Part shown: piece by piece, positions 1 through 64,000 of the stretch | Position numbering within the stretch: position 1 is the stretch's first letter | Layout: the number at the start of each line of letters is the position of its first letter | Source of the DNA: a virus | Lineage: Duplodnaviria; Caudoviricetes | Virus record (IMG/VR): IMGVR_UViG_3300047491_000255 | Span: 32,001-96,000 of that record | Strand: one strand, 5' to 3' | DNA length: 64,000 nt | Notes under the pieces: model-generated | Told to the model about the DNA's origin: nothing | The model's database searches: none | Seen by the model: the letters and a program-made list of their open reading frames with translations, nothing else | Made by a program: the position numbers and the translations under genes

Positions 1-1555
1 ACCCGTTTGATCCATCCTTGTCTATAGTTACCGTAACACTCTTGATGAACTTCTTCCAATCAGTTGCTCCTGACTCACCAGGACTACCTCCAGTCCAAGT
101 TATATCGAAATGGCCATTGCCATTCTTGATGCTATATGACCTAGTTTCTTTTGATTCAAGAATATATGCAAACAACTCTCCAGAATAACGCTTATGAGTT
201 TGAGAATCTGTTGACATCGTCCATGGAATATAGAAATACGACATATCGTCCAACGTTCCAGCATGTCCAGAGTTGACAGGGGATGGAAGTGCAATAGCCC
301 AATCACTATCATCGTTCTTCGTATAAATCGTATAAACATGATAGTCGTATGTAATCTCTGTTGTATCCGTTCCAAGTAACAACCAACCATCTAACGCCAT
401 AGACTTGATAAAGAATCTCGGTAAGTATGCGATCTCGAACCTACAATTCTTGGCAACAACGTTCATTGTTGTTCCAAAATCAACAACGGTAGCTCCACCA
501 TCCGTCTTGACTTCCACATCCTTCGGACTTGTTGGGTCGAACCATGTCGAATAAGGAGATACTTGAATCGATGCAGACTTGATCTTACGACAAAATGTTC
601 CAGCCGATCTTACCGTATTAGGGCTATCCTGCTGTCCACTTGAGACAATGATCCCGTTCCAGCACGGATACACATTGATGAGAAGAGGAGGCTTGTCCGT
701 AATGTGAGCCATTTGAGGAGGACCTTCCTTTGCCGCTCCTTCGGCCAGATTGACTAAGGTATCATTCCCATCCCCATCTCCTGCAATATGAACATTCATA
801 GTGCTTGCATTGGTGATCGTCATTGTTACTTGACCAAATGTGATAACCAAACTCCATTGATTCTGGTTGATACCATCTGTTCCATTTGACTGTGCCTTTC
901 CAGGAGTAGTTCCAAGAATATTCAACATCAGTGAAAATGCCCCACCAACCACCAACTGAGAGCTATCCCAATCTCCCGTAACTGGATTATCAGGAGACTT
1001 TAATGACAACTCCATCGTATTATCGCCACGACTATCATCCTTGGCCTTGATAAATACATATTGAGAGCCAAAGTGTGATCCGACTTGACCATACTTATAC
1101 CATTCCGTAGATGCGGCTCCAATTACAGTCGAATTAAGTTTGTCCAGAACCCAATTCAATCCATCATACCATGCAGACGTAACATCATTCCACGTCATTG
1201 CCTCAAACACACCCTTTGGGGATTTCACCCCGTTATCCACTAAAAGTGTTGATGGTCCTATGAGTTTGGGCATAGCAGAATTATTTGGAGTAATAAGCCC
1301 AGAAGGTGCTGCCTTCATACTTTTCCAACTGTCTGTTGTAACGAAAGCTGGCTTAGCGATTTCATCTTCCACACGACTCCATATATAAAATTCTTGCCCC
1401 ATATCAGATGGATCAAAATTATCCGAACTTTGATTTTCGTTATACAAGAAGAAATCGATACTATCGAACGACTTCATCGTATACGTCTTTCGGACGGTAG
1501 ATGGGTCAGAAGGCTCATTAATTGAATTTGTAAATGTAACTACTGGATTACTCAT
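1..1555 (-). CDS. Putative tail/baseplate-region structural protein, truncated at window edge
   Basis: ATG at 1555 just after the tape measure stop; frame (MSNPVVTFTNSINEP...) stays open to the left edge; function from position only. Confidence 0.6.
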   Translation of the reverse strand, partial: MSNPVVTFTNSINEPSDPSTVRKTYTMKSFDSIDFFLYNENQSSDNFDPSDMGQEFYIWSRVEDEIAKPAFVTTDSWKSMKAAPSGLITPNNSAMPKLIGPSTLLVDNGVKSPKGVFEAMTWNDVTSAWYDGLNWVLDKLNSTVIGAASTEWYKYGQVGSHFGSQYVFIKAKDDSRGDNTMELSLKSPDNPVTGDWDSSQLVVGGAFSLMLNILGTTPGKAQSNGTDGINQNQWSLVITFGQVTMTITNASTMNVHIAGDGDGNDTLVNLAEGAAKEGPPQMAHITDKPPLLINVYPCWNGIIVSSGQQDSPNTVRSAGTFCRKIKSASIQVSPYSTWFDPTSPKDVEVKTDGGATVVDFGTTMNVVAKNCRFEIAYLPRFFIKSMALDGWLLLGTDTTEITYDYHVYTIYTKNDDSDWAIALPSPVNSGHAGTLDDMSYFYIPWTMSTDSQTHKRYSGELFAYILESKETRSYSIKNGNGHFDITWTGGSPGESGATDWKKFIKSVTVTIDKDGSNG

Positions 1556-1558
1556 TTA

Positions 1559-4500
1559 TCAATTCCCATATACAGTGCTACGAATTACTCTAGAGCCATC
1601 GGGCTCTCCCATAATCCTCACAACGACAGGTGCCATGACTTCACGAAATGCCTTATTGTCGAACTTGACCAGCATCTCTCCCTTGATCTCCATCCCGCCT
1701 GATCCAGACCCTTCTTTTGGCGCAGTCCCTGCGCCAGCCACACTCATAGCTCGTTCGACGGACTGTGGGACCACGGCTGCTCTAGCTGCATTATTTGCCA
1801 GTTCCGAATTCCTCGACGAAGTTGACAAACCGACACTCGACACACTTCTTCCCTTCGACCCACCGCCTTGTGTCTGGATACCACCAGTAGCCTTGCGTGT
1901 TCGAAGGGGAACCAAGCTAGACGCCTTTGTTCCACGCAGACGGAATCCACCAGTATCCAAGCCTCCCGTCTTCCATCCTCTCATCTCCCTGATTCCCGTC
2001 TTCAATCCTCCCATCTCCCTGATTCCCGTCTTCAATCCTCCCATCTCCCTGATTCCCGTCTTCAATCCTGCCATCTTACTGATATTGTAATTTCCTGACA
2101 GTCCTTTGAATTTAGATGCCGCACTACCAGTAGCCTGATTCAAACCTTTTGCCACACTAGTCTGATTATTCACCGTCTTAGCTGTGGCAGCACTACCCCC
2201 TGTTTTGACAGCACTACCCCCTGTTGCTGCTGTGGCAGCACTACCCCCTGTTTTGACAGCACTACCCCCTGTTGCTGCTGTGGCGGCACGACCCCCTGTT
2301 GCTGTGACAGCTCCACCGGCGCCTGTTGCTGTGGCAGCACGACCGCCCCCTGTTCCTCCTAAGGGTCTACCAGTAACAGCGGCAAGGATGCCCGCCGTAT
2401 TAGCCTCTGTGCCAGACATGGCGTTAGCCAAGACATCCTGTTGCTCTCTCGTAGGACCCTTGCTAAGAGCCTTGGCTACCTCAGCCATCGGACCACCCTG
2501 TTTAGCCAACTCATCCAGAGGTCCACCTGTGCCAACTCCTTCTCCCCATACACCACCTGTGAAACCACCAGTCATCCTCTTTGCCTGACGTTCAGCTATG
2601 GTTCCAGGCTTACCACCCGGAACGTCATTGACATAGATACCAGCAGCCGACTTCATGCGAGTTGCCTTGACACCCATGATGCCCACATCGGAGCCCATGC
2701 CTCTTCTTGCTCCGAAGTTGGCATTCAACTCACCAAAGACTCTTCCCAATAACCGATCCATGATGTCCTTCTGGACACCCAGTTCTTTACGACGCAACGA
2801 TAGGGTCTTGGTTGCCACGTCGGCATTTGCCTTCATCAATGCCATTCCAGCCGCAGCCTGCCTTTCAGCATCACCGGCAGCAGCTTCATATGTCTCCTGA
2901 ACCCGATCTCTGAATTGCTTAGCAATATCAAGTTGTTGCTGAGCCAATCCTACATTCATCTGTTGCAGAGCATGGATTGATGCAAACGATCCACCGAATT
3001 CAGAAGCGAATGAAGCGGCATCATCAACCAATCCCTGTTGAATATCAACCTCGGATGATCTAAGATCAGCAGACCTCTTTGCACCCTCAACAACTTCCTT
3101 CATTCGATTGAGTTCTACTGTGGCTAAATCCAATTGATACTTAGATAGTGTCGCTGCTTCTAAATCAGCCTTCTTTTTCTCCTTCAATGCCTGTTTTTCT
3201 TCTTCTGATTTACCAGCAACGTCTTCACTCCCCATGTATCTAGACAATTTCTCGATATTTTTCTCTCTATCTGCTTCTAGACCTTCAGATATTGCTTGCC
3301 TTTCTAATGCATATCTTTCCTCTGCTGTGGCCTTGACTATTTCAAAACTCTTTGTTGCCGCTTCTGACACATCTCCATAATACTCCGCCGTATTTGCCAA
3401 TACAGCAGCATAGTCTTCAAAATTTTTCAAACGAATTCCAGTCAAAGATGCATTAAACGAATCAAGAGCATTTTTAATCCCATCTCCTGCCTTACCGAGC
3501 GACTCCTCCAATTCTAGTGCTGACTGTCTAGCCTCAATAGCCAACCTTTTCTGATTCGAAATTTGAGACCGAGCGTCATTTTCTCGTGCTCTGGCGACAT
3601 CCAGAGCACCCTGTTTTGAAAGCCTATCTTCTTGACTCGCATTAGCAGGAAGCGCATTTAATTCTTCCTGTGCTTTTTTACGGGTTCTCACTAAATCTGG
3701 CAGAGATGCCTCTAATGCCTTACTTCCATCTTCGAATGATTTCGCCAACTCCTCATAATGTGAGACCCCCTCCCTGACCAGAGCCACCTGTGCTTTAACA
3801 GCATCACTTTGAGCCTTGATTCCATCCCCAACTAAACCTTCCTCCTTGGCAATCCGACCATACTGATCTGCATTTCTTTGAGCGTTCCTCATCTCCTCAT
3901 CAAGAACGGTTAGTTTTGAATTCTGAAACTCTATTTCTTCTCGGGTCAAATCATTGATACGTTTAACGGAATTATTTATCGTCTCCTGCGCCGCATTGAT
4001 TCCATTCTCAGAAGAAACAACGGCTTCTAATTGAGCTCTTTCCTTCTGAAGTAAATCCTTCTGCTCTTTTAACACATCTAATTGCCCCATAGCCTCAGTA
4101 TTCTTTTTTACTCCATCTTCATATTTACTCCAAAAATCAGCATGCCGGAGAAGTTCCTCATTCATATCTTCCAATGAGACTTCTGAGTCCGTCATAATAT
4201 TGACCATCCTGGCAATTTCCTTCTGAGTTAGAGTTTTATCCATACTACTAATTTTAGCAGACAAGCTTTTCCTCAATTCATCCATCTGTTCATTAATTTC
4301 ATCCACTTCACCTTGAGCGGCTTCCAATTCTTTTTTTGCAGGATCAATCTTTAGACCTTTTCCATCTTTAACCGCATCACGCTCATTATCTTTAGCAACC
4401 TTCAACCTATTCAACGCATTCTTTCGAGCTTCATCAAGTTCCTTTGCCATTAATGCTGTATTCACTCCCATATTATCAGTAACGGTTTTTTGAGCTGCTT

Positions 4501-7500
4501 CTATAGCACTCGATGTTGTCTCCAGATCTGTCTTATTTTCATCAAGAGCAGACTTGCTTTCTTTCGTATCCCTCTGGCTTCGAAAAAGCCTTCCTCCAAT
4601 TTTAACCTTCAGCATCCGCCTTTCACGAAGACGATCATACTCATTCTTAGCCTTTATCTCGGCAAGCTCAGCTTCTTTTTTTTGAGCCCCACTCACAAAT
4701 CCACCAGATGCCTCATATTGTTTTTGTACATATTCCCTTTCGTTTCTTGCTGACCTTAGATTGTCTTCAGCCGTCTTTTCCTCTTCAGAAGGATTGTTTC
4801 TCAAACCTTTTGCAGCCTCTACTGTTCTGGAAATATCGTCTTCAGCCTGCTTCTTTTTCTCTTTTAACACCTCAAACATAGCGGCAATATCTACAACAGA
4901 GCTGGTTGCAGCTTCGATGACACCCTTAGATTGATTTCGTCTCTCTTTTTCCTGTTCTTTCTGAAGTTTTTTCATTTCCTCTCCAGACATACCTCCCATA
5001 TCGGCAAAATCCAACATCTTCCCGGCCATCTCCTTTTTCAATCCAGCCTGAATGATCCCCGGCGTATTAAACAAAGCCTCAACAGCCTGATTCAGCCCAT
5101 CAACGAGATTCTTGGTAGCCGTCAACTCATATTTATTCAATCTCTGTAAGGCTGCGGCTCTTGCATCTGCGTCGAGCTTTCCATTCGACATGATCTCATC
5201 ACGCTGCTTTTTAAAATCTACAAGTTGCATCTCATATTGTTTACGAGTCGCATCCCTCATCCCCTGAACAGCGGAATTGAATCCTTCTGCAGTTCCGCCG
5301 ATGTCCTTAAGATTTCCAATCTTCAAACCAGCCAATTCCTTCTGCATTTCATAGAACTTGTTTTTATCACTGTTTGCCGCAGCTTCAATTTTCTTGAATG
5401 TCCGTTGCAATTCCAATCCAGACTTCATCAACTTCTTATTTGATTGTTGATGTGCTGAAATATTTTCATTTGTATCTCTGGCTATCGCCTCGCCCCATGG
5501 CGTCCTTGGACCCTTAGTAAAACGTTCTATAAGCGTAGGAACAGATTCGCTAAGATTATCAAATTCGAGAGCTAATCCAATCAGAGCCCCAGCTACGGCA
5601 CCAATCGGAGCTAATACACCCCCAAATGCCGCACCAATCATAAATCCTGTTGCTGCAAACCCTGCGATTGATGCGGCACTCTTGCCAATACTGGCTCCGG
5701 CTGCTCCGAAAGAATTTCCAGTCTTATTCAGTTGATCTTCAAGTTTCCCGAAACCATATTCCGCCGCAAGTGTCGCGATAGAGACGACACTGAGTCCCTT
5801 CGCGAGTTTCAACAATGGTTTGGACATTTTGACAAGTGGACCAAACATGTTTTTCCAAAATCCACCTCCGCCCGGCAATCGTGGTAGCTTACCACCTCCT
5901 CCAAGTCCTCCGGATGCCGCAATGGCTGTAACTAGTACCTTCGTTGCTTCCCACCGAGTCGTAACATTGGATACCGTCGCAGCCCGAGTGAGGAAAGCAA
6001 GTGCAGTAAACGCCGAAAATGTAGCTGCTGCTACTGCAACAACTTGTGTGAGCCCAGACACAATCTCCGATAAATACTGTCCGAAAGTCGGAAACAACTT
6101 GTTCAGTAGGAAATCGTTAATTTCTTCTGTCACACGTGCCGTCTTGGCCGCTGCATTCGCCATATCAGCACCAGGCTTCTTCTCCTTCTGACCACCCAGA
6201 AGTCCAGCCCCCTGAAGGTCCATGACCACTTCCATCTTGCCTGCTTCAGCCAATGCAAAAATGGCCGCTGCTTGATCGTCCATGTTTGCCGTCACTTTGA
6301 GATCAGACTCAATCGTTGGTATAGACTCCAATAGATCAATATACTGCTTAAGTCTTTCCGTCTGTGTTCCACCAAAAGTGTCTGACAAAGCCTTGGCAAC
6401 TTCCATGATCTTGTCTTGAGTCATACCAAGCTCATTGGCACCCTTCTTGACAACTTCAAAAAATCCCGCTGCTTCCGCTCTTGTCAGATCAAGTTGCTTA
6501 CGCATCTGATCCAACCCACCTTTGCTTATCCCAATGATCGTACGTTCAAGAGCTGCCGTCTCTGTCTTATACTTAGCCAATCCAACAGCCGCATCTGCAA
6601 ACTTTCTAGCTAAATCACCTACCTTAGTTGTTAGATAAGCTACAGCCAAACCAGCAGCAGTCATCCCTGTTGCACTCTTACCGGCACCACCGGCAAAATC
6701 TTCCAATTCTTTGACTGCACCACCGGCTATATCCTTTTTGAATAAATCCTTGAATGACTTGACAGTCATCTCGCCCTTTTCCCGAAGTTGATTCAACGGG
6801 GAATACAATTCCTCAACAGCTTCCCCAGCTTTATCCATTGCGAGAACGACTTCTTGTCCTAATTCTTGATTGTTAGAAATGAGTTTTTCAACAGCCTTAT
6901 CCAGTCCCATTATCTTTTTATCTAACAGGAATGCAGCCTCAGCAGCATCATCCATTCCTTTTACGAATTCAGAAACTTGTCGATACTTGGCAGACTCTGC
7001 CGCCTTTCCAATCTCCTGGTTTTTCTTTTTAGCAGTCTGAATTTCATCCGATCCTGGATTGCTATACGAAGACTTTTTTTCTAATTCTCTTTCTAGGGCA
7101 TACCTCTGTTGTTGTAATGCCTGCTGTTTATCCGCAGCCGCCTTAGCCGCCTTAGCCGCCTTTTGAGTTACTCCAGCAGATGCCGGTGCCACACTTGGTG
7201 AAGGCTGACTTGCCGCACCTGCTGAAACAGTTGATATCTTAACCTTCACATTCTTTGACAATGCCTTGAGCCTCTTCTCAATATCATCCAATGCCGAAAG
7301 ACTTCCAACTACCATTTCAACTGGAATAGAGGCAGACTTGATACCCTTTAACTTTTTCTCCAACCCTCCGATGCTTGAAATAAATCCGGCAACGCTTTTC
7401 TCTGTTCTTGATAAGTCAGAAGTGAAGGAAGACGCCTCAGATGATAATGCCTTGAATCCGCCAGCGGCAGCACCAGCCCCTACACCGATGGACCCCAAGG

Positions 7501-7774
7501 ACGATGCCACTGTCTTTGAGATCGCACCCACAGCCTTCAAGCCCCTTACCGCCGTATTTCCTGAACGCCCAAATGACAGCATCGACTTCGACGATGCTGT
7601 CATAGCCGTTGCGAACTTGTCCTGAATCTTGACGGCATATTCCTGCCGCTTAGTCAGGCTCTCAAATGCCTTATCGGCGTCTTCGGCTTTCTCGATCAGT
7701 CCATCGAGATTCTTCCGAATATCCTCAGCACTTGATCCGAATTTATCGGCAAGGTCTTCTGTGTTAAAGGGCAT
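1559..7774 (-). CDS. Tail tape measure protein
   Basis: 2071 aa, Ala/Lys/Glu-rich coiled-coil character, hydrophobic Gly/Ala segments mid-protein, GGAGG RBS, follows tail tube/chaperone-like genes. Confidence 0.88.
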   Translation of the reverse strand: MPFNTEDLADKFGSSAEDIRKNLDGLIEKAEDADKAFESLTKRQEYAVKIQDKFATAMTASSKSMLSFGRSGNTAVRGLKAVGAISKTVASSLGSIGVGAGAAAGGFKALSSEASSFTSDLSRTEKSVAGFISSIGGLEKKLKGIKSASIPVEMVVGSLSALDDIEKRLKALSKNVKVKISTVSAGAASQPSPSVAPASAGVTQKAAKAAKAAADKQQALQQQRYALERELEKKSSYSNPGSDEIQTAKKKNQEIGKAAESAKYRQVSEFVKGMDDAAEAAFLLDKKIMGLDKAVEKLISNNQELGQEVVLAMDKAGEAVEELYSPLNQLREKGEMTVKSFKDLFKKDIAGGAVKELEDFAGGAGKSATGMTAAGLAVAYLTTKVGDLARKFADAAVGLAKYKTETAALERTIIGISKGGLDQMRKQLDLTRAEAAGFFEVVKKGANELGMTQDKIMEVAKALSDTFGGTQTERLKQYIDLLESIPTIESDLKVTANMDDQAAAIFALAEAGKMEVVMDLQGAGLLGGQKEKKPGADMANAAAKTARVTEEINDFLLNKLFPTFGQYLSEIVSGLTQVVAVAAATFSAFTALAFLTRAATVSNVTTRWEATKVLVTAIAASGGLGGGGKLPRLPGGGGFWKNMFGPLVKMSKPLLKLAKGLSVVSIATLAAEYGFGKLEDQLNKTGNSFGAAGASIGKSAASIAGFAATGFMIGAAFGGVLAPIGAVAGALIGLALEFDNLSESVPTLIERFTKGPRTPWGEAIARDTNENISAHQQSNKKLMKSGLELQRTFKKIEAAANSDKNKFYEMQKELAGLKIGNLKDIGGTAEGFNSAVQGMRDATRKQYEMQLVDFKKQRDEIMSNGKLDADARAAALQRLNKYELTATKNLVDGLNQAVEALFNTPGIIQAGLKKEMAGKMLDFADMGGMSGEEMKKLQKEQEKERRNQSKGVIEAATSSVVDIAAMFEVLKEKKKQAEDDISRTVEAAKGLRNNPSEEEKTAEDNLRSARNEREYVQKQYEASGGFVSGAQKKEAELAEIKAKNEYDRLRERRMLKVKIGGRLFRSQRDTKESKSALDENKTDLETTSSAIEAAQKTVTDNMGVNTALMAKELDEARKNALNRLKVAKDNERDAVKDGKGLKIDPAKKELEAAQGEVDEINEQMDELRKSLSAKISSMDKTLTQKEIARMVNIMTDSEVSLEDMNEELLRHADFWSKYEDGVKKNTEAMGQLDVLKEQKDLLQKERAQLEAVVSSENGINAAQETINNSVKRINDLTREEIEFQNSKLTVLDEEMRNAQRNADQYGRIAKEEGLVGDGIKAQSDAVKAQVALVREGVSHYEELAKSFEDGSKALEASLPDLVRTRKKAQEELNALPANASQEDRLSKQGALDVARARENDARSQISNQKRLAIEARQSALELEESLGKAGDGIKNALDSFNASLTGIRLKNFEDYAAVLANTAEYYGDVSEAATKSFEIVKATAEERYALERQAISEGLEADREKNIEKLSRYMGSEDVAGKSEEEKQALKEKKKADLEAATLSKYQLDLATVELNRMKEVVEGAKRSADLRSSEVDIQQGLVDDAASFASEFGGSFASIHALQQMNVGLAQQQLDIAKQFRDRVQETYEAAAGDAERQAAAGMALMKANADVATKTLSLRRKELGVQKDIMDRLLGRVFGELNANFGARRGMGSDVGIMGVKATRMKSAAGIYVNDVPGGKPGTIAERQAKRMTGGFTGGVWGEGVGTGGPLDELAKQGGPMAEVAKALSKGPTREQQDVLANAMSGTEANTAGILAAVTGRPLGGTGGGRAATATGAGGAVTATGGRAATAATGGSAVKTGGSAATAATGGSAVKTGGSAATAKTVNNQTSVAKGLNQATGSAASKFKGLSGNYNISKMAGLKTGIREMGGLKTGIREMGGLKTGIREMRGWKTGGLDTGGFRLRGTKASSLVPLRTRKATGGIQTQGGGSKGRSVSSVGLSTSSRNSELANNAARAAVVPQSVERAMSVAGAGTAPKEGSGSGGMEIKGEMLVKFDNKAFREVMAPVVVRIMGEPDGSRVIRSTVYGN
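1965..2345. repeat. Coding tandem repeats in tape measure C-terminus (30-bp and 51-bp units)
   Basis: GLKTGIREM x3 and TGGSAVKTGGSAATA x2 plus variants, visible in DNA and protein. Confidence 0.9.
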
Positions 7775-7791
7775 TGTTGCCTCCTACCAAC

Positions 7792-8430
7792 TTAGCTGAG
7801 AAGCACTTCCTTCTCAAAAATTGTCATTACGACATCCAAAAGCGTTGGCGATATTGCATAAACCATAGCCAGAGATTCTTCTGACAACGATCCATTTGGA
7901 TCAAGTATCAGATCAACCTTACTGCCATTCTCATCCGTCAGATTCCAATCTTTCAGATGCCATACCAACATGAAGTTCCGAAGCTGAAGTTTGTCAACGA
8001 TCACCTGTTGAGCTTCACGGCGATAAACAGAACTACGCTGCCTGTATGTGCTCATGTCCTCATAATTAGGCACCGAGAACTCGAATGTAAGTTCGGTATG
8101 GACCATGAACGGGAAGTCTTTTATGAAGTCAATTCCCAATCCAGTTTTTGACACGCTGAGAACCCGACCATCCTCCTTGCTCGTCAAAACATCCAGCTTG
8201 ATAATATGTCGAGCGGCCTTCTTGATGAAGAACGACGGCTTAGCAGCCGGCTTCTCCTTCACGACTTTTACCGTCTCGGCAGCAATCGCCTCTGGATTCT
8301 GAGCCAATTCCATTACCCCACTACGCTTCTCCTCATCCGGGTCTGCTCTGACGGCAATATTCTGAGTTTGTCCCTCAACTGGCTGAGTCTCAACTGCTTC
8401 ATTCTCAACTGCTGCTGCTTCTGTATTCAT
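7792..8430 (-). CDS. Tail assembly chaperone-like protein
   Basis: Directly upstream of the tape measure gene; acidic, LKDWNLTDENG motif resembling tail chaperones. Confidence 0.55.
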   Translation of the reverse strand: MNTEAAAVENEAVETQPVEGQTQNIAVRADPDEEKRSGVMELAQNPEAIAAETVKVVKEKPAAKPSFFIKKAARHIIKLDVLTSKEDGRVLSVSKTGLGIDFIKDFPFMVHTELTFEFSVPNYEDMSTYRQRSSVYRREAQQVIVDKLQLRNFMLVWHLKDWNLTDENGSKVDLILDPNGSLSEESLAMVYAISPTLLDVVMTIFEKEVLLS

Positions 8431-8454
8431 ATTTCCCTTTCTCCCAATCGTAAT

Positions 8455-9243
8455 TTACGGTGAAACCGCAATCACGAGAGAGTTTGAGTTTGTGTTTGAA
8501 CTTGTCTCGAACGTATAATTATACGTTCCGAGGTTTGTGAGTCCGCCATAGGCGAACCCCCTTCCCGTTGTCTCTCCTGTCAACGTGAAACTTTTTGTTG
8601 CGATATTAATCGTCGCTGGCGCAGTCAAAGCCTTGTATGATGTTACCGATAAAACATAATTCACCAATCCAACCTTGATGTAAGCTGGATCAACTAAATT
8701 CTCGTTCTTATAAATCAGTTGAGCCTCCTGATTCATAGTGAGACTCCAATTCACAATATCGTCTGATGTTCCTGTTCCGGAATACCAATACCCAAAAGGA
8801 ATCGCAGTATCCCTTATAAACGCATTTGTGACTGACTCAATAGCTTCTCCTGCCTTCGCAATAAATGACAATTGGGCATTCAATAATCCGTCTGCCGCAC
8901 CTGATATGATCAATGAAGTCAATTTACAACCCTTCATCTTCCAGTTCTGCTCTCCATCGTGAATACCCACATCAAATGAATAATATCGTTCTAATAGCCC
9001 CGCCGGAGTAACGAACAAACTCATGGTATCATCGTATATGTCAAATGCCAATGATCCTGTGTATTCCCTCGTTCCATCAGCATGTTTTACCCTCCCTGCC
9101 ATTGCAGAACTAGGTGGGGTTGAAATCATATTCAAGTATGAGATTGATGTGGCTTCTGAAAATGATCCAGATGTAATCAACACCTGATGACCATCAACAG
9201 TTGCCGATCCACCATAACCCAATCTTTTCTTTGTTGGAACCAT
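8455..9243 (-). CDS. Tail tube-like protein (paralog 3)
   Basis: Beta-rich, Ser/Thr/Gly-rich; N-terminal GYGG and a P.GYW...WSL motif shared with 10581 and 11529 ORFs. Confidence 0.55.
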   Translation of the reverse strand: MVPTKKRLGYGGSATVDGHQVLITSGSFSEATSISYLNMISTPPSSAMAGRVKHADGTREYTGSLAFDIYDDTMSLFVTPAGLLERYYSFDVGIHDGEQNWKMKGCKLTSLIISGAADGLLNAQLSFIAKAGEAIESVTNAFIRDTAIPFGYWYSGTGTSDDIVNWSLTMNQEAQLIYKNENLVDPAYIKVGLVNYVLSVTSYKALTAPATINIATKSFTLTGETTGRGFAYGGLTNLGTYNYTFETSSNTNSNSLVIAVSP

Positions 9244-9998
9244 TATGCACCACCCGATCCTGGAAGCGGTATCCTCACACTACGACTCGGTCTCGATCTT
9301 CCATTTTGTCCCACTGCTCCGCTATGACTCTTTGGCTGTTGAGCTCTCAAGGCATCGCTTTCCTTTGCGATCACAATCTTCAACAACAGGAACTCCTTGT
9401 AAGGCATCTTTGGCAGCGAATCCCTATTGATTCCAAACTTCTCAGAGAAGTTACCCAGAGTGCAGAAACGACTTATTGCCTCACAAGCGTCCGTTACTCC
9501 ATGTCCTGACTTAGAAAATAATATCGCACACTGTCTTGAAATCTTCTCTTCTTCTTCGTTAGACACTTCCATGGATTCCTCAAAACCACTTACAAAAGCC
9601 TCAAGAAGCGGTGCTGGAACACTGGATACACGAGAGTAACTATCCGATGTCATCCACCCTGATTGATCCCGCTCTATCGGAATGTCCAAGCTCCACGACA
9701 AGAGATTCTTTTTGACAATCAACCTCTTGAACTCATTAATATCAGACACTTGAGTTGTGATCTTCTTCCCACTTCCTAATTGCTCTCCTACTTCTACCTC
9801 GTATAAAGTCGCCTGATCGATGGCATAATTGTCGCCAAACGTCATTGTTGCAAAAATAGCAGTATGCTCTTCGTCTCCGTCCTTGTCCGGCAAACAGAAT
9901 CCAAAACGGCGTGAAGTCTTAACCCGAACCGTAACACGTTCAGGATCAAACAACTCCGCACATTTCTGGCGAGCAGCATTTTCAGCCGTTGAATTCAT
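9243..9998 (-). CDS. Tail assembly chaperone-like protein
   Basis: Shares RL.V...L.SW and GW/VMT.E/D motifs with 9982..10446; located among tail genes. Confidence 0.45.
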   Translation of the reverse strand: MNSTAENAARQKCAELFDPERVTVRVKTSRRFGFCLPDKDGDEEHTAIFATMTFGDNYAIDQATLYEVEVGEQLGSGKKITTQVSDINEFKRLIVKKNLLSWSLDIPIERDQSGWMTSDSYSRVSSVPAPLLEAFVSGFEESMEVSNEEEEKISRQCAILFSKSGHGVTDACEAISRFCTLGNFSEKFGINRDSLPKMPYKEFLLLKIVIAKESDALRAQQPKSHSGAVGQNGRSRPSRSVRIPLPGSGGA

Positions 9999-10446
9999 AA
10001 ACTTTGTTCATCTCATCAATGACGTAAGAACCGATATTCGGTTGAAGTCTGATAAAAGCATTCCATCCCTCATCCGTCATCACCCCGTTTACATGCTGAA
10101 TCTTCAACCTTGGATTGTCCTTGTCAAACGTCCATGACACCATGAGCCTCTGTATCTTCAATCTGTTCAACGCATCGTTGTCAATCATATGAATCCGCTT
10201 CTGAGAATCGTATGTCGTCGCCATCTTCCGCATCTCAATCATCTCTTCATAAGTCCACATGCGGAAAACAACATTGTTGGATTCAACGCCCTTGGCCGGA
10301 CCACTCATAATAATCCACCGGCCATCTCTCTCCTTGACATGAATCCACACGGTGAAAGTCGTATCATTAGTGATCTCAAACTTTCCCGGCTTCATCAGCC
10401 TCTCATCAACACGAGGCTCTTGCGATTTTGCTTGCACGATTGCCAT
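9982..10446 (-). CDS. Tail assembly chaperone-like protein
   Basis: RLKIQRLMVSWTF motif similar to neighbours; tail locus. Confidence 0.45.
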   Translation of the reverse strand: MAIVQAKSQEPRVDERLMKPGKFEITNDTTFTVWIHVKERDGRWIIMSGPAKGVESNNVVFRMWTYEEMIEMRKMATTYDSQKRIHMIDNDALNRLKIQRLMVSWTFDKDNPRLKIQHVNGVMTDEGWNAFIRLQPNIGSYVIDEMNKVYEFNG

Positions 10447-10580
10447 GATCTATCTCCTAGAAAACAAAGAAGAGCAGTACACAATAAGGCATCAATTTGA
10501 TGCCTGTGCATCTGCCCTCATCTGACATCGTAATTTCATCATAATACCGAGCTTCCACTCGTTAAAACCTAAGTTCCGCT

Positions 10581-11465
10581 TTATGGAGAATCTAGCTCAT
10601 AAACAGCATACTCCAATTGAACCGGAGTTGTCGAGTCCGAAGATTGAACGTCATCCGAACTGGTTTGCAACTCCAACTTCTTCAACCCAATACTTGTATC
10701 AGCAATTTGCACCGTCGCAGCAGCCACACTATCTCCCGGATAAGTAGCTGGTGCGTTGCTCGTAATCCACATCCACGCCACGCTTAATGAAACTGTCATC
10801 GGACCAACACCGACATATGCTGGTGCCTGTGGTCCAATTGTATAATTACACGCCTGAAACTTCACCACATCCTGTGAGAAATCCAAACTCCATGAAAGCA
10901 AGTCAAGTGCATCTGTACCAAACAAAACCTTTGAATTCCAGAAAGGAATTGGATTGCAATTATTTCCACTCGCATTCAACGGAGGTGGCATTCCCGTCGC
11001 TAATGGACACAACAACCCTTCTCCTGCTTCGTTTTCAGTATACCCCTGCATCCCCTGAGTCCCATAGGCATAAGTATCCTGATCAATCGCCACAAAACCT
11101 AATGAACCATCTAACAATCCACCTTCAGGTGCCGAAATCGAAATCGAATTCCAAAACGTATCAACATACTTCTGCTCATTATCCTTCCTCGTAGAGAACA
11201 GTATATCTTTTTGACCATCACGGTCATAAATCCAAGCCTTTAGAACGGCAAAGATGTCCTTGGTTATCTCGAAATTGATTGACCCATCGAATGTCGGCCA
11301 TCCATAAACTCTCGGCGCTCCTATTCCAATACTAGCTACAGGTGTTTTTTGCTGACCACCATAAGCTCCCTGAGAGTCTATCCGAGTGCGTGCCCTCGGA
11401 ACAGATGTTCCTGTCCCGAGAGCGTAAACACTACCAATCTTTACATATCCCTCGTAGCCTAGCAT
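10581..11465 (-). CDS. Tail tube-like protein (paralog 2)
   Basis: MLGYEGYVK start, NPIPFW and GPMTVS motifs shared with 11529..12635. Confidence 0.6.
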   Translation of the reverse strand: MLGYEGYVKIGSVYALGTGTSVPRARTRIDSQGAYGGQQKTPVASIGIGAPRVYGWPTFDGSINFEITKDIFAVLKAWIYDRDGQKDILFSTRKDNEQKYVDTFWNSISISAPEGGLLDGSLGFVAIDQDTYAYGTQGMQGYTENEAGEGLLCPLATGMPPPLNASGNNCNPIPFWNSKVLFGTDALDLLSWSLDFSQDVVKFQACNYTIGPQAPAYVGVGPMTVSLSVAWMWITSNAPATYPGDSVAAATVQIADTSIGLKKLELQTSSDDVQSSDSTTPVQLEYAVYELDSP

Positions 11466-11528
11466 CGATTCATCCCAACTTTTCGTAAGGGAACACCAAC
11501 CATCTTAACCCACTGATCTAATCACTGA

Positions 11529-12635
11529 TCAGGGAGGTGGCGGCAACGTACCAGCATAGTCAGAGATGATGCAAGGAGGCAAAGTTGTCGTAATACTACT
11601 GCAACGACCACCCATTCCCTTGAGCGCGAATGCACGATTCGTGATGTTCTCCGCACCCTGTATGCTGTAATCATCCGACTCGATAACCACCGCCGGAAGC
11701 TCGATATAGGTATTGACATTTTCAGTTCCATAATTGATCGCAACTTGGAACCACGTATTCTCTGCCCTGGCATATGGCGAAGTCAAAGTTCCAGTTCCTG
11801 CGGGACCAAGAATCGGATCGAACACGCCATTCGGATGATAGAGCGTCACATTTCCGCTAACAGCCATCGGACCCATCAACACTGCACGAGGTAGACGACT
11901 GCCAGAGCAGGTATACAGAATCTTCTCGTTGTTGGTAATATCAATACTCCAATCCACAGTCTCCGTTCCAGCTTGAGGCAACGTCACCGTTCCAAACGGA
12001 CCAGGATACGTTCCAACACCCAACTGGGCATTCGTCCGCCAGTATGGGATCGGATTAACGTTATTACCCGACGGATTCAACGGATTCGTCAACGCCAACA
12101 CCGAACAGTCCGAAGCAATCACGCCCTTGACCTGCTTAATGTAACTGAATGCTGAATAGTTCGTTCCACCTATAGGGTCTTTCTCCGTCCTGAAAATGGA
12201 CACGACACCGAGAGAACATGTCACAAACGAACCTTCTGATGTGGAGAAGTTCGCAGAACGGCACCACGCACCCTGCGTATCATAGTTCGTATTATAAGTG
12301 CCAGTTGTCAGGTACTTGTATACATGTGACCCGTCAGGACTGATTTCCAGTGATCGAGGATATGCTCTTGCCGTCACAATGAATTGATGCAAGAAGTTCC
12401 AGAACCCACCGGATGCACCCATCTGAAGCTCTAGATCGATATTGCCTTCATAACGAACGGCATTATCTGCATAGTGAGCTTCGGCTGCATTATACCAGCC
12501 AGCACCCCACACAGCCTGTGAGGTGATCGGCTCCAGAACAAGATTGACAGTTGCACTGGTTGCCAACACAACGATTGGGTCTGACGACGGACCAGTCCTG
12601 TAAAATTTTACAAATCCTTGATATCCCATACCCAT
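11529..12635 (-). CDS. Major tail tube-like protein (paralog 1)
   Basis: MGMGYQGFVK, NPIPYW, GPMAVSG motifs; strong AGGAGG RBS; beta-rich composition. Confidence 0.65.
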   Translation of the reverse strand: MGMGYQGFVKFYRTGPSSDPIVVLATSATVNLVLEPITSQAVWGAGWYNAAEAHYADNAVRYEGNIDLELQMGASGGFWNFLHQFIVTARAYPRSLEISPDGSHVYKYLTTGTYNTNYDTQGAWCRSANFSTSEGSFVTCSLGVVSIFRTEKDPIGGTNYSAFSYIKQVKGVIASDCSVLALTNPLNPSGNNVNPIPYWRTNAQLGVGTYPGPFGTVTLPQAGTETVDWSIDITNNEKILYTCSGSRLPRAVLMGPMAVSGNVTLYHPNGVFDPILGPAGTGTLTSPYARAENTWFQVAINYGTENVNTYIELPAVVIESDDYSIQGAENITNRAFALKGMGGRCSSITTTLPPCIISDYAGTLPPPP

Positions 12636-12737
12636 ATAGCTATCCTCCTTCTTCCCTCTTTAGTAAAAACTCTTTTCTTTCCAGCCTAACTCCTACCACT
12701 CTATACATAGATGAAAATATAAAAAATAAATGACAGT

Positions 12738-13535
12738 TTAAAGAGCAATCTGCCGCTCTTTAAGATTCACCACTTTTATATCATCTCCTACAGTCCCGGC
12801 AGAGCCTTCTGGATTGAAAATAGCTGCAGTAACGTCAAGAAACCGATCAGTCGTTGTTCCAATTGATATTTCTGCCCCTGGCAGTGAACCACCGGGTATC
12901 GTCACATCAATAGTCGTCAAATTATTGTTTTGGTCCTTCACAGACAGCCTCACGTCCAATTGTGCCTCACCCATTGTCGTCACAACCACCTTTAATTGAG
13001 TTGCTGCATAGAATGTCCCATTTGCCGGATTAGCCGCAGAACCAGTCCCATAATTCACACCGTCTGTGTATGTCAAGCCGGGTCCAGTTGTAACCTGCAA
13101 TCTTGCAAATTGATCCTCGCTTTCCGAAAAGACATTATTAGCCAACATATAGAACCCATGTGTTGCAAAAAATAACTTGGCGAAGTAATAGCTTACCCGC
13201 TGGTCCTTGGATGTGAGATACCCATCCCATCCACCCACCTGCAATGGCACTCCTGATCCATTATCACGACTAAAGTGGGCTTCCATTCCGCCTATAACGC
13301 CTGCGAGCCTCGTCCCATTCTTGACCATGAAATCAACCTGAAGATCATGGTCAACATCATAATAAACAGAGTTACAGGGAATTTCAACATCTGCATCTTC
13401 TGTTACGGAAACTAGGTCGAAGTAATACCCATTCCCTACAGCCTGAACAACAGCACAAGCATCCTGAAGCTGACCATATTGATAGGCAGCTCGATCTGCT
13501 ACTGCAATCAATGTCGCTGTATCCACCAATGCCAT
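12738..13535 (-). CDS. Putative virion structural protein
   Basis: 265-aa acidic ORF in structural operon. Confidence 0.55.
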   Translation of the reverse strand: MALVDTATLIAVADRAAYQYGQLQDACAVVQAVGNGYYFDLVSVTEDADVEIPCNSVYYDVDHDLQVDFMVKNGTRLAGVIGGMEAHFSRDNGSGVPLQVGGWDGYLTSKDQRVSYYFAKLFFATHGFYMLANNVFSESEDQFARLQVTTGPGLTYTDGVNYGTGSAANPANGTFYAATQLKVVVTTMGEAQLDVRLSVKDQNNNLTTIDVTIPGGSLPGAEISIGTTTDRFLDVTAAIFNPEGSAGTVGDDIKVVNLKERQIAL

Positions 13536-13856
13536 CTACAAACTCCTTAGATAGGCTTCTGAATTCCGCTTGATCTTATTCAAAAGCTCAATCGTATCCT
13601 CACACCAATCTTTGCCCTTTTCAGCCGCCTTCACGGTCAGAAAAACGGCCTCCCTCCAGTCCCGGTCGCTAATGTCTTTATCCATCATCGCCTCTTCAGA
13701 TTCCTTGATCTGCTGAATGGCTACCCGAACCATACCGAGTTTATCAGCAACAGCTTTCATATCCCTTATCGTTCCAACCTTAACGAACGCAGGACCTACT
13801 TTTCCAGTTCTATCGAACATAGGACCTAGCCTTCCTTGCAACAACTGCCAAGCCAT
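13536..13856 (-). CDS. Hypothetical protein
   Basis: 106-aa ORF abutting neighbours. Confidence 0.6.
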   Translation of the reverse strand: MAWQLLQGRLGPMFDRTGKVGPAFVKVGTIRDMKAVADKLGMVRVAIQQIKESEEAMMDKDISDRDWREAVFLTVKAAEKGKDWCEDTIELLNKIKRNSEAYLRSL

Positions 13857-14049
13857 CTCTGATTTGCTCTAAATCCGATAGGAAAACATCGATACCTTCA
13901 AACATCGACATCAACTCAATCTGTCCATCTTTAGGGTCTTCTCTGATGTCGAAAGCCACAACAGCAGCACGATTAGACTGATACGGAATCTCACCATCAG
14001 CCACGGCTTTATCCATCAACCCAGTTAGTATTTCTCCGTTCGTCTTCAT
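13810..14049 (-). CDS. Hypothetical protein
   Basis: 79-aa ORF overlapping next gene. Confidence 0.5.
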   Translation of the reverse strand: MKTNGEILTGLMDKAVADGEIPYQSNRAAVVAFDIREDPKDGQIELMSMFEGIDVFLSDLEQIRDGLAVVARKARSYVR

Positions 14050-14099
14050 AGGGATAGTCTCTCTTCCAAACTCCTATCTATAGGTCAAATATCAAATAA

Positions 14100-14651
14100 T
14101 TATGAAGAAAGCACTATCGGTCTTATCACAGTTGGCGTGCTAGAACTATTGACTCTCCATTTTGCTTCTGGATAAGGCTCATGAATCACCGCAAACCAGT
14201 CGAACTCCGCTTTTCTGATAGAACCCTGTTTGTCAGCCGAATAATTCGCACTGTCTACCAAACTATCCAAGATGAAAGTCTGGCACAACCCACCTGTCAA
14301 ATCCCATTTTGTTTCATTCACAACAGGCAATTGAAGATTTTCAGGACTTGTCATAATTTCGACAATTGCTGATCCCAAGGTGCAGATATACTCAACTCCA
14401 AATTGTTCCTTATCAATCTTCGCACTCAGAGTGCATCTAAACTGATACCTTGGCCTCTGCGACCTCGTAGTAGCCCATTGGTTAGGCACATCCCCCGGTT
14501 CTATCTCCAATACCGGGTAGGCATCGGCAGGTATGACCCTGCGCATCCCCGGCAGCACCATGAGCTTCCTACTACTGCCCTGATAATACTGAACTACCCG
14601 ATTGATCTGTAAAGAATTTCGATCTAACAGATTGATCAGCGTGGTAATCAA
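14100..14651 (-). CDS. Tail terminator/completion-like protein
   Basis: About 185 aa, YPVLEIEP motif, upstream of tail tube genes; true start may be an ATC at 14672. Confidence 0.5.
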   Translation of the reverse strand: MITTLINLLDRNSLQINRVVQYYQGSSRKLMVLPGMRRVIPADAYPVLEIEPGDVPNQWATTRSQRPRYQFRCTLSAKIDKEQFGVEYICTLGSAIVEIMTSPENLQLPVVNETKWDLTGGLCQTFILDSLVDSANYSADKQGSIRKAEFDWFAVIHEPYPEAKWRVNSSSTPTVIRPIVLSS

Positions 14652-14704
14652 ATTTGAAGGGTTCGTATAGATAATACACCTCTTAAATCTCTAAAGATTT
14701 TTCT

Positions 14705-15028
14705 TCAGTTTTTTACAGTCACCTTGACATCGACACCAGACCTTTTACCGAGTTTTTTAAGCATCGTTGCCATACCATCAATGATACCCTTCATGGACTC
14801 GTGATCCGTAAAACCAACGGTTATCTCCATCACCTTGCCATCATCCCTACGAGTGACAAAGCACTCCAAATCCTCGTTCTTTCTCAGTGTTCCGACGAAT
14901 CTCTGAATATCCATCTGAATGCTGGACAAATCCCGATCCTCGATCTTCGGCGTCCTAGTGAATGTAGCCGTAATTCGAGGAAGAAGTTCCGAAGCAAGAA
15001 ATATCAATTCAGAGGCTATCCTATTCAT
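14705..15028 (-). CDS. Hypothetical protein with shared N-terminal helix
   Basis: Begins MNRIASELIFLASELL; RBS GAGGG. Confidence 0.7.
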   Translation of the reverse strand: MNRIASELIFLASELLPRITATFTRTPKIEDRDLSSIQMDIQRFVGTLRKNEDLECFVTRRDDGKVMEITVGFTDHESMKGIIDGMATMLKKLGKRSGVDVKVTVKN

Positions 15029-15035
15029 ATAACCC

Positions 15036-15815
15036 TCACGAAGGTCTCTCAGGGAATGCAGACGGTTGTAAGTTAGCAGGCATTGTTCGACTCAAATTGC
15101 TCTTACGACGCTGCCCAGGAATACGATGATTCGGACGACTCATTGCATATACCTGCATTCTGGCATCTGATACCATCTGTGTAGCCTGCTCCGTAATATT
15201 AGATTCAAGTTGTTGGAACTCATTAATCAATAGCTGTCCAGCAGTCCAATACCTAGCTGCCCTACGAACATCACCTGGAAACACCTTGATTGTCACTCCA
15301 GTAACAACGGTCTGAGTACTTGCTTCCCTTGAAGCCACATACGAAAGAAAGTATCCGGCATCAGCCTCAGCAGATAAATTCGCAGTAAATCCATCTGTCG
15401 TAATCGAACTATTGTCGACTGTCGCATAGAGATTGAAAATTCCAGTATCTTTCACAACTGAAACGACAATAGATGTTGGAATACTAATCCATGCCTTTCC
15501 AGAAACAGTAACTGATGATTCTCCTGCCAGAATAGCTACTGATCCAGTATTCATCCATCCAGGAACTGATGTTGTTCCAGAGCCACTTCCTCCTTGAATC
15601 ACCTGATTATACGCCCTTATTGGTACGGCGTAAACATCGGAGAGTAACGCATCTATGTCCCTGTCGACCATCTCTTGATATCGACTCACCATCGATTGAG
15701 TGACCTGAGCCATCTTACCTTCGCCAATGTTCAGAACCCTGAGAACATCCTGAATGTCCTGCCAAGTTCCAGAGTAATACTCCTCATTTGTAGTTAGAGA
15801 TATTGATTCACTCAT
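15036..15815 (-). CDS. Head-tail adaptor-like protein with inserted beta domain
   Basis: Helical N/C parts (YSGTWQDI, DIDALLSDVYAVP, P.DVRRAA) resembling connector proteins, split by a Gly/Ser linker and a beta-rich domain. Confidence 0.5.
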   Translation of the reverse strand: MSESISLTTNEEYYSGTWQDIQDVLRVLNIGEGKMAQVTQSMVSRYQEMVDRDIDALLSDVYAVPIRAYNQVIQGGSGSGTTSVPGWMNTGSVAILAGESSVTVSGKAWISIPTSIVVSVVKDTGIFNLYATVDNSSITTDGFTANLSAEADAGYFLSYVASREASTQTVVTGVTIKVFPGDVRRAARYWTAGQLLINEFQQLESNITEQATQMVSDARMQVYAMSRPNHRIPGQRRKSNLSRTMPANLQPSAFPERPS

Positions 15816-16279
15816 TGATTAGTCCTTTCTAACAATACATCCCAGACAGGAGATAGTGCAACACGATACGTTAATAATTTTACTTGTATCTCAATTGGTT
15901 GTTCTGACACTAACCCCATCGCCGTAGACCAATCAGAAGGCACTGGTCCAATATTAAGACTTGCCCATAAAGCAGAGAATTTGGAAATCATATCGGCATA
16001 TGGAATAAGCGGATCGGCCTCCACCATGGGCGCGGCAGGAACCGGGCGCGGCACGATGAGCGCGTCCGTGATCGGGTCAACGGTCGGCTGGTCAACGTCG
16101 CCCTCGATGAGGTACTCGTACCATCCCTCGGCCTGCCGCTCCGCCACCGGTTGCCTCGCCATGAATGCGGAGAAGTTCCCGCGCACCAACCCACCATACT
16201 CGCATTGATTCTCCGGTATGCTGGCCGAGTCCGTGATTGTCCCGTCTGCGTTCAGTCTGTACATTATTGAGTCCTCCAT
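15812..16279 (-). CDS. Fibre-associated/chaperone-like hypothetical protein
   Basis: 155 aa directly after fibre-like genes; ERQAEGWY motif. Confidence 0.55.
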   Translation of the reverse strand: MEDSIMYRLNADGTITDSASIPENQCEYGGLVRGNFSAFMARQPVAERQAEGWYEYLIEGDVDQPTVDPITDALIVPRPVPAAPMVEADPLIPYADMISKFSALWASLNIGPVPSDWSTAMGLVSEQPIEIQVKLLTYRVALSPVWDVLLERTNQ

Positions 16280-17326
16280 TTACTTCCAGTTCGCACTCAT
16301 CGTGGCGTATCCCGGCACGTTCGTTGATGAGGCAAACGTATTGATATCATTCGTTGGCGTCAGCACAGTATGGATCACATTCGTGCCCCAAAAAACCTGA
16401 CCGCCCCACAGTGGCATGTTTCTCCATGCACTGTCCAACGATCCAACGATGTTTCCGCCAGTCATTGAGATGTTCGTGGGAATCTGGAAATCTCCTGACG
16501 TTATTTTTGCCATTCCGTTGCAGGCGTAGTAGTACGCACCCACCGCTAGCGGTCCGGTCATATTGATGGCGCTCAAAAATCCGTCAGGCAGTGGGCCGGT
16601 CACGTTGGACATATTGTTGCAGGCGTTGTTAAACATGTTCGCCGCTGTCGGCCCGGTTAGCCTCGACGTGTCCATAAATCCGGCGGGCAGTGGGCCTGTC
16701 ACGTTTACCATGCCGTAGCAGGTGTAAGCTAACATGCCTGACCCTGGTGGCCCGGTTAGTGCCGAAGTATCCATGAATCCGTCAGGCAGTGGCCCGACCA
16801 AGCCAGACATGTTGATGAAGGATGCTAAAAACATACCTGCCGTCGGCGTTCCGGTAATTTTCCGAAACGGATTTGTCCGCATAGCAGTAACCCGCGGGTT
16901 GCTGGAAAAAATCGCTCTGTACGCATTCACCGCCGTAGCCGCGTAGTCGAGAGTCCCCGAAAACTCGCATGTGTAGGTCGGACTCGTGAGCGAGGTGTGG
17001 AACATGTTTTGATATGCACCGCTTGCATTTCTCCAGTCGCCACGGAACTTGATGTAACGCCCGCGCATCGTAATCGTGTTGCTCGTGTACGCCGTCCACA
17101 CGCCATTGCCCGCGTCGTATAGAGCCTGCGACGGTGTGGCCGGTCCCGCGTATGCCTCGCCGACGCCCAGCGAGAGCGTCGTTGGCGGAGTACCGGAAAC
17201 AAAGGTGATTGTGAAATGGGTGTCGCCACCCAGCTTCCCAAGCGGGTCAATCCTGCTCGGGATCCCCGCCCAGACCGCCGCCGCCGCCAGCGACATCGCG
17301 CAAAGTGTCAGTGTGAGTGTTCTCAT
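16280..17326 (-). CDS. Repeat-containing adhesin-like protein with signal-peptide-like N-terminus
   Basis: Start re-set to MRTLTLTLCAMSLAAAAVWA; three to four repeats of M.NVTGPLP.GF.DTS.LTGP (LRR-like solenoid). Confidence 0.7.
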   Translation of the reverse strand: MRTLTLTLCAMSLAAAAVWAGIPSRIDPLGKLGGDTHFTITFVSGTPPTTLSLGVGEAYAGPATPSQALYDAGNGVWTAYTSNTITMRGRYIKFRGDWRNASGAYQNMFHTSLTSPTYTCEFSGTLDYAATAVNAYRAIFSSNPRVTAMRTNPFRKITGTPTAGMFLASFINMSGLVGPLPDGFMDTSALTGPPGSGMLAYTCYGMVNVTGPLPAGFMDTSRLTGPTAANMFNNACNNMSNVTGPLPDGFLSAINMTGPLAVGAYYYACNGMAKITSGDFQIPTNISMTGGNIVGSLDSAWRNMPLWGGQVFWGTNVIHTVLTPTNDINTFASSTNVPGYATMSANWK

Positions 17327-17327
17327 G

Positions 17328-19733
17328 TTAGAACGAGTCCCATTGATTGCAGATGATGTTCGTCTTGCCCAAGCTGCAGATGTATGCCTGCCAATTCGCC
17401 CGCAGCAGTTGGTTAGAGCGCGTCGTCGAGACCGTCGGCGTGGACAAGTAACGCAACGTCGCATTCGTCGCCGGGTACGCGAAACTCACGTTCGTATGAG
17501 CGACCGTAATCATGGTTGACCAATCCGCTACCTGCGTGCCGATGTTGAGCCCGGACAGGTCGAAGGCCAGCACGCTGGTCAAATTGGTCACGGTCAGCCG
17601 ATAGATTCTGTTGGTCGGCACAACCGCAATCGTGTTCGTGATCCCCGCCGCCGTCGCCTGCGTGATCGTCGGCGTGTACACGCGCTCGGTCGTCGGCATG
17701 GATTCCGCCGCGCTCGCAAGCCATGCCGCAAATATCGGATCGCTCTCCCCGCTACCGCTCGCCCCGCCGCCCGCCGTCCCCAACGGCTGCCCGCGCCGGT
17801 CATAAATCCAGTACGTCCGGCCGGCCGCATCACTCCGCACCACGATGCGGGCAATGCGGATTGTCATCCCTTGCATGTAAACCGGTACGCCTGTGTTATC
17901 GTAACTGCTGGCGTCCGCGATACAGTTGGCCAGCCGAGTCGAAGCAGGACCAGCCGTGTAACTCGCGCTCGAAAGATTGAGCATCAGGCGCGTCGATTTC
18001 GGCGTGATTCCGCTCTCCACAAAGGCAAACACATTGATCGCGTGACAATCCCCGACCGACCCGAACATCGCCGCGCCGCTCGGCAGTGCCGTCAGAGCGT
18101 TCAGATTCGTGATTGCCCGGAACCCCGACGCCGAGTTGAGCACCCACATCATTGTCCGATTCGTGTTGGCTGGAATCGTGTGGCTGTGCATTTGCCAACC
18201 CACGCCATCGGTCGTCGTGAGGTAAGCGTCCGTCACGCTGGAGTTGGTCGTCGAGACAGAAGCCTGGACGCCGCTCTCCCATATCGCCGGAAGCCGTCGC
18301 ACCCGCTCCCCGATCCACGACACGCGCCCCAGCCCGCGCCGGTTCTCCACATTCTCCGTCCAGCTCCTAATCGCGTAGCCATTGCCAGCCACGATGCTGT
18401 TGGTGTCCATCAGGAAAATCTCGAACATCATTGCGCGCGCATCCGCCGCCGTGCCGCTGGTCAAGTACGGATAGCTCGTGTAATTCGTAATCGTCCCGTT
18501 CGGCAAGGCGCACACATAGTTGAGCGCAGGAGTGTTCGTAGTCCCCGCCGTCAGCCGCACCACCACGCTGGTGCCGTACTGCACAATTGATTGACCGAAC
18601 CAGTATTCAATCTGGCCGGCTGGCGACGGCGTAACGGTCGCATACGGGCCTGTTGCATCAACCGCCAGCGACAAGACCGGATCGCGCACAGACAGCCCGT
18701 TGACCAAACCGAGGAAGTTGTTGGTGGACACCTTGCCCGCCAGCGCGTCGGCCAGCCCGGTCACGCCAGCAATAGGCACGTTGGACACTCCTGCGCCTCC
18801 CCCGATAAATTGGTTGGCGTAGACAGGCAACCGCACAACCGGTCTGCCGTTCCACGTCGCACCCCATCCAGTGGCGGTCGGGTTGGTGACGTAGTTGGTA
18901 ATGCTGGGATTAGCTAAATCGAAAACATTAAGTGCTTCTGTTGGTGCGTTCCCTGAGAAGTACATTGATCCCATGTCCTGGCACTGATAGAACGCATACG
19001 TCCCAACCGAAGTGACATTAGGCATAGGGTCAAATCTTACATCCCCGCAATAGCCAAACGCATAGCCTCCAATGGTCGTGACGTTAGGGAATTTTGCATC
19101 CGCCAGCTTTATGCAGCTTTGAAATGCTTGGTCTCCAATTGTCGTAACATTGGGGAGCGCAATCCACAATAACTCAGAACACCAAGTAAATGCTCTGAAT
19201 GAGATTGACCTGATATTCCCACCACCAGTTACACGCGTGATTACAGCGTTGAGTTCAAATATATTCCCGAACCCAGTCACCGGCAACCCATCCAACATAT
19301 CAGGAATCACCACCTCATTCGGACCGGTATATCCTGTCAGCGTCACTTCCGTATCTGTCTTGGTCCACGTCCAGTTGGTTGCGCTTGATGGATTCTGCCA
19401 TGCGGTCGCAACCTTGCTCGTCTCTGCCGCCGAAACGTGCAGCGTCCCCGCGCCTTCTATGCCAGACAGCGAGCCGTGCGGGATTCCGTTCGTCGCGGCG
19501 TTAATCGCAGAGGTTATCCAGCTAGGGATTGGATTGGTAGCCTCAATCACATAATTTGTCGAGGCAAGACCATTGGTAATTGATTGAGTTACCTCAAAAT
19601 GATTAGAGACGGTTCCAATCAACACTTTTCGAGCCAATACGGTTCCAAAACTGTTCGTCACATCAGCGGCCAATACAGGCCACACAAAAGCCAATACTGA
19701 GGTTATGACCAATGCTTTAAATGAGAATCTCAT
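17328..19733 (-). CDS. Fibre/adhesin-like protein with BspA-type leucine-rich repeats
   Basis: Start MRFSFKALVITSVLAFVWPVLAA (ATGA overlap with upstream gene); repeats LPNVTTIGDQAF, FPNVTTIGGYAF, MPNVTSVGTYAF. Confidence 0.8.
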   Translation of the reverse strand: MRFSFKALVITSVLAFVWPVLAADVTNSFGTVLARKVLIGTVSNHFEVTQSITNGLASTNYVIEATNPIPSWITSAINAATNGIPHGSLSGIEGAGTLHVSAAETSKVATAWQNPSSATNWTWTKTDTEVTLTGYTGPNEVVIPDMLDGLPVTGFGNIFELNAVITRVTGGGNIRSISFRAFTWCSELLWIALPNVTTIGDQAFQSCIKLADAKFPNVTTIGGYAFGYCGDVRFDPMPNVTSVGTYAFYQCQDMGSMYFSGNAPTEALNVFDLANPSITNYVTNPTATGWGATWNGRPVVRLPVYANQFIGGGAGVSNVPIAGVTGLADALAGKVSTNNFLGLVNGLSVRDPVLSLAVDATGPYATVTPSPAGQIEYWFGQSIVQYGTSVVVRLTAGTTNTPALNYVCALPNGTITNYTSYPYLTSGTAADARAMMFEIFLMDTNSIVAGNGYAIRSWTENVENRRGLGRVSWIGERVRRLPAIWESGVQASVSTTNSSVTDAYLTTTDGVGWQMHSHTIPANTNRTMMWVLNSASGFRAITNLNALTALPSGAAMFGSVGDCHAINVFAFVESGITPKSTRLMLNLSSASYTAGPASTRLANCIADASSYDNTGVPVYMQGMTIRIARIVVRSDAAGRTYWIYDRRGQPLGTAGGGASGSGESDPIFAAWLASAAESMPTTERVYTPTITQATAAGITNTIAVVPTNRIYRLTVTNLTSVLAFDLSGLNIGTQVADWSTMITVAHTNVSFAYPATNATLRYLSTPTVSTTRSNQLLRANWQAYICSLGKTNIICNQWDSF

Positions 19734-20020
19734 AGCCTTCCTCTCATCCTTCGAGCCGACTTGATCCCAAGCACACCGTCTGCAATCTTCTCCACTTGCA
19801 CGTCCTGTATCTTCCCTCTTATCCTGCGAAATACATCTAGACGATCTTCTGATCCACAACGCACGACTACATCATAGCCTCCTCCAAGAGGATGATGTAT
19901 CCCATCAGATACGATAAAACCATCACGCATCACCGTGGCAACCTCACGGCGAATCTCTTGAATCAAAGCAGCCGACATCATCAGATTGCCGATCTCCTCT
20001 ACCTCTCTTCCAAAATCCAT
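19730..20020 (-). CDS. Hypothetical protein
   Basis: 96-aa ORF coupled to next gene. Confidence 0.65.
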   Translation of the reverse strand: MDFGREVEEIGNLMMSAALIQEIRREVATVMRDGFIVSDGIHHPLGGGYDVVVRCGSEDRLDVFRRIRGKIQDVQVEKIADGVLGIKSARRMRGRL

Positions 20021-20029
20021 TTGATTTCC

Positions 20030-20422
20030 TTACCTGTCGTATATGATATAAAACAACTTCACATTTCCAGTATTAGCCCGCCCATAAATTGTCGTAGCTC
20101 CAAGAAACATAGGACCACTTTGCTGTCCTCCAAGCAACTTCAAGAACGGATAAAATGTTCCAGAAACTTGTATTCCAATCTCACAGAAGTTACCGCCTAC
20201 GACAGCCTCAAGATTTGAAAATATCGCCATTCCAGGAACTGTCACACCACCAATATCTAGTAAATCTCCTTGTGCAGAAGCAGATAAAAGAGTTTGTGTT
20301 TTTCTAACCATATTCGCATTCGTCTGATCTGCCGTCAAACCAGAAGAAACAGAATAGTTATCAGAAAGAAAGCCATTCGACAAAGACGTTGATAAACTAT
20401 ATCGAATCGCATTAGTTGCCAT
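20030..20422 (-). CDS. Putative virion structural protein
   Basis: 130 aa beta-rich; GAGGTG RBS. Confidence 0.65.
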   Translation of the reverse strand: MATNAIRYSLSTSLSNGFLSDNYSVSSGLTADQTNANMVRKTQTLLSASAQGDLLDIGGVTVPGMAIFSNLEAVVGGNFCEIGIQVSGTFYPFLKLLGGQQSGPMFLGATTIYGRANTGNVKLFYIIYDR

Positions 20423-20466
20423 ATCTCACCTCACATCTGTCACAATACAAGTCGCCATAAATCACT

Positions 20467-21270
20467 TCATACTCCACCAATTCGATTACTTTTCCATCCC
20501 CTTAGCCTGCCTGACAAGAAAGGAACTCCATGTGCTCCTCTTGAACCCCCAAGACCACGAATTGAATTGAAATAAAAAGATGTAGGCGGTGACAGGTAAT
20601 TCCCGCATTTGAATTTTGGGTTGTCCATCGCCTTTTCTGCCCTCTGTTCTGCATTTTGTTTGAGCGTCGTAAGCTGACTGGCAATATCCCCTCCACCACC
20701 CTCCATCTCATTAGGACCTATGGCAAATACCAAACGATACCTCCATAAGTCATAATCCAACAAGAGCTTCTCCATGCACATGGCATATGCCAAGTCAACA
20801 ATCACACCTTCCCAATTCGTCGGTGCTGAATCCACTGTATAACTCGTTGCTGGTCCTACTGCTGTCGAATTGATGACACTTACAGCCGCCGTAATAAAAC
20901 CTTCAAAAACTGGCTGAGTGAAGTAATCAAAAACATATGACGCTTCCACCGTGTCTCTAGACGCCCTCTGTCCATCCAAGTCCGGCGTTCCCGCCTTGAA
21001 TGTCCCATAAGTATAGTTTATATCTGTGACATCAGTTGTCATGTCCAACATCATGCCATTCTTACGAAGTGTCAGATTAGCACCTTGAAGCCAATTCCCG
21101 AAAGTGGTGTACCAAGTAACCCGATCCGGCTTGAGATTGCACGGCTCATCATCAATATGAATCTGACGAAAAGCCATAAGACGAGGCGTCATCAAGTCAT
21201 CAACGAGATGACTAAACTTCGCCGTCGTCCCTAACCCTGTTGGAATGAATGTTCCGGGGAATGTCGACAT
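20467..21270 (-). CDS. Neck/adaptor-like structural protein
   Basis: 267 aa; C-terminal helical part (WEGVIVDLAYA...DIASQLTTLKQ) resembles neck proteins. Confidence 0.5.
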   Translation of the reverse strand: MSTFPGTFIPTGLGTTAKFSHLVDDLMTPRLMAFRQIHIDDEPCNLKPDRVTWYTTFGNWLQGANLTLRKNGMMLDMTTDVTDINYTYGTFKAGTPDLDGQRASRDTVEASYVFDYFTQPVFEGFITAAVSVINSTAVGPATSYTVDSAPTNWEGVIVDLAYAMCMEKLLLDYDLWRYRLVFAIGPNEMEGGGGDIASQLTTLKQNAEQRAEKAMDNPKFKCGNYLSPPTSFYFNSIRGLGGSRGAHGVPFLSGRLRGWKSNRIGGV

Positions 21271-21271
21271 A

Positions 21272-22042
21272 TCAACTCCTGAAATCGCACTCGAACATCC
21301 ACTCGCCAGTCTGTGCCTCTTCCGGCTTCACAATAGCCAGCTTGGTATCCCCAACACAGAAGGCTTCCAGCGTAATCACCAACTCCGTGCCGTACTGAAG
21401 TGCCAATTCCTTTGCAGCCGCAAGAACCTGTCCCTGCGTCTCATACCTTTCTCGATACTTCGGATCACGGTCAATCGGCATATCACGATCAAAACCCCAC
21501 CGACGTTCCAAGACAAATCGTTTCTCAACAGGCCCCTTCCGTATCGGAAACTTCTCGATTGTCACCCGCTTTGCCTTCTTCGGTTCCCGAATCACTTTCT
21601 TCCGAATAACCGCTCTCAATGATCCTGATCCACCCCCATAGCCTTCCCCGTGCCCATACTCCCGCTCATCCTCTGCCAAGGCATTCTTCAGGGCTTCCTG
21701 CTCTGTCCAGCCTGTCCCACGAATTGTCCGAGTGTCCGTTCCAGACAACACCGACTTCGCCAATCTCAAAATGTCTTGGATTTCTCTCTTGGCTAGAAGA
21801 CTCTTGGCAACTTTCAGGATTTCAGATGACTCTCTTCTACGCAACCTCTTCTGAATCATACGGCGTTTCTCAACTTTATCTCGCTCTGTCTTTTGGAAAT
21901 TGTCGTCTTTTTGATGTTTCAGAGCTTTCCACTCATCATCTTCCATCAATGGGAGTCCACTCCCTGAAACTTCCAGAGCAACTCTGTCTGCAATCATATC
22001 CTCTCGACTATTCATTGCGACCATCCTTCCTCTCTCCATCAC
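21272..22042 (-). CDS. Hypothetical protein
   Basis: 256 aa with two copies of the IL..AKS.L helix. Confidence 0.7.
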   Translation of the reverse strand: MMERGRMVAMNSREDMIADRVALEVSGSGLPLMEDDEWKALKHQKDDNFQKTERDKVEKRRMIQKRLRRRESSEILKVAKSLLAKREIQDILRLAKSVLSGTDTRTIRGTGWTEQEALKNALAEDEREYGHGEGYGGGSGSLRAVIRKKVIREPKKAKRVTIEKFPIRKGPVEKRFVLERRWGFDRDMPIDRDPKYRERYETQGQVLAAAKELALQYGTELVITLEAFCVGDTKLAIVKPEEAQTGEWMFECDFRS

Positions 22043-22165
22043 TTCACTTCTCGAAGTGAAATTCCAGAATCATAACCATCGTGATTTATTAGCCCATCTG
22101 TATGAAACTCGTCGCCAACCAAAGGCGTTATTTGCCACGCCTTGCTATACGCCATCTGAACCTTC

Positions 22166-22399
22166 TTATCGTCTGATGTTGGCCGCTATGGAGTCACGCA
22201 GCGCGTTCACCTTGTCGAGCACGTCGCCGTATTCCTGTCCGGAGAACTCAGTGCGCCACATTTTCATGCCGACGACTTGACCGCCAGTGATGAGTCTCTC
22301 GCGTTTACGGGAGAATATCTTGTCGAGCGCGATTTCAAGATCGTCCAACAATGTGCCGGAGGGTACGACGGCCCCGGCGCCCGTGTTTGGTGTAGTCAT
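22166..22399 (-). CDS. Cassette-borne hypothetical protein
   Basis: MTTPNTGAG...AANIRR; ATG lies inside attC 22343-22441 and overlaps the upstream stop (ATGA). Confidence 0.65.
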   Translation of the reverse strand: MTTPNTGAGAVVPSGTLLDDLEIALDKIFSRKRERLITGGQVVGMKMWRTEFSGQEYGDVLDKVNALRDSIAANIRR

Positions 22400-22441
22400 G
22401 CGTCCTTTCCGGGGCCGTCGCCCCTCAGCACCGTGTTCGGC
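22343..22441 (+). mobile_element. attC-like recombination site
   Basis: R'' GTCCAAC ... R' GTTCGGC with internal inverted arms cgacggccccgg/ccggggccgtcg. Confidence 0.7.
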
Positions 22442-22677
22442 CTTAATACCCACCCTGCAAACCACGTATTCCGCCGCCATGACCACTCCAGCCCTATCGA
22501 CCGCATAGGCCAACCGTAATGCTGGTCGTGACCACCGTGCGTTTCGTCAACGCAGAGCAGACCGTATTTCTTGGCAATGTGCGAACCTACGCAGGCCACA
22601 CGGAAACGCCATGAGGCCGAACAAGGCTCGGGAGGGTAAGCCTCACCCGTGGTTGTCTTGCAATCGTCAGCTTTCAT
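22396..22677 (-). CDS. Cassette-borne hypothetical protein
   Basis: MKADDCKTT...LRPNTVLRGDGPGKDA; RBS GGAGG and ATG inside attC 22616-22706. Confidence 0.6.
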   Translation of the reverse strand: MKADDCKTTTGEAYPPEPCSASWRFRVACVGSHIAKKYGLLCVDETHGGHDQHYGWPMRSIGLEWSWRRNTWFAGWVLRPNTVLRGDGPGKDA

Positions 22678-22706
22678 TTCGGCTACCCTCCGCTTTGGTG
22701 TTGTAA
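22616..22706 (+). mobile_element. attC-like recombination site
   Basis: R'' GCCGAAC, arms ggagggtaagcc/ggctaccctcc, R' GTTGTAA; R'' is the exact complement of GTTCGGC that opens this cassette. Confidence 0.7.
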
Positions 22707-23079
22707 ACCGCCACTCCATCCTCAAATGACTTCAATGAGTAACGGCCTATGATACCGTTGAAGTTCCTTTACCAAAATCTTTGCATCCTTCATGTCCTTC
22801 AACCGAACCGCTACCTTTGCCGAAGTAACGAACCTTGATCCACGATACTTCCCTAAGCTGATTTCGACGGATACGACATCATGCCCTCTACCAATAAGGT
22901 CTTTTATCAGCATTTTATTTAAAGAATCACGGGCTGATTGTTCAAGACCATCCTTGTAATCTCTATCCTTCTCCCTTAAATTAGAAAAGACAGCATCGAA
23001 GATCAAATCTTCTTGCTGCCCTTTTGCGAAAAAACTGAAAGGCTACTTTCGCAGCCATGCTGTCTAATCTGTCTATCAC
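22700..23079 (-). pseudogene. Frameshifted gene interrupted at its 3' end by cassettes
   Basis: GTG at 23079 with RBS; reads VIDRLDSMAAKVA / FAKGQQEDLIFDA...QRY / GRYSLKSFEDGVAVYN across two single-base shifts. Confidence 0.5.
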
Positions 23080-23121
23080 TGGCACCTCTATTTATGTGCC
23101 AAGTATCAGATATTTATTACA

Positions 23122-23394
23122 TCAGCAGTAGCAAATTTGCTTGAGGCTTCTCAAATGATCTACGAAGACACGAGCCTTGACTGTTCCTGTTCCTCCAAAA
23201 TACATTGCCTTTGTCCTAGCAAGGTCCTGGTCAGGAAGAGCAAACACGAAGACAACCTTCTTGCCTCCATCCGGCGTATTGGAAGTTTCTGTTGTCTTCA
23301 ACTGGAAATCGAGGCTGCAGAGGAATGCTGCGAAATACAGATCGGATGTACGATACAATCTGATAGTCGCAGGAGAACTATTTACTTCATTCAT
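23122..23394 (-). CDS. DUF5659-like small protein
   Basis: YRTSDLYFAAFL...KVVFVF motif recalled from this phage family. Confidence 0.6.
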   Translation of the reverse strand: MNEVNSSPATIRLYRTSDLYFAAFLCSLDFQLKTTETSNTPDGGKKVVFVFALPDQDLARTKAMYFGGTGTVKARVFVDHLRSLKQICYC

Positions 23395-23407
23395 GCAGCC
23401 TTCTCCT

Positions 23408-23701
23408 TCATTTTACTTCTCGAACATCGCCGTTACCGTGATCGTAGGCTGCCAGGCGGACTGGAGCCTTTCGACCCTTTTGTCTATAAGCGGCTTTCGA
23501 GTTTTTAGCCTTCATCTCTTCTCCAAATTTAGACGAACGAATAAAATCTCCGCCTACCTTTACGGAGAGACTCAGCCCTTCATAGATACGGTTTGCCGTG
23601 CCTTTACATGAAGGACAGGGAGTAACCCGTGGTGCTTTACCAATCGGGTACTCCCCATCAAACCGTTTCCCGCATTTCTTGCATTGAAATGGAAACTGCA
23701 T
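23408..23701 (-). CDS. FmdB-like zinc ribbon protein
   Basis: FQCKKCG...CPSCKG with RIY following. Confidence 0.75.
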   Translation of the reverse strand: MQFPFQCKKCGKRFDGEYPIGKAPRVTPCPSCKGTANRIYEGLSLSVKVGGDFIRSSKFGEEMKAKNSKAAYRQKGRKAPVRLAAYDHGNGDVREVK

Positions 23702-23718
23702 GAATTACTCCCCCGTGA

Positions 23719-24681
23719 TTACCGGCATTCCTCGCCCAAACTCTTCGGCGGACGACCACGACGTGGTGCATCAACCTTTGGAGCCGTTTGAGCACTCAAC
23801 ATCTTCTCCAAACGGTCCAAACGAGCCTTCAGAGCCTCGTTTTCAGCCTTTAGACCCTCGTTCTGGGATACCATAGTGGACTGTTCAGAAGCCTCACCAA
23901 TGTCCTCGGGAGCCTCGCCATCGCCTTCTACGACACGAGCACCTACTTGGTCATCCCCTTCGACTACGGCTCTGCCTCTGAGCTTTGCAGATTCCTTCTT
24001 TCGGGTATCGGCCAACGCCTTAGCGTCTTCTTTCTTGGCATCAGCTTCTTCTCTGGAAGGAAGGTGTTGTCCGGCATTCATAGACATATGAGCTTTGCCG
24101 ACGAAACCAGCACCTAGATTATCATCTTTGACGACAGCCATCTTTACCGAACCAGTCGCCTTCAGACGAGCCCTCTCTGCGATGGAGCCAATATCCGTCT
24201 TACCCTTCAGACTCTCCAGACGATCTTCGACTGACTCATCGCCACGGATGATTTCCATGCCGTCAGTCTTGACCTTGGCTCTGGCAGCTTCCTTGGCCAG
24301 AGAGTTGATTTTCGACACCTTCGTTGCACTGATGTCAATTTCCTCATTGAGGTCCTGATCGGACTTGATAACCTGCATCTGCTGATCAGGCTTAAGAATC
24401 TTCTGCTGACTCACCGGCTTGGGACGAATTGCCTCAACGACTTCCGCTTTCGCCTCTTCGGAATAAGGAATCACCCAAGGATTATTCGGGAAGTTTTGAG
24501 AATGACGTTTCAGAACATCCAAGTCACGGGTATCATTGAAACGCCGACCGTCAATAATGAGCCTGCCATTAGACTCATCCAGTTCGATGACTGCTCCTGC
24601 TCGGAATGTTTCCTTGCAGTATCCAAAGTGAAGTTCCTTGACTGTCAGAATCCACTTCTCATTCGCTACTGTAGTAGCCAT
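23719..24681 (-). CDS. Hypothetical protein with C-terminal coiled coil and AT-hook-like motif
   Basis: GGAGG RBS before ATG 24681; PRRGRPPK near C-terminus. Confidence 0.7.
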   Translation of the reverse strand: MATTVANEKWILTVKELHFGYCKETFRAGAVIELDESNGRLIIDGRRFNDTRDLDVLKRHSQNFPNNPWVIPYSEEAKAEVVEAIRPKPVSQQKILKPDQQMQVIKSDQDLNEEIDISATKVSKINSLAKEAARAKVKTDGMEIIRGDESVEDRLESLKGKTDIGSIAERARLKATGSVKMAVVKDDNLGAGFVGKAHMSMNAGQHLPSREEADAKKEDAKALADTRKKESAKLRGRAVVEGDDQVGARVVEGDGEAPEDIGEASEQSTMVSQNEGLKAENEALKARLDRLEKMLSAQTAPKVDAPRRGRPPKSLGEECR

Positions 24682-24928
24682 TGCATCCTCCATACTTATT
24701 AATACTTCCGAAGTTAGAACATCCAACTCCGTTTCCCGATGACTTTACGTCGCCGGAAATCCTTATGTCAGGTCCAATGCCCTCTGAACCTTAGACTTCA
24801 AAACCTCAATTTCTCCTGCAGTAACCGATGGTTCTTTCGATCCACGATGTCTGAATACAAAATGTTGCTGGTCTCCGTGCAACTTGGGAAGATTGTTTAC
24901 TTCTCTTTGATCATCTCGTGCAATCACA

Positions 24929-25135
24929 CTAGTTGCCAAGATCATAAGTTGATGCCCCGAGAGACACCATGATGGTATTTAGCGTGACGAATGCTGCATC
25001 GTATACTGTGGGGTCTGCCAATTCAGCATTTCTGGCTATCAAAGAAACTGCCAGCGCATCACAATCAGCCTCTGTGATCGTAGCGGTCCGAACGATAGCG
25101 TCACACGAATTCTGAATAAGTTCTCTACTTGCCAT
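24929..25135 (-). CDS. Hypothetical protein
   Basis: 68 aa, AGGAG RBS. Confidence 0.6.
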   Translation of the reverse strand: MASRELIQNSCDAIVRTATITEADCDALAVSLIARNAELADPTVYDAAFVTLNTIMVSLGASTYDLGN

Positions 25136-25146
25136 AATTCTTCTCC

Positions 25147-25578
25147 TTATACAACGGTGACTATCGAACCACCAACACCGCCGAACCTAGTTCCGGTTCC
25201 TAAACGCCTCTGAATAGCAAGAGTACTCTCCTGAATCCATCCGAGAACGTCCAAAACCGATTTCTCGGCGTCAGTGACAGGAAGCCTCTTCAGGTCTCGT
25301 CCTATCACATCAACCAATTCGACTATGACCGAAATAGGCTCAGTAGCCAAATTGCACTGATATGCACTTCCGACAGCCGCTGCCGTTGCCCTCTTAAAAT
25401 ACTCTTCTTTTAACCAAGGTCTTGTACCCGTGTTTGCAATGGGATCATAGAATGATGCCACACAAACTCGATACAGAAGTTCTTCCAATCCAGTTGGATT
25501 GGTAATCCTAGCATTCCTAGATGCATTACGCACCCAACGAGAATACTGCCAACTTGATCCGGCTCCGTTCCATGCCAT
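25147..25578 (-). CDS. Hypothetical protein, paralog of 50198..50569
   Basis: Shared W.Y..WV, RPWLK, VIGRD and RFG...VTVV motifs. Confidence 0.75.
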   Translation of the reverse strand: MAWNGAGSSWQYSRWVRNASRNARITNPTGLEELLYRVCVASFYDPIANTGTRPWLKEEYFKRATAAAVGSAYQCNLATEPISVIVELVDVIGRDLKRLPVTDAEKSVLDVLGWIQESTLAIQRRLGTGTRFGGVGGSIVTVV

Positions 25579-25626
25579 AACACTTCCTCCGCCTTACACT
25601 CACTCTTAGAGACTAAAATTGCTTAG

Positions 25627-25881
25627 TTATTGAGCAAGAAGCACCGTTGCCCAAGCACGAGCGAGCTGTTCAACCGTGTCTGTCGGACGAAGGTCTACTA
25701 TGCCGTAAGTCCGAAGCGGATGAGACTTAGCAGGACCAAGACGAGACAAGAGCTTATCGGCCAGCTTACCAACTGCATCTGGATCAGCCGCCATATCCTG
25801 CCCTATTCCCAATGCCTGTAACTCTTTCGCAACAGCAACCAGTTCCTGAGCGACCTTAACTTCATTCCGCTGAATAATCAT
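25627..25881 (-). CDS. Hypothetical protein with shared helix
   Basis: KVAQELVAVAKELQA; AGGAG RBS. Confidence 0.65.
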   Translation of the reverse strand: MIIQRNEVKVAQELVAVAKELQALGIGQDMAADPDAVGKLADKLLSRLGPAKSHPLRTYGIVDLRPTDTVEQLARAWATVLLAQ

Positions 25882-25893
25882 GTCGATTCTCCT

Positions 25894-26130
25894 TTACGCC
25901 TTACCCGGAGTTTCAAATTTTCCAGGACGATCAGAATGCGGGATCACAACGCCAGCATTATTTCTCTCTCCACCAACCGCAGAACCATGATTGGTCTTCA
26001 AAGGCGCCGTGTTCAAAGCCTTTCCAATAACCCTCGTCTTGGCATCCATCAGAACGGGAATACCGCCCTCATTGGCTGCTACTTCGATTTCATTCTGCTG
26101 CTTATCCGTCGGATTACTCCTGTAGACCAT
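25894..26130 (-). CDS. Hypothetical protein
   Basis: GGAGG RBS before ATG 26130. Confidence 0.6.
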   Translation of the reverse strand: MVYRSNPTDKQQNEIEVAANEGGIPVLMDAKTRVIGKALNTAPLKTNHGSAVGGERNNAGVVIPHSDRPGKFETPGKA

Positions 26131-26216
26131 AATCATTCCTCCCTTTCTCTGAACAATCTTTTGACCGTGCGATCCTACACCTATATACAAAATATCAAAG
26201 AATTATTACTATAAAG

Positions 26217-26259
26217 AAAAAAGGGAGTCAATACCGTTTCCAGTATCAACTCCCTTTTT
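26217..26259. terminator. Intrinsic terminator after Ro60 gene (possibly bidirectional)
   Basis: aagggag...ctccctt inverted repeat flanked by A and T runs. Confidence 0.75.
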
Positions 26260-26275
26260 GTTTTACCCGTAAAGA

Positions 26276-28030
26276 CTACTTCACGGTCCACTTCTCACGA
26301 ACCTGCTCCACTGTCGGCAGAGCAACCGTTCCTCCAATGCCCTCGGCTTGAAGCATCATAGAGAAAATCTTCTCACTGAAGCCTCCAACTTGATTGACAT
26401 GATCCCCGGCATCAACCGGAGCATCGCCGTACCCGTTAAGGTGAACGAGGTGGAGCCAAGTCTCAGCCGCAGCCTTACTTGACTTCCTGTACTTCGCCCA
26501 TGCATCTGCAAACGGCTGACCACCACCATTTTGACAATCGACCCACATCTGGCAGTCTGTCAGGATGATTACCCGTGCCGGAGTCTTACCCGAATTGATC
26601 AGGTGTTCAATGCACAAATGACCATTCGTTCCACCCCCATTACCAGACTTCTTCACCTTCTCACAGACGCCCATAACGGTATTCGTCTTGGCGAAGCGAA
26701 CCTCCTTCACATTCGTTCCGAAAGAGAATAAATATGCCCTCTCGCACGCCTTGGCTGCGATTCCCGCAAGCATGTTCGCTGCATCACGACAGTCACGAGC
26801 CGACCTCTCAGACAGAGTGTTACTCGTCATTGAACCAGAGTTATCAGCAAACAGCATGGTCTCACCCGGAATAACCGGGATATTGTAACATGACTCGTTT
26901 GCGGCTAGTTCAATAGCTGCCTCGACCTCCGATAAGTCTGCAAGATCGAATTCGCCAGACATCCCATCCAGTGCCGTCTTCGCAGACAGGAACCTGAACG
27001 GCAGTTGCTTCGACTTCACAACCTCGTCCTTGTTCGAGAGCTTGTCCGACACCTTCTGAATGACATCCTTGGAAACCTTCGCCTCTATGATGTTCCGCAG
27101 GTTACGAAGAAGAGCCATGTAACCGACCAGACCATTGTTGATCAGGAACGACCACACCGCATTCTTCTCCTTGCCGAATTGAGACAGCAAGACCTCCCAA
27201 TTGACCTGTGACTTCTTCGCCAGATCACGAGCCTCATCGTCAAACACCGTCTTCTTCGCCAACTCCTTACGAGCGGCGATGATCGGAGTCTTTGCAGGGT
27301 CATCGATCTTCCCGGTGATGAAATACTTGGCAACCTCACCATTCAAAGGCCAACCAGCCTTACGAGGAAGCCAGCAAAGCACGTCCTTCCAAGTCGGGAA
27401 GCCAGTGTCGTCATACTTCATCAGTCCACGCTCACCGAACTTACCCACCGCATCAGACAGACCGGTAGCCAAACTATTCGGCAGATTCTTCAGTCCGAAC
27501 AGAAACCGATGAACCAGCAAACAGGTCTTCACCTCGTCCGGACGCTTCACGATGTACGGAGCGTACTTCCGTACCAAAGGCTTCGTGCCATCAACATGAG
27601 AGGCCAACACCAATAAGACCTGCGGGGTCAAACGGATGTTCATCTCGTTACGAAGCCAGTTGGCGATAGCCAGAATGTCCTCGGGAGTCTTACCCCGTGC
27701 AACATCCAAAGCCGTAGAAATCACCTCACGGGCAGTTTCCGGGAGCTCATCACAGGTGATAAAGCCCTTCAGCTTGCCATCCACGATCTCCAGCCTCTCG
27801 GCCAGCTTATCGAACTTGCCACCAGTCCCACGCTTCGGCACACAGACCGCAGCATTATAGAACTTCGGCTCTGCGAAAAACGAACCACCAGTCATGGTGA
27901 TGAGCTTCAACGCCGGGTCAGAGACCTCAAACGCCACTCCACCTGCCCGGTTGACCGTAACAGTCTTTGCGTTGCTCGGCAGACGTGCCGCCGCAGCCCT
28001 CTTCCTCGCTACCGTCTTGAACGTGCTCAT
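26276..28030 (-). CDS. rsr: Ro60/Rsr-like TROVE + vWA domain RNA-binding protein
   Basis: NRAGGVAF start, LRNEMNIR, RPDE, YMALLRNLRNI, SKQLPFRFLSA TROVE motifs; DNSGSM MIDAS, GGTN and ILTDCQ in vWA; AAGGAGG RBS before ATG 28030. Confidence 0.93.
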   Translation of the reverse strand: MSTFKTVARKRAAAARLPSNAKTVTVNRAGGVAFEVSDPALKLITMTGGSFFAEPKFYNAAVCVPKRGTGGKFDKLAERLEIVDGKLKGFITCDELPETAREVISTALDVARGKTPEDILAIANWLRNEMNIRLTPQVLLVLASHVDGTKPLVRKYAPYIVKRPDEVKTCLLVHRFLFGLKNLPNSLATGLSDAVGKFGERGLMKYDDTGFPTWKDVLCWLPRKAGWPLNGEVAKYFITGKIDDPAKTPIIAARKELAKKTVFDDEARDLAKKSQVNWEVLLSQFGKEKNAVWSFLINNGLVGYMALLRNLRNIIEAKVSKDVIQKVSDKLSNKDEVVKSKQLPFRFLSAKTALDGMSGEFDLADLSEVEAAIELAANESCYNIPVIPGETMLFADNSGSMTSNTLSERSARDCRDAANMLAGIAAKACERAYLFSFGTNVKEVRFAKTNTVMGVCEKVKKSGNGGGTNGHLCIEHLINSGKTPARVIILTDCQMWVDCQNGGGQPFADAWAKYRKSSKAAAETWLHLVHLNGYGDAPVDAGDHVNQVGGFSEKIFSMMLQAEGIGGTVALPTVEQVREKWTVK

Positions 28031-28127
28031 TCTTCTATCATCCTCCTTGAAGGTGACATTTCTGCCACCAATTCTGTGCCTTACGGCACCCTTATTATCA
28101 ATGTTCCACATAGAACATTGCCATCCT

Positions 28128-28167
28128 AAAAAACAAAAAACCGAACATCCTTTTATAGATGTCCGGC
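28128..28167 (-). terminator. Intrinsic terminator downstream of tRNA
   Basis: GCCGGACATCT-loop-GGATGTTCGGT followed by TTTTTGTTTTTT on - strand. Confidence 0.8.
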
Positions 28168-28173
28168 TTTGAT

Positions 28174-28250
28174 TGGTAGCGGGGGCAGGATTTGAACCTG
28201 CGACCTTCAGGTTATGAACCTGCTAAGCTACCTGGCTGCTCCACCCCGCA
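28174..28250 (-). tRNA. tRNA-Met(CAT), initiator type
   Basis: TGCGGGGTGGAGCAGCCAGGTAGCT...TTCATAA...GGTTCAAATCC...CCCGCTACCA; 1:72 mismatch, encoded CCA, close to bacterial tRNA-fMet. Confidence 0.95.
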
Positions 28251-28257
28251 ATCAAAA

Positions 28258-28353
28258 GCCGACACCGATAGACGTTTGTGGTGTTTTTTCCCATTAAAAT
28301 CTCTGATCTTGGCCGCTAAAGCGTCCATCCAACCACAAACTGAAGGCATCAAC
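28258..28353 (-). ncRNA. Candidate Y-like RNA 1 (96-nt stem-loop)
   Basis: GTTGATGCC/GGTGTCGGC stem, TTCA/GTCTATC internal loop, GTTTGTGGT/ACCACAAAC stem, 3' U run; adjacent to Ro60 gene. Confidence 0.55.
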
Positions 28354-28357
28354 CAAA

Positions 28358-28453
28358 TCTTGTGAACTAATCAAACTCCAATAGTCGCATTGAGAACGCT
28401 GTCTTTTCTATAGAAGTATCTCAACACTGAAGGAGTTTGATTAGTTCACAAGA
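28358..28453 (-). ncRNA. Candidate Y-like RNA 2 (96-nt stem-loop)
   Basis: Perfect 22-bp inverted repeat, then TTCA/GACTATT internal loop and a second stem; same loop motif as RNA 1. Confidence 0.55.
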
Positions 28454-28455
28454 AT

Positions 28456-28485
28456 ACTATACTCTCTATCTCTGAAAGTTTGCAA
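28456..28485 (-). promoter_or_regulatory. Sigma70-like promoter for the hairpin-hairpin-tRNA unit
   Basis: TTGCAA-18 bp-TATAGT with upstream A tract. Confidence 0.65.
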
Positions 28486-28509
28486 CACTTTTTTCGACTT
28501 TCAGAAAAA

Positions 28510-28917
28510 TGGTGGAGGCGAGGAGAGTCGAACTCCTGTCCGCATGACACATACTACCTAACATACACATGCTTCTTCACGATTCTTATCGACCCCGGAC
28601 TTGGTCTATCCCGTCTTTCCGAGATGTCTTTGACTATCTACCCCGGTGCGTCTCATTCCCGGTATCATCTGTCTTTGCAGATCGTCACCCACATTCTTTA
28701 ATCCTCATCCAGATGTCGTGGAGACTCTGGCGTTTTGGAGGTGTGCTGTTAAGCAGCCGCCAGCATCGGAGCAGCCGAAGCCGGACCGAAGAACCAGCGA
28801 GTCACCGATCCAACAGTTTTGCCTGTTAGTGTTTTTCAGGAAAGATTTACGAGGCCAACCTGAGTCCTCGGCATGTCATCAGGTTTCAACACCACACGTC
28901 GAATACCTTACGCCCCC
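28510..28917 (-). ncRNA. ssrA: tmRNA
   Basis: 5' GGGGGCG pairs with 3' CGCCTCC-ACCA including G3:U; T arm GGAGTTCGACTCTCC; tag frame 28823-28749 ends LAAA-stop. Confidence 0.95.
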
Positions 28918-28921
28918 ATTA

Positions 28922-28931
28922 TCAAAGAACA
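28922..28931 (-). promoter_or_regulatory. boxA-like antitermination site before tmRNA
   Basis: TGTTCTTTGA 4 nt upstream of the tmRNA 5' end. Confidence 0.6.
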
Positions 28932-29223
28932 GTCGGGCTTTCATGCACCCGATGAGAGGTTTCGGACTAAGCCTACTTCCAGCAGATTGTTACGTCACTT
29001 CTTTATACTCGGTTGGCAACCAGAACAATCAACAGTTTCGCCGACGATTACCGAGTTGAACATCGCTCCTACCTTGCAGCAGCTAGGCAACCTGCATCAT
29101 CGAGCGGAATACCGATGTCCATCTATCCACTCGTCATCATTACATTACCAGATTCCTTCCAGAATACAATAAAAAATTTTTGGTGACCTCTCCCTCCCGT
29201 CAAGCAGTACCAGAAGCATCTGG

Positions 29224-29421
29224 CTACTTTAGCCCTAAGTTGGGTGTATCGTCGTCCGCAAAGAAAACGTCATGGCATTCCCACGCTGGAGGCCCGCAGT
29301 GGTAGCAGTTGGTTTTAGGATCGTCTGGGTCTTGGTTCCTGTCGGAACACGTCTTGCATGGGTCAGGAACACCCAGCAAGGCGTCCGATGCTACCTTCAT
29401 CTGCTCGATTCGCTCACTCAT
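29224..29421 (-). CDS. Cassette-borne Cys-rich hypothetical protein
   Basis: CKTC...CYHC; starts in attC 29371-29447. Confidence 0.6.
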   Translation of the reverse strand: MSERIEQMKVASDALLGVPDPCKTCSDRNQDPDDPKTNCYHCGPPAWECHDVFFADDDTPNLGLK

Positions 29422-29447
29422 TTCGGAGCCTCAACCTTGTGTTCTGT
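29371..29447 (+). mobile_element. attC-like site A (degenerate R'')
   Basis: ACCCAGC ... agcctcaac ... GTTCTGT; near copy of site D core. Confidence 0.6.
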
Positions 29448-29635
29448 ATGTACTCTTCGAGATACGCTTGGCAGATTCGACGCATTTCCATCCAAGACTG
29501 GCGGCCTGCCTTGCGACCGTACATGAGCCGTAGTTGCACGTTCGGAGGCGCGGCCAAGAACATGCGTTGATATGGGTGCAGAACCATTTGCTCCTCCGTA
29601 TGCCGGGGAGTGGCAGGCGTTTCAGGTGCGGTCAT
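29414..29635 (-). CDS. Cassette-borne hypothetical protein
   Basis: MTAPETPA...EYIQNTRLRLRNE; GAGGAG RBS inside attC B. Confidence 0.55.
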   Translation of the reverse strand: MTAPETPATPRHTEEQMVLHPYQRMFLAAPPNVQLRLMYGRKAGRQSWMEMRRICQAYLEEYIQNTRLRLRNE

Positions 29636-29680
29636 TTCGGTTCTCCTCGCTCCCCGGAAACGGAGAGCACGGTGTTCGGC
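29578..29680 (+). mobile_element. attC-like site B
   Basis: GCAGAAC; gctc(c)tccgt/acggagagc with extra C; ccggggag/ctccccgg; GTTCGGC. Confidence 0.8.
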
Positions 29681-29685
29681 GCTAC

Positions 29686-29871
29686 TCATTTCGGCATCAC
29701 TCGCAATTCGGACCACAGTGCGTCCCAATAGGTCGCCTTCGGTCCGCTGGTGAACTTGTTGAACGCCCTCGCCTCTAAATAGGGCTGCATGAGCAACAAC
29801 AGCGACGGCCCGACAACCAGCAGCGCAAGCACGATGAATACAAAACTTATCTTCACATCTTCCTTGTTCAT
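29686..29871 (-). CDS. Cassette-borne small membrane protein
   Basis: 61 aa with long hydrophobic helix; AAAGG RBS. Confidence 0.65.
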   Translation of the reverse strand: MNKEDVKISFVFIVLALLVVGPSLLLLMQPYLEARAFNKFTSGPKATYWDALWSELRVMPK

Positions 29872-29894
29872 CGTCGTTTCCTTTCAAAGCGGAG

Positions 29895-29952
29895 CGCCAA
29901 CAAGGCGCTCCAGTTGACTCACTTCGCTTGCAACTGAGTTTTGTCGTTCGGC
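29895..29952 (+). mobile_element. attC-like site C
   Basis: CGCCAAC; gctc(c)agttg/caactgagt with extra C; GTTCGGC; 58 bp. Confidence 0.85.
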
Positions 29953-30146
29953 GTCACGAGTACTTGCGTGACCTTGCCACGTCCTTCCGCCTCGGCACGC
30001 TTGTAGTGGTCTGGCGAGCACATGCGGACGACCAACTCAGACGGGTACAGGTGGCGATATTCGCTTTTCTCGGCGTCCCACCACGCCCACAGAACCGCCG
30101 AACCAGGCGTTTGAGGGCTACCTTCATTCTTCGCTTCGCTCGTCAT
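29919..30146 (-). CDS. Cassette-borne hypothetical protein
   Basis: 75 aa; starts in attC D, stops in attC C. Confidence 0.65.
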   Translation of the reverse strand: MTSEAKNEGSPQTPGSAVLWAWWDAEKSEYRHLYPSELVVRMCSPDHYKRAEAEGRGKVTQVLVTPNDKTQLQAK

Positions 30147-30173
30147 TTCGGAGCCTCAACTCTCTCGTAGGGC
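30097..30173 (+). mobile_element. attC-like site D (R' GTA variant)
   Basis: GCCGAAC; gtttgagggct/agcctcaac; GTAGGGC. Confidence 0.75.
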
Positions 30174-30430
30174 GAAACCACGACGCGCTCAGTACGCTCG
30201 ATGATCCGATGCCGATACGTTTCGCCATGTCCGCGATTTGTTTCACATTCATGTCTCAGTTTGTGAATAGCTTCTTGCAGCGCCTTGCACTCTGGGATGT
30301 CCGGGTCGGCATACCATCCATCGCGGCAGTCGGGTCTTGCCTCTTGGACGACGAATCGCCGAACCAAGCGGTCCAGCGGATGAGCGCCAACGGCGTCATT
30401 CGCAAATGGTGGCTTTGTGGTGGCGCTCAT
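30143..30430 (-). CDS. Cassette-borne hypothetical protein
   Basis: 95 aa; ATGA overlaps at both ends, each inside an attC. Confidence 0.65.
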   Translation of the reverse strand: MSATTKPPFANDAVGAHPLDRLVRRFVVQEARPDCRDGWYADPDIPECKALQEAIHKLRHECETNRGHGETYRHRIIERTERVVVSPYERVEAPK

Positions 30431-30451
30431 CGCTGACCTTTCTCGTTCGGC
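30358..30451 (+). mobile_element. attC-like site E
   Basis: GCCGAAC; ggtc(c)agcg(g)atgagcgcca/tggcgctcatcgctgacc with two extrahelical bases; GTTCGGC. Confidence 0.88.
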
Positions 30452-30651
30452 AACTCAATGCACGCGCCTATGGCGTTCCCGCCTGGTGTCGGAAACGTGT
30501 CGCCGCAAAACCACTTCCACCCGTCTCGGATTCGCGTCCAGTGCCCACCGTTGAAGGCGTGCGCTTTGGTGCCAATCGGGTAGTCGTTCCAGTCACGATC
30601 CTTCCACAGTCTGGCCGAACCAGACGGTTGAAAAAATTCACTACCGCTCAA
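30427..30651 (-). CDS. Cassette-borne Trp-rich hypothetical protein
   Basis: 74 aa; AGGAGGT RBS; carries GCCGAAC (30614-30620) complementary to the cassette start. Confidence 0.65.
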   Translation of the reverse strand: MSGSEFFQPSGSARLWKDRDWNDYPIGTKAHAFNGGHWTRIRDGWKWFCGDTFPTPGGNAIGACIELPNEKGQR

Positions 30652-30672
30652 TGCTTACCTCCTTGTTCTCAA

Positions 30673-30891
30673 TCATAGCCACAGCCGCACCGCCTTTCCG
30701 TGTCTCGGATGCTGTTCATTGACTCGCACAGTTTCAACGGTTGTCTCGAATACGTTTGGCACGCCGCAGGTCATATTCGAGTCTTGATCTGGCAATGTGC
30801 TACCAGTACAGGTCACTTCGATGTTCCCGTGTTCTTTGCGGACGCGCCGCAGTTCTTCGATCAGTTGGTCAATCTTCATGCTGTCCTCCAT
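30673..30891 (-). CDS. Hypothetical protein
   Basis: MKIDQLIEELRRVRKEHGNIEV, a common small phage protein pattern. Confidence 0.65.
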   Translation of the reverse strand: MEDSMKIDQLIEELRRVRKEHGNIEVTCTGSTLPDQDSNMTCGVPNVFETTVETVRVNEQHPRHGKAVRLWL

Positions 30892-30909
30892 TTGTTGCGA
30901 ACAACCGCG

Positions 30910-31242
30910 TCACTCTTCCACCTGGTACATCGTCTTCCCGTTGCTTTGCATGCGCATTTCAACGACCCCCGCGCCCATTACCGCGATGTACTCGCGGCCG
31001 GTGTCCACGTCGCGCAGCACAAGGATGTCGCGGCTATGCCCTTCAGCGTCGTTGATGACCTGAGCAGACGTGACGTTGAACCTTCCGCTCTGCTCGGCCT
31101 TCAGCTTCTCGTTGCTCACTGGCGTCGGGTCGGAACACCCGGCCAACAAGGCGCTGGTAACTACGGCGATAGTACACCCGGTAAACAAGGCGCTGGTAAC
31201 TACGGCGATAGTACACCCAGCAAACGTGATTCTCCTGTTCAT
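30910..31242 (-). CDS. Putative lipoprotein in cassette array
   Basis: Signal with LLAGC lipobox; 13-aa duplication in the signal region. Confidence 0.65.
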   Translation of the reverse strand: MNRRITFAGCTIAVVTSALFTGCTIAVVTSALLAGCSDPTPVSNEKLKAEQSGRFNVTSAQVINDAEGHSRDILVLRDVDTGREYIAVMGAGVVEMRMQSNGKTMYQVEE

Positions 31243-31290
31243 GCGTTCCTTTCTGGCGTCTGCCGCCGAGTTTCAGCTTTGTCGTTACAG
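31141..31290 (+). mobile_element. attC-like site with internal 39-bp duplication
   Basis: GGCCAAC; gctggtaactacggcg/cgccgagtttcagc; GTTACAG. Confidence 0.65.
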
Positions 31291-31374
31291 ATCGAGCCTT
31301 CCGTCCGCTTGTTAGCGGGGTCATAGTGGAAAACCTAGCGTACAGACCTTTCGGCCACTCCCGCAGGTAAATCA

Positions 31375-31925
31375 AATGACTGTCTCTCCAGCCTGTCACC
31401 GATCTCCTTTATCTCGACTGGCTACCTTACAGTGCTACGGTCGCCGTCACCAGTCAAAGTCCGATTTCCACAGACGCCCTTTCAGGTCGAACACGACTGA
31501 CGGAATACCTTTTCAGTCTTTGGGAGCTTTTCATTCCCGTTTCCGTCATCGGGTTCGGGACAATCGATTTCCCCTCTAGGGAAATCGACTACCTCCCCAC
31601 CATCCAATCATCGGGATTCTCTGCTATATTCGTTTTAGGTTCGTATTGATAAAGACCAGCATATCCTTCCCGATTTCGTGAGCCATTAGCGACCTCTTCT
31701 ACCTAACTAATCTCAGGAAGGGATCATCTCCCCCCTGATTTAGCTTCGACCTGCTCACAGGCGGGCTTGGAACCGCCTTGCCGCATTACTGGCCCGACAT
31801 TGCCTCTTCCGGGTGTTACTCCGGACGTACAGTCGGCCAGTCCTCTGCGATTACTGACAACCAATAAGGTGTCAGTCACCTCAAGATTAAAAACTGGCAG
31901 GACGGATTCTCGCCGTCGCACTTGT
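31375..31925 (-). ncRNA. Unclassified structured RNA region (one or more RNAs)
   Basis: No credible ORF; series of stems, e.g. TAATCTTGAGG/CCTGAGATTA, ATCGGGA/TCCCGAT, TCGATTTCCC/GGGAAATCGA, TGACGGAA/TTCCGTCA. Confidence 0.55.
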
Positions 31926-32054
31926 CTCCCTCATCCTCATCCGCCTCCAAAAAACAGCCTTTTATTTGAGAAGCCATTAACTTAGAGGTCTTACTGATGT
32001 TTTTTGAGATCATCGACTCTTTTTTTATTTTGCCCAAGAGGACGAACCTCCATG

Positions 32055-32346
32055 TTTACTATTGCACCCGACAAGAGGCATCGTTAGCCTTGCCCAAATT
32101 TCCCCCCGCTTCACCACCCTTGTTCCCTACGACTTGCGCCCGGATTGCTCCGTGTCACAGTCTCGGAGGGGGTGTGGCAGCCATTCAGGTTCCTTCGAGA
32201 CCCTGTAGCCTTTTACTACCCTTGCCTGTGTGTGCCGCCTGTTTTCAGACGGCTGACCGTGTTTCGGAATTACCCTACTTTGCGGATTTTTAGCGCATTG
32301 GGACTTCATGCGCAGACACGTTAAATGCCGTGTCACTACCAGTAAA
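32055..32346 (-). ncRNA. Unclassified ~290-nt structured RNA
   Basis: Starts just after boxA; ends pair (TTTACTG/TAGTAAA); hairpins GACACG/CGTGTC, GCGCAT/ATGCGC, GCCGTCTG/CAGGCGGC. Confidence 0.6.
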
Positions 32347-32352
32347 AATCAG

Positions 32353-32365
32353 TTTTCAAAGAGCA
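32353..32365 (-). promoter_or_regulatory. boxA-like site
   Basis: TGCTCTTTGAAAA. Confidence 0.7.
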
Positions 32366-32458
32366 TCGAGCGTCTCGGGTCCAATTTCATAACCCGACTT
32401 GAGCCGCTTCTCAGTCCAATCGGTTTCCCGATCTTAGCTCCACGGCTGATACTCGAAA

Positions 32459-32796
32459 GGACTTTGTGATGGCGTGCTGTTACGCCAAAGAATCCACCAT
32501 GCGGTTGAGTATGGCCTACGTCAAAATCGCGGTCCGCACGAACATTTTTGACGCCGGGAGCCGCAACCTCCTTCGCCACACAACAGGGCAGTACACTCTA
32601 CCGCACCCCCGATGGCTCCGGCATGATCTTTCGATCTTCCGTCTCTTCGAGATGCAAGACATCCGGTTCCGTCCGGCCTACCCAATCCCCGTTGCGCCAC
32701 TCCGAATAGCCGCTATTCCAACGGCACTCACGTAGTGATTCTCAGCGATGCACTCATTAAGGTGGCTGCCTCTAAGCCCACCACCATCACTAGTCC
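32459..32796 (-). ncRNA. 338-nt RNA mimicking 23S rRNA H42-H44 (uL11-binding GTPase-associated centre)
   Basis: GGTGGGCTTAGAGGCAGCCACC (H43-like) near 5' end; GCGTAACAGC (H44-like) near 3' end; closed by GTGATGG/CCATCAC and GGACT/AGTCC. Confidence 0.8.
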
Positions 32797-32799
32797 AAA

Positions 32800-32812
32800 T
32801 TGTCAAAGAACA
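32800..32812 (-). promoter_or_regulatory. boxA-like site
   Basis: TGTTCTTTGACAA, 3 nt before the 338-nt RNA. Confidence 0.7.
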
Positions 32813-32813
32813 T

Positions 32814-33019
32814 GTGAAGCCACGATCCATACCGTCCCAGGTTCGGGCTGACCCTACTACTGACTGGAATTGAACCAGCTTTGTCGCCTCACACTCAGAT
32901 TCTCTATTGAGGATTCTGGATGGCCGCTAAACCCTTCTCCATCGCCTCACTCTCCTGTCTTGTTGACCGCTAAGCCAATGACTCGGTTTGCTATGGCAAC
33001 GCCAAAATCCTCAGTAGAA
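32814..33019 (-). ncRNA. Stem-loop RNA plus permuted tRNA-like domain
   Basis: TACTGAGGATTTTGG/CCAGAATCCTCAATA stem (about 32900-33019), then GTGAGGC/GCTTCAC stem enclosing T arm GCTGGTTCAATTCCAGT. Confidence 0.5.
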
Positions 33020-33037
33020 CATCCTCACATCCATACA

Positions 33038-33505
33038 TTACCGATTCTTTTTCAGAATACGGGAAAAAAATGTTTTTTTCTTTTGAGTCTCTTCGACGTT
33101 CTCGTCGATGGTGACGACATTGTCCGGTCCCCGTTCAGACTCCACAGTAGGCTCAATCTCTAGGTCTGCCGCCTTCACACCATCTTCGATCTTGTCTGGA
33201 GCTGTGCCCTTCGGCTTCGATCCTGCGATATTCAAAATCAGCTCTCCAAGCTTTGTATCGATCACACGACCCGGAACGATCTCCTCGCCATCCTGACGCC
33301 GCTTCTCCGTGTCTATCTTATGAGCTTCGATCTGATGCCTGTAAGACCAATTACGAACCCCTTCCTTCCATTCCCCATCAATCAGGACATCCAGACGATA
33401 CCTCTTATCAGGATTGTTTCTCTGAATGTTTCGCTTCTTCCGAATCGCATTGGCACGAGCTTGCTTTTTCTGCCACCTCTTACGCTCTACTCTTGTCTGA
33501 CCCAT
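33038..33505 (-). CDS. Hypothetical basic protein
   Basis: 155 aa, AGGAGG RBS, upstream TATAAT. Confidence 0.7.
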   Translation of the reverse strand: MGQTRVERKRWQKKQARANAIRKKRNIQRNNPDKRYRLDVLIDGEWKEGVRNWSYRHQIEAHKIDTEKRRQDGEEIVPGRVIDTKLGELILNIAGSKPKGTAPDKIEDGVKAADLEIEPTVESERGPDNVVTIDENVEETQKKKTFFSRILKKNR

Positions 33506-33637
33506 ATTGCCATCCTCCTAGATAATTCGTTCGAGATTGACTATATCAACCAACACGAACATTATACGCGGAAGGCAAAATATTTTGAAATAAAAATCTA
33601 CCACTCTTTTTGCGGTCCTCTTATCCGACCATATATT

Positions 33638-33976
33638 TTATCGGAGTTGAGATATTCCGCTTTCAGTAAGCCGTCTTTCGATCTCTGGTGTCATTGGAAG
33701 ATCGGCAATTCCTGTTGCAAACACGGAACCGTCTCCATTTCCTCCCATAAACACACCAGATGATATGACGTTGCCCATACGACCAGCTTCCCTGCGAGCA
33801 AATGTACTCGCTCGATCTGCCAACTTATTAGACCGAGAAACATTCAAAGCCGTCTTTGCAGATTCAGGAATGATTGCTAATACATATACCTTAGCCTCAT
33901 CTTCATTCCGAACCCAACACAATTTTACTCCCGACATAGCACAAGATAATGAAGACATCATATTTTTCACAGTCAT
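33638..33976 (-). CDS. Hypothetical protein
   Basis: AAGGAGG RBS before ATG 33976. Confidence 0.6.
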   Translation of the reverse strand: MTVKNMMSSLSCAMSGVKLCWVRNEDEAKVYVLAIIPESAKTALNVSRSNKLADRASTFARREAGRMGNVISSGVFMGGNGDGSVFATGIADLPMTPEIERRLTESGISQLR

Positions 33977-33996
33977 ATTGCCCTCCTTCCATTTCT

Positions 33997-34989
33997 TCAA
34001 TTCATCATGCCACGTTCAAAACACTCATGAATATCAAGCTTGAACTTCGTATGCTTTCGATCTTCCAGCTCAATGTCTGTGTAATTGTCCTTAGCCTTTG
34101 GAGATTCTTTCCATCCATTCCCTCCACAAGTCTCTCCAACCTGTTTACCCGTTGTAAAGACGAGATCATTCCTGCCCGCTCCAACATGAAGCACACTGTC
34201 CTGATTGTACTTATTTCCGAGTTCTTCAAGCATTTTCCGGCGACTCTTGCTTTCATCACCATCCTTGTGATGAACCATCAAGGACTTTTGTGTTTTTGGC
34301 GTTAGCTCGGTATCGTCATGAAACACTAGGAACGTGCTCTCTGGACCACCATAATGACCTACAACCTCGGTGTATGGAAGACCAGCCCTCTCTAAATCAA
34401 TTCTAAGTTTTTCATGTCTCTTGTGGAAAAACTCATCATCAGGTGCCATACCTGCTTCCTTTGGAAAATTCTTGTTTCTGCCAGCAGAAATAAGCGTGAA
34501 ATGACCCTTTGTGAGAGTATCTACTAGCTTCGGCTTGCTTAACGGAATATACGCCTTGTATTGAATTCTCTTCTTTGGCTTAGGATCAGCCGTCTCATCC
34601 TTCTTCGTTGGCATCGTCACTTTAGACTTATTTTGTTGTGCGTCAGGAGATTTCCCCTCTGGAGGAGCCTTGCGATTCACCACTTTCAGTTTCGTGTCTT
34701 TCCTAACATCATGCTCTCTTTGATATTTATTAAGAGCGTCCTGTGTTGGGAAATCGATACCAACAAATACCCTAGCCACTCGATCAGCTAAAAAGCTCTC
34801 GACAATCCTAGATGAAATAGCCGCAGTTCTTGAAGCCTTAAAATCCTTAATCAAATCATCAACATACCAAGTATTAACCATATTGTGTGGATCAAGATGA
34901 TACTTCTCACGATTGTCCAATGCGTATTCCACAAAATCATCCACATTGAATCTATGATTCTTCGCAACAGTTTCTAATGTATTCCACAT
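33997..34989 (-). CDS. Multi-domain hypothetical protein (DUF3293-like C-terminal domain)
   Basis: FTLISAGRN...GHYGGPESTFLV...LGNKYNQDSVL; carries the DFPTQDA motif. Confidence 0.6.
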   Translation of the reverse strand: MWNTLETVAKNHRFNVDDFVEYALDNREKYHLDPHNMVNTWYVDDLIKDFKASRTAAISSRIVESFLADRVARVFVGIDFPTQDALNKYQREHDVRKDTKLKVVNRKAPPEGKSPDAQQNKSKVTMPTKKDETADPKPKKRIQYKAYIPLSKPKLVDTLTKGHFTLISAGRNKNFPKEAGMAPDDEFFHKRHEKLRIDLERAGLPYTEVVGHYGGPESTFLVFHDDTELTPKTQKSLMVHHKDGDESKSRRKMLEELGNKYNQDSVLHVGAGRNDLVFTTGKQVGETCGGNGWKESPKAKDNYTDIELEDRKHTKFKLDIHECFERGMMN

Positions 34990-35011
34990 AATAGTTATTC
35001 ACCTTTCATTC

Positions 35012-35752
35012 TCATGACCATCCATCTATCGCTAAAGCATCATGTAAATCATCAATCTGTTGCCGACATCTCAGTTCTAACGCACTTGACTCAGCATGAG
35101 CCTTAGAGTAGGGAACACCTTGTTCCATGAGATTCCTCTCGTGAATTTCATGTAGGATTACGAATCCACGTTCTTGCCAATTCAAATCGTTATCAATCCA
35201 CACATCCATAGGCGGGATATACTCATAAACATACTCGTGACCGCCTTGAGTAAAATCTATATGCAAAACACTGCGAACAAGTCGTCCATTGACAACCCAT
35301 ACCTTGACTCCGCTTTCCAGCGTCTTGATGAGTTTTATTCTGAATAACTTAGGATCAACTATTTTCCGAATGGGATCAATCACTTGTTTAATATCCCCAT
35401 CCTTCCGACGAATATTCTTCTCGACCTGATCTGCCTCTACAATGGCTTCCGCATAGGATTTTCCATTGCGCATCAAAGACCATTCTATTTTGAGATGCTC
35501 GATGTAATAACTGGACTCATCATTTGAGCTTTCCTTGTCCAGCCAAAACTCTGTCTCAGGAATAAACGGGAAACGATAGTGCTGACCAAAATTGGTGAAT
35601 TCCTCATCGATGTAGGTGCGAATATATTCGCCATCCACGACCCATACCTTGATTTCCGTATCCTGTGCTTTAGCAGTATCCTTCAATTCGAGACGAGGAT
35701 ATTCCACAGAGGCAACGGAATCAGCCAATCTTAGAATTCGAGCATTGTCCAT
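35012..35752 (-). CDS. Tandem-domain zincin-like protein
   Basis: Two copies of VWVV.G...R.....FT..G.HY/H.Y...IP....W.D; second has HEIHE...SKAH. Confidence 0.6.
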   Translation of the reverse strand: MDNARILRLADSVASVEYPRLELKDTAKAQDTEIKVWVVDGEYIRTYIDEEFTNFGQHYRFPFIPETEFWLDKESSNDESSYYIEHLKIEWSLMRNGKSYAEAIVEADQVEKNIRRKDGDIKQVIDPIRKIVDPKLFRIKLIKTLESGVKVWVVNGRLVRSVLHIDFTQGGHEYVYEYIPPMDVWIDNDLNWQERGFVILHEIHERNLMEQGVPYSKAHAESSALELRCRQQIDDLHDALAIDGWS

Positions 35753-36005
35753 TCTTATGATCTCCTCCATTAAGGGAAGAAATATCAATAAAAAATGACA
35801 ATTAGCGCAGATTATGATCTTGCGGTAATCATCTACCCTTGGGTCCGCACTTCTTGAAGTGATCCGGCGGAACCTTCTCTGTTGAACGATGTTGCCCGTT
35901 TGGATGCCAGAATCAGAGCTTCACGACAAGTGCGGGCAACTGCCATGACGAGTTTCGAATCCCTGTCAAGACCATCATTAGGACCGATCTGTTAATATGC
36001 TGCCT

Positions 36006-36908
36006 TCATGCTGCAATTCCATTCGCTTTGGCTGTTTCATACCAATCAATTTGTCCGACCTTAGCCAGGACACGGCAATAATTGCCGGCTACCGCCAGAA
36101 CTAAACTCTTGACAGCCCCGGTGTAATCCGTGCTCCACTTCTTCAGACACTCATCGCCATGAGGCAGCATGGTCCTCTTAGAGCGACGATTGACGCTGAC
36201 GACATTGCCCTCTTTCTCTTCAAAACCAGGAAGAAACTTCACAACCGGGCACTTGCCATCTTCGGCCAACTTGGCGATTTTCTCAACCAGACCCTTCGAC
36301 GCACGAGCCGCCAACTGATTCCAGCGAGTTTCATCTCCCAGCGGCTGCACTACCATCGGCTCAAACGGCGAGTTGCGAACAGCAACCTCAGCGATCTTCT
36401 TGAGGTCAGACAAATTGTGGTTGACCGCAATCGTCGTATTGATATTCAGCCAGTCCGTCCAACCATTCGCCGTTCCACCACTCACATTGAACGTCACCTT
36501 GACGCCGTTGATCTCTGCAGGGATGTAGGAGTATCCCTTTTCAGGAAGCATCTTGATAGCAGTCCGAGGAATCACGAAGTAGAAATCCATACCAGCTTTC
36601 GCCGTCCAGAACTTACTCCCACTACAGCGATAGTGTTTGAACTCATGGACCACCTTGCCGGAAGCAGCCACATTCGGATGGCTAAACCGAGCCGACGGCT
36701 TGTTGACAGTCGCCCCAGCCCGAACGATCAGATAGTCTCCCGGAGCAATCTCGATCTGATACTGCTCGCCAGGAGTGCCGTCCACGACCAACAGCGTCCC
36801 ACACTCACTCAGGAGCTTGGGTTCTGTCATCTTGACCCCGGTAGGGGGAGTAGATTTATCATTCGCATCAATCAGTTTTTGAATGTCGTTCATCATAGTG
36901 TCACCCAT
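36006..36908 (-). CDS. Hypothetical protein
   Basis: 300-aa ORF. Confidence 0.75.
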   Translation of the reverse strand: MGDTMMNDIQKLIDANDKSTPPTGVKMTEPKLLSECGTLLVVDGTPGEQYQIEIAPGDYLIVRAGATVNKPSARFSHPNVAASGKVVHEFKHYRCSGSKFWTAKAGMDFYFVIPRTAIKMLPEKGYSYIPAEINGVKVTFNVSGGTANGWTDWLNINTTIAVNHNLSDLKKIAEVAVRNSPFEPMVVQPLGDETRWNQLAARASKGLVEKIAKLAEDGKCPVVKFLPGFEEKEGNVVSVNRRSKRTMLPHGDECLKKWSTDYTGAVKSLVLAVAGNYCRVLAKVGQIDWYETAKANGIAA

Positions 36909-36911
36909 TCT

Positions 36912-37109
36912 TTACCGATAAAATCCAATGATCCACCACGCAGGACAAATCTCATACTTTCCTCCCGAAGCCTGTCGAAACAGATCGTCACAAGCGGCCT
37001 TCACATCAAACCACTGATCTTCCGGGATAACCTTGACAGCCTGTTCCTTGATTCCGTTAAGGAAATACCACACATCAATAAGATTTTCCATATCATCCCC
37101 TTCACCCAT
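36912..37109 (-). CDS. Hypothetical protein
   Basis: About 60 aa abutting next gene. Confidence 0.5.
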   Translation of the reverse strand: MGEGDDMENLIDVWYFLNGIKEQAVKVIPEDQWFDVKAACDDLFRQASGGKYEICPAWWIIGFYR

Positions 37110-37143
37110 ACATTACCGAAATGGAGCTAGAATAAGGGAGTAA

Positions 37144-37890
37144 TCAAGAGATTTTCCTAAAAATTCGATTATGCATAACTGCCATAACTTCCTTCCAGTC
37201 TGGCTTTCCTTCGATTCTGTCCTTTACCGCACGAGATACATCCTCAATACCGGGGAATGATCCCCAATACATATTCAGAAAGTTGCTGGCATCATCCACA
37301 ACGAGATAGCCTCCTCGCCTCACCATGTTCCCATAAACATCTAAATCCTTGACAGCAAAATCATATTCGTGACATCCATCCACGTAAACTATATCGAACG
37401 GTCCTTTAGGCAATACCCGAGTCCAAGTATCCGGGGAGTTAGAATCTCCACGCACGATCTGATCTTCTGAAAACGGAAGACAGAAATGAGCATGCAAGTT
37501 CTTGATGTGTTGCATGTAGTCCTCATCCGGAAACTTGTCAAATTTGTTGGTGACACCAGAAAATGAACTAAGTGGAGTGACACCCGTGATACTACAAGGC
37601 TTATTGAGCCTATCAGCCAGCATTCTGACAAGCGAAACAATCTGTCCCTTGAAGACTCCGATCTCCAAGAACCGAAAATTCGCAGGCATATCATCAATCA
37701 ATAATTTCCACATCCATTGAAAGGAACGATCCCCAAATCCATAACAATGCTTTTCAACAAAGTCTCTGTGTTCCTTCAACCACGGCGTCTGATTGACAAA
37801 ATTCGTAAAAGTATCGACCACATGACGGTGTGCTTTTTCCGCATCACAGTATACTGCTTCCCATTCTCTTATCTTCCTATTCATTGCCAC
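37144..37890 (-). CDS. SAM-dependent methyltransferase (Methyltransf_24-like)
   Basis: FLEIGVFKG motif I; FDIVYVDGCHEY; GGYLVVDD. Confidence 0.85.
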   Translation of the reverse strand: MAMNRKIREWEAVYCDAEKAHRHVVDTFTNFVNQTPWLKEHRDFVEKHCYGFGDRSFQWMWKLLIDDMPANFRFLEIGVFKGQIVSLVRMLADRLNKPCSITGVTPLSSFSGVTNKFDKFPDEDYMQHIKNLHAHFCLPFSEDQIVRGDSNSPDTWTRVLPKGPFDIVYVDGCHEYDFAVKDLDVYGNMVRRGGYLVVDDASNFLNMYWGSFPGIEDVSRAVKDRIEGKPDWKEVMAVMHNRIFRKIS

Positions 37891-38528
37891 AATCTCCTGG
37901 CATTCTCATCACGAATATCCGCTCCGCCATGATGATGCGCCACAATTGGTTTAGTTCCAGTTAAAGTATTTGACAACTTCTTATTTTCAACCGATAGATG
38001 TTGCCAACTCCCTAACAAGGACTGAAACATCACACACTGAGTATCCAATCGTATCGCTGAAGTATCCTTAAGATAAACATCCGTGAACCATCTCTGATCA
38101 TAAACCGTCGGGTCAAGAGGTCCATGCTTCTCGAAAAAATCCTTGAGGTATTCTCTCTCTGCAAGATAAGCCCCCGAATTGAGAAATCTCCAAGGAGTGT
38201 CACACGCAGGATACCTATCAGCCTTCTCAGCATCCGGCCAACAATTCACCTCCGATTGACAAACGAATGGATGACCAAATCCAACAAAGCGTTCAAGCAA
38301 CTCCTCCTCAGATGCCATGACTACAACATCATAGGCATCAATGAGCATGATATGAGTATATTGAGTCATTGACTTGGCTGATTCGTAAGCCACAACCAAT
38401 TTCTCTCCAAATCCTCTCCATCTTTCGAACTCATGATAAGAAAGCCCTCTCTCATTCAAAATGTTTCTAACAACAGGCAGTCTAGGGTCCTGCTTATTCG
38501 ATGCAATCATAATAACACCAAGATGCAT
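37881..38528 (-). CDS. GT-A glycosyltransferase, PLOD/LH3 GT-domain-like
   Basis: GFGEK, IDAYDV, SEVNCWPD, FLNSGAYL, DQRWFT motifs. Confidence 0.8.
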   Translation of the reverse strand: MHLGVIMIASNKQDPRLPVVRNILNERGLSYHEFERWRGFGEKLVVAYESAKSMTQYTHIMLIDAYDVVVMASEEELLERFVGFGHPFVCQSEVNCWPDAEKADRYPACDTPWRFLNSGAYLAEREYLKDFFEKHGPLDPTVYDQRWFTDVYLKDTSAIRLDTQCVMFQSLLGSWQHLSVENKKLSNTLTGTKPIVAHHHGGADIRDENARRLWQ

Positions 38529-38636
38529 AGAACCTCCTTTTTCAAATTCCGTTAGATTCGACCTTTTTAAATAGCGTATGGCTTTCTCCAAAATTCTTTA
38601 TTGCATACCAAGCAATTAAAAATGCGCCTTGCCTTC

Positions 38637-39380
38637 TTATGGAATATCCAAAACACATAAAGAATTGATGCCCAAGTTTTGAACGATATCCCCATCCTTT
38701 ATTCCTATCTCCCTGCGAACTGCGGCAATCTTGGAATAAGTTTCCTCATAAGGCATCGATGGCGTATAAACCAACAATCCATTCTGATCCAAGTATCTAA
38801 ACAGAGAAATAGCATCGCCATGTGCAGGAGTCCTAATCATGAAGATGTCGTGAATAGCGATCTTTCCACCATTACGCACCTTCGGGAAAAACAGCGGAAC
38901 AAACCAATCACAAAAACTATCCGTATGTTCCGAATCCATCAGAAGAAAATCAATTTTTGAAGGAACGTCATTCAAACGTTCGTGAATATCCCCTTGAAAG
39001 AACATCCACCTCCCGTCCGTCAAATCATGAGGCAAGTTTCTCTTTGCCGTATCCACGACATCGTAAGAAGTCAGTATGCCGAACCCATTATCCCTGAGTG
39101 CCCTCAATGTCCATGATGTGCTCCATCCACTACCACTAGAAATCTCACACGAAACATCAGGACGAAGGTCGCGAACAATCAAGTACATCACCTCCGCCTC
39201 CACATCGTCGAAGAAGAGATAACCCTGCATCTGATTTCGAAGTTGCTTTTGCTCCTCTCTAACCTTGATCAAGTCCGATGCAAATCGCCGATATAGTTCG
39301 CACAGATAATCTGTCCGATCACACACCCACAACATGCTGCCAATATCATTCTGATTCATAGTCGCTGTGATTCTACTCAT
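38637..39380 (-). CDS. SAM-dependent methyltransferase (Methyltransf_24-like)
   Basis: EISSGSGWST; IDFLLMDSEH; GGKIAIHD. Confidence 0.85.
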   Translation of the reverse strand: MSRITATMNQNDIGSMLWVCDRTDYLCELYRRFASDLIKVREEQKQLRNQMQGYLFFDDVEAEVMYLIVRDLRPDVSCEISSGSGWSTSWTLRALRDNGFGILTSYDVVDTAKRNLPHDLTDGRWMFFQGDIHERLNDVPSKIDFLLMDSEHTDSFCDWFVPLFFPKVRNGGKIAIHDIFMIRTPAHGDAISLFRYLDQNGLLVYTPSMPYEETYSKIAAVRREIGIKDGDIVQNLGINSLCVLDIP

Positions 39381-40183
39381 TTTACATCCTTCTCGCTATT
39401 AATCTGATCTCTCCAAAATGGAGACCTTTGCCCTGAAACCAATTCAAACCTAACCTGGTTGAATCTCGACATCCACCTTCCAGCCGACTCAGCCTTTTCA
39501 GTCGTATGCGCCGTTCCTCCATGATCAATATGATCGATTGGGATATGAGGAAGAAACACAGTCTTGAATCCAAGAATATGAGCACGCACACAAGCCAATC
39601 CATCATCATAGCCATAGAGATTTCCCTCATCCTGCATCTGATAAAGACCGCCAAACACATCCAACATCGCACTATTAAACGCCGTGCATGTTCCCATAAT
39701 ATCTGTTGCTTCTTCAACAACAACCCATCTTTCTCCATGGTTGTGAGGCAACATCCTTAAAGTGCTCTTATACCAAGGATTTGTATTATCTGGATGTTGA
39801 GCAAGATCAGGTCTTTTAAGACCCACTATTCCTATGGATGAATCACATTCAAATACTCTTTCCATCTCGTCAGCCCAATGCGAGTGATTTATCACGACAT
39901 CATTGTCCATCTTGACCGTATGCTCTCCCGGATTACGAAGACTCCATCCTATATTGACTGCCCTTGCCGTTCCAAGATTTTCTCCATTCTTGATAACGGC
40001 AAGTGGGAACAATTCTCCCATTTCCTCATACACCTTTTGAGTCTCGTCACATGAGCCATTGTCCGAAACGACGATCCTGTGCCTATCCATATTGACCCGC
40101 TTAGAGATAGACTCCAATGTTCTTCGAGTCATCTCAGTGCGCTTATTCTCAACCGTATCAAACACCGCCATAACTATAAGCAT
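39377..40183 (-). CDS. Glycosyltransferase family 2
   Basis: VVSDNGSCD, NLGTARAVN, KMDNDV, YGYDD; AGGAG RBS before ATG 40183. Confidence 0.85.
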   Translation of the reverse strand: MLIVMAVFDTVENKRTEMTRRTLESISKRVNMDRHRIVVSDNGSCDETQKVYEEMGELFPLAVIKNGENLGTARAVNIGWSLRNPGEHTVKMDNDVVINHSHWADEMERVFECDSSIGIVGLKRPDLAQHPDNTNPWYKSTLRMLPHNHGERWVVVEEATDIMGTCTAFNSAMLDVFGGLYQMQDEGNLYGYDDGLACVRAHILGFKTVFLPHIPIDHIDHGGTAHTTEKAESAGRWMSRFNQVRFELVSGQRSPFWRDQINSEKDVK

Positions 40184-40193
40184 TCTATTTCTC

Positions 40194-41750
40194 CTATCTC
40201 GTGCAATTATCGCACCCGCCACACTTTCCATCAAATGTAATGTCTCCAAAATACCCACTGAGATATGATGCCCTACAATCCTTGCTCTTATAAAAAGACA
40301 CAACTTGATTAAGCTTATCAATTTTATCATTACGAATCAACTCAAATGGGGATCTTCTTTGAACACGATCCTTGTTTAAGTAGACCGCGTATTTTCCACG
40401 ACCTAGAGTCGATACGAGATGCTCGTTCTTAAGCGCAGCGATGCATCCGCCAACATTCTGGCACCTCGACATATCCGCCATCGCCTTCTGCGTCATGTTC
40501 AATTTGGCGGTCTTACTTCCCGGAACGACTTGGCTTAATGCCGTCTGCCGAATCCAAGTCCAGAAATCATCAATATCCTTGGCACTCGGAGATGTAAGAT
40601 CAATCAAAAACATCTGTGTTCGATAGTCGATGGCAAAGTCCCAGAAAGTGACGCAGAACGAATCCTGTCCATCTCGACCTGCTCGACCAATTTCCTGATA
40701 ATAATCCTCAATACTTTGAGACAACCCGGAATGAATGACAAACCGGACATCAGGACGATCAATACCCATTCCAAAGGCACATGTGGCAACGATCACTCCT
40801 CCATCCTTAGCCCACGCATCTTGAATAGATGCACGCTCAGAGTCCTTCAATCCAGCATGATACAGAGTCGATGGGATTCCACTTCTCTTGAAATAACCGC
40901 AAATCTCATCAGACTCTTTTCTAGTAGGTGAATAGACGATCCCTGTCTTCTTGCCTTCTGTCACAAACTTTTTGACGAGCTTCGACATCTCTAAGAATTT
41001 ATGATTTCCATAACCCTCAAACATCAGCAACTTCAAATTTGAGCGATGCACCCCACTAACGAACCTCTTGGCTTTTCCAATCCCTAGTATCTTGCAGATG
41101 TCATCCTGAACCTTCGGAGTTGCTGTAGCTGTCAACGCCACAACCTGTCTCGGATTGATTTTCTCGATGACACCACCCAATTCGGCATAAGACGGACGAA
41201 AATCATGTCCCCACCGACTGATGCAATGACACTCATCCACTGCAAAGACATCAACTTGAATCCCGGAAATCGCCTTCATGAACTCGTCATTGGAAAATCT
41301 TTCCGGAGCCACATATAAAATCTTCACTCCTCCAGTTTGTACCTCCAACAACGCCATCTTTACATCACTCATCGGAACCGTAGAATTAATGAAGACCGCA
41401 TTGATTCCAAGACTTTGAAGACGACTCACCTGATCCCTCATCAAGGAAATCAAGGGACTGACAACAATCGTGAGTTTGCCCGTGATTAAAGAAGGAATTT
41501 GGAAAATAATACTCTTGCCGTAGCCTGTCGGAAAGACTGCCAGAACTCCGTCCTTGCCATCCATGACCGCCTGTAGAACTTCTTCCTGCCCCTTCCTAAA
41601 GGAAGTATATCCAAAAACAGCAAGTGCCTCCTTAGCCGTCATACATGCGTGAGAATCGACTACAGGGATTTCTTTGACTACTGACTCCACCACAGGAGAT
41701 TGCTCCATGGCGGACTTGATCTTTCTATAGCGTTCCAATATCGAACCCAT
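40194..41750 (-). CDS. recQ: RecQ-family DNA helicase
   Basis: FGYTSFRKGQ, PTGYGKS, VDECHCISRWGHDFRP, ALTATA, AFGMGID, QEIGRAGRDG, C-terminal CR...YFG...CGGCDNC. Confidence 0.95.
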   Translation of the reverse strand: MGSILERYRKIKSAMEQSPVVESVVKEIPVVDSHACMTAKEALAVFGYTSFRKGQEEVLQAVMDGKDGVLAVFPTGYGKSIIFQIPSLITGKLTIVVSPLISLMRDQVSRLQSLGINAVFINSTVPMSDVKMALLEVQTGGVKILYVAPERFSNDEFMKAISGIQVDVFAVDECHCISRWGHDFRPSYAELGGVIEKINPRQVVALTATATPKVQDDICKILGIGKAKRFVSGVHRSNLKLLMFEGYGNHKFLEMSKLVKKFVTEGKKTGIVYSPTRKESDEICGYFKRSGIPSTLYHAGLKDSERASIQDAWAKDGGVIVATCAFGMGIDRPDVRFVIHSGLSQSIEDYYQEIGRAGRDGQDSFCVTFWDFAIDYRTQMFLIDLTSPSAKDIDDFWTWIRQTALSQVVPGSKTAKLNMTQKAMADMSRCQNVGGCIAALKNEHLVSTLGRGKYAVYLNKDRVQRRSPFELIRNDKIDKLNQVVSFYKSKDCRASYLSGYFGDITFDGKCGGCDNCTR

Positions 41751-42041
41751 TTGATTGTTCTCCATCTGACCAATGGTTAATACGCACATCCAGCACATCC
41801 GAATACAAGCCCATGATAGCCTCTTGGCGTCGCAACCTTCTCCGCCACTACACTCGCTTTATATGGTTTCACATCTGATCCTTTCTAATCTCTATTATAC
41901 GCCCGGAAACGGATTCTTATCCGCAAACAGCTAATATCTCTTATCGAGTACGATTTTCAGCTTTATCTATGAAACATTTGCTGCCTTCCCGATATTCTGC
42001 TCTTCTATCCAGTCTTGAACCGCCTGATATACACCCTTCTC

Positions 42042-42080
42042 AAAAAGAAAAGCCTCGGGAGTTCATCACTCCCGAGGCTT
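42042..42080 (-). terminator. Intrinsic terminator after major capsid gene
   Basis: AAGCCTCGGGAGT-loop-ACTCCCGAGGCTT then TTCTTTTT. Confidence 0.85.
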
Positions 42081-42105
42081 CCTTGCTTTCTATCGAACCG
42101 CGTGG

Positions 42106-42966
42106 TTAGACGCGAGTGATGGAAAGTACTTGGAGTGCAAAGGGATTATACGCCCCAATGCCTATTTGCTCGAAGATCGAGAATCCGATCAGACGGTTCT
42201 TAGGATCGTCGGCGGACAGGACCGTCAACTCCGTGCGAACCGGGATACGACCGAAGAACTCTGCTTCGCCGCACACGTAGACCGTACCTTCCGGCACGAT
42301 ACGTGACACGATGAGCTTTGCTCCCCAGAGCGTCGCCATCAGACCCGTCTTCAACAGAATCGCCTGAGTCTCGATGTCCAGCGTGTCCCGATCCCACTTA
42401 CGCAGGTCGGCATAGTCCTTGGCATTCAGGAACACGGTAGCGACACGAATGTCGGTACGCTCCACGTTTGCGAAGGCGTCAGCCAATGCGTTTGCGGTCA
42501 GGTTGCCAGTCACCGGAATGACAGGATTCGGATTCGTCGGGTCAGCAGCCAGAGCGTCCATGACTGCGAAAACCTTGCGGTCCTCCTCAGCCTGAATCTC
42601 CGCCTTACCCAAGTCAACCGAACGTTCGATCAGGTCGAACCGACGTTGCTTGATCTCCGTGAGCTGGATTTCCGGGTTCGAGGCGATCTCGAACAGAGGG
42701 AACAGCACACGCTTCGGCTTTGCAACCGCCACGATGTTTTCGCCCTCTTCGCCAACGACGTATGCCGTGACGTTCGGGTCCTTGTCGTAGATCGGCAGTG
42801 CGCCATCGGGGAGAGCTTCCACGAAGAACCCCTTACGACCAACCGACATGTAGTCTCTCCGGCGACGGAGAGGCTGGATCATGCTCGCTGCCAAACGCTG
42901 ACGCCCTGCGGCGGTGCGAATGTACTGAGAGATGATGTCTTGCTTCATTTGATTGTCTACAGCCAT
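42106..42966 (-). CDS. Major capsid protein (HK97-like fold)
   Basis: 286 aa, strongly biased codons, AGGAGG RBS, AEEDRKVF spine helix, LWGAKLIVSRIVPEGTVYV; follows scaffold and decoration genes. Confidence 0.88.
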   Translation of the reverse strand: MAVDNQMKQDIISQYIRTAAGRQRLAASMIQPLRRRRDYMSVGRKGFFVEALPDGALPIYDKDPNVTAYVVGEEGENIVAVAKPKRVLFPLFEIASNPEIQLTEIKQRRFDLIERSVDLGKAEIQAEEDRKVFAVMDALAADPTNPNPVIPVTGNLTANALADAFANVERTDIRVATVFLNAKDYADLRKWDRDTLDIETQAILLKTGLMATLWGAKLIVSRIVPEGTVYVCGEAEFFGRIPVRTELTVLSADDPKNRLIGFSIFEQIGIGAYNPFALQVLSITRV

Positions 42967-42979
42967 GGTGATATCCTCC

Positions 42980-43474
42980 TTATAGCCTCATGTCCAATCC
43001 CAAGGTAGGGCTTGAGGTTGATGGGGCCTTGGTGACTACCCCGATCAACACAGACGACGCCGTGGTTTCCTTCGTCAGGAAGCCCTGGGCCGAACCGTAC
43101 AGGAGATCGCCAACAGCATAAACCAAGTCTGCGTTTGCGGCCGCATTCCTAGTCTCATACACGTCGACTTCCACCGATGCATGAGCCTTCATAACGGCTA
43201 CTTTACCACTAGCTACCGCCGGGCTGTTCTCGAACGCTGCGCCCGCAGCGTCATTGACGAACAATCCAACAGGTTGCAGAGCGGTCGTCATCGGAACAAC
43301 TGTGTAATCCAGTCCAGCGCTGACCGCTGCAACAGAACCACCCAATACGCCCCGAGGAGTATTGACACTCAACGTCGTATTCGTGTTCACGCCGTAGTTG
43401 CTTTTGGTAAAGCAAGCGTCCGACAGAACAGGAATAGAGTTAAGTTGCCCACGAATTAGGATAGTCAGTGACAT
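42980..43474 (-). CDS. Capsid decoration/cement protein
   Basis: Ala/Val/Gly-rich, YAVGDLLY...G.LT...IGVVTKAP pattern, directly upstream of capsid gene. Confidence 0.7.
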   Translation of the reverse strand: MSLTILIRGQLNSIPVLSDACFTKSNYGVNTNTTLSVNTPRGVLGGSVAAVSAGLDYTVVPMTTALQPVGLFVNDAAGAAFENSPAVASGKVAVMKAHASVEVDVYETRNAAANADLVYAVGDLLYGSAQGFLTKETTASSVLIGVVTKAPSTSSPTLGLDMRL

Positions 43475-43560
43475 TCTTAATTCCCTCTTTCCTTTTTTGA
43501 TTCAACAAACGGCTATTACTTGTTTCAAACTCACGCCCCGTGAGGGGCGTGAGGCATTCA

Positions 43561-44736
43561 TTACTTGAACGCTTCGCTGACATCTGGAGCCGACTGCCAG
43601 ATGGAGCTAATGTCGACGCCTTCCGCACCAGCGGAGGCGACTCTCGGCTGCCCGCCGAGTTTCGATATGCCGGCCTTCTTCTGTGAAGCCTCGACCTTGC
43701 GGTCTGAGGTCACCGCTGTCATCCCTTCGGAGAACAGCACAGAAGCCAACCGTTCGTCTGCTTCAGGGTCAGGAGCAACCTCATCCTCCATCGCAGCGCT
43801 AAGCTCGATGTCGAACTCATTCATTCCCTTCCTCGTTGCAGAAGCTTTCTTCTCGTCGACCTTATCGCCGACCTTCTCGTCAATCTTCTCGCCATCAGCG
43901 GCAACCTTGGGCTGCTCATCTGAACCAGGCTTTTCGATAACAGGCTTGAGTTGAGACTCGGTAGCAGCCTTCTTCTCTTCGGTCTTTTCGACCTTGTCTT
44001 CGACCTTCTCATCTGCTGCTTTCTTCTCTTTCTTCTCGTCCTTCTCGTCTACCTTCTTCTGGATGAAGTCGGGGAGAGCGGCTTTGATAGCTTCAGAGAC
44101 GATAGCGGCAATCATCGCCTTCATATCCTTGCCATCATCCTTCTCCTCAACCTTTTCATCGGCTGCTGCCTTCTTATCTTCTACCTTCTCCTCAACCTTT
44201 TCATCGGCTGCTGCCTTCTTATCATCCTTCTCCTCAACCTTTTCGTCGGCTGCTACCTTCTTATCTTCTACCTTCTCATCAGCCGCCTTCTTCTCATCAG
44301 CCGCATCCTCGTCCTTTTCGTCGACCTTCTCATCTTCGGCATAAAGCTTCTGCGTATCGGCGAAACGCTGAAGTGTGCGATCCATTGCCTGAGGACCCAT
44401 AGCCATAAAGTCATGAGCCTGTGCCTCAACTACATCGTCGTCGACCTTCTCGCCGAGCAACAACATAGCCACACGAACTGCTTTATTGGCAGCGACACGC
44501 ACAGAAGCGACAGTCGGGGACCGACCCCACACCTCTGGCACGCCAAAACCAATATCATCACGGCTGTCATCCTGCCACTGATGGCGCATGTCAGGAAGTT
44601 CGTGATTCACCTGCTGCTTGAAAGTGTGATACTGATCCCAACTTGGGTCCCTGCGGTCAGGCTGGTTGACATTGCCGGGATAAGGGGTTTGATCTGCCGC
44701 TGACCGGACACGGGATGTAAGTCTAACTCTATTCAT
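43561..44736 (-). CDS. Capsid scaffolding-like protein
   Basis: AGGAGG RBS before MNRVRL; repeated KKAAADEKVE(E/D)K charged units; between protease and capsid genes. Confidence 0.65.
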   Translation of the reverse strand: MNRVRLTSRVRSAADQTPYPGNVNQPDRRDPSWDQYHTFKQQVNHELPDMRHQWQDDSRDDIGFGVPEVWGRSPTVASVRVAANKAVRVAMLLLGEKVDDDVVEAQAHDFMAMGPQAMDRTLQRFADTQKLYAEDEKVDEKDEDAADEKKAADEKVEDKKVAADEKVEEKDDKKAAADEKVEEKVEDKKAAADEKVEEKDDGKDMKAMIAAIVSEAIKAALPDFIQKKVDEKDEKKEKKAADEKVEDKVEKTEEKKAATESQLKPVIEKPGSDEQPKVAADGEKIDEKVGDKVDEKKASATRKGMNEFDIELSAAMEDEVAPDPEADERLASVLFSEGMTAVTSDRKVEASQKKAGISKLGGQPRVASAGAEGVDISSIWQSAPDVSEAFK

Positions 44737-44764
44737 GTTTTCTATCCTCCTTGTGTGATACTTC

Positions 44765-45265
44765 TTATGATTTTGATTCGAACTTAGCCACACGAGCGTC
44801 AATCGAATCGGCGATCCTGTCGATACGCAGAGCCATTGCCGTCCGTCCAGACTTCTCAAGATATTCCGCCACAGCATCCAACCGGGCAGACGCACTCTTC
44901 AGCCGAGCCACATAACCCGTCGGAGCTGCATCCAACATTGAATCGTCGGTTGTCAGTTCCGTTCCGTGTTCGAGGTCCTCAACTTCGGTAAGAGATTTCT
45001 GCGTGATCTGTTCCTCCACGCCATCCGGGTCAACCAAGGACGCCTTCTTCTCGTCCTTCTCGTCAACCTTCTCGTCAATCTCCTCGTCATCAGAATCATC
45101 AGCAGCTTTGAGCTTCAACTCAAGCGCTTCGATCTGAGCCGCAAGAACCTGACGCTCGCTCGCTTCCTTCTTGTCGGCTTCATCTGCCGAATCATCCTTG
45201 TCAGCAGCGAAACGACTCTCAAGTGCGGCAACTCTCCGTGCCAAGTTTGTCATGTCTATGCTCAT
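44765..45265 (-). CDS. Acidic head-associated hypothetical protein
   Basis: 166 aa with scaffold-like charged stretches. Confidence 0.65.
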   Translation of the reverse strand: MSIDMTNLARRVAALESRFAADKDDSADEADKKEASERQVLAAQIEALELKLKAADDSDDEEIDEKVDEKDEKKASLVDPDGVEEQITQKSLTEVEDLEHGTELTTDDSMLDAAPTGYVARLKSASARLDAVAEYLEKSGRTAMALRIDRIADSIDARVAKFESKS

Positions 45266-45366
45266 TCAAATTCCTCCGTTTTTTCTTCACTTCCGAATAT
45301 GGAAGCAGCACACTGCTTACAACCATATACAAAATATAAAGAAATTATTACAGTTTGAGTTGTTAA

Positions 45367-45669
45367 TTATTCGCCGAGAAGTTCACGGGCGAGTGTTACG
45401 AGCTTCTTCGCAACCTTCACCTTGTCCGCCTCGGAAACCGGCCAATTGTTATTCGCCTTGGCATTCTGATCGCCCTGATCTTTGAGATCAGCAGCGCCAG
45501 CAGGACGGCTCTCATTCACCGTCTCCTTATCTTCCTTTGCCGCCTTGTCCGCCTCGCTAACCAGACCAGCATCATCAATTGCCTTCACAGACTTCTCTAA
45601 GCCTTCAACGGCTGCGAGAACTCCAGCAACGACGGTATCATCCCTACTTGTCATTCTGTCTCTGCTCAT
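45367..45669 (-). CDS. Hypothetical protein with shared helix at C-terminus
   Basis: Ends KVAKKLVTLARELLGE. Confidence 0.65.
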   Translation of the reverse strand: MSRDRMTSRDDTVVAGVLAAVEGLEKSVKAIDDAGLVSEADKAAKEDKETVNESRPAGAADLKDQGDQNAKANNNWPVSEADKVKVAKKLVTLARELLGE

Positions 45670-45742
45670 TTCTTCATCCTTCTTTCTGCGGTTTATAACC
45701 GCCGTTGTTTTAACACTCGCCCCCTTTTAAGGGAGCGAGACT

Positions 45743-46285
45743 CTATATGTGAACAGCAGGATTCATTAAGTTGATTCCTGCTTTCGCAAATAAATCATCC
45801 CAATCTGTGTAACCAGAAAATAACTTCCCATTCGCCGTAATATCGAGCCTTCCGAAAGTCTCTCCATTACTAGCAGTCGTCCGAGTGATTGTAGCAGACC
45901 AAACAACACCATTTGTTACACCACTGGCAACTTGCCCTTTTGCTCTCCCACCATATCTAGCAGCAACCTTCTGCATGATCCGGCGAACCTTCGACAAGAA
46001 CTCTGATTGAGGCATACCAGCCGCTGCTTGCCTTTCATATGCCTTCTTCATGCCCTTCTCGTTCGTATTCAGCCTGTGACGAGTCTTAGGATTTATAACC
46101 ACATACCGCCTATCTCCAAGATAATCATCATAATCTCCGATAGCCCAAACATCTGTATAGCCCGGAAGACCTTCAACAACTACCTTATCTCCATGCTTAA
46201 ACTTCGGCTTAGGTCCTCCAGGAGCCGCAAGTCCAAAACCGGCTACGACCCTCTCAGCAATTCTCATCTCATTAAGTGGATTCAT
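45743..46285 (-). CDS. Hypothetical protein
   Basis: RIAERVVA helix then SH3-like PKFKHGDKVVV. Confidence 0.6.
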   Translation of the reverse strand: MNPLNEMRIAERVVAGFGLAAPGGPKPKFKHGDKVVVEGLPGYTDVWAIGDYDDYLGDRRYVVINPKTRHRLNTNEKGMKKAYERQAAAGMPQSEFLSKVRRIMQKVAARYGGRAKGQVASGVTNGVVWSATITRTTASNGETFGRLDITANGKLFSGYTDWDDLFAKAGINLMNPAVHI

Positions 46286-46457
46286 CGATTCCCCTTTTTC
46301 ACACTGAACCATTTTCCTTTGCGAACTTCTCGATCTTAGCCCAACTAACTTCCATCCAACCAGCCGCCTCGACTCCCTGCCCCTGCATTGATTGCCAACT
46401 AAACACTGTTATCACATTTGATCCATGAAGCGATAGAAATCAATTCTCTGGCTATAT

Positions 46458-47048
46458 TCATAGATACCCAATCACCAAGTCTCGAACTACAATATCGCCC
46501 GATCCATGAGTCGCACCCTTTTTATTTACAATGGCGATGGTCTTACCATTACGAGTCTTAATCATCCAACACATGTAGTCGCCACTATCATCTAGAGTCA
46601 CCTTGCCGATATTCATCCTCTCCAATGGATGACGCAATGACAAGAAGCTGTTGTTTCTCACAACACCCGCAACTACCTCAAGATCAACATCAGCCGCCGT
46701 CTTATCCTCTGATGCCACAATCGGATGACGAATCCCTTCATCTGTAATGATGAAGCATTTTCTTCCGGACGTCACGACATAGCCTCCTTCTGAAGGCTTC
46801 GGAACGTCCTTGAAGAATTTATCCTTCCACCCAACAGGAAACTCGGCACCATGTATGTAGACAAAGACAGCATCTCCGTAACCTAATCCACCAAATCCAA
46901 TCGTCTTGGCAGAAAGAGACTGGTATTTGATTCCAGCCTTGGACAAACGAGAGATAACATCTCTCTTCGCCTTTGAGACAAGTCCAGGATCGCCTGCTGC
47001 CGAAACCATACGAGAGATGATTCTATCAATTATGAGTGATTCATTCAT
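46458..47048 (-). CDS. Hypothetical protein
   Basis: ATGA overlap with protease stop. Confidence 0.65.
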   Translation of the reverse strand: MNESLIIDRIISRMVSAAGDPGLVSKAKRDVISRLSKAGIKYQSLSAKTIGFGGLGYGDAVFVYIHGAEFPVGWKDKFFKDVPKPSEGGYVVTSGRKCFIITDEGIRHPIVASEDKTAADVDLEVVAGVVRNNSFLSLRHPLERMNIGKVTLDDSGDYMCWMIKTRNGKTIAIVNKKGATHGSGDIVVRDLVIGYL

Positions 47049-48043
47049 ACCAATCTCCCTGCAATTTTCCACAAACGATCTTCGCGCATGCGCCGGGCAA
47101 TCTCAGCCTGAGCCACCCTCAATACAATCATCCCGCTCTTGTCTGCCACGCGCAACTTAAAAATGTCTTCCATCGCAATATGCAGCTTCTCAGTCGGGAA
47201 TTCCAAGATGTTGGATGCAAACTTAGGAAGTTCGCTCACGTAATGATTTAGAACTGCTCCGTAGAAGGCGGGACGCTCAACCCATGACGCCTCGATGAAC
47301 TTCACCGACTTGGGATCCCCAACCCTCTTCCCATACTTATCAACAATCGTGCGTCCGCATAACTCTGCTACAACACGTTCAACACCCTGTTTGTCTATGA
47401 ACTTCGCCAACAACTCATGGTCAAGGTGACGACAATTCGGGGTATTGTCCCCCATGACCTTGCCGCAACGGGAGCATGTCACCCAGTCCGCCAAGCAGCC
47501 CATGCTCATTGTTGTCAGTTCGCCACTGGCAATCTTCTTGACGAGCCGGTCATGCTTGCGATCCGTTGCGACAAGGATGTCGCAATAGAAGATATTCGCC
47601 GTCCGACCTTCCTTGTCGATATAAGTCAGTGGACGAAGCACCGCATCCAACAACTTGCCCTTGGATAACTCAGGAACCTGAACGTGTTCGAGATAGTTTT
47701 CACCACCGACAAAAGTTCTGAACGTAGCCAGCAATACTTCATTGGTCCAAGCATTACCATTATTATTCACCAATTCATTACATGCCGGCTTGATGAGATA
47801 ACCATTATCTTCTGTCTCTACCGAGGCGACAATGGTAACATGAGTAAATAAATACTTGTCTGCGGAGAACTTACTCCAGTCTACTTCCAAGTTCCTAGCG
47901 ACTCGCATCCGCCCACAACCAGATGCAAGACGACTCCACTCCTGACGAGGGTTCATCAGGACAGTGGCAATAGGCATATCGAGAGACACTGATCGTGCTC
48001 CCGCCGCCGCCAAACAACTATCGCCCGTGCATCTTCTGTTCAT
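47045..48043 (-). CDS. Putative prohead (capsid maturation) protease
   Basis: NNNGNAW, FVGGENYLEH, KGKLLDA, TMSMGC, Zn-finger insert CSRC...CRH, FIEASWVERPA; upstream of scaffold and capsid. Confidence 0.75.
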   Translation of the reverse strand: MNRRCTGDSCLAAAGARSVSLDMPIATVLMNPRQEWSRLASGCGRMRVARNLEVDWSKFSADKYLFTHVTIVASVETEDNGYLIKPACNELVNNNGNAWTNEVLLATFRTFVGGENYLEHVQVPELSKGKLLDAVLRPLTYIDKEGRTANIFYCDILVATDRKHDRLVKKIASGELTTMSMGCLADWVTCSRCGKVMGDNTPNCRHLDHELLAKFIDKQGVERVVAELCGRTIVDKYGKRVGDPKSVKFIEASWVERPAFYGAVLNHYVSELPKFASNILEFPTEKLHIAMEDIFKLRVADKSGMIVLRVAQAEIARRMREDRLWKIAGRLV

Positions 48044-48789
48044 TTCTTGAATGCCTTTAAGTCGGGGTGAGTGCCATTCTCCGTCATCTGCTTCCACTTC
48101 TCAATATCCGCTCCGAAAGCTCCCGGATGAGTGCTCTTCACCCCCATTTCATGTCTCATCTGATGGTACGAATACGAATACTCGGCCATCTCACGTATAG
48201 GCTTATCCGCGTACTCACGAGCCATTTGTCTCGATGTCTCGCTCGCTTCATCCATCCACTTCTTGTCCTTGACAGTCTTCTGTCCCCATGCCTTCTGAGC
48301 CTTGGCCATCTCAACACAGGCTCCCCAAGCCTTCTCGTTAGTCGGCTTGCCTCCGATACTATCGGGAGCCTTCAACTCATCACTCTTCTTTGTCTCATAT
48401 TTCTTGGCAGGAGAATCTTTCTTATCAGTCTTCACAACCTTATGATTAGATCGATTTGCGTCAGGATGCTCTTTCATGTACTTGTCAAAAGCGTCTTGGG
48501 TAGGGAAGTCCATACCGAGGACTTCCTTAGCAAGAAAAAGCAACTCTTTTGCTAATTTGCTGTTGTCCATTCCACTTCTCCACTTCTTGAACTGTTCGAT
48601 CTCTACTTCTTCAAGAGACACCTTCCGTCCAACCTTACGCTCCAGAGTCGCCCATTCCCGCATGATCTGACGGTAACGCATCTGAACCTGTGCTTTGGAG
48701 ATTTCTCCATCACAATGCAAATTCTCTGGGCTTAGACGATTTGCCAGCCCAAAGAACTGCTTCATGATGTTTTGATGACTTTCTGCCAT
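48040..48789 (-). CDS. Multi-module hypothetical protein
   Basis: LSPENLHCDGE module plus MDFPTQDAFDKYMKEHP module. Confidence 0.7.
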   Translation of the reverse strand: MAESHQNIMKQFFGLANRLSPENLHCDGEISKAQVQMRYRQIMREWATLERKVGRKVSLEEVEIEQFKKWRSGMDNSKLAKELLFLAKEVLGMDFPTQDAFDKYMKEHPDANRSNHKVVKTDKKDSPAKKYETKKSDELKAPDSIGGKPTNEKAWGACVEMAKAQKAWGQKTVKDKKWMDEASETSRQMAREYADKPIREMAEYSYSYHQMRHEMGVKSTHPGAFGADIEKWKQMTENGTHPDLKAFKK

Positions 48790-49408
48790 GACTTCTCCAA
48801 TTTCCTGAATTAGCTGCCGCTACTCTTCAAACGATCCTCGATGTGCTTCCGAGTCTCCGGGCTTAACGAGTTCCACTTGACTGGCTTGCCAAGATGACTC
48901 CCCTCTTTGCCCTCACCCCATTGAGAAACTCCACGCCCACCCTCACTTAAAGTCAGCATTGGAACCGAACCCTTGCTCACAGACGATTCCCAATCTTTGC
49001 CCTCTACGACAACCGCATACCTATCCAAAGTATCTCCACCACCATCGTAAACCCTGATCTTGGTATCATCCTTGTCGCCTTTGGACATCTTCCCGAAACT
49101 GTGAGTATGCTCTGATTTTGGAATTGACGTTTGCTTGGGAGCATCATTCATCTGATTGAATTTGACAATCTCATCGTTCGTCAAATCATTCGGGTCTTTC
49201 TTGTAGTGCTTCCCTATCTCCTTCATCTTCTGCTTATTCTTGCGCCGCTGCATCAAATTCATCGGATGAGTCTCAGGCTTGCCAGAATTAGTCTTCACAA
49301 CTTTGTGATGGCTCCTGTTAGCGTCAGGATGCTCTTTCATGTACTTGTCAAAAGCGTCTTGGGTAGGGAAGTCCATACCGAGGACTTCCTTAGCAAGAAA
49401 AAGCAACT
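48458..49408. repeat. 88-bp identical direct repeat (48458-48545 and 49321-49408)
   Basis: Both copies encode LLFLAKEVLGMDFPTQDAFDKYMKEHPDA. Confidence 0.92.
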
Positions 49409-49817
49409 GTGAAGCTATCTTGCTCGTATTCATAGTTGTCCTCACTGATGCTTCACGGTAATTCACCAAGGATATGAAAGCATTCGCTATCGAATCCACA
49501 ATGGCCTTCGCGTCGAATGGCTGCCGATCCTGAACCGGGACTGGATGTCGGGCAGGCCCGAAGTGAGCATCCACCAGAACCTTGCCGGGGTAGTAACTCC
49601 CCTCGTAAAGTTCGATTTCCAATGGAATCGAATGAAGCATGTCCAAAACGAATTTCGGAGCCCTGATTCTTCCACCAGACGCCACAGCCCGCCCACCCCG
49701 CCTACTGATCTCTCGAACAACCTGCGGAATGAGTTTCTTGATGTCGTCGGAAAGAAACCAGTCCTCGCCCGCCACGAATCTTCGCGCCACTCGTTCGGCA
49801 ATACGCTTCTCGTTCAT
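48810..49817 (-). CDS. Multi-module hypothetical protein
   Basis: Start re-set to MNEKRIAERV; modules include DFPTQDA and YDGGGDTLDRY...HLGK. Confidence 0.7.
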   Translation of the reverse strand: MNEKRIAERVARRFVAGEDWFLSDDIKKLIPQVVREISRRGGRAVASGGRIRAPKFVLDMLHSIPLEIELYEGSYYPGKVLVDAHFGPARHPVPVQDRQPFDAKAIVDSIANAFISLVNYREASVRTTMNTSKIASQLLFLAKEVLGMDFPTQDAFDKYMKEHPDANRSHHKVVKTNSGKPETHPMNLMQRRKNKQKMKEIGKHYKKDPNDLTNDEIVKFNQMNDAPKQTSIPKSEHTHSFGKMSKGDKDDTKIRVYDGGGDTLDRYAVVVEGKDWESSVSKGSVPMLTLSEGGRGVSQWGEGKEGSHLGKPVKWNSLSPETRKHIEDRLKSSGS

Positions 49818-49896
49818 CGTTCTTATATCCCTTGTATGATGAAGGGCTGGCGGGCGACGGTGATCGCCCTCGGAAACCAGCCCTCGGGAACCGATC

Positions 49897-50151
49897 TTAC
49901 GAATGATTGACGGTTGGCGGACGATAAGCACCCTTGTTGCGCTTCGTGCTTGTCACCCCACCAAGGGCAACATTCTTGCCGACGAACTCGTTCGTGTCTT
50001 CCACCACTGTCGGCTGCTTCTGCCCGCCAACAGAGTTGAAGTTCGTAACCCGAGCCGGAGTCGCAACCTTGTTCTTCCCAAGGAACGTGATTGCCTCGTC
50101 CTCACGAACTCGACCAGCCGTAACTGTCTGATATGCCTTCGAATATACCAT
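49897..50151 (-). CDS. Hypothetical protein
   Basis: 84 aa, AGGAGG RBS. Confidence 0.65.
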   Translation of the reverse strand: MVYSKAYQTVTAGRVREDEAITFLGKNKVATPARVTNFNSVGGQKQPTVVEDTNEFVGKNVALGGVTSTKRNKGAYRPPTVNHS

Positions 50152-50197
50152 CTTCCTACCCTCCTTTTTCTTCCAAAGTTGGAAGATTTTTGTTTCC

Positions 50198-50569
50198 TTA
50201 TACCACCGTCACATCAGATGACGATCTCGCACCTTGCGATCCAAACCTTCTATTATTCGTTGCCGTTACAAGGGCTTCAATCGCAAGTCTCTCGCCGTTA
50301 TCCTGCACCTGAATCTTCATCATGTCCCGACCGATGACCTCGATCTGCCTTCCAAGAACTTGAGGATTGTCACTAGTGACCAATCCTTGCATCTCCTCAG
50401 AGTTGCCCAAGAAGTTGTTCTTGAGCCACGGTCTGCGAGAATACACGTAGGTGTAGAACAGTTCACATGCCGTCAACTCAGCAGAAGGATTCACCGCCGG
50501 ATTGAGACGAAGCGAACGTGCGATTGAAATTACCCATTGTGCGTATTCCCAGTTGTTGATACCTATCAT
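50198..50569 (-). CDS. Hypothetical protein, paralog of 25147..25578
   Basis: Shared motifs; AGGAG RBS. Confidence 0.75.
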   Translation of the reverse strand: MIGINNWEYAQWVISIARSLRLNPAVNPSAELTACELFYTYVYSRRPWLKNNFLGNSEEMQGLVTSDNPQVLGRQIEVIGRDMMKIQVQDNGERLAIEALVTATNNRRFGSQGARSSSDVTVV

Positions 50570-50604
50570 AATGCGTCTCCTTTTCTAAGTTGCAAACTGA
50601 TTAC

Positions 50605-52908
50605 TTAACCTCTCCTGATCCTTCTCTGAAGCTCTTTCTTGATCGCCTTTGCCGTCTCGCCCTTATACGCGGCTGCGTTGGACAAGAAATATGCGACGAC
50701 GGATATTCCAGAATCCTGTCCATACATATCACTCACGTTCTGCAACGATGACATGGCCTCCAGATATGGCTTGGCTCCATAATTGACGTTCTTCCAATCT
50801 GTGTAGATTAGAGAAGCGATCTGACTCAACGTCATTCTGGGAAGGTCTGCCAAATCCTTCGAGTCAACATAAGCGAATCTGCCACGCCGAGTCAACATAA
50901 CATCACCTGCTTTCCTTTTTCCACTTTCTGCCTGATCAATCCACTTCTTCGCCATTTCAACACTGGCTGGCACTTCTCCAAACGCCCGATGTCCAGACGA
51001 ATCTTTAACAAAGAAGTTGTCGCCAGACTTTTCGATGGTATAGCCCTTGTATTTCTGACCACTCGCTATAACTGCCTCACCTTGCGCTTCCTGACCAGAT
51101 TCGTTCTTTGTGGTTACGTCCACCTCGACGCCATCGGGAACCTTGACTTCGATTTTGGTGACAGCCTTGCTAGTCGGAACCTTGAATCCGCAGGTCGGGC
51201 AAGTCAAAAGCTTGTCTGAGCGAGTGAACTTCTCCTTGTTCATCTCTACACGGCACTTAGGACAGGTCGCAGAGCCACTCTCTTGCTCTTGCTGCGTCAG
51301 CCTAAAGGTTCTATCAGGGGCGCACCAATACATCGACCTGCGTGACCGCTGAATGTCACTCATGCTCATCTCGCCAGTCGCCTTGATAGAAGAAGCACTC
51401 TGCCCCCTACGATGACACAATCCCCGCCGAATCAGTTGCTCGGCTACCCGACCATAACTGCCCTGCAGATGATGAATAGTCCCTGAATCAATCAACTCCT
51501 GAAAGAACTCGACGATCTCGTTCTGATCCATCCCTCCATCCTCATACTGCATGATCTTCTTTACCAAATCAGAATTCAATGCCGTGCGAGAAACTGAAGA
51601 AATTTTTTCAATTTCTTCCTCGACAGTTCTCTGTGCAGAAGGCTCATTGCCAGAAGTTGCCTTCCTCAAAAACAGATTCATTTCACACTCTGGGCAACTA
51701 GAAGTGCTCGACTCAAAGGCAAGCTCCTTCAATCCAGCCTTGATGCTTGCAACACGAGGATTCACATCAGCGAATTCATTGGCCTCATCATACAGTTGAT
51801 ACGCCAAGTCCTTCATCACAGATGTTCCACCAGATACAGGAACATACAACCCATGCGTATCCGGCTCCCCACAAAACTGATCCATAGGAGGATTCGTTGC
51901 CATTCTTGCCGATGTCTCTTTATATCCTTTCCTCTTCAATTCTTTCCCACCACTAGCCGTCTTGGCAATAGGACTCCGATCCCGCAAGTCGGTATCGATC
52001 ATCAGCAAGCCACTTCCGGTGTCTGCCAGTTGCACCTTCTGATGCAGAGTCAGAGCAGCATCCTCTTCCTCGATCTGCTCGCTCAGGAAGTCCATAACCA
52101 GCTTACTAGTCGCCGGGTTATCCTGTTGCTTTGCCAACTGTCCAATTCTATTCCAGTCCTGAGTCACGCCCATCTCATGATCCAACACAAGACGTGTCAG
52201 ATCGATGATTTCCATTCCAGCATCCAGAACAGGTCCGGGAATAGTTGGCAGCACAAGCGTTGAACCCGTGTCCACGAGATAGTTATAGACCTTCATGGCA
52301 TGGTCAATCTCGTCATCTCCCTGACTCTCAAACCAGTTCTGGAACCCCACAAGACCCTTGCTCTGACAGATTGCGGCAATCATGTAGTAAAGATATGACG
52401 AATAGAACTCTGCTCCGACCTGCCGATTCAACAAAACTTCCATGTCCTCTGGAACAAAATCGGTCTGGGCTGCTGAGTCAGCCGACTCTTCCACTACTTC
52501 GACGCCGATTTCTGGCACATCAACGATGTCAGAAACGTCTGCCCGCATACGACGACCTAGATCAGAACCGCTCTTACGAACTCCAACGCCTTCTTGCAGC
52601 TTTCTGCGCCTCTCTTCTTCACGCTTCTGAGATTCTGTTTTGATAGGCATAAATGATGATGTTTTGGCAGCATCTTTGTTCCCACCGAAAAACGGCATAG
52701 GCATGATCTCGTCGGGATCGTGTTGGCTTTCTGGACCACCACCCCACGCAACTGTAATCTTATTCGTCTTGGTATCAACGTCCCTGACAACGCCAGTAAA
52801 CATTTGGTCTGTAACCACTACTGGCTTGACCACGTCGCCTGGCTTATACATCAGAATCGCATCACCGTAAATCGTGCCATTCAAAAGACTACTACGTCTG
52901 CTTTTCAT
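50605..52908 (-). CDS. Multi-domain protein containing a ferritin domain and zinc ribbons
   Basis: LNRQVGAEFYSSYLY...GFQNWF...DEIDHAMK...DHE..VT...FLSEQIEEE ferroxidase-type pattern; CPKC/CPTC ribbon; further small domains. Confidence 0.85.
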   Translation of the reverse strand: MKSRRSSLLNGTIYGDAILMYKPGDVVKPVVVTDQMFTGVVRDVDTKTNKITVAWGGGPESQHDPDEIMPMPFFGGNKDAAKTSSFMPIKTESQKREEERRRKLQEGVGVRKSGSDLGRRMRADVSDIVDVPEIGVEVVEESADSAAQTDFVPEDMEVLLNRQVGAEFYSSYLYYMIAAICQSKGLVGFQNWFESQGDDEIDHAMKVYNYLVDTGSTLVLPTIPGPVLDAGMEIIDLTRLVLDHEMGVTQDWNRIGQLAKQQDNPATSKLVMDFLSEQIEEEDAALTLHQKVQLADTGSGLLMIDTDLRDRSPIAKTASGGKELKRKGYKETSARMATNPPMDQFCGEPDTHGLYVPVSGGTSVMKDLAYQLYDEANEFADVNPRVASIKAGLKELAFESSTSSCPECEMNLFLRKATSGNEPSAQRTVEEEIEKISSVSRTALNSDLVKKIMQYEDGGMDQNEIVEFFQELIDSGTIHHLQGSYGRVAEQLIRRGLCHRRGQSASSIKATGEMSMSDIQRSRRSMYWCAPDRTFRLTQQEQESGSATCPKCRVEMNKEKFTRSDKLLTCPTCGFKVPTSKAVTKIEVKVPDGVEVDVTTKNESGQEAQGEAVIASGQKYKGYTIEKSGDNFFVKDSSGHRAFGEVPASVEMAKKWIDQAESGKRKAGDVMLTRRGRFAYVDSKDLADLPRMTLSQIASLIYTDWKNVNYGAKPYLEAMSSLQNVSDMYGQDSGISVVAYFLSNAAAYKGETAKAIKKELQRRIRRG

Positions 52909-52973
52909 ATCGAGCCCTCCACTTGTGTACATAATATAAAGAAAAAATCACAATAACTACCATCTGAATCGTC

Positions 52974-53378
52974 TTAGAATTCTATAGGCCACATAGGTCT
53001 AAATCGCCTATCAGTCAAAGCGACCTTCTTGATGTTCCCTATGACAAAACCCTTGATGTGTTTGTCATCCATATCATAGGCAAAAAGCAGCTTCTTAATT
53101 CCAGACTTCAACCTTCTATATCTCAGACTATAGGGGCAAACAATATACCTCTTCGTTTCCCCGGTTGTTTCCTTCTTGTAGATGATGATGATCTGAACCA
53201 CCCTCAATGCTGCCTCTCGAATCGCCATCCGAGTATTTCTCAAGGCATACAGAGTCCCATAAGCGGGAGTCTTCCCGACCCTCTTAGGTTTCCTTTTGGG
53301 TGCCTTCTTTTCCTGTTCGGAGATAAAAGTCAGCCGACTAATATCATTCTTTAGTGCTTCTGCAAAAGAAAGTGGCAT
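52974..53378 (-). CDS. WYL-like domain protein
   Basis: IIIYKK..GETKRYIVCPYSL...LFAYD....IKGF...NI pattern. Confidence 0.65.
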   Translation of the reverse strand: MPLSFAEALKNDISRLTFISEQEKKAPKRKPKRVGKTPAYGTLYALRNTRMAIREAALRVVQIIIIYKKETTGETKRYIVCPYSLRYRRLKSGIKKLLFAYDMDDKHIKGFVIGNIKKVALTDRRFRPMWPIEF

Positions 53379-53379
53379 T

Positions 53380-53697
53380 TTATGGCTCCCTGTTTGATGC
53401 CGTCACCGCATCCGTTAATCCACATCTATCTGCCTCAGAGCCGGTTCCGTGGATATAAATATAGTCTGCCTCGTCCAAATCGTCTTCAGTTGGTGTGGTC
53501 TTGACTTGATCTGCCATGTTATTAGACCATGAAGCACACTGAATTCCATTATGATCGTCAATCGTCCTAGCCTCGACTCCATATCTTGCAAGCCAATACA
53601 TTCCAGGACAATAGGTGCGATGAACACAAGATTTACATCCCTGACCTACTGGTCTTTTAACAGCACCCATTGATGGATACGAAAATGAGAAAGCCAC
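53380..53697 (-). CDS. Cys-rich hypothetical protein
   Basis: CKSCVH...C; AGAGGT RBS, GTG start. Confidence 0.65.
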   Translation of the reverse strand: MAFSFSYPSMGAVKRPVGQGCKSCVHRTYCPGMYWLARYGVEARTIDDHNGIQCASWSNNMADQVKTTPTEDDLDEADYIYIHGTGSEADRCGLTDAVTASNREP

Positions 53698-53713
53698 ATC
53701 TTACCTCTTTTGA

Positions 53714-56700
53714 CTAATCAACAATTCGTCCAGACCACCAGTTATCCGCACCACTCCCTAGCATGACTTGTCCGGCTTTATCCGATGTTACAAATACCTC
53801 ATAAAAATCAGAAGCGGTCGTTGTCATATCTACATAGTTGTACGGCATTGCCCAGTCATCGTTGTTGCTGGATACATATCTGGTTGCCATTGTGCTCTTC
53901 AAACTCCCGTTCTTATACAGTTTGATCTGGAAAAGCACTGGCTGGCTCGCACCATTCACGCTCATAGCACCATCAATCCTTACCATGACGTTTGAAACGC
54001 CGGGTATCCATCTTGCAATAGTGGATGAGTTAGAGTATGTTCCTCCGAAATTGAATACGACATTAGTATACAGAACTTGTGCTGTGGCGCTTCCAAAAGT
54101 TTGATTGGCTGTTACACCAACATTCGCCAAGAACTTTCGACTAGGAGTCGATGCTGTGTTCCATACGTTTGACCTGTCCTCAAGTCCTTTAATCCTGTTG
54201 GTGGATAAATTGATCTGAGTCTGAACATTTGTGTTGATGATGTTCTGATTGATGACAATGGTTGCCTCTGCCACGATTGCCCTATTAGTTTCAGCCGTGA
54301 TACGAGAACCAAGATTTGTGTTCACTGTGTTCAAGTTGGAAGTCAATACACCTTCAGCCACGATTGCCCTATTAGTTTCAGATATGACTTGTGCTTGGAG
54401 GTTGGTATCACCTGCAACCCTATTGGAAATCTCTGTTCTGAGCTCAGTTGATGATGCATAAACTCCTGTCAAAGGTCCAGTAAGTACAATACGAGTTAAG
54501 TAGCCATCCTGAGAAAGAGCCCTGATTGTGTCTCCTGCCCAACCAGAAATAAGACGGGTACGAAATAACATGATTCTATTTTCATCATTTATCATAACAT
54601 CATTGGTAACAGAAATACCAAGATCGTATGAGTGGATAGACCGATCTCTCATGATATGAACTAACTCACCATCAAATCTCTGAACAAGAGTTGTCTGGTC
54701 ACTCTCATAGATGTAAAGTGTTCCTTGGATAACGCAGTCGTTTGTGCTTGTCGTCTCTAGGTTGTTGTGGATATAAACCATACCCTTTGTCAATGTTCTT
54801 GGACTCTCATTGGTGGAAACGCTTAACCCACCAAGGAACTGACCATTCGTAACACTAAGGTAGGTGTTGGTTCTTACGGACTCAGCCGAAGGGCTGGCAA
54901 TCTGAGCTAAACGGGAGATTGGGTTAGTGTAAGGTCCAGTAAGGCTTCCCCAAACGTAGTAGGTAATAGTCTGTGCGACAAGCTGTTCCTTTGTAAGTCC
55001 ACCAACGGTAAGGGCATTAACGGTATTGGTGTTGCTTGATGACCATGCAACGGTTGACGATGAAAGGAAGTCAGCTTCCCATATCTGTATGCTCAACAAT
55101 CCGTTAGTAGATGACGTATGAACCCAACCAACAAGCTGTTTAATCCCTGTCGTAGGGGCGACGTTAGTAAGCACGCCATCAGATACCGCACTCACATACA
55201 GATTGTCGCCAGAAGCGAATGGGGCTGTATTGAAATAGGATTCTGTACGTCCGTAGAACATGACACGACCAACACCGCCGTTTGTGATTCCTCCCTGTTG
55301 GACAACGATACCCGAACAAGGCATCTTGGCTGGGTCACTTGCATTACACCTTCCGACTATAGGAGTAGCCATAGGAGATAGTCCAGACATACGGTAAACA
55401 GGTGTTCCAACAGGCATTGTAGTTCCGCTACTGTTGTATCCATTAAACACTGAGTCTCTGCCAATACGCAACTTGTTGCCGCTTGAGTCCTTGAAGTAAG
55501 GTTGTTCTAGTCCGGCATAGGGACTAGCGTATATCTTGACATGTCCAGATTGAGGATTAACACCTGTGTCAACCGCAGACAAGTCAAGTCCACCACCAAG
55601 TAGAAGATCACCAGATGCGTGTTGAATCACATAACCCAAAACACCAGCAGAGCCATCACTCGTATAGCGCTGTGGATAAGCCGTAGCGAATTTACCCAAC
55701 TGCGAATTCACTACATCAGCCTTGTCAGAAGCTGTTGCCGATGAACCATAGTATAGATGGTCAACTTTAATATTAGGAACGATAATAGTGCTGCTGTGTA
55801 AATTAACATGAGAGGTTGAAACACTTCCAGTAGAGCTGACAGCGATAACTTCACAATCGTTTGTGGCTGAAAGATTCACGTCAATAACACTTGAATCGAT
55901 GTATGACTCGGACGATGCTTGCTTGTGGGCCACAGTAATAATCTTGTTCACATGGTTTGTGCTGTCAGCCAAATGCATAATGGTAGCATCGTTCTTGGAA
56001 GCAAAGAAGCTTTCAGTTGTGGCGTTACAGTAAACCATCATCACCGTATCATTCAAGTCAGCAATACGCATTACATGGCTTGATGAGAAGGCGTTAATGA
56101 GGTACTTGCCCACATTAGCTCCATCGGTTGTAAGATAATACAAACAAGATGGCTTCTGGGATGCAATATCCGCTGAAATCAACTCAATCCAACAGCTTGC
56201 GTACAGCTCTGCGTTTCCACGGCTAATCTGAACTACACTCTTGACAGCAACATCAACTGTATAAGTGGAGTACAAGGCACAAGAACGTAATCCAATATAA
56301 GACGCATCTGAGCCAGCATTTATCACACATGCAGGCGCATTGGTCATTGTAACCGTAATGATCTGAAGTTCCGTACCTTTGGTATCAACGTATGTGGCTG
56401 GCCAAGAAACCTGACCTTCGATAATTGTTGCCTCTATATCCAGACCACGTAAAGAGATAAAAGGCTTCATTGTCACGTTCTCTTTGTAAGTTCCGATACT
56501 ACAAAGAACCAAGAAACGTCTTGTATCAGATGCTACGACGGCACAAGCGTTGATCGCAGCCTGAATTGTCTTGAATGGCAGACTTCCCTTCTCGATCCTT
56601 CCGGTTACATCATCGCCATTCACAGGATCAACATAGGCCGTCCCGGTGCTTGCCTTGTTCCTTATCGAATCTACATAGCCCTTGCTTGCACCCTGATCAT

Positions 56701-57940
56701 CTGTAACCGGGTTTCCCATTCCTGACGGGAGTATGCCTCCTGTCCCTGCACCAGCCAACAAAACTTGAGAAAGCGTAGGCGTATTACCACCACCTACACC
56801 TCCTGATGTGATTGCTCCTCTACGAATCATAAACCTTCGATCTAGCCAGTATGTCGAATTAGTCCTAAGCGACGTATCATTTCCCTTGAATACATAAGCA
56901 GTCGTCAATGGGATATAAGGCGTAAAACCAGGAGGCAGATCAGGGTCATTGCCGGCAATTGCTTGTGTGTCATTCGTGTAGCTACGATCTGGAGTTATCC
57001 ACGTCAATTGTCCAGAGCCAGCAATTGATACAAATACTCCACGATACCAACTTGAAGTATTGCACGGCACAATATTTGTACCATTATCCCATCTGCCCAC
57101 AGGAAATTTATTTGTCACAATCCTAGTCCACACACCTCCGACATGTCCATAATACGACATGGAATTCGATACTGAAAAATCAATTCTTGTATGATCCAAT
57201 CTATCAGCCATGTTATGATATTCGATACCAGAATCAGACACGATATTTGTTAGATTTGTGCCAGTCGGATATACCAACAAACCTTCCGTAATTATCGACG
57301 GCATAATATTGGCAAACGCAACATCTCCTGAAAGTGATTCGTCTCCAACCGGCATAGCGGTTCCAACATGAATAATCCTGCCTAATGATGTCACAAATGT
57401 TGCCAGATAGATATTGCCTTCTGCTCTTGGTCTTGACCCTGTCGTCCATTGAACAAGTGTGGTATCATTAGTAGACCAATAAGCATAGTTCACCGCATTA
57501 TCCGTCAAGCCGTGTGTTCCGGGATCAAGATGAAAATACCCTCGAATCGGCTCATATACATCACCATTTGAATATGATACTGTCAGATTTGTCGAGTTAT
57601 ATGAAAACACAGGCAAATCACGAGCCAGACCACGATCCGCTGTATCCTCGATAAACTCCTCTAATGTGTATCCTCCTAAAGCTCCTATCTTGCGAATGCC
57701 TTCCGATCCGGGAGTCGTATCTCCAATATATCCAATCGTCACAGCCGAAGCCGAACTCGTGGACGAACCCGTCATTAAGAAATTAGATGCTGTGACCGAA
57801 ACAAGATTTGTGAAACTTGATCTGTTTCCATCAGCATCACCAATCAATTTCAGACTTTGGATAGGAGTAGACCCTGCTCCAAGAACTGAAACGACACACC
57901 CCATCAAAAACGATACAGCCAATACAATTTTATTTCTCAT
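53714..57940 (-). CDS. Large fibre/spike-like protein with signal-peptide-like N-terminus
   Basis: MRNKIVLAVSFLMGCVVSVLGA; YVDPVNGDD...PFKTIQAAI beta-helix cap; ETNRAIVAE coiled repeats; C1q-like C-terminus. Confidence 0.75.
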   Translation of the reverse strand: MRNKIVLAVSFLMGCVVSVLGAGSTPIQSLKLIGDADGNRSSFTNLVSVTASNFLMTGSSTSSASAVTIGYIGDTTPGSEGIRKIGALGGYTLEEFIEDTADRGLARDLPVFSYNSTNLTVSYSNGDVYEPIRGYFHLDPGTHGLTDNAVNYAYWSTNDTTLVQWTTGSRPRAEGNIYLATFVTSLGRIIHVGTAMPVGDESLSGDVAFANIMPSIITEGLLVYPTGTNLTNIVSDSGIEYHNMADRLDHTRIDFSVSNSMSYYGHVGGVWTRIVTNKFPVGRWDNGTNIVPCNTSSWYRGVFVSIAGSGQLTWITPDRSYTNDTQAIAGNDPDLPPGFTPYIPLTTAYVFKGNDTSLRTNSTYWLDRRFMIRRGAITSGGVGGGNTPTLSQVLLAGAGTGGILPSGMGNPVTDDQGASKGYVDSIRNKASTGTAYVDPVNGDDVTGRIEKGSLPFKTIQAAINACAVVASDTRRFLVLCSIGTYKENVTMKPFISLRGLDIEATIIEGQVSWPATYVDTKGTELQIITVTMTNAPACVINAGSDASYIGLRSCALYSTYTVDVAVKSVVQISRGNAELYASCWIELISADIASQKPSCLYYLTTDGANVGKYLINAFSSSHVMRIADLNDTVMMVYCNATTESFFASKNDATIMHLADSTNHVNKIITVAHKQASSESYIDSSVIDVNLSATNDCEVIAVSSTGSVSTSHVNLHSSTIIVPNIKVDHLYYGSSATASDKADVVNSQLGKFATAYPQRYTSDGSAGVLGYVIQHASGDLLLGGGLDLSAVDTGVNPQSGHVKIYASPYAGLEQPYFKDSSGNKLRIGRDSVFNGYNSSGTTMPVGTPVYRMSGLSPMATPIVGRCNASDPAKMPCSGIVVQQGGITNGGVGRVMFYGRTESYFNTAPFASGDNLYVSAVSDGVLTNVAPTTGIKQLVGWVHTSSTNGLLSIQIWEADFLSSSTVAWSSSNTNTVNALTVGGLTKEQLVAQTITYYVWGSLTGPYTNPISRLAQIASPSAESVRTNTYLSVTNGQFLGGLSVSTNESPRTLTKGMVYIHNNLETTSTNDCVIQGTLYIYESDQTTLVQRFDGELVHIMRDRSIHSYDLGISVTNDVMINDENRIMLFRTRLISGWAGDTIRALSQDGYLTRIVLTGPLTGVYASSTELRTEISNRVAGDTNLQAQVISETNRAIVAEGVLTSNLNTVNTNLGSRITAETNRAIVAEATIVINQNIINTNVQTQINLSTNRIKGLEDRSNVWNTASTPSRKFLANVGVTANQTFGSATAQVLYTNVVFNFGGTYSNSSTIARWIPGVSNVMVRIDGAMSVNGASQPVLFQIKLYKNGSLKSTMATRYVSSNNDDWAMPYNYVDMTTTASDFYEVFVTSDKAGQVMLGSGADNWWSGRIVD

Positions 57941-57945
57941 ACTCT

Positions 57946-58401
57946 TTACTCCACCGCTATGAACCATAATTTATATCCCGAACTTGATGCCGGAGCTGAT
58001 AAGTCAGCCGCAAATCCACTTGCTGTGATAGTTGATTCTCTTACCGTTGCAAACAGATTATCTCCCCCGTCAGGTTTCGTGACGACTACTGCAATCTTGG
58101 TTGGAACAAATCCCCATGATGCAGAAACATTCACATAATTATTGCCAGAAGTGATCGCCATCGATCCGCCTTGAATATTCGACACACCTGGAATAGATGG
58201 ATCAGTGATAATCCCAACAAATTGAAGATATGCCTCTCCATCCACCGATTCTACCCAATCCCAAAATGCTTGGTTTGAATACTGGACACCATCAATCAGA
58301 ACACTCGTCCTAGATTCGATCTTCCCTACCGTATCAGACACATGAAGTCTAATTCCAAGCACTGGACTGGAGAACTCGTTTGTAACAACAAATACTCTCA
58401 T
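57946..58401 (-). CDS. Structural protein with C-terminal beta domain
   Basis: C-terminal domain similar to the insert in 15036..15815. Confidence 0.65.
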   Translation of the reverse strand: MRVFVVTNEFSSPVLGIRLHVSDTVGKIESRTSVLIDGVQYSNQAFWDWVESVDGEAYLQFVGIITDPSIPGVSNIQGGSMAITSGNNYVNVSASWGFVPTKIAVVVTKPDGGDNLFATVRESTITASGFAADLSAPASSSGYKLWFIAVE

Positions 58402-58403
58402 GA

Positions 58404-58802
58404 TTATGCCCCTTCGATATTGTCATTTCCAGCCTGACGCTCACGATTGGCAAGATTGACAGGATTGACAGTATCCTGTGTGCTATTAGCACCAGAAACA
58501 CCCTCTTCCGTCCGAGTCTCGACCCTCGTTCCAGTCACTACCGGAGCAATAACAGTCTGATCTGATATGATATTCCTGCCCAGTTTTACAACACGAGTAC
58601 GATCCATCTTCACTGGACCAGCCGCCTCGCCATCAAAGGCGGGCGTTCCTGTGGGGATGCGATGATCCTTGGGCCAGTTCATGTCACCCGCTAATCCAGT
58701 CGCCTTGCCCGGCGTAAAATTGACTCTAGAAGCCTGTGACGGAGCAAGTTGCCCTACAGAAATATCACCAGAAACTATTGCTACTCTATCATTCGTTGCC
58801 AT
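58404..58802 (-). CDS. Hypothetical protein
   Basis: AGGAGG RBS before ATG 58802. Confidence 0.65.
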   Translation of the reverse strand: MATNDRVAIVSGDISVGQLAPSQASRVNFTPGKATGLAGDMNWPKDHRIPTGTPAFDGEAAGPVKMDRTRVVKLGRNIISDQTVIAPVVTGTRVETRTEEGVSGANSTQDTVNPVNLANRERQAGNDNIEGA

Positions 58803-58815
58803 AATCAATCCTCCT

Positions 58816-59118
58816 TCATTTTCCAAAAACCTGCATCACCTTGAGAATATCTGCTAGGTAAGGCTTAATAGCAGTCTCCATCAAGTCTTTCACTGCATCC
58901 ACACCAGCCTGTTCTGGCACACTTGCCGCCTTAATCTGTGGCAAATTTTCATCAATAACTGCCACAGCCGCTATGAAGGTATCTAGTGCCTGATCTACAT
59001 TCGCCAGAGCCACATCCTCATCTGGAGAAACCACTGCCGTCCTAACATGTGAAACCGAATCGCCTGTCATCTCAGCCGCCACATTATCAGTCATTTTAGC
59101 TATCCTTCTATCATTCAT
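58816..59118 (-). CDS. Hypothetical protein
   Basis: 100 aa, ATGA overlap with CCA gene stop. Confidence 0.65.
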   Translation of the reverse strand: MNDRRIAKMTDNVAAEMTGDSVSHVRTAVVSPDEDVALANVDQALDTFIAAVAVIDENLPQIKAASVPEQAGVDAVKDLMETAIKPYLADILKVMQVFGK

Positions 59119-60593
59119 GAAAACTTCTCCCGGAGTAATTGCTCGGCATCCTTTTCTGTCATCTCTCCACCTACCTGCTCAATATCAAACTTTTTATCCC
59201 TCAAGAACTTCATGGCCTCTCCTACTTGCTTGCCAGGCTTGATACCCAAAATCCTCTGTATATCCAACCCATCCACCGGCAATTCCTCTGCCTTCTCAAC
59301 ATGAACTTTCAAGGCTTCAATAGCTTTTCTCAGGTCAGGGACCATGTTTTGAACCGGATAATTACCTAACTCATCTGCCTCTGCCAAATCCAGCACCGCA
59401 TCTACCAGTTCGCCCCCAACTTCTCGAATGAACCTTCGTAAAGCAGAAGGTCCGACTTTCTCATTCCGAGTCAACATGTGAGGCCGCATATGATTTTCAA
59501 CTATTTTCCTCACCCGCATCACTGTAGCCGAATCAAACTTCAAACGTCGCATGATTCCCTCGGCTATCTCCCCACCCACCTTCTCATGCCCTATGAACCG
59601 AATTAGACCATCTATGACTTCCTGAGACTCTGGCTTGCCCACATCATGCAATAGAGCCGCAAGCTGATTATCAACTCCCGGCTTGGCATTCTGAAGAACC
59701 AATAAAGTATGACGTAGAACAGAGCCCTCTTGATGTTTTCCACGAGAATACTCATGCTCCACTCCCTGCATGGCCTGAATCTCCGGGAACACATACTGCA
59801 ACAACCCAACAGCCTTCATCAACTTAATAGCCTGAGCTAGTTTGCCGATCTCCATTATCTTAACCAGCTCTCCCCGAATCCTCTCCGCTGAAACAATGTT
59901 GATCCTCGAAGCATTTCTGCGAACCGCCTTCAATACTTCCATTGGGATGTTCCATCCATACTTTGCCTGAAAACGAATCAGCCGAATCATCCGAAGTGGG
60001 TCATCTCTCAATATCTTGTCAAAATCCACACCGGGATGCCCCCGGAGAACACCATTCTTCAAGTCTTTCACGCTTGTGCCTGTCAAGTCCAGTATCTCTC
60101 CGGTTGTCAAATCCTTGAGAAGCATATTGACGGTAAAGTCTCGACGCTCGACGTCTTCTTCGAGTGTTCCGTATTCCACTGTGCGTTGCCGACTATCTGG
60201 ATCAGGAAACATTTCCTTCTGCGTGTCTGCAAATTCGATCACAGCCCCACTTGTAGCAAATTGATCCCCATCATACTCAATGTCTTCTTTGAACGTAATT
60301 TGCCAAATCGGATAACCAGCACCCAACTGATGAGGATTCGTCGTCTCATTCGGGAATATCCGATGAATCCAAGCCGTCAATTTCTCGGCACCACCCTTCA
60401 TTTCAACAACTACGTCTAGGTCCTTAGCGTCCAATCCTAAAAGCTCATCACGAACATATCCTCCGACCCCATGCACTTTATTTGAAAATGGAGTTCCACG
60501 AAGAATGATCTTAAGAAGACGCTCTACTTCCTTCTCGGCGTTAGATGCCCGAAGTTCCTTTGCCATAGACATAATCTCTGCGATGATGTTCAT
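59115..60593 (-). CDS. cca: Class II tRNA nucleotidyltransferase (CCA-adding enzyme) with HD domain
   Basis: VGGYVRD..LG...KDLD, EDVERRDFTVN, DDPLRMIRLIRF, SAERIRGEL, LLHDVGK; no poly(A) polymerase GRRF-type signature seen. Confidence 0.93.
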   Translation of the reverse strand: MNIIAEIMSMAKELRASNAEKEVERLLKIILRGTPFSNKVHGVGGYVRDELLGLDAKDLDVVVEMKGGAEKLTAWIHRIFPNETTNPHQLGAGYPIWQITFKEDIEYDGDQFATSGAVIEFADTQKEMFPDPDSRQRTVEYGTLEEDVERRDFTVNMLLKDLTTGEILDLTGTSVKDLKNGVLRGHPGVDFDKILRDDPLRMIRLIRFQAKYGWNIPMEVLKAVRRNASRINIVSAERIRGELVKIMEIGKLAQAIKLMKAVGLLQYVFPEIQAMQGVEHEYSRGKHQEGSVLRHTLLVLQNAKPGVDNQLAALLHDVGKPESQEVIDGLIRFIGHEKVGGEIAEGIMRRLKFDSATVMRVRKIVENHMRPHMLTRNEKVGPSALRRFIREVGGELVDAVLDLAEADELGNYPVQNMVPDLRKAIEALKVHVEKAEELPVDGLDIQRILGIKPGKQVGEAMKFLRDKKFDIEQVGGEMTEKDAEQLLREKFS

Positions 60594-60687
60594 CTCACAC
60601 CTCTACTTTAACCGGAATCAATCTGTTCGGTACAATCTTTTGCATCATCCAATGCTCACTATATTTGTCAATCTTTGCAAATCCATT

Positions 60688-63660
60688 TCAGCTCCTACTC
60701 ATAGCTTCTCGGAGCGTTCTAGGAGACCTTGCCAGTTCAGACTTAGCCATAGACACGAAACTAGCCGTCTTCCCCTTCACCACCATCTCGAAGTAAAGTC
60801 CCTCGGCACACATCTCTGGTCTTGCCCCGACATCAATGAATGTCTGAATCATCTCTTCTCCCTTTGGCATACGAATCAGTTGATCTGCCGATTTTTGCAA
60901 TTCTTCCATACCAACAAAGTTCTTTTCAGATACTTTCTGGATGTCCGCCATAATATTCACCAAACTGTGTAAGACCTGACGATGATAGTTTTCCTCTGGG
61001 AGCATGAGTCCGAACATACCCGGCACATTAAAGTCCAATGGATGCACTTCCGGCATAGAAGCCTTAACATCTATATCAGGGTCACGTTCTTCGGGAGTCT
61101 TGTCCTTCGTCCGATACCGATCAATGGAATCAGAACGAGAGGGCTTCTGTTCTGGCTCACGCCGTCTTCCCTTAGATACTCCACCAGTATCTGTCATCAA
61201 ATCCTTGTCCTTCCTCCGGGTCTGTTGTCCCCTTGCCGCCGTAACATCTCTCTCATTGAACTCCCGATCCACACAGACATCTTCCTGTAGCGTAGTATCT
61301 CCGAGAAATGCTTTGGCTATCTTATCTGCCAATGCCGCAATAACCAGTCTACGAACGATCCTTGAAGATGCCGTCTTACCAGTCAGGAATGACATCTCCG
61401 ATTGAAGTAAAGGCCACATTCCTAGTTGTTTTGCCAATGCCCCCGGATCACCGGCACCATCATCGAATGCCTTCATAAGTTTCTTCCACTCCTCTTTGGA
61501 GAACTTCTCCTTAGCTGGCTCAATCGCCTTTTTGGCCTTTGATATGTCCTTCTCACTAGCCGGGGGAGGCGGATACATAAGCATAGAGGCACGACGCAAT
61601 TCCGTTCTGGCCGTCTTATTTGCAAAGTCACGCATTGCTGCCGTCTGAGGATCGTCCTCCTCGGCGAAACCGTCGATGTTTAATTGAAATGCGGGTTTTC
61701 CAGTATCCTTGCTCTTGAATATGGTATTCCCCCTCTTCCCTCGAACGGGTTGTCCGTCCAGCCCGTCTGCCATCTTATCGAACTGCCTGCATGCCACTTC
61801 ATCCCCAAACAACTGATCCACCATCTGTCCCTCAGACGAATATCTCATGTGGACAATCATCATCTTCTTGTCGGCATCGTATTTGAAGCCATCCAACTTA
61901 CCACTGAAGCGACTCAAGATGTCAGTTGTCGTGCTGAACTTACCTTCGCTCATCTCGTCGATTTGCGCATGAAGCGACTCCCTATCAGCCTCGTCGAACT
62001 CATCCCCGTCAACTACTTCGTGCATCTGATCCTTGATGTCATCTTGCAATTTTTTGTCGTCCGGCTTGGTTTGAGCGGCCAAATGTAACTTGCACGCCAA
62101 TTCAGTGGCCTTTGGACTTCTCAAGAACAAATCCTGCACCTTGTCATTACCAAAGAGAGAAGTATTGTCTGCAAGCCTAACCGCCGAAGAGACGGGATCA
62201 CTCTCCCATTCGTAATTCTGATCATCATGTGTGGCAATCATAGCACGAATCTTGTCACCATCTTCTCTTCCGAAGATCGTATCCATGCGTTCCTTCTCCT
62301 GACCGACCAGATTAACAGAATTCTCCTTATGCTTCTTGCCAATTGAGATGTTTGTTCCTACCTCTCCAACTGTATAGCCAATGTCGTGATCCACCATCGC
62401 TGCCAAAGCCATTAGCTTCTGCTTACCTGTGATCTTCATTCCACTGCCTTGAAGTTCTTTGAGCATATTCATTATGCTTTGGCAGTTTCCAGCGACATGC
62501 CGGATACCATGATCCCCCAACGACCTACGTCGAGCTTCAAGCTCCTGATGTAAGACCCTCTTGATACTCTCACGAACGAACTCGTCCAAGTCCCTCTGCT
62601 TGACATTTCCCATGGAACCATCACGAACTGCCTCGGCAATGGAATCCGAAATGCTGTCTACAAGCTTTTCTGCCATCGGACGAGAAACCGAACTCATAAC
62701 CTTCCCATACTTCTTTAAAACAGTCCTTCCATTCTCCCTCAATCTAGAAGTAAACTCTCCCATATTTCCCTTGGAGATGACATCTTCGCTATCATTTTTC
62801 GATTCTTCCACATCTTGATTATCATAAATATCCAAACTTGCCTTCATATTGTATTGCAGGGTAGCCGGAGAGACAGTGGTATAATCAAGCAATCCCTTGG
62901 AAGCAGCCAAACCTTCCGAAACGGCCCTGTCAACTCGACCCTTCTCGTCTGGAGAAAGTTGACCATACTTCTTTGCAGTCCCGTCAGGGAACTTGATTGT
63001 CACACCTTGCGTAAGTTGCGACTTGTCCAGTTTGTGAACCTTCCAGTCCTTTGCATCAGTTCCAAACTCATCAATCAACCGATCTTTAATGGCAACCTGA
63101 CGACTCGGTCCTGCTGGAACACGGGCAGGATGAGAATGCTCAAGAGGTTCTCCCGGCTCACGCTTCTCCTTCTTGTCCTCAGACACATTCTTGTCATCAG
63201 GCTTCTTCACATCTTTTTGTTTGTCGGGAGCCTTTACCGGAGGAGTTCCCTTCTCTACCTTTTGAGGCTTCCCCTTTTTCTCATCCGGCTTATTTGATGG
63301 AACCTTTGAATTGTCTTCGTCCTTGTCAGGACCACGCTTCTTGCCGTCATCCTTCTTGCTTTTACCCTTTCCATCATCCAAGATTTTAACCCTGGTTGTA
63401 GGCCTCATATCCACTGTCTGCTTATACTTCTCCAACTCATTACGGGTCATCTCCATTTCAGCAACCATACTACGGGAATGATCTGAGGCATCAAAGAGGT
63501 AGACAGTTCCATCCTTGTTGTCATCTTCTGACTGTTCATCGGCGGAATCCGACTGCTCGGTGTCAGAATTCTTCTGTTGCAGGAGTTTTTTGACCCTATC
63601 CCTGATCTGCTTCTTGACCTTTTCGTCAAGCTGTGCCCTCCGTAGAACCATTTTACTCAT
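60688..63660 (-). CDS. Large protein with HD-superfamily phosphohydrolase domain
   Basis: DHGIRH...VDHDIGY...H...IATHD...RLADN; Lys/Asp-rich disordered N-terminus. Confidence 0.75.
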   Translation of the reverse strand: MSKMVLRRAQLDEKVKKQIRDRVKKLLQQKNSDTEQSDSADEQSEDDNKDGTVYLFDASDHSRSMVAEMEMTRNELEKYKQTVDMRPTTRVKILDDGKGKSKKDDGKKRGPDKDEDNSKVPSNKPDEKKGKPQKVEKGTPPVKAPDKQKDVKKPDDKNVSEDKKEKREPGEPLEHSHPARVPAGPSRQVAIKDRLIDEFGTDAKDWKVHKLDKSQLTQGVTIKFPDGTAKKYGQLSPDEKGRVDRAVSEGLAASKGLLDYTTVSPATLQYNMKASLDIYDNQDVEESKNDSEDVISKGNMGEFTSRLRENGRTVLKKYGKVMSSVSRPMAEKLVDSISDSIAEAVRDGSMGNVKQRDLDEFVRESIKRVLHQELEARRRSLGDHGIRHVAGNCQSIMNMLKELQGSGMKITGKQKLMALAAMVDHDIGYTVGEVGTNISIGKKHKENSVNLVGQEKERMDTIFGREDGDKIRAMIATHDDQNYEWESDPVSSAVRLADNTSLFGNDKVQDLFLRSPKATELACKLHLAAQTKPDDKKLQDDIKDQMHEVVDGDEFDEADRESLHAQIDEMSEGKFSTTTDILSRFSGKLDGFKYDADKKMMIVHMRYSSEGQMVDQLFGDEVACRQFDKMADGLDGQPVRGKRGNTIFKSKDTGKPAFQLNIDGFAEEDDPQTAAMRDFANKTARTELRRASMLMYPPPPASEKDISKAKKAIEPAKEKFSKEEWKKLMKAFDDGAGDPGALAKQLGMWPLLQSEMSFLTGKTASSRIVRRLVIAALADKIAKAFLGDTTLQEDVCVDREFNERDVTAARGQQTRRKDKDLMTDTGGVSKGRRREPEQKPSRSDSIDRYRTKDKTPEERDPDIDVKASMPEVHPLDFNVPGMFGLMLPEENYHRQVLHSLVNIMADIQKVSEKNFVGMEELQKSADQLIRMPKGEEMIQTFIDVGARPEMCAEGLYFEMVVKGKTASFVSMAKSELARSPRTLREAMSRS

Positions 63661-63662
63661 GC

Positions 63663-64000
63663 CTATCCTCCTGCTTCATCAGCTACCGCCTGTAACGCCT
63701 CATCTATGTCTTGAGGCGAAGCGTCCGGGGGCAGACTATCTGCCACTTCCTTCGCAACGGCTTCAGGATCGGGCTGGGAGCCCTCTGTCTCAACCCCCTG
63801 ATCTTGACCCTGATCCGCTTCTTGCCCCCCGCCTTCGCCCTCTGGAGCCACTCCACCATCAGTCTGAGGCGTCTCTTCTCCCTGTTGTAACTCATCTCCT
63901 CCGCCTTCTCCTCCGCCTTCTTGAGGAGGACCACGGAATTTGAGTCCAAGATACTTCGATACTTTCTCAACAACGTCTGTCTGCTGAACAACCGCTCGAC
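63663..64000 (-). CDS. C-terminus of a gene truncated by the window edge
   Basis: Frame ending ...EALQAVADEAGG-stop, Gly/Glu-rich. Confidence 0.55.
   Translation of the reverse strand, partial: RAVVQQTDVVEKVSKYLGLKFRGPPQEGGGEGGGDELQQGEETPQTDGGVAPEGEGGGQEADQGQDQGVETEGSQPDPEAVAKEVADSLPPDASPQDIDEALQAVADEAGG

Follow-up and report, generated by a model that had tools for sequence, protein, structure and literature searches.

A phage from a lake carries two small foreign genes as a block of 522 bp lodged near the 3′ end of a phage gene, four codons ahead of that gene's stop. The best reading of this block, to which a probability of roughly 0.6 is attached, is an integron-type, site-specific insertion at a secondary site by an enzyme that we infer: two mobile, integron-like gene cassettes would have entered the phage together by recombination at a G|TT. 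Coordinates refer to the window, that is to say the whole 64,000-nucleotide stretch of DNA that was analysed, itself part of a phage record of 124.8 kb.

The insertion of cassettes at attG sites in the laboratory is already known, as are clusters of attC sites in a few phages. The present locus is a natural event that can be read base by base, from a filled site, three empty sites, a two-unit structure and copies of the units elsewhere. If driven by an integrase, it would mean that phages can draw directly on the cassette pool for new genes, using nearly any G|TT, and that cassettes can be built for self-expression by coupling to the gene at the landing site. If the arrangement is general, the calling of cassette genes would change, in that pipelines which seek a coding sequence upstream of attC on the same strand would miss genes of this kind.

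The inserted block and its empty sites

The block occupies positions 22179 to 22700 of the + strand and has a GC content of 57–60%, against 39–47% in the flanking DNA. The minus strand reads ...GCG GTT TAC AAC, then the 522 bp, then ATC AGA CGA TAA, just as the first-pass annotation had it. The final codons of the phage gene, now displaced (22166–22178, minus strand), comprise ATC AGA CGA TAA plus the C of AAC, and the interrupted gene in its present reading (22722–23006, minus strand) encodes 94 amino acids; its ancestral 3′ end follows the +1 frame to 22701 and then continues from 22178 to 22166. The earlier claim of an in-frame rejoining therefore holds for the ancestral codons but not for the gene as it stands in the window, which stops at 22722, short of the junction. 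This stop is made by a frameshift, a one-base insertion near 22746–22748; the extra base is missing in the relative L002 and in the contigs of X4 (2/2) and X5 (1/1), and is present at a depth of 60 in X1.

That the block entered a conserved phage gene within its final codons is borne out by three relatives which lack it at the same point, namely L002, record 9 of X4 and record 13 of X5. In other words, the relatives with an empty site that the annotation had proposed to look for do exist, and the homologous gene in them ends Y-N-I-R-stop. L002, with about 64% protein identity in a neighbouring gene, has a homologous gene end of ...TAT AAT ATC AGG TGA, uninterrupted. The likeness to the X4 contig, which is 90–95% identical, stops exactly at 22700|22701, where that contig continues with Y-N-I-R-stop, and in the X5 contig 22701 is joined to 21991 with 49 other letters between them. 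Runs X4–X6 contain only small shares of the stretch and were used solely for contig bridges and breaks, not for habitat or abundance. A megablast search of 21200–23800 against 50,697 phage records gave no match.

Both junctions are G|TT on the + strand, or AA|C on the coding strand. One report describes the insertion of cassettes by IntI at genomic attG sites with the consensus G|WT (bioRxiv 10.1101/2022.09.11.507474). In this regard the assignment of an attG-type site, made from the window, is only partly sustained: the site reconstructed from the window, G|TT, fits G|WT, whereas the empty sites of the relatives read A|TT (ATT, not GTT), AAC and AAT being synonymous here. The G of G|WT consequently lacks documentation for the ancestor. 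Moreover, the bases TGTTG are common to both junctions (22176–22180 and 22698–22702), such that the crossover can be placed only to within 5 bases.

Five identical bases at both ends would also suit microhomology-mediated joining, from which it could be argued that the block is an ordinary moron, acquired by illegitimate or microhomology-mediated recombination, with the AAC/GTT incidental and the hairpins serving only as RNA structures for coupling. The mosaic nature of this phage genome, with its many GC-rich islands, is in keeping with such an origin. Both junctions nonetheless fall exactly on the box boundaries of hairpin units and, together with the features of the units described below, this makes the moron improbable.

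The block is composed of two units, of 257 and 265 bp, each terminated by an imperfect hairpin that resembles attC and has AAC...GTT boxes. Unit 1 (22179–22435, + strand) starts TTGGCC and ends on the G of the second G|TT; unit 2 (22436–22700, + strand) starts TTCGGC, and the G that precedes it completes GTTCGGC. In integron arrays a cassette opens with six bases that are complementary to its own R″, which is a trace of the circular form. Such a trace, whereby the start of a unit complements its own inner box, is present in both units, and the pairings first noticed are correct: GTTCGGC (22435–22441) is the exact complement of GCCGAAC (22616–22622), at 7/7, and GTTGGCC (22178–22184) pairs with GTCCAAC (22343–22349) at 6/7 positions. 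As a chance baseline, the complement of the 7-mer was sought 100–300 nt downstream of 4029 GTT sites on both strands of the 124.8-kb record. An exact complement occurs at 68 of these sites (1.7%, p about 0.017), and one of at least 6/7 at 611 (15%). The 7/7 pair is thus unusual, while the 6/7 pair alone is not; the former lies at the internal unit boundary, which counts against the moron.

Neither is there much reason to doubt the block as a molecule. An assembly chimera or a population variant, in which the block would be absent as a single molecule, might be suspected from the Logan contigs of X1, which break within hairpin 1 (22345–22374) where a variant of lower depth branches off. Each junction is, however, bridged by an X1 contig without any other letters (0 in both cases): record 1 spans 21200–22374 across the left junction at a depth of 65.8, and record 3 spans 22345–23297 across the right junction at a depth of 60.2. 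X2 and X3, from another study, contain every sampled word of 21700–23200, and another contig, of 143,854 bp, also carries ORF B, all of which renders a chimera hardly credible. X1, X2 and X3 may be the source samples, and their support is therefore not fully independent.

Hairpins at the unit ends and attC sites

According to the attC literature (PMC5027507), attC sites carry the boxes RYYYAAC (R″) and G|TTRRRY (R′) and extrahelical bases near L″; cleavage takes place within the AAC of the bottom strand, which tends to fold more stably than the top strand. An attC site is an imperfect palindrome of roughly 55–140 nt that folds single-stranded, and the two hairpins of the block, at 99 and 91 nt, are of this kind. 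Hairpin 1 (22343–22441, + strand, 99 nt) has the inner box GTCCAAC, a perfect inner stem of 12 bp and the outer box G|TTCGGC. As DNA it folds at −29.2 and −29.9 kcal/mol, with z of −4.4 to −4.6 on both strands and 0/200 shuffles as good, and it contains two 2-against-1 loops in which the extra base is on the 5′ arm of the + strand. Hairpin 2 (22616–22706, + strand, 91 nt) consists of the GCCGAAC box, a 6-nt spacer, a 12-bp L helix, a 7-nt spacer and G|TTGTAA, the last six bases of this outer box being phage DNA, such that the junction is chimeric. Its L helix pairs 22629–22642 with 22681–22692 and has two single-base bulges on the + strand 5′ arm. Only this helix and an R helix of 3–4 bp form in hairpin 2, the free MFE of the whole stretch being no better than that of shuffles (z −0.05 to −0.65); the L helix is nevertheless the MFE helix of the minus strand, as DNA and as RNA.

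A search of Rfam at E ≤ 1 returned no match, and hence no riboswitch or intron of a known kind. On this account, and because two separate genes lie in the block, an intein and an intron of group I or II were rejected as identities for it. To the left of the block there is an inverted repeat, GCCAAC...GTTGGC (22114–22183), which was considered as a third site and rejected, since its z values of −1.2 and −1.9 are no better than shuffles and its DNA is of phage type. An exact 17-nt match of the hairpin 1 loop at genome positions 111614–111630 lies inside an unrelated coding region and was put down to chance.

As a yardstick, 13 real attC sites were extracted from class 1 integrons on plasmids. 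The L boxes of these sites, as well as those of the phage-type hairpins, were misaligned by MAFFT; the fold walk and the rule scan applied to them are cruder than a covariance model and carry a background. In the fold walk, pure single-base bulges lie on the 5′ arm of the top strand in 10/13 real sites and on the 3′ arm in 0/13, and in 6/7 phage-type hairpins it is the non-coding strand that carries the extra bases on its 5′ arm. The rule scan, which asks for the boxes, a spacer of 4–8 nt and an L helix with 5′-arm bulges, matches 11/13 real sites on the top strand and 0/13 on the bottom strand. In the window it matches 22616–22706, 29578–29680, 30358–30451 and 31486–31559, all on the + strand, but does not detect hairpin 1; on the metagenome contig L003 it finds two sites on the non-coding strand and none on the coding strand. 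These figures are to be read against 16 matches on the + strand and 3 on the minus strand of the record, and 4–13 per shuffled genome over both strands. At 30358–30451 the spacers measure 5 and 6 nt, lengths also seen in real attC, and there are two bulges. In short, the window's + strand has the arrangement of an attC top strand, in which an unpaired spacer precedes an L helix whose L″ arm bears the extrahelical bases.

Fold stability gives a less uniform picture. The z values of the phage-type hairpins, from −0.65 to −5.5, are mostly within what real attC gave, −1.3 to −8.3 (10/13 real sites folded). In 9/10 of the folded real sites the bottom strand is the more stable, whereas this attC tendency is not seen in the phage-type hairpins, where the putative top strand is as stable or more so in 6/7, the differences between strands being 0.3–2.4 kcal/mol. 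As to the boxes, AAC and GTT are present at all sites and GTCCAAC fits the RYYYAAC consensus, whereas the fourth base of GCCGAAC and of GTTCGGC departs from RYYYAAC/GTTRRRY. Hairpins with differing stem sequences have conserved boxes, which is a further point against the moron.

The missing stability trend and the off-consensus GCCGAAC/GTTCGGC boxes would both be accommodated by a separate hairpin-directed cassette system, phage-adapted or otherwise, that resembles integrons and in which a dedicated recombinase would act on the coding strand in its folded form. On the other hand the geometry of spacers and bulges, the G|TT crossover and the L-box motif GAGGG...CCCTC, which recurs in the real attC sites of aac(6′)-Ib, qacG2 and qnrVC4, are all of attC/IntI type, and a separate system is regarded as unlikely.

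The two genes and their strand

Both genes of the block lie on the minus strand, that is on the strand which resembles the bottom strand of attC; each starts inside a hairpin loop and borrows its stop from the next unit. ORF A (22396–22677, minus strand, 93 amino acids) has its ATG in the loop of hairpin 2 and a Shine-Dalgarno sequence, GGAGGG, in the L helix; its body ends ...R-P-N on the AAC box, and its last 12 codons and TGA come from unit 1. ORF B (22166–22399, minus strand, 77 amino acids) has an ATG which overlaps the TGA of ORF A, as ATGA, in the loop of hairpin 1; its body ends ...A-A-N on the AAC junction, and its last three codons and stop are the phage gene's own I-R-R-stop. No ORF of at least 60 amino acids on the + strand is confined to either unit.

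Judged from the sequence data, ORF A and ORF B are real genes. HMMER finds homologues of both, only from metagenomes, and ORF A differs from its L003 homologue at 33, 28 and 59 first, second and third codon positions, respectively, over 92 codons, the third positions being the richest. Searches of Pfam, PHROGs and PADLOC with both ORFs, their neighbours and eight ORFs of an array described below gave nothing above thresholds, and the Atlas held no usable match for ORF A or ORF B. The predicted structures, with pLDDT of 42.6 (ORF A) and 58.4 (ORF B), are too poor for a fold search.

Read along the + strand, each unit has the order TTxxxx, antisense gene body, xxxxAAC, spacer, bulged L helix, loop, L return, spacer and G, and this layout is that of an integron cassette with an attC site. 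A cassette in the usual sense would have a promoterless coding sequence on the top strand followed by attC; here both coding sequences are on the opposite strand. With genes on the attC-bottom-like strand, a start in the loop and no stop of their own, the units are therefore not canonical cassettes. The ribosome-binding site and ATG are in the hairpin loop, the first 17–21 codons are the 3′ arm of the hairpin, the AAC box is always in frame as Asn, and the stop is provided by the hairpin of the next unit, often as an ATGA overlap. With start, Asn and stop thus built into the hairpins, any order of units yields complete, translationally coupled small genes. As RNA, both hairpins are very stable around the ribosome-binding site or start codon which they enclose (−53.1 and −45 kcal/mol; 0/200 shuffles as good), as would also be expected of the coupling structures of a moron.

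In the available portions of the literature searched, no published description was found of a reversed coding strand with a loop start codon and an in-frame Asn junction, nor of cassette genes on the opposite strand overlapping an attC-like site. This constant design speaks for the separate system, since the bottom-like strand and loop start are shared by the 2 units of the block, about 8 units of the array and 4 units of L003, with the AAC box in frame as Asn throughout. Because the translation start is carried in the hairpin, the cassettes of such a system would function at any landing point within transcribed phage DNA.

Somewhat more plausible, if still doubtful, is the broader suggestion that the units represent a distinct class of self-translating cassettes, adapted to phages, circulating among freshwater phages and their hosts and possibly with a recombinase of their own. 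If true, the recombination hairpin would double as the translation start and as the terminator of the preceding gene, and the in-frame AAC (Asn) would turn any shuffle into a working, translationally coupled operon. The genes, being on the recombinogenic strand, would not be expressed in a classical integron, where reading starts from Pc, but would become active in a phage transcription unit.

Recombination, known systems and related units

Integron-type insertion at a secondary site, the preferred reading, has two sides where the claim of an integrase-mediated acquisition is concerned. A true insertion at G|TT, two units with cassette-like ends and the attC hairpin layout stand in its favour; neither an integrase nor a source integron was found. 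Across the 124.8-kb record, which is about 50% complete, PF00589 and TIGR02249 have 0 matches at E ≤ 1 as models of a tyrosine recombinase or integron integrase, and PF01797, for the Y1 transposase, also has 0 matches. With no intI in this record the locus is at most a CALIN-type cluster. The same lack of a candidate recombinase in the record speaks against a separate system with its own enzyme.

In the mechanism that we favour, a single circle holding both cassettes would have been released from a donor array, and a folded strand of this circle would recombine with the double-stranded, attG-type secondary site. An integron integrase, or an enzyme of closely similar function, would have catalysed this, supplied by the host or by the unseen half of the phage; the insertion placed both genes in the direction of phage transcription. 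An IS200/IS605-type transposon was considered for the block and rejected, given the 0 matches to PF01797, the terminal and AAC/GTT-paired hairpins and the exchange of partners between units at each hairpin. Elements of that type have a Y1 (HUH) transposase and subterminal hairpins and insert 3′ of a fixed tetra- or pentanucleotide; a TTAC does adjoin the junction on the minus strand.

Several known systems share features with the block. The PeSL cassettes of T4-type phages are small novel genes flanked by repeated stem-loops, which are thought to mediate shuffling, and in this they are like the block units; unlike them, the PeSL motifs combine a promoter with a terminator and are not known to have AAC/GTT boxes or attC geometry.

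Closest are the attG-inserted integron cassettes of Loot et al. (bioRxiv 10.1101/2022.09.11.507474), which are also units of a few hundred bp with an imperfect AAC...GTT hairpin, an unpaired spacer and one-arm bulges, whose first bases complement their own inner box, which may stand several head-to-tail on one strand, and which cross over at G|TT in a target otherwise without att-like features. By comparison with what is described there, the genes of the block are written on the bottom-like strand, with a start in the loop and a stop that the following unit provides; the boxes depart from the consensus at position four, and no integrase or attI is seen; furthermore, the insertion in the phage gene is natural, whereas theirs are experimental, in E. 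coli.

As Qi et al. 2023 (PMC9892861) document, virulent phages can contain integrase-free attC clusters that serve as substrates of IntI1, and this precedent argues against the need for a separate system. These phage CALINs resemble the block in having attC-type sites in phage genomes with no integrase nearby, several sites on one strand and small, mostly uncharacterised cargo. As described in that text, their cassettes are oriented as in bacterial arrays, whereas the coding strand of the block is reversed relative to the site; and their sites are used by IntI1, whereas those of the block are candidates for such use. Here, unlike in the phage CALINs there described, relatives preserve the empty site, and both the event of insertion and the junctions it left can be read.

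A functional parallel is ORF-11 of attI1 (PMC8876359), a short upstream frame which ends at or near the next start and drives translation of the cassette gene. That frame is in attI1 and serves the first cassette only, whereas in the block the start signals are in the hairpin of every unit, where they also end the preceding gene.

As for the donor, the species genomes searched (185,579; queries A3, A2) yielded no homologue of either gene, and with it no donor integron. This absence, with homologues only from metagenomes, would be in line with a separate system. Queries P0003, A2, A3 and P0022 revealed no related loci among viral contigs, and query A3 revealed one among metagenome contigs, L003, which is filled with the same architecture, in 4 units. 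In the window itself, an array of about 8 ORFs with this architecture lies at about 29.2–31.6 kb.

Copies of the units themselves recur in other company. Record 2 of X1 is an 89% identical copy of 22180–22374 of unit 1, at a depth of 6 as against 65, with another flank to the left of 22180. P0009, a homologue of ORF B, is 74% identical up to ...V-V-N and thereafter unrelated, and P0018, P0019, P0022, P0023 and P0024 share one leader and body, followed by 4 different tails directly after ...L-P-N. The recurrence of units elsewhere, breaking at the same boundaries, is not what would be expected of a moron; the units swap partners at every hairpin.

Insertion and empty site

The IMG/VR virus record is 124.8 kb long with an estimated completeness of 50%, the window being a part of it, and it has nearly all its genes on the minus strand and a GC content of ~45% with several GC-rich islands. 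One such island is the 522-bp block 22179-22700, at 0.57-0.605 GC against 0.39-0.47 on either side (200-nt windows). As the first-pass annotation had read it, the minus strand runs ...GCG GTT TAC AAC, then the 522 bp, then ATC AGA CGA TAA. Five bases are common to both junctions (TGTTG, plus strand), such that the crossover can be placed no more finely than this; a five-base identity would also suit joining by microhomology.

That the block is an insertion, as had been proposed, is confirmed by the empty site in three relatives of the kind the proposal had sought. In the related viral contig L002, which has a common neighbourhood (a 335-aa neighbour protein is 64% identical), the homologue of gene 23006-22722 is 138 aa long and ends ...TAT AAT ATC AGG TGA (Y-N-I-R-stop), with Asn and Ile contiguous. 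Two further cases come from Logan contigs of four lake or freshwater sequencing runs, aligned to 21200-23800. Record 9 of run X4, 90-95% identical, fits rightwards from 22701, its likeness stopping exactly at 22700|22701, after which 90 loose letters go on, on the minus strand, as Y-N-I-R-stop; in record 13 of run X5, 22701 and 21991 are linked through 49 other letters. In run X1, which may be the source sample, the left junction is spanned by record 1 and the right by record 3, at depth 60-66 and without differences, and the filled form is therefore not a chimera. The block entered at G|TT. The empty sites of the relatives are A|TT, not G|TT; the codon being synonymous, the ancestor of the window's lineage may have carried the G.

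The gene that received the block has itself changed. One base near 22746-22748 is missing from all three relatives, and the window version with this base stands at depth 60 in X1, such that the +1 frameshift of the gene is real and its present stop, at 22722, falls 22 bases short of the block. The reading of its end as AVYN holds for the ancestral frame, not for the one now open.

The adjoining region also varies among relatives, at the downstream 38-aa ORF (22039-22155) and the start of a 256-aa gene (22033-22042): the 49 letters of the X5 relative stand in place of 21992-22700, and in the X4 relative 269 letters are added between 22033 and 22042. L002 carries extra genes between shared ones at 5951-10066, namely a zinc-ribbon ORF, two Cys-rich ORFs which, from translations read by eye, look like HNH endonucleases, and another that starts like a GIY-YIG endonuclease. 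The same intergenic slots are thus hot spots, taken by other mobile genes from one relative to the next.

Units, hairpins and genes of the block

The block consists of unit 1 (22179-22435) and unit 2 (22436-22700), each starting on the plus strand with TT and four further bases which, together with the preceding G, complement a 7-mer downstream within the same unit. The complementarity reported from the first reading is borne out, GTTCGGC pairing with GCCGAAC at 7/7 and GTTGGCC with GTCCAAC at 6/7; across the whole record, an exact partner lies 100-300 nt downstream at 68 of 4029 GTT sites and a 6-of-7 partner at 611 of 4029. The units carry the signature of circles. From the inner 7-mer of each, an imperfect hairpin with the layout of an attC site extends to the next G|TT. 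Hairpin 1 (22343-22441) folds strongly, either strand giving -29 kcal/mol as DNA (z ~-4.4; 0/200 shuffles as good). Hairpin 2 (22616-22706) is weak overall, with z near 0; its 12-bp helix carries two single-base bulges and is set back from the AAC and GTT boxes by 6 and 7 nt, and half of the outer box is now phage DNA. A 17-nt exact match to the hairpin 1 loop at genome 111614-111630, outside the window, lies within an unrelated coding region and is ascribed to chance.

The block has two small genes on the minus strand, ORF A (22677-22396, 93 aa) and ORF B (22399-22166, 77 aa), joined by an ATGA overlap. Each ATG lies within a hairpin loop, the first 17-21 codons are the descending arm and box of that hairpin, and the gene body ends at an AAC box read as Asn. 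The stop codon comes from downstream, from the next hairpin for ORF A and from the phage gene's own I-R-R-stop for ORF B. Neither gene has a match in Pfam, PHROGs or PADLOC, nor anything in the Atlas, and the predicted structures are poor (pLDDT 42.6 and 58.4, the latter model being two helices). An exhaustive HMMER search with ORF B returned eight proteins: the window's own, four small homologues of 43-74% identity (P0009, P0010, P0012 and P0013) and three long repeat proteins put aside as noise. ORF A has homologues in P0016 and P0017 (60-65% identity) and on the metagenome contig L003, from which it differs at 33 first, 28 second and 59 third positions in 92 codons, a pattern that fits coding in its frame. 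From these comparisons, both ORFs are real genes.

Mobility and a wider family

Copies of the units in other contexts break at the same triplet. The match of P0009 to ORF B runs from the first residue up to ...V-V-N, with no relation beyond; five metagenomic proteins (P0018, P0019, P0022, P0023 and P0024) have one common leader and body followed by four different tails directly after ...L-P-N, the leader being that of ORF A at 20/21 residues and the body unrelated to it. A lower-depth contig of X1 holds a copy of the unit 1 body, 89% identical, whose flank switches at 22180, and both hairpins occur in diverged form in runs X5 and X6, flanked on each side by other sequence. Taken together, these breaks define the travelling unit on the coding strand as the hairpin 5' arm, the loop with RBS and ATG, the 3' arm and the body, up to AA|C. 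Each protein thus takes its tail from the downstream neighbour.

When the record was scanned for AAC...GTT hairpins, the block's boxes turned up in two others, 30358-30451 (GCCGAAC...GTTCGGC, 7/7, -27 kcal/mol) and 29578-29680, both in a second GC-rich island (29220-31600, minus strand). This island holds, from ~31.3 to ~29.2 kb, an array of ~8 small ORFs (61-110 aa) whose stops overlap the starts of their neighbours; the leaders end in the GTTCGG box and the bodies in P-N. The two hairpins lie between ORFs, leader variants occur at ~30097-30175 and 29370-29450, and 31486-31559 is perhaps a further hairpin. None of the array ORFs has a Pfam match above cut-off. In L003 (1111 bp), four ORFs built in this way take up the whole contig. 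All known homologues are metagenomic, mostly on contigs under 1.5 kb, and searches of 185,579 species genomes and of IMG/VR gave none.

Within the array, a ~42-nt tandem duplication (31130-31225, minus strand) gives two copies of the motif C-T-I-A-V-V-T-S-A-L in the signal-peptide-like start of the 110-aa ORF 31242-30910. Other GC-rich islands, at 0.52-0.61 GC in 1-kb windows against ~45% for the genome, lie at 2000-3000, 16000-19900 (with an 843-aa ORF at 17328-19859), 27000-28000, 36000-37000 and 42000-45000. A 90-nt near-perfect palindrome at 28361-28450 (19-bp perfect outer arms, TGTGAAC...GTTCACA; -22 kcal/mol as DNA) is AT-rich, its composition being unlike that of the GC-rich hairpins, and might serve as terminator, origin or protein-binding site.

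Comparison with integron attC sites

Thirteen real attC sites (aadA1, aac(6')-Ib, OXA-101, qacF, cmlA5, arr-2, aadB, IMP-4, qacG2, catB3, qnrVC4, dfrA14 and dfrA27) were extracted from nine plasmid stretches with class 1 integrons, and real and phage-type sites were folded by one script. In the real sites an unpaired spacer is followed by single-base bulges, carried by the 5' arm of the top (coding) strand, with pure 5'-arm bulges in 10/13 and pure 3'-arm bulges in 0/13. Six of seven phage-type hairpins have their extra bases on the coding strand's 3' arm, which corresponds to the 5' arm of the non-coding strand. A home-made rule scan, which has a background, required the boxes, a spacer of 4-8 nt and an L helix of 10 pairs (8 in the isolated real sites) whose bulges are confined to the 5' arm; it recovered 11/13 real sites on the top strand and 0/13 on the bottom. 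On the record it gave 16 matches on the plus strand and 3 on the minus (shuffled genomes, 4-13 on both strands together). The best are 29578-29680 and 30358-30451, with 19 pairs each and, in the latter, canonical spacers of 5 and 6 nt, followed by 74909-74978 (13 pairs, boxes unlike the family's) and 22616-22706 (12 pairs); both L003 matches fall on the non-coding strand. In their L boxes (GAGGG...CCCTC), the phage-type sites resemble aac(6')-Ib, qacG2 and qnrVC4.

From the G|TT junction on the plus strand and the position of the bulges, the plus strand corresponds to an attC-like top strand, with the genes on the bottom-like strand. This orientation is the most interesting point of the block. 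It is also where the cassette interpretation needs amending, its insertion, cassette-like ends and attC-like sites all being supported. Full-text literature searches turned up no report of cassettes whose gene is coded on the bottom strand and starts inside the loop, which is not proof of absence. The phage-type hairpins lack the better folding of the bottom strand expected of integron attC: that strand is the more stable in 9/10 real sites, whereas the opposite holds in six of seven phage-type hairpins, by 0.3-2.4 kcal/mol.

As to mechanism, three studies state that IntI makes its cut in the AAC of the folded bottom strand (PMC5027507), that genomic G|WT sites, recombining in double-stranded form, can also receive cassettes through IntI (10.1101/2022.09.11.507474), and that virulent phages can carry attC clusters without an integrase, functional with IntI1 (PMC9892861). 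No tyrosine recombinase, intI or Y1 transposase was found in the 124.8-kb record, itself ~50% complete. We infer that an integron integrase, or an analogous enzyme, cut a circle of two units out of an array and inserted it here; the enzyme would have come from the host or from the missing half of the phage.

As RNA, the hairpins fold at -53.1 kcal/mol (22343-22442) and -45 kcal/mol (30358-30451) and enclose the RBS or start codon. Together with the ATGA overlaps, this stability suggests coupled translation, in which each gene would be translated by ribosomes that had just opened its hairpin while finishing the preceding gene.

What the first reader, a model, noticed from the sequence alone, without database searches (positions are those of the whole stretch)
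26276..33019. Phage RNA island: Ro60, Y-like RNAs, tRNA-fMet, tmRNA, rRNA mimic and unknown RNAs on one strand
Seen: all elements are co-oriented within 7 kb, three of them behind boxA motifs, and a CCA-adding enzyme is encoded elsewhere in the window. Established: Rsr/Y RNA handles damaged structured RNA, tmRNA rescues stalled ribosomes, CCA enzymes repair tRNA ends. Inference: a coordinated RNA-based kit that protects or redirects translation against host defences attacking tRNA or ribosomes.
Basis: partly seen in the sequence, partly recalled or inferred. Interest (0 to 1): 0.8.

Follow-up and report, generated by a model that had tools for sequence, protein, structure and literature searches.

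The report
Phage Ro60, Y-like RNA, tmRNA island
A large uncultured freshwater phage carries a one-strand cluster of RNA genes (ribosome-rescue tmRNA, a start-codon tRNA, two RNAs of a new Ro60-linked class, a self-cutting twister ribozyme and several unknown folded RNAs) next to a Ro60 RNA-quality-control protein, behind signals like those that precede bacterial ribosomal RNA genes.

Summary
On the minus strand of 26276-33060 lie Ro60 (TROVE+vWA), an initiator-type tRNA-Met, a tmRNA, three exact boxA-like motifs and about 2 kb of conserved DNA that evolves as non-coding. A CCA-adding enzyme lies at 59115-60593. No tool supports the "rRNA mimic".

The main new result is a conserved RNA module: stem a, C-UUCAG, stem b, (U/A)UACUUC, a variable insert, stem b', CGAYUAUUGG, stem a'. 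It occurs twice between the tmRNA and the tRNA. A model of it gave 57 hits in 31 of 49 sources, all on the Ro60 strand, and 49 of 55 non-window hits lie within 1.5 kb upstream of Ro60. In 20 sequences 97% of pair cells pair, against 69% when shuffled. In one relative the insert is a tRNA-like domain that weakly matches Rfam YrlA, so I read the module as a divergent Y RNA scaffold. It is not a YrlA member.

The tmRNA, Y-like module, tRNA-Met and Ro60 linkage recurs across an uncultured phage clade. The function, an RNA-surveillance and translation-maintenance kit transcribed with rRNA-style antitermination, is inferred; no expression data exist.

The parts
33034..33060 (-). Promoter-like element P1 (GTATTCTG-N10-GGTAATGTA behind an A/T tract); heads the first RNA unit
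   Evidence: This motif occurs only twice in the 124.8 kb contig, both times on the minus strand at the head of an RNA unit. Similar elements sit at the same place in L003 and L004. Function is inferred.
32813..33033 (-). R1: a long hairpin carrying two D-loop-like hairpins (UUAGCGG loops), then a four-way junction containing a T-arm-like hairpin (loop UUCAAUU)
   Evidence: Consensus fold of window and L003. The T-arm-like stem has 2 compensatory changes. No Rfam match at E<=10. Single-sequence fold z = -2.05.
32800..32812 (-). boxA-like motif 1 (TGTTCTTTGACAA)
   Evidence: identical in L003.
32366..32799 (-). R2: structured RNA with a conserved core and variable hairpins; no known family. A hairpin at 32375-32397 precedes boxA 2.
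   Evidence: Alignment of window, L003 and L004: 24 of 106 predicted pairs keep pairing through changes on both sides. Non-coding substitution pattern. No Rfam hit.
32353..32365 (-). boxA-like motif 2 (TGCTCTTTGAAAA)
   Evidence: L004 has a boxA-like motif at the equivalent R2/R3 junction.
31889..32343 (-). R3: an RNA of about 455 nt closed by a long-range helix (ACUGGUAG with CUGCCAGU) that abuts a U5 tract
   Evidence: Window and L004 alignment: the closing helix is kept in both, and 21 of 72 predicted pairs have changes on both sides (two sequences only). No Rfam hit.
31761..31849 (-). Twister-P5 self-cleaving ribozyme; predicted cut between U31788 and A31787
   Evidence: Rfam RF02684, 48.6 bits against a gathering score of 37.6. 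Also found in L004/L005 at 38.0 bits. The cut site is placed from the conserved UAAUGCG of the model alignment and from recalled twister literature.
31378..31787 (-). R4b: structured RNA downstream of the twister cut site, ending at a weak terminator-like hairpin (31378-31393)
   Evidence: Alignment with L004 and L003. Helix GUGAGC/GCUCAC covaries with ACGAGC/GCUCGU. The 31384-31488 piece is also conserved in L003 and L006.
29224..31242 (-). Block of eight small ORFs (61-110 aa) with higher G+C; absent from the same place in L003. Interrupts the RNA island.
   Evidence: Only weak PHROG hits of unknown function and no Pfam family.
29141..29167 (-). Promoter-like element P2, the second copy of the P1 motif
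28932..29140 (-). R5: tmRNA leader with a conserved hairpin (loop UAGAUGGNCAUCGGUAU) and, at 28933-28952, a hairpin directly before boxA 3
   Evidence: 29060-29197 is conserved in L004 and L045. The stem covaries: GAGUGGA/UCCGCUC against GAACGGA/UCCGUUC. Hairpin listed.
28919..28931 (-). boxA-like motif 3 (TGTTCTTTGATAA), one base before the tmRNA 5' end
   Evidence: A boxA-like motif lies directly before the tmRNA in L003, L004, L013, L018, L019, L028 and L045.
28510..28917 (-). tmRNA with G3-U70 in the acceptor stem, an encoded CCA end and a tag reading ...GKTVGSVTRWFFGPASAAPMLAAA*
   Evidence: Rfam 107.4 bits. Tag read by frame; it matches L003's ...PMLAAA tag. ARAGORN's tag for the window is in another frame and was rejected.
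28456..28485 (-). Sigma-70-type promoter P3 (TTGCAA-18-TATAGT)
   Evidence: Conserved at the same distance from the RNA start in L003, L004, L013 and L045.
28358..28453 (-). Y-like RNA 1: a 22-bp outer stem enclosing the CUUCAG / AUACUUC / CGACUAUUGG module
   Evidence: Fold (z = -6.7 for 28130-28456). Model R1 hit at 28370-28439, 58.9 bits.
28257..28354 (-). Y-like RNA 2: the same module, ending 6 nt before the tRNA
   Evidence: Model R1 hit at 28257-28352, 48.1 bits. These two are the only hits in the whole contig.
28174..28250 (-). Initiator-type tRNA-Met (CAT) with encoded CCA
   Evidence: U1-U72 mismatch, A11:U24 and G:C pairs next to the anticodon loop are seen in the alignment of 24 clade tRNAs. 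That these are initiator determinants is recalled, not tested.
28137..28170 (-). Intrinsic terminator-like hairpin (14 pairs plus a T tract) between the tRNA and Ro60
26276..28111 (-). Ro60-like protein (TROVE ring plus vWA with a DxSxS metal site)
26218..26259 (-). Terminator-like hairpin after Ro60, overlapping a promoter-like site and a TAATAATTCTTTGATATT motif
59115..60593 (-). CCA-adding enzyme with an HD domain, 31 kb from the island

Best explanation
The region is a conserved cluster of non-coding RNA genes in a large freshwater phage. It appears to be organised as three co-directional transcription units that end at the Ro60 gene.

Unit 1 starts at promoter-like P1 and makes R1, boxA, R2, boxA, R3, a twister-P5 ribozyme and R4b. 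Unit 2 starts at P2 and makes a leader, a hairpin, boxA and the tmRNA. Unit 3 starts at a sigma-70-type promoter and makes two RNAs of a new Ro60-linked class followed directly by an initiator tRNA-Met. Ro60 lies behind a terminator.

Shown: the identities of Ro60, tRNA, tmRNA and twister; the structure and Ro60 linkage of the new module; and conservation of R1-R5 without a coding signature.

Inferred: (1) The two modules are divergent Y RNAs that bind the phage Ro60 and direct it to RNA substrates or partners. (2) The tmRNA, working with host SmpB, rescues stalled ribosomes and adds a ...LAAA degradation tag. The extra initiator tRNA and the CCA enzyme keep initiation and tRNA 3' ends working during infection. 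(3) The boxA-like motifs recruit host NusB/S10-type factors so that RNA polymerase is not stopped by Rho on these long untranslated transcripts, as in rRNA operons. (4) The twister cuts the unit 1 transcript, releasing R4b with a 5'-OH and leaving R3 with a 2',3'-cyclic phosphate. RNase P would free the tmRNA and tRNA 5' ends. Whether the kit mainly boosts translation or counters defences that cut tRNA or stall ribosomes remains open.
For: Identities.

New module: on alignment A4 (20 sequences, 15 pairs), 97.0% of cells pair against 69.0% in shuffles. There are 83 cells with changes on both sides against 26.8 (0 of 500 shuffles reach this). Slid controls give 39.5-47.3%. The model search gave 57 hits at E<=0.1 in 31 of 49 sources. 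Twenty are seeds, and all 57 are on the Ro60 strand. The own contig has only two hits, both just upstream of Ro60. Of the 55 non-window hits, 49 lie within 1.5 kb upstream of Ro60.

Link to Y RNA: in L059 the module's insert is a T-arm plus D-arm domain that matches Rfam YrlA at 33.1 bits, E=3.9e-5 on 1 kb. In Arthrobacter phage Atuin, weak model hits (25.2 and 22.3 bits) flank the annotated Ro-like gene, and a similar frame there encloses T- and D-arm sequences.

Linkage: tmRNA is on the Ro60 strand in 5 of 7 IMG/VR loci and in 8 of 9 long metagenome loci. Full-length tmRNA is present in 5 of 19 short loci. tRNA-Met(CAT) was found in 5 of 7 loci and in 22 of 46 loci. A module hit ends 3-12 nt before the tRNA-Met in the window and 12 loci.

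boxA: [GA]YTCTTTGANA occurs 59 times on the Ro60 strand and 3 times on the other in 446 kb. My arithmetic gives about 1.7 per strand by chance. The motif shares UCUUUGA with the B. subtilis rrn boxA-like consensus that binds NusB, and UGYUCUUU with the E. coli consensus (PMC13753749, passages). It matches 10 of 11 positions of GYTCTTTAANA (PMC5725501, passages).

Non-coding but constrained. tmRNA tag.
Against: There is no expression evidence at all. The host is unknown, so the match of the motif to the host's own rrn boxA is untested.

The modules lack the YrlA 5' motif GNCGAAN0-1G (0 of 54 hits). The window's two copies lack T and D arms. No Rfam YrlA hit was found in the window. Ro60 binding is therefore inferred only from linkage and from one relative.

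R1-R4 are found in only two distinct relatives (L003, and L004 which is the same as L005). They are absent from other relatives that have long upstream flanks. In L003 the twister is degenerate and not detected.

A block of eight ORFs splits the island in this phage. No SmpB, RtcB or RNA ligase was found in the half genome held. In many relatives the boxA-like motif sits 6-11 nt after a -10 box, so it could be a promoter-proximal or processing element instead. An A-type variant (TAATAATTCTTTGATATT) overlaps -10 boxes before protein genes.
Confidence: 0.6

Rival explanations
1. This is an ordinary accessory translation cluster. Jumbo phages often place tRNAs, a tmRNA and a Ro-like gene together. 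On this reading R1-R5 are only leaders and spacers that fold, like rRNA operon spacers, with no function of their own. The boxA-like motif is then a promoter-proximal or RNase processing signal, not a Nus site.
For: Bacillus phage G has a TROVE protein, tRNAs and a tmRNA within 5 kb, and Arthrobacter phage Atuin has a Ro-like gene inside a tRNA array. R1-R4 are poorly spread among relatives. The motif often lies just after -10 boxes.
Against: R1+R2 are as conserved as the tmRNA (77% against 81% identity to L003), and Ro60 third codon positions differ at about 35%. R2 and R3 have conserved cores with covarying variable hairpins, and R3 has a closing helix. In the window the three motifs lie deep inside transcripts, two of them after hairpins, not at promoters.
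Confidence: 0.25
2. This is an anti-defence decoy set. The Y-like modules, the tRNA-like R1 and the extra initiator tRNA act as decoys or replacements for host RNAs attacked by abortive-infection nucleases such as anticodon nucleases or tRNA-fMet-cleaving toxins. Ro60 and the CCA enzyme clear or mend the fragments.
For: The combination of initiator tRNA, tmRNA, Ro60 and an HD-domain CCA enzyme is there. The module has invariant single-stranded loops. A twister that leaves a cyclic-phosphate end sits in the same island.
Against: Nothing here ties the island to any defence system. No RtcB or RNA ligase was found. The loop motifs match no tRNA loop that I could name.
Confidence: 0.12
3. The 'unknown RNAs' are decayed mobile elements, intron remnants or unrecognised small protein genes.
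For: In L004 the tmRNA match stops in the T-arm, and the acceptor 3' strand follows about 420 nt later, with a 95-aa ORF on the other strand inside. A block of small ORFs has inserted in the window.
Against: No intron or mobile-element family was hit. There is no codon periodicity and the indels are frame-breaking. Paired regions covary.
Confidence: 0.03

Closest known systems
Bacterial and phage Ro60 (Rsr) with YrlA/YrlB Y RNAs (Chen et al. 2014, PMC4201824; abstract, passages and section 6 read)
   Same: A TROVE+vWA protein has structured RNAs encoded within 4 kb on the same strand. The 5' and 3' ends of each RNA pair to form a stem around a variable effector domain. A YUAY-type tetranucleotide follows the second stem in 28 of 54 hits. 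One relative (L059) carries a T/D-arm tRNA-like insert that weakly matches the YrlA model.
   Different: The 5' motif GNCGAAN0-1G is absent (0 of 54). A different invariant internal loop (C-UUCAG opposite CGAYUAUUGG) is present instead. Most copies have no tRNA-like domain. The last copy is fused directly upstream of a real initiator tRNA. Rfam YrlA scores stay below the gathering score everywhere tested. The Ro60 is under 30% identical to Ro-like proteins of cultured phages.
rRNA operon leader (hairpin, boxA, Nus-factor antitermination complex) and boxA before suhB and CRISPR arrays (PMC13753749 and PMC5725501, passages read)
   Same: A 12-13 nt UGYUCUUUGANAA motif stands in front of long untranslated RNAs, twice just after a small hairpin, and is repeated before successive RNAs as boxA is before 16S and 23S. 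It shares its core with the B. subtilis and E. coli consensus sequences.
   Different: It is phage-encoded and stands before a tmRNA, Y-like RNAs and unknown RNAs, not rRNA. Nus binding is untested and the host's own boxA is unknown.
tRNA, tmRNA and Ro-like clusters of cultured jumbo phages (Bacillus phage G, Arthrobacter phage Atuin) and tmRNAs of huge phages (PMC7162821, passages read)
   Same: A Ro-like gene is embedded among tRNAs with a tmRNA within a few kb.
   Different: Those records annotate no Y RNAs, boxA or ribozyme. The conserved order seen here (tmRNA, Y-like modules, tRNA-fMet, Ro60) and the extra 2 kb of structured RNA are not described there.
Twister ribozyme, type P5 (Rfam RF02684), and HDV-like theta ribozymes next to phage tRNAs (PMC10879173; search listing and start of abstract only)
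   Same: A small self-cleaving ribozyme sits inside a phage RNA-gene cluster, most simply explained as a processing element. In two relatives, weak HDV-like hits lie directly after the tRNA-Met (L018) and directly after the tmRNA 3' end (L054).
   Different: This one is a twister, not an HDV-like ribozyme. It lies between two unknown large RNAs rather than next to a tRNA.
   Same: The same kind of unit: boxA-led, RNA genes only, tmRNA, twister and uncatalogued folded RNAs.
   Different: That note, as shown to me, mentions no Ro60 and no Y-like module. It is an unchecked AI note, and I tested the same features only on my own loci.

Membership tests
Ro60 / Rsr (TROVE + vWA) | TROVE domain followed by a Ro60-type vWA domain with a DxSxS metal site | tested here: met
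   Pfam TROVE 78.8 bits (cut-off 23) and vWA_Ro60 31.9 bits (cut-off 27.7). D423, S425 and S427 are invariant in 6 clade members. The clade profile hits human RO60 at 4e-13, X. laevis Ro at 7.4e-12 and D. radiodurans Rsr at 2.2e-7.
YrlA Y RNA (Rfam RF02553; Chen et al. 2014) | Encoded within 4 kb of Ro60 on the same strand | tested here: met
   The window modules end 146 and 259 nt upstream of Ro60. All 57 hits are on the Ro60 strand.
YrlA Y RNA (Rfam RF02553; Chen et al. 2014) | GNCGAAN0-1G motif near the 5' end | tested here: not met
   0 of 54 module hits have it within 30 nt upstream to 14 nt inside. Three have the near-variant ACGAAG.
YrlA Y RNA (Rfam RF02553; Chen et al. 2014) | Internal tRNA-like domain with T and D arms | tested here: not met
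   The window's two modules have none. Only 6 of 54 hits contain a T-loop-like sequence. L059 does have one.
YrlA Y RNA (Rfam RF02553; Chen et al. 2014) | Score at or above the Rfam gathering score (69 bits) | tested here: not met
   No hit in the window at E<=5 or in R1 at E<=10. The best score in relatives is 33.1 bits (L059).
YrlA Y RNA (Rfam RF02553; Chen et al. 2014) | Bound by Ro60 | not testable with these tools
   Needs a pull-down or gel shift.
tmRNA (RF00023) | tRNA-like ends with G3-U70 and CCA, a tag reading frame ending in a degradation signal, and a model score above the gathering score | tested here: met
   107.4 bits against 47, full-length match. The acceptor pairing is read from the sequence. 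The tag ends ...PMLAAA*, like L003.
Bacterial initiator tRNA (tRNA-fMet) | CAT anticodon, no Watson-Crick 1:72 pair, A11:U24, G:C pairs closing the anticodon stem (features recalled from the literature) | tested here: met
   The window tRNA has U1-U72, A11:U24 and two G:C pairs plus A:U next to the loop. 20 of 24 aligned clade tRNAs have a 1:72 mismatch; L003, L004 and L052 have U1:A72 and L017 U1:C72 by my reading. Only 2 (L023, L025) have all three G:C pairs. Formylation itself is untested.
Twister ribozyme type P5 (RF02684) | Conserved core and pairing above the gathering score | tested here: met
   48.6 bits against 37.6, model positions 1-58 of 58. L004 scores 38.0 bits. Between the window and L004, GAGGA with UUCC becomes GAAGA with UUCU, which fits the recalled T2 pseudoknot. 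Self-cleavage is untested.
boxA / Nus-factor antitermination site | Sequence match to a boxA consensus in the nascent transcript ahead of a long untranslated RNA | tested here: met
   10 of 11 positions of GYTCTTTAANA. Shares UCUUUGA with the B. subtilis consensus AUGAUCUUUGAAA. Three exact copies lie before R2, R3 and the tmRNA.
boxA / Nus-factor antitermination site | Binding of NusB/S10 and protection from Rho | not testable with these tools
rRNA or rRNA mimic | Detectable similarity in sequence and structure to 5S, 16S or 23S rRNA | tested here: not met
   No rRNA family was found in the Rfam scans of the window. The LSU model finds nothing in the contig at E<=10. A stretch of about 25 nt at 32474-32500 reminded me of the 5' end of 23S rRNA, from memory only.
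CCA-adding enzyme (class II nucleotidyltransferase) | PolyA_pol head, RNA-binding domain and tRNA_NucTran2 body; here with an HD domain | tested here: met
   64.5, 56.3, 40.7 and 26.8 bits; PHROG tRNA nucleotidyltransferase, 8.6e-57. CCA-adding versus poly(A)-adding specificity is not resolved by these hits.

The most novel reading that the evidence does not exclude
This phage clade has built an rRNA-operon-like expression system for an RNA toolkit of its own. Its hub is a new class of Y RNA whose Ro60-linked stem carries interchangeable cargo: a tRNA-like domain, arrays of GRAAGAC-loop hairpins like those in the phages' own tmRNA, or a real initiator tRNA fused downstream. Ro60 would thereby be steered to tRNA- or tmRNA-handling machinery at stalled ribosomes. 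R2, R3 and R4b would be new large functional RNAs (about 400-450 nt each) made and matured with boxA antitermination and a twister cut.
Probability: 0.3. Interest if true: 0.85.

Novelty: new variant of a known kind. Interest (0 to 1): 0.72.

Why it matters
Ro60 and Y RNAs are known from animals, a few bacteria and actinophages, but what they do in phage infection is open. This work defines a new Ro60-linked RNA module supported by covariation. It recurs in dozens of uncultured phage loci, always on the Ro60 strand. It is tied to a tmRNA and an initiator tRNA. That gives concrete RNAs and motifs to test. It also extends boxA-type leaders to phage RNA-only operons and places a twister ribozyme in such an operon. 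It yields three or four sizeable structured RNAs with no family. Related module-like RNAs in the cultured Arthrobacter phage Atuin offer an experimental handle.

Tried and rejected
- Rfam at permissive thresholds found no family for R1-R5 or the Y-like modules in the window. The MIR403 and MIR2646 hits at 28344-28462 are only the long Y1 hairpin.
- The LSU rRNA model found nothing in the contig.
- ARAGORN's tag for the window tmRNA (AHLQNARVSTTSG*) was rejected. The other frame gives ...PMLAAA*, as in relatives.
- RtcB, RNA ligase and SmpB families gave no match in the 124.8 kb held, which is about 50% of the genome.
- blastn against INPHARED phages matched only the tRNA.
- Motif scans of IMG/VR for R2, R3 and R4b returned only the contigs already in hand, plus one chance match inside a protein gene of an unrelated AT-rich phage, L071.
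- The genome-contig scan with the Ro60 profile gave one 2.9 kb contig binned in a Candidatus Brocadiia MAG. It has the same length and match as metagenome locus L050. This is too weak for host assignment.
- L003's twister-like stretch got no Rfam hit at E<=10.
- Sequencing runs: no RNA holder is listed. The three DNA holders are freshwater or lake runs that may be the source. I did not lay reads.
- Earlier findings searched by place and by sequence gave nothing.
- Literature searches found no description of this combination.
- I did not open Supplemental Table S2 of Chen et al. 2014, which lists their 22 phages. It could show whether any relative of this clade was already listed.

Full report
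SOURCE AND CONTEXT. The window is bases 32001-96000 of a 124.8 kb IMG/VR phage contig that CheckV rates about 50% complete. Nearly all long ORFs are on the minus strand. The window holds tail-tube-like proteins, a RecQ-type helicase, methyltransferases, glycosyltransferases and a CCA-adding enzyme. Thirteen more tRNAs lie at the far end of the contig. The DNA occurs in freshwater and lake metagenome runs; no RNA holder is listed. INPHARED holds no close relative: blastn matched only the tRNA.

WHAT IS IN THE REGION. All features are on the minus strand, which is read from high to low coordinates.
- The 611-aa ORF at 26276-28111 has TROVE and Ro60-type vWA domains. A profile of six clade members matches solved human, Xenopus and Deinococcus Ro60/Rsr chains.
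- Three exact copies of TGYTCTTTGAHAA lie at 32800-32812, 32353-32365 and 28919-28931.
- A promoter-like element, GTATTCTG-N10-GGTAATGTA behind an A/T tract, occurs only twice in the whole contig: at 33034-33060 and 29141-29167.
- A sigma-70-type promoter (TTGCAA-18-TATAGT, 28456-28485) is conserved in relatives.
- A block of eight small ORFs (29224-31242, higher G+C) is absent from the same place in the closest relative.

RELATIVES. The Ro60 protein retrieved 7 IMG/VR loci. Its clade profile retrieved 48 metagenome loci. Several are duplicates of one another: L004 and L005; L006 and L014; L007 and L021; L008, L009, L034 and L035; L046 and L047; L052 and L053; L050 and L063.
- tmRNA lies on the Ro60 strand in 5 of 7 IMG/VR loci, in 8 of 9 long metagenome loci, and full-length in 5 of 19 short ones.
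- tRNA-Met(CAT) was found in 5 of 7 loci and in 22 of 46 loci, usually just upstream of Ro60.
- In an alignment of 24 of these tRNAs, 20 lack a Watson-Crick 1:72 pair, and most have A11:U24 and G:C pairs next to the anticodon loop. From recalled knowledge, these are initiator features.

THE NEW Ro60-LINKED RNA MODULE. Comparing the DNA upstream of the tRNA across loci exposed a recurring frame. It runs: stem a, one bulged base, C-UUCAG, stem b ending in GGG, (U/A)UACUUC, a variable insert, stem b', CGAYUAUUGG, stem a'.
- Covariation. On a 20-sequence alignment, the 15 pairs I named form standard pairs in 97.0% of cells, against 69.0% in shuffles. There are 83 cells with changes on both sides, against 26.8 expected (0 of 500 shuffles reach this). 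Partners slid by 1-3 columns pair in only 39.5-47.3% of cells.
- Distribution. A covariance model built on the alignment found 57 matches at E<=0.1 in 31 of 49 sources; I left out 7 duplicate loci. Twenty matches are the seeds. All 57 are on the Ro60 strand. In the own contig there are exactly two, at 28370-28439 and 28257-28352. Of the 55 non-window matches, 49 lie within 1.5 kb upstream of Ro60, 3 at 1.5-2.5 kb, 2 further upstream and 1 downstream. L052 and L053 count twice.
- Tandem with the tRNA. In the window and 12 loci, a match ends 3-12 nt before the tRNA-Met. This is a conserved module and tRNA tandem.
- Variable inserts. The insert can be a few bases or arrays of small hairpins with GRAAGAC loops. 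Such hairpins also occur in the pseudoknot region of these phages' own tmRNAs (blastn E=1e-6).
- Link to YrlA. In L059 the insert is a T-arm, stem and D-arm domain that matches Rfam YrlA at 33.1 bits, below the gathering score of 69.
- A cultured phage. Arthrobacter phage Atuin gives weak model hits on both sides of its annotated Ro-like gene. A similar frame there surrounds clear T- and D-arm sequences.
- Reading. I take the module to be a divergent version of the Y RNA scaffold of Chen et al. 2014 (PMC4201824). It fails that family's tests. The GNCGAAN0-1G motif is in 0 of 54 hits, and T-loop-like sequence is in 6 of 54. A YUAY tetranucleotide after the second stem is in 28 of 54 hits, and ATAC is in 16.

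tmRNA. The acceptor stem has G3-U70 and the CCA end is encoded. The frame that ends ...GKTVGSVTRWFFGPASAAPMLAAA* agrees with the tags ARAGORN reads in relatives, for example ...PMLAAA in L003 and ...ALAAA in L007. ARAGORN's tag for the window is therefore a misreading. No SmpB gene was found in the half genome held, so host SmpB would be needed.

boxA-LIKE MOTIFS. Across 446 kb of window plus non-duplicate loci, [GA]YTCTTTGANA occurs 59 times on the Ro60 strand and 3 times on the other. By my arithmetic about 1.7 per strand is expected by chance. By my count of that listing, 44 of the 59 are the G-type. They stand directly before tmRNAs (window, L003, L004, L013, L018, L019, L028, L045) and before Y-like modules (for example L007, L016, L019, L023, L025, L028-L030, L046, L054), often 6-11 nt after a -10 box.
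- In the window the three copies lie inside transcripts. Two follow similar hairpins (UCGGGU...AUGAAA...CCCGA at 32375-32397 and 28933-28952).
- The motif matches 10 of 11 positions of the gamma-proteobacterial consensus GYTCTTTAANA (PMC5725501).
- It shares UCUUUGA with the B. subtilis rrn consensus AUGAUCUUUGAAA. That sequence follows a small 5' hairpin and binds NusB (PMC13753749).
- An A-type variant (TAATAATTCTTTGATATT) overlaps -10 boxes before protein genes and may be a different element.

THE OTHER RNAs.
- R1+R2 (33036-32378) are 77% identical to L003. Mismatches are spread evenly over codon phases (45/53/52, p=0.68), and 11 of 13 gap runs are not multiples of three. The tmRNA behaves the same way (29/24/25). 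Ro60 (91/56/212, p=5e-25) and the upstream ORF (27/25/57) look coding.
- R1 folds into a long hairpin with two D-loop-like hairpins, plus a four-way junction with a T-arm-like hairpin that covaries.
- R2 has a conserved core with variable, covarying hairpins.
- R3 is closed by a conserved long-range helix that abuts a U tract.
- R4b starts inside the twister and has a covarying helix.
- R1-R4 were found only in L003 and L004/L005. Only the last 100 nt of R4b is also in L006.
- None matches an Rfam family. The 'rRNA mimic' has no tool support.

TWISTER. The match covers the whole model. The conserved UAAUGCG places the cut between U31788 and A31787. Between the window and L004, one G-to-A change in the GAGGA element goes with a C-to-U change in the P4 loop. 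This fits the pseudoknot as I recall it. L003 has only a degenerate copy. Two relatives have weak HDV-like hits directly after the tRNA-Met (L018) and after the tmRNA (L054). This suggests ribozyme-assisted maturation is a habit of the clade, as reported for theta ribozymes next to phage tRNAs (PMC10879173, listing and start of abstract only).

HOW IT MOST LIKELY WORKS. The shown and inferred steps are separated under Best explanation. In short, three units express a Ro60-centred RNA-surveillance module together with ribosome-rescue and initiation RNAs. boxA-type elements keep the polymerase going on untranslated RNA, and a twister plus RNase P cut the precursors. No expression data exist, and Ro60 binding, Nus binding and cleavage are all untested.

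COMPARISON AND NOVELTY. These are all known: phage Ro60 with YrlA; phage tmRNAs; Ro-like genes in tRNA arrays (Bacillus phage G, Atuin); boxA before rRNA, suhB and CRISPR arrays; and twister ribozymes. To my searches the following are new:
- the module itself and its spread;
- its tandem with an initiator tRNA;
- the conserved order tmRNA, module, tRNA-fMet, Ro60;
- boxA-led RNA-only units in phages;
- the accompanying large RNAs.
An earlier AI note of this scan (e1-6099049) reports a similar boxA-led RNA operon with a twister in another lake phage. The operon idea has therefore been seen before in this scan. The Ro60 and Y-like part is added here.

Noticed in passing
L004 8037-8860: The tmRNA match stops in the T-arm at about 8424. 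The acceptor 3' strand with CCA appears only at about 8845-8860. The roughly 420 nt between them hold a 95-aa ORF on the other strand (8534-8821). This looks like an intervening sequence in the T-loop; no intron family was reported at the gathering score.
   Followed up: partly
L003 9636-9745, L004 9003-9112, L006 9626-9750, L013 930-1010, L059 2340-2460; window 28590-28712: Arrays of 3-5 mini-hairpins with GRAAGAC loops fill the inserts of the promoter-proximal Y-like RNAs. They resemble hairpins in the pseudoknot region of the same phages' tmRNAs. They may be a shared protein-binding motif.
   Followed up: partly
L018 1319-1389; L054 95-164: Weak HDV-like ribozyme hits (31.1 and 36.1 bits against a gathering score of 44) lie directly after the tRNA-Met 3' end in L018 and directly after a tmRNA 3' end in L054.
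   Followed up: no
L004 7270-7346: An extra, odd tRNA-Met(CAT)-like gene with an unusual D-arm lies about 100 nt upstream of that phage's twister. It was called by ARAGORN only.
   Followed up: no
window 26186-26203 and after Ro60 in L017, L020, L030, L036 and L038: A conserved TAATAATTCTTTGATATT element lies right after the Ro60 terminator, overlapping a promoter-like site. It is related to the boxA-like motif but starts with A and overlaps the -10 box.
   Followed up: partly
L065 (Arthrobacter phage Atuin) 4186-4255, 6488-6560, 6790-6925: Unannotated module-like and YrlA-like RNAs flank the annotated Ro-like gene, each directly before or among tRNAs. This is a cultured system for testing.
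   Followed up: partly
L066 (Bacillus phage G) 4884-9838: A TROVE-domain protein, several tRNAs including tRNA-Met, and an annotated tmRNA lie within 5 kb on one strand.
   Followed up: no
window 33997-34989 (-): A 330-aa protein with a C-terminal S-adenosylmethionine lyase family domain (31.8 bits) sits just upstream of the island. It may be an anti-restriction function.
   Followed up: no
window 16000-19900: A high-G+C patch (0.56-0.61 against about 0.45 around it) holds an 843-aa protein with BspA-type leucine-rich repeats. It may be an acquired gene.
   Followed up: no
window 50605-52932 (-): A 775-aa protein combines a ferritin-like domain with DUF7417.
   Followed up: no
own contig 113405-124456 (outside the window): Thirteen further tRNA genes, all on the minus strand (Leu x5, Ser x3, Tyr, Cys, Asn, Val, Phe).
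   Followed up: no
window 32474-32500 (-): A stretch conserved in the window, L003 and L004 at the 3' end of R2 reminded me of the 5'-terminal region of 23S rRNA. This is from memory only; the LSU model gives no hit.
   Followed up: partly

Follow-up and report, generated by a model that had tools for sequence, protein, structure and literature searches.

Small genes read on the bottom strand of attC-like sites, and across cassette boundaries, in an island of a large virus genome

An integron cassette is usually pictured as a promoterless top-strand gene, enclosed entirely by the cassette, with a recombination site after it. This site, attC, has been described as a structure with an AAC/GTT R box, unpaired spacers of 5-6 nt, an L box, and extrahelical bases 16 and 23/24 placed across a 6-bp stem (Nivina et al. 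2016, PMC5027507). Clusters of attC sites are not confined to bacterial genomes: Qi et al. (2023, PMC9892861) described 17 of them (CALINs) in phage genomes, and five of the six phage attC sites that they tested were recombined by IntI1. Their study terms cassettes in the same direction 'most typical', and its abstract and section 3.4 report no ORFs that span a cassette boundary. ORF-11 of attI1 is known from the work of Hanau-Bercot, as presented in a review (PMC8876359). Here we analysed a group of small genes in a virus genome that is, in our judgement, quite probably an integron cassette cluster without an integrase (CALIN), acquired en bloc by a large virus, in which the bottom strand of attC is the coding strand.

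The DNA under study (the window) is a stretch of 64,000 nt from a virus record of 124.8 kb. It holds a GC-rich island at 29239-31317 with eight small, contiguous ORFs on the minus strand, which together span 29224-31242 (ORF1 to ORF8 in order: 65, 73, 61, 75, 95, 74, 72 and 110 aa). As a feature, the cassette island was delimited at 29170-31320 (minus strand); its GC content is about 55% compared with about 45% for the backbone, and its outermost AAC half-sites are present as sequence at 29239-29245 (minus strand, ACCCAAC) and at 31311-31317 (CGCTAAC), the latter being among the half-sites that the first-pass annotation had listed. Terminase (PF03237) and sheath (PF04984) profiles found no match in the record and the capsid profile match, at 17.1 bits, fell below the cut-off, so the label 'phage' is used here on the strength of the collection's classification and of related virus contigs. 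When positions 28100-33100 were compared with GenBank phages by BLAST, a tRNA was the sole match, and Rfam models run over 28000-33200 returned a tmRNA, a tRNA, a twister and two weak miRNA-precursor matches, with no further family. Four related virus contigs (L001, L002/L003 and L004) all lack the island, and in L001 and L004 a gap of about 120 nt separates the tmRNA from a conserved stretch that matches window 31384-31483. Comparison with relatives, which the first-pass annotation had proposed at the level of cassette order, thus revealed a difference in presence and absence that concerns the entire island, not single cassettes. The exact insertion point could not be mapped against L001, L002 and L004 because the flanks are too diverged.

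We built a covariance model (R1) from 29 family members retrieved with an 18-mer that is present twice in the island, a seed that skews the sample toward one site subtype. Two sites of the consensus subtype, c (30097-30173, minus strand; R1 match 30090-30178, 83.2 bits) and e (29371-29447, minus strand; 29364-29452, 73.6 bits), match R1 by construction because both are in the training set. Outside the training set, R1 recovered site b (30358-30451, minus strand; match 30351-30456, 26.9 bits, E 2e-5), site d (29895-29952, minus strand; 29888-29957, 22.1 bits, E 9e-4) and the weak, attC-like site a (31180-31290, minus strand; 31173-31295, 20.4 bits, E 3e-3), as well as an attC-like site near 22 kb (22616-22706, minus strand; 22609-22711, 20.3 bits, E 0.004). 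R1 gave zero matches on the plus strand of the window and zero in five related loci (L001, L002, L004, L005 and L006). These results confirm the overall observation of attC-type sites on the minus strand of the island, all five being captured by the model. Of the five complete tandem sites initially counted, four correspond to b, c, d and e, while the fifth, a degenerate site (29578-29680, minus strand), stands as sequence only: it has the heptamers R' GCCGAAC (29674-29680) and R''-like GTTCTGC (29578-29584) and contains the start of ORF2 at 29635, but has no R1 match and a fold z of -0.4. The sixth site, placed initially at 31141-31290, is real but weak; it is site a, which overlaps a 39-nt tandem duplication (31135-31212) of its own 3' arm.

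The heptamers of the modelled sites are CTGTAAC (R', 31284-31290) and GTTTACC (R'', 31180-31186) in a, GCCGAAC (30445-30451) and GTTCGGC (30358-30364) in b, GCCCTAC and GTTCGGC in c, GCCGAAC (29946-29952) and GTTGGCG (29895-29901) in d, and ACAGAAC and GCTGGGT in e. The core triplets AAC and GTT are both intact in a, b and d, and one is mutated in two of the five modelled sites (AAC to TAC in c, GTT to GCT in e). Variable loops of the window sites measure 13-62 nt; the loop of site d, at 13 nt, contains the stop codon of ORF4. GCCGAAC/GTTCGGC occurs six times in the 2.1-kb island and 31 times in the 124.8-kb record, an enrichment that is borderline once corrected for all 7-mers and that we found unconvincing as stand-alone proof. 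Folding of five stretches, four of them modelled sites, placed only one ahead of its shuffles: site b is the sole site with a strong predicted hairpin (z -4.65 and -4.0), whereas three model-supported sites gave z from +1.5 to -1.6, among them the non-significant site c (+1.2 and +1.5). A hairpin at 29889-29911 was considered as a terminator and rejected, as it consists of the spacer and R'' of site d.

Members of the sequence family to which the window sites belong also occur in metagenome arrays, as well as in two bacterial MAGs with integron integrases. AAC/GTT is conserved in 64-68 of 72 distinct sites. In an alignment fitted to our own structure, from which the pair counts derive, the two inner helices of these 72 sites are 95.8% and 94.8% paired, and changes on both sides of a pair fill 179 cells compared with 52.7 in shuffles (0 of 500 shuffles as high), with G-U nearly nil among the covarying pairs. 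Each arm has an unpaired spacer of 5-6 nt (6 and 5 nt); on the 3' arm, a single extra base at position 15/16 precedes a 6-bp stem, and 66 of the 72 sites have a bulged T after this stem, at position 23. At the first bulge the base varies among C, G and A, without G predominating. Site length is 51-111 nt (median 75), read against an attC criterion of 57-141 nt with a variable terminal structure. The RNAalifold consensus of close copies was weak (-3.67 kcal/mol). In all structural features tested, the sites are attC-like.

The extra bases sit on the arm opposite AAC, a T-G mispair occurs in 35 of the 72 sites, and 67 of them have a purine fraction above 0.5; on contig L030, the strand that codes for an adjoining intI remnant is also the one that bears the sites. 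The bottom strand of attC is the minus, coding strand and the top strand is the plus strand, in agreement with the first-pass annotation. Cassette limits were located by the match between the distal 5 nt of R'' and the next downstream R', which averages 3.12 of 5 (9 of 34 pairs perfect). Controls gave 2.12 for the site's own R', 1.88 for the wrong direction and 2.04 for random pairs, and the observed values were reached in 0 of 20,000 shuffles. The complementarity initially claimed between each R'' and the R' opening its own cassette therefore holds across the family (3.12 of 5 against about 2) but not throughout the window, where two of the four modelled pairs follow the rule and two fail. 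The rule is also followed at the terminal half-site at 29239-29245, whose distal 5 nt are, by eye, perfectly complementary to R'' of site e; we read it, likewise by eye, as the end of the last cassette.

T4-type phages have promoter/stem-loop modules, which offer an analogue for gene junctions that recombine by homology. In the same way, the sites could be short conserved modules at gene junctions, with homologous recombination between them shuffling the genes, or a MITE-like repeat; no site-specific recombinase would be involved. Modules of about 75 nt with 84-90% identity do flank unrelated genes across contigs, their homology stops sharply at either end, and the two virus records have no integrase match. 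However, diverged family members keep the fold and not the sequence, for which homologous recombination has no need, and the cassette-specific complementarity of R'' and R' runs one way; as for a MITE-like repeat, no target-site duplications were seen by eye. We consider this explanation highly improbable and retain the integron cassette cluster.

We then examined how genes lie on these sites. The crossover triplet AAC, described initially as an in-frame codon, is indeed in frame in 49 of the 58 sites; clustering to independent cassettes leaves 47 of 56 (p 8e-15). Homologues of ORF4, ORF5 and ORF6 (three of the three protein families tested) are conserved up to Pro-Asn and unrelated beyond it; in the case of ORF6, 13 homologues have tails unrelated past the PN position. 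The place at which relatives break was the refuting check named by the first-pass annotation, and the relatives of the three cassette proteins diverge exactly after Pro-Asn. The tails TPN/LGLK, IQN/TRLR, TPN/DKTQ, SPY/ERVE and LPN/EKGQ (the slash marks the crossover) are as the first-pass annotation gave them. ORF6 (30427-30651, minus strand) has a conserved core that runs to ...IELPN and takes its tail EKGQR from site b; the core of ORF5 (30143-30430, minus strand) opens with LxRLVRR, for which the 3' arm of site b codes, and closes with ...VSPY, the tail ERVEAPK coming from site c; the core of ORF4 (29919-30146, minus strand) ends in ...VTPN and is followed by DKTQLQAK from site d. In ORF2 (29414-29635, minus strand), IQN is followed by the tail TRLRLRNE. 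The idea that the element is a leader shared between genes, or reflects paralogy of ORF4 and ORF6, was dropped because indels whose lengths are not multiples of three revealed two reading frames on the same DNA.

ORF1 (29224-29421, minus strand), the first 19 residues of which are encoded by site e, is zinc-ribbon-like with a CxxC...CxxC pattern. ORF3 (29686-29871, minus strand), hydrophobic in its N-terminal segment, starts 24 nt past R'' of site d, and its stop precedes the next R'. Pfam and PHROGs searches with all eight ORFs gave weak matches for ORF7 and ORF8 only: ORF7 (30673-30891, minus strand) matches phrog_10692 (E 1.8e-4) over its N-terminal 24 residues only, and ORF8 (30910-31242, minus strand) matches phrog_8801 (E 1.6e-6). 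ORF8 is predicted to be a lipoprotein from its lipobox LAGC. A protein-atlas look-up of ORF5 and ORF6 returned no family, with every score below 0.9.

Stop codons, ribosome binding sites and starts do lie inside the sites, as had been noted. Site b contains the ATGA overlap between the ORF6 stop and the ORF5 start, site c has GAGG 7 nt upstream of its ATGA overlap, and for ORF8 the RBS, the start and the codons for the signal peptide all lie within site a; stop/start overlaps (ATGA or ATGAGTGA) are common to several island ORFs. In the main subtype GAGG lies in the helix and ATG in the loop. The initial proposal that any cassette order would yield a coupled operon holds for this RBS/ATGA subtype but not elsewhere: 36 of 60 downstream ORFs have their first ATG within the site, and two of the five internal junctions of the island (ORF4/ORF3 and ORF3/ORF2, the latter at the degenerate site) have no stop/start overlap. 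The phage block is presumably expressed as a single coupled operon.

The placement of these signals would also suit a device acting at the RNA level, that is, a conserved mRNA hairpin for translation initiation or operator function that couples small genes and resembles attC by convergence. It would account for GAGG in the helix and ATG in the loop, for the start codon within an 11-bp perfect stem in site b, and for the occurrence of the element at gene starts across many contigs. We nevertheless regard it as highly improbable, since the covarying pairs are almost without G-U and the loop lacks an ATG in many of the diverged members. It would further leave unexplained the match between R'' and an R' that lies 200-900 nt off in the next site, the end of protein homology at Pro-Asn, and the link to integrase-bearing genomes.

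The classical layout, with a top-strand gene wholly within its cassette, is not the one seen here. On L030 both layouts coexist, and the classical one is a typical, not a defining, feature of cassettes. The attC-like site near 22 kb lies in a second small variable island, where positions 21290-22698 are unmatched in L001, and a Lar restriction-alleviation domain (31.2 bits) begins inside a site of this island; Lar relatives likewise begin inside sites in three other contigs (L020, L024 and L035). Least probable of all is that the sites are true attC while the minus-strand ORFs are partly by-products, the real genes being classical top-strand ones or the cassettes gene-less: two credible top-strand genes do stand in canonical position beside sites on L030, the top-strand ORF is the longer one in 10 of 35 inter-site intervals, and GC1 exceeds GC3 on the minus strand of the ORF5 region, but the entire core is conserved in the homologues of ORF4, ORF5 and ORF6, the Lar domains start in sites, the frame is biased in 47 of 56 cassettes, and all other genes of the record are on the minus strand. 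Minus-strand coding is also supported by GC3, for which the pooled minus-strand ORFs rank highest.

A cassette cluster with bottom-strand genes remains our preferred reading. TIGR02249 and PF00589 found no integron integrase and no tyrosine recombinase in the record (about 50% complete), so the island is an attC cluster without integrase and not an integron; the search of the phage for intI that the first-pass annotation had suggested came back negative in this half-complete record, as did an integrase search of the two virus records. In both of the MAGs that carry true copies, TIGR02249 scored above the cut-off (368 and 372 bits), compared with 0 of 14 control genomes. The contigs of MAGs G002 and G003 with an intact intI have no strong site, and no site at E <=1 adjoins intI; the only one, weak at E 0.11, is in L064. 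Arrays in the same orientation are found both in the window (five sites within 1.9 kb) and elsewhere, with 3-6 sites per contig in seven further contigs (L033, L013, L022, L042, L035, L019 and L010). Altogether the virus carries three small cassette islands, one of which encodes the Lar-type anti-restriction protein. We suggest that the joins were made by a host integron integrase. As we see it, continued shuffling in the phage is less likely than the decay of an acquired block. The initial interpretation is thereby retained for site type, strand, signals and frame, and not for coupling in any order or for recombination in the phage.

The route from site to protein is as follows. On the bottom strand a cassette begins at the C of R' (5'-RYYYAA/C) with its own attC, which in the main subtype supplies the GAGG RBS, the ATG and the first 15-20 codons. 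The gene body comes next, and the cassette ends at the following RYYYAA. The ORF therefore crosses the boundary, YYY-AAC being read as Pro-Asn, and the last 5-15 codons and the stop come from the attC of the neighbour, often in an ATGA overlap with the next start. Of this scheme, the data show the anatomy of the sites, their strand, the limits of the cassettes, the frame and the exchange of tails. A broader idea, which we hold only tentatively and would sooner bet against, is that this attC lineage evolved for a bottom strand read by ribosomes, each site serving as tail and stop for the preceding gene and as RBS, start and leader for the next, with AAC as a fixed Asn. Reordering by integrase would then create coupled operons of small proteins with swapped tails, and phages and host integrons would trade cassettes, including Lar, as ready-to-express counter-defence modules. 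Recent work reportedly places defence genes in chromosomal integrons, and a Lar-type protein in a cassette island would fit with this.

Bottom-strand cassette genes that span a boundary were not found among published cases in a non-exhaustive literature search. Phages with attC clusters are already known (PMC9892861), and what is new here is coding on the bottom strand across cassette boundaries. Like the CALINs described in that study, the island has attC sites and cassettes in the same orientation in a virus genome with no intI nearby; unlike them, its ORFs are on the attC bottom strand, starting in one site and ending in the next. With the attC sites of sedentary chromosomal integrons, as described by Nivina et al. 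(2016, PMC5027507), it shares the anatomy, the purine-rich bottom strand and a high similarity of sites within a lineage. In the classical attC of that account the gene is on the top strand and inside the cassette and the first extra base is G; in the present sites C or A frequently takes the place of this G, and the majority of the small genes run over the crossover point on the bottom strand. ORF-11 of attI1, as reviewed (PMC8876359), is likewise a short ORF over a crossover that takes its stop from the inserted cassette and is translationally coupled to the next gene; it is, however, one top-strand leader of 11 codons in attI, and here whole cassette genes are involved, on the bottom strand of attC. 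One widespread attC lineage thus has genes on the opposite strand, begun in one site and ended in the next, with the crossover triplet in frame. If this layout was selected and is not incidental, site-specific recombination would shuffle coding segments and translation signals together. Nivina et al. (2020, PMC7439510) designed synthetic attC sites within coding sequence, where the same bases likewise serve both attC structure and coding; the present sites occur naturally and contain a stop, an RBS and a start as well, and a selected layout would be the natural counterpart of those designed sites.

The virus record (124,818 bp, of which the window is bases 32001-96000) was classed as viral by its collection, with an estimated completeness of about 50%, and carries all of its long ORFs on the minus strand. 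The interval 29239-31317 holds eight small minus-strand ORFs, several of them joined by ATGA-type overlaps, and GC content at 29.2-31.3 kb is about 55% compared with about 45% over most of the record. This island is adjoined by a Ro/TROVE-like gene (26276-28111) and a tRNA-Met (28174-28250), and the surroundings also include a full tmRNA (28510-28917, 107 bits) and a twister-P5 ribozyme (31761-31849, 48.6 bits). Seven related virus contigs were collected via the Ro-like protein. The distance from the tmRNA to the stretch matching window 31384-31483 was about 120 nt in two relatives (L001 and L004) and about 410 nt in two others (L002 and L003), compared with about 2.4-2.6 kb in the window. The island is an insertion. 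Its ends lie between 29170-29238 and 31300-31320, the flanks (about 77% identity to relatives) being too diverged for base-exact limits. The relatives therefore differ by the block as a whole and not cassette by cassette.

The Ro/TROVE-like protein, whose C-terminal part we read as vWA-type, occurs together with tRNA-Met and full tmRNA in this virus record (26276-28917). Between the tRNA and the tmRNA, 28344-28462 gave a sub-threshold hairpin match to the MIR403 model (E 0.003); it may represent the type of structured RNA that occurs next to Ro genes. Upstream of the tmRNA lie 69 nt (29060-29128) with 87% identity to L002/L003, preceded by what we read as a promoter-like TTGTAT...TAATGT. The ORF-poor region 31320-33030 (about 1.7 kb), which contains the twister-P5 ribozyme, may be an extended region of non-coding RNA; L001 shares 77% identity over 32378-33042. 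Other GC-rich blocks lie at 16000-19000 (0.56-0.61) and 42000-44000 (0.54-0.56), and the ORF at 42106-42966 matches an HK97-type capsid below threshold (17.1 bits).

The island contains two exact copies of an 18-mer (29418 and 30143), which fall in different reading frames of the genes upstream. Scanning public collections for it added one virus contig, 40 stretches of metagenome sequence and seven genome contigs. From 52 rows, including the record's own three copies, 35 (30 distinct) were kept; the 17 loci left out had the 18-mer alone in common, except for one that matched half of the element. Among the kept rows, about 75-80 nt are shared between unrelated flanks, with sharp homology boundaries at AAC on one end and GTT on the other. 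Indels not divisible by three put the same DNA into two reading frames, so what is conserved is not the protein sequence.

The consensus fold of the close copies alone was weak (-3.67 kcal/mol); in diverged copies from the same contigs, helices were maintained through changes on both sides. A covariance model trained on 29 copies identified 75 sites (72 distinct) across the loci examined, all on one strand within any contig, with three to six per contig in seven contigs. In the alignment of the 72 sites, the inner helices were 95.8% and 94.8% paired, with G-U pairs nearly absent, and 179 cells had changed on both sides compared with 52.7 in shuffles (reached in 0/500), although the alignment was fitted to a structure that we supplied, which limits the weight of the pairing counts.

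According to PMC5027507, attC sites are 57-141 nt long, with a bottom-strand R' of 5'-RYYYAAC-3', cut between A and C, an R'' of GTTRRRY and 5-6-nt spacers; the arm opposite AAC carries extrahelical bases (usually G at position 16 in L''), a 6-bp stem separates the L'' base from a conserved T at 23/24, and the bottom strand is purine-rich with more G:T mispairs. In our alignment, AAC and GTT were retained in 64-68 of 72 sites, spacers measured 6 and 5 nt, one additional base (C, G or A) was present in the 3' arm at position 15/16, a T followed the 6-bp stem at position 23 in 66 sites, and median site length was 75 nt. The bottom strand is the virus's coding (minus) strand, because four lines agree: the additional bases lie on the arm opposite AAC, the coding strand has a T-G mispair in 35/72 sites, its purine fraction exceeds 0.5 in 67/72, and three sites in one collection contig (L030) share the coding strand of an adjoining truncated intI and lie 5' of it, which is the classical geometry. 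This remnant (L030 1123-1587) comprises the truncated 5' portion of an integron integrase gene and is separated by about 390 nt from a consensus-type site; it shares 85% identity over 41 aa with the N-terminal region of the integrase ORF of a bacterial MAG (G003) and, in our reading, adjoins a valyl-tRNA synthetase gene (803-aa ORF).

In a true array, the R' bases that once paired with a given R'' are now found at the far end of its cassette. We compared the distal 5 nt of R'' with the next downstream R' on the bottom strand in 34 consecutive pairs. The mean was 3.12/5, with nine perfect pairs, compared with 2.12 for the same site, 1.88 in the wrong direction and 2.04 when pairs were drawn at random, and the observed values were reached in 0/20000 shuffles. 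Sites a to e of the island lie on the minus strand at 31180-31290, 30358-30451, 30097-30173, 29895-29952 and 29371-29447. Here b-to-c scored 4/5, c-to-d 5/5, a-to-b 1/5 and d-to-e, with a degenerate site in between (29578-29680), 0/5. By eye, site e has an R'' in perfect complementarity with a lone half-site (29239-29245) that begins exactly where the first-pass annotation had placed the start of the array. The attC-type array described there is confirmed.

Pooled minus-strand island ORFs showed GC3 0.66 > GC1 0.57 > GC2 0.45, and the longer ORF was on the bottom strand in 25/35 inter-site intervals. Of the 58 sites whose bottom strand stays open for at least 45 codons upstream, AAC was a codon in 49, and in 47/56 after clustering of upstream sequences (binomial p 8e-15). 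Homologues of ORF4 (29919-30146; n=3), ORF5 (30143-30430; n=4) and ORF6 (30427-30651; n=13) have cores conserved to Pro-Asn (or a variant residue), and N-termini that also vary ahead of the part that the 3' arm encodes. Beyond Pro-Asn the tails of all three families are unrelated, the break at G/TT that had been named as a test. The earlier reading is largely right on attC identity, strand and the in-frame crossover. The proposal that any cassette order yields coupled genes fits only the site subtype with the RBS and ATGA: the site contained the downstream ORF's first ATG in 36/60 cases. In L030, classical top-strand genes adjoin a bottom-strand ORF with GC3 0.77; the two layouts therefore coexist.

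TIGR02249 and PF00589 gave no match in the record, about 50% complete, nor did TIGR02249 in a complete 56.9-kb virus record (G001). TIGR02249 scored above its curated cut-off in both bacterial MAGs with a true copy (L050 in G002, L051 in G003; 368 and 372 bits) and in 0/14 control genomes. Eight model matches were found in G003, on separate short contigs, and the model search found no strong site beside intact intI in the integrase contigs of G002 and G003.

Of sites b, c, d and e, only b has a fold that clearly beats its shuffles (z -4.65 and -4.0); the folds of the others do not (z +1.5 to -1.6). Site c has TAC in place of AAC and site e GCT in place of GTT. A 39-nt tandem duplication (31135-31212, 95% identical) repeats part of the signal peptide of ORF8 (30910-31242), together with site a's 3' arm. 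Given these weak folds, mutated triplets and the duplication, ongoing shuffling in the phage is unlikely, and a single acquisition followed by decay is the more likely course.

A second GC-rich cassette island lies at record 116415-118950 (loci L069 and L089; 84415-86950 in window coordinates, outside the window), with model matches at record 117135-117224 (96 bits) and 118882-118965. A protein encoded there carries a Lar restriction-alleviation domain (31.2 bits, cut-off 28.6) and has its first codons inside a site, as do its relatives in L020, L024 and L035; the neighbouring gene ends in ...LPNEKVEAPK. A third small variable island (21290-22725), unmatched in L001, has a site at 22616-22706. 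It also contains an attC-like stretch near 22340-22440, not called by the model, and a lone GGCCAAC near 22185.

Natural bottom-strand cassette genes crossing the crossover in frame were not found in the literature searched, on which supplementary tables might bear. Qi et al. 2023 (PMC9892861) describe 17 integrase-free attC clusters in phage genomes, and recombination of 5/6 phage attC sites by IntI1; an attC cluster in a phage is therefore not new. As for reading through a site, ORF-11 of attI1 crosses the crossover and ends at a stop codon supplied by the cassette (review PMC8876359), and coding sequences with embedded synthetic attC sites have been made (PMC7439510).
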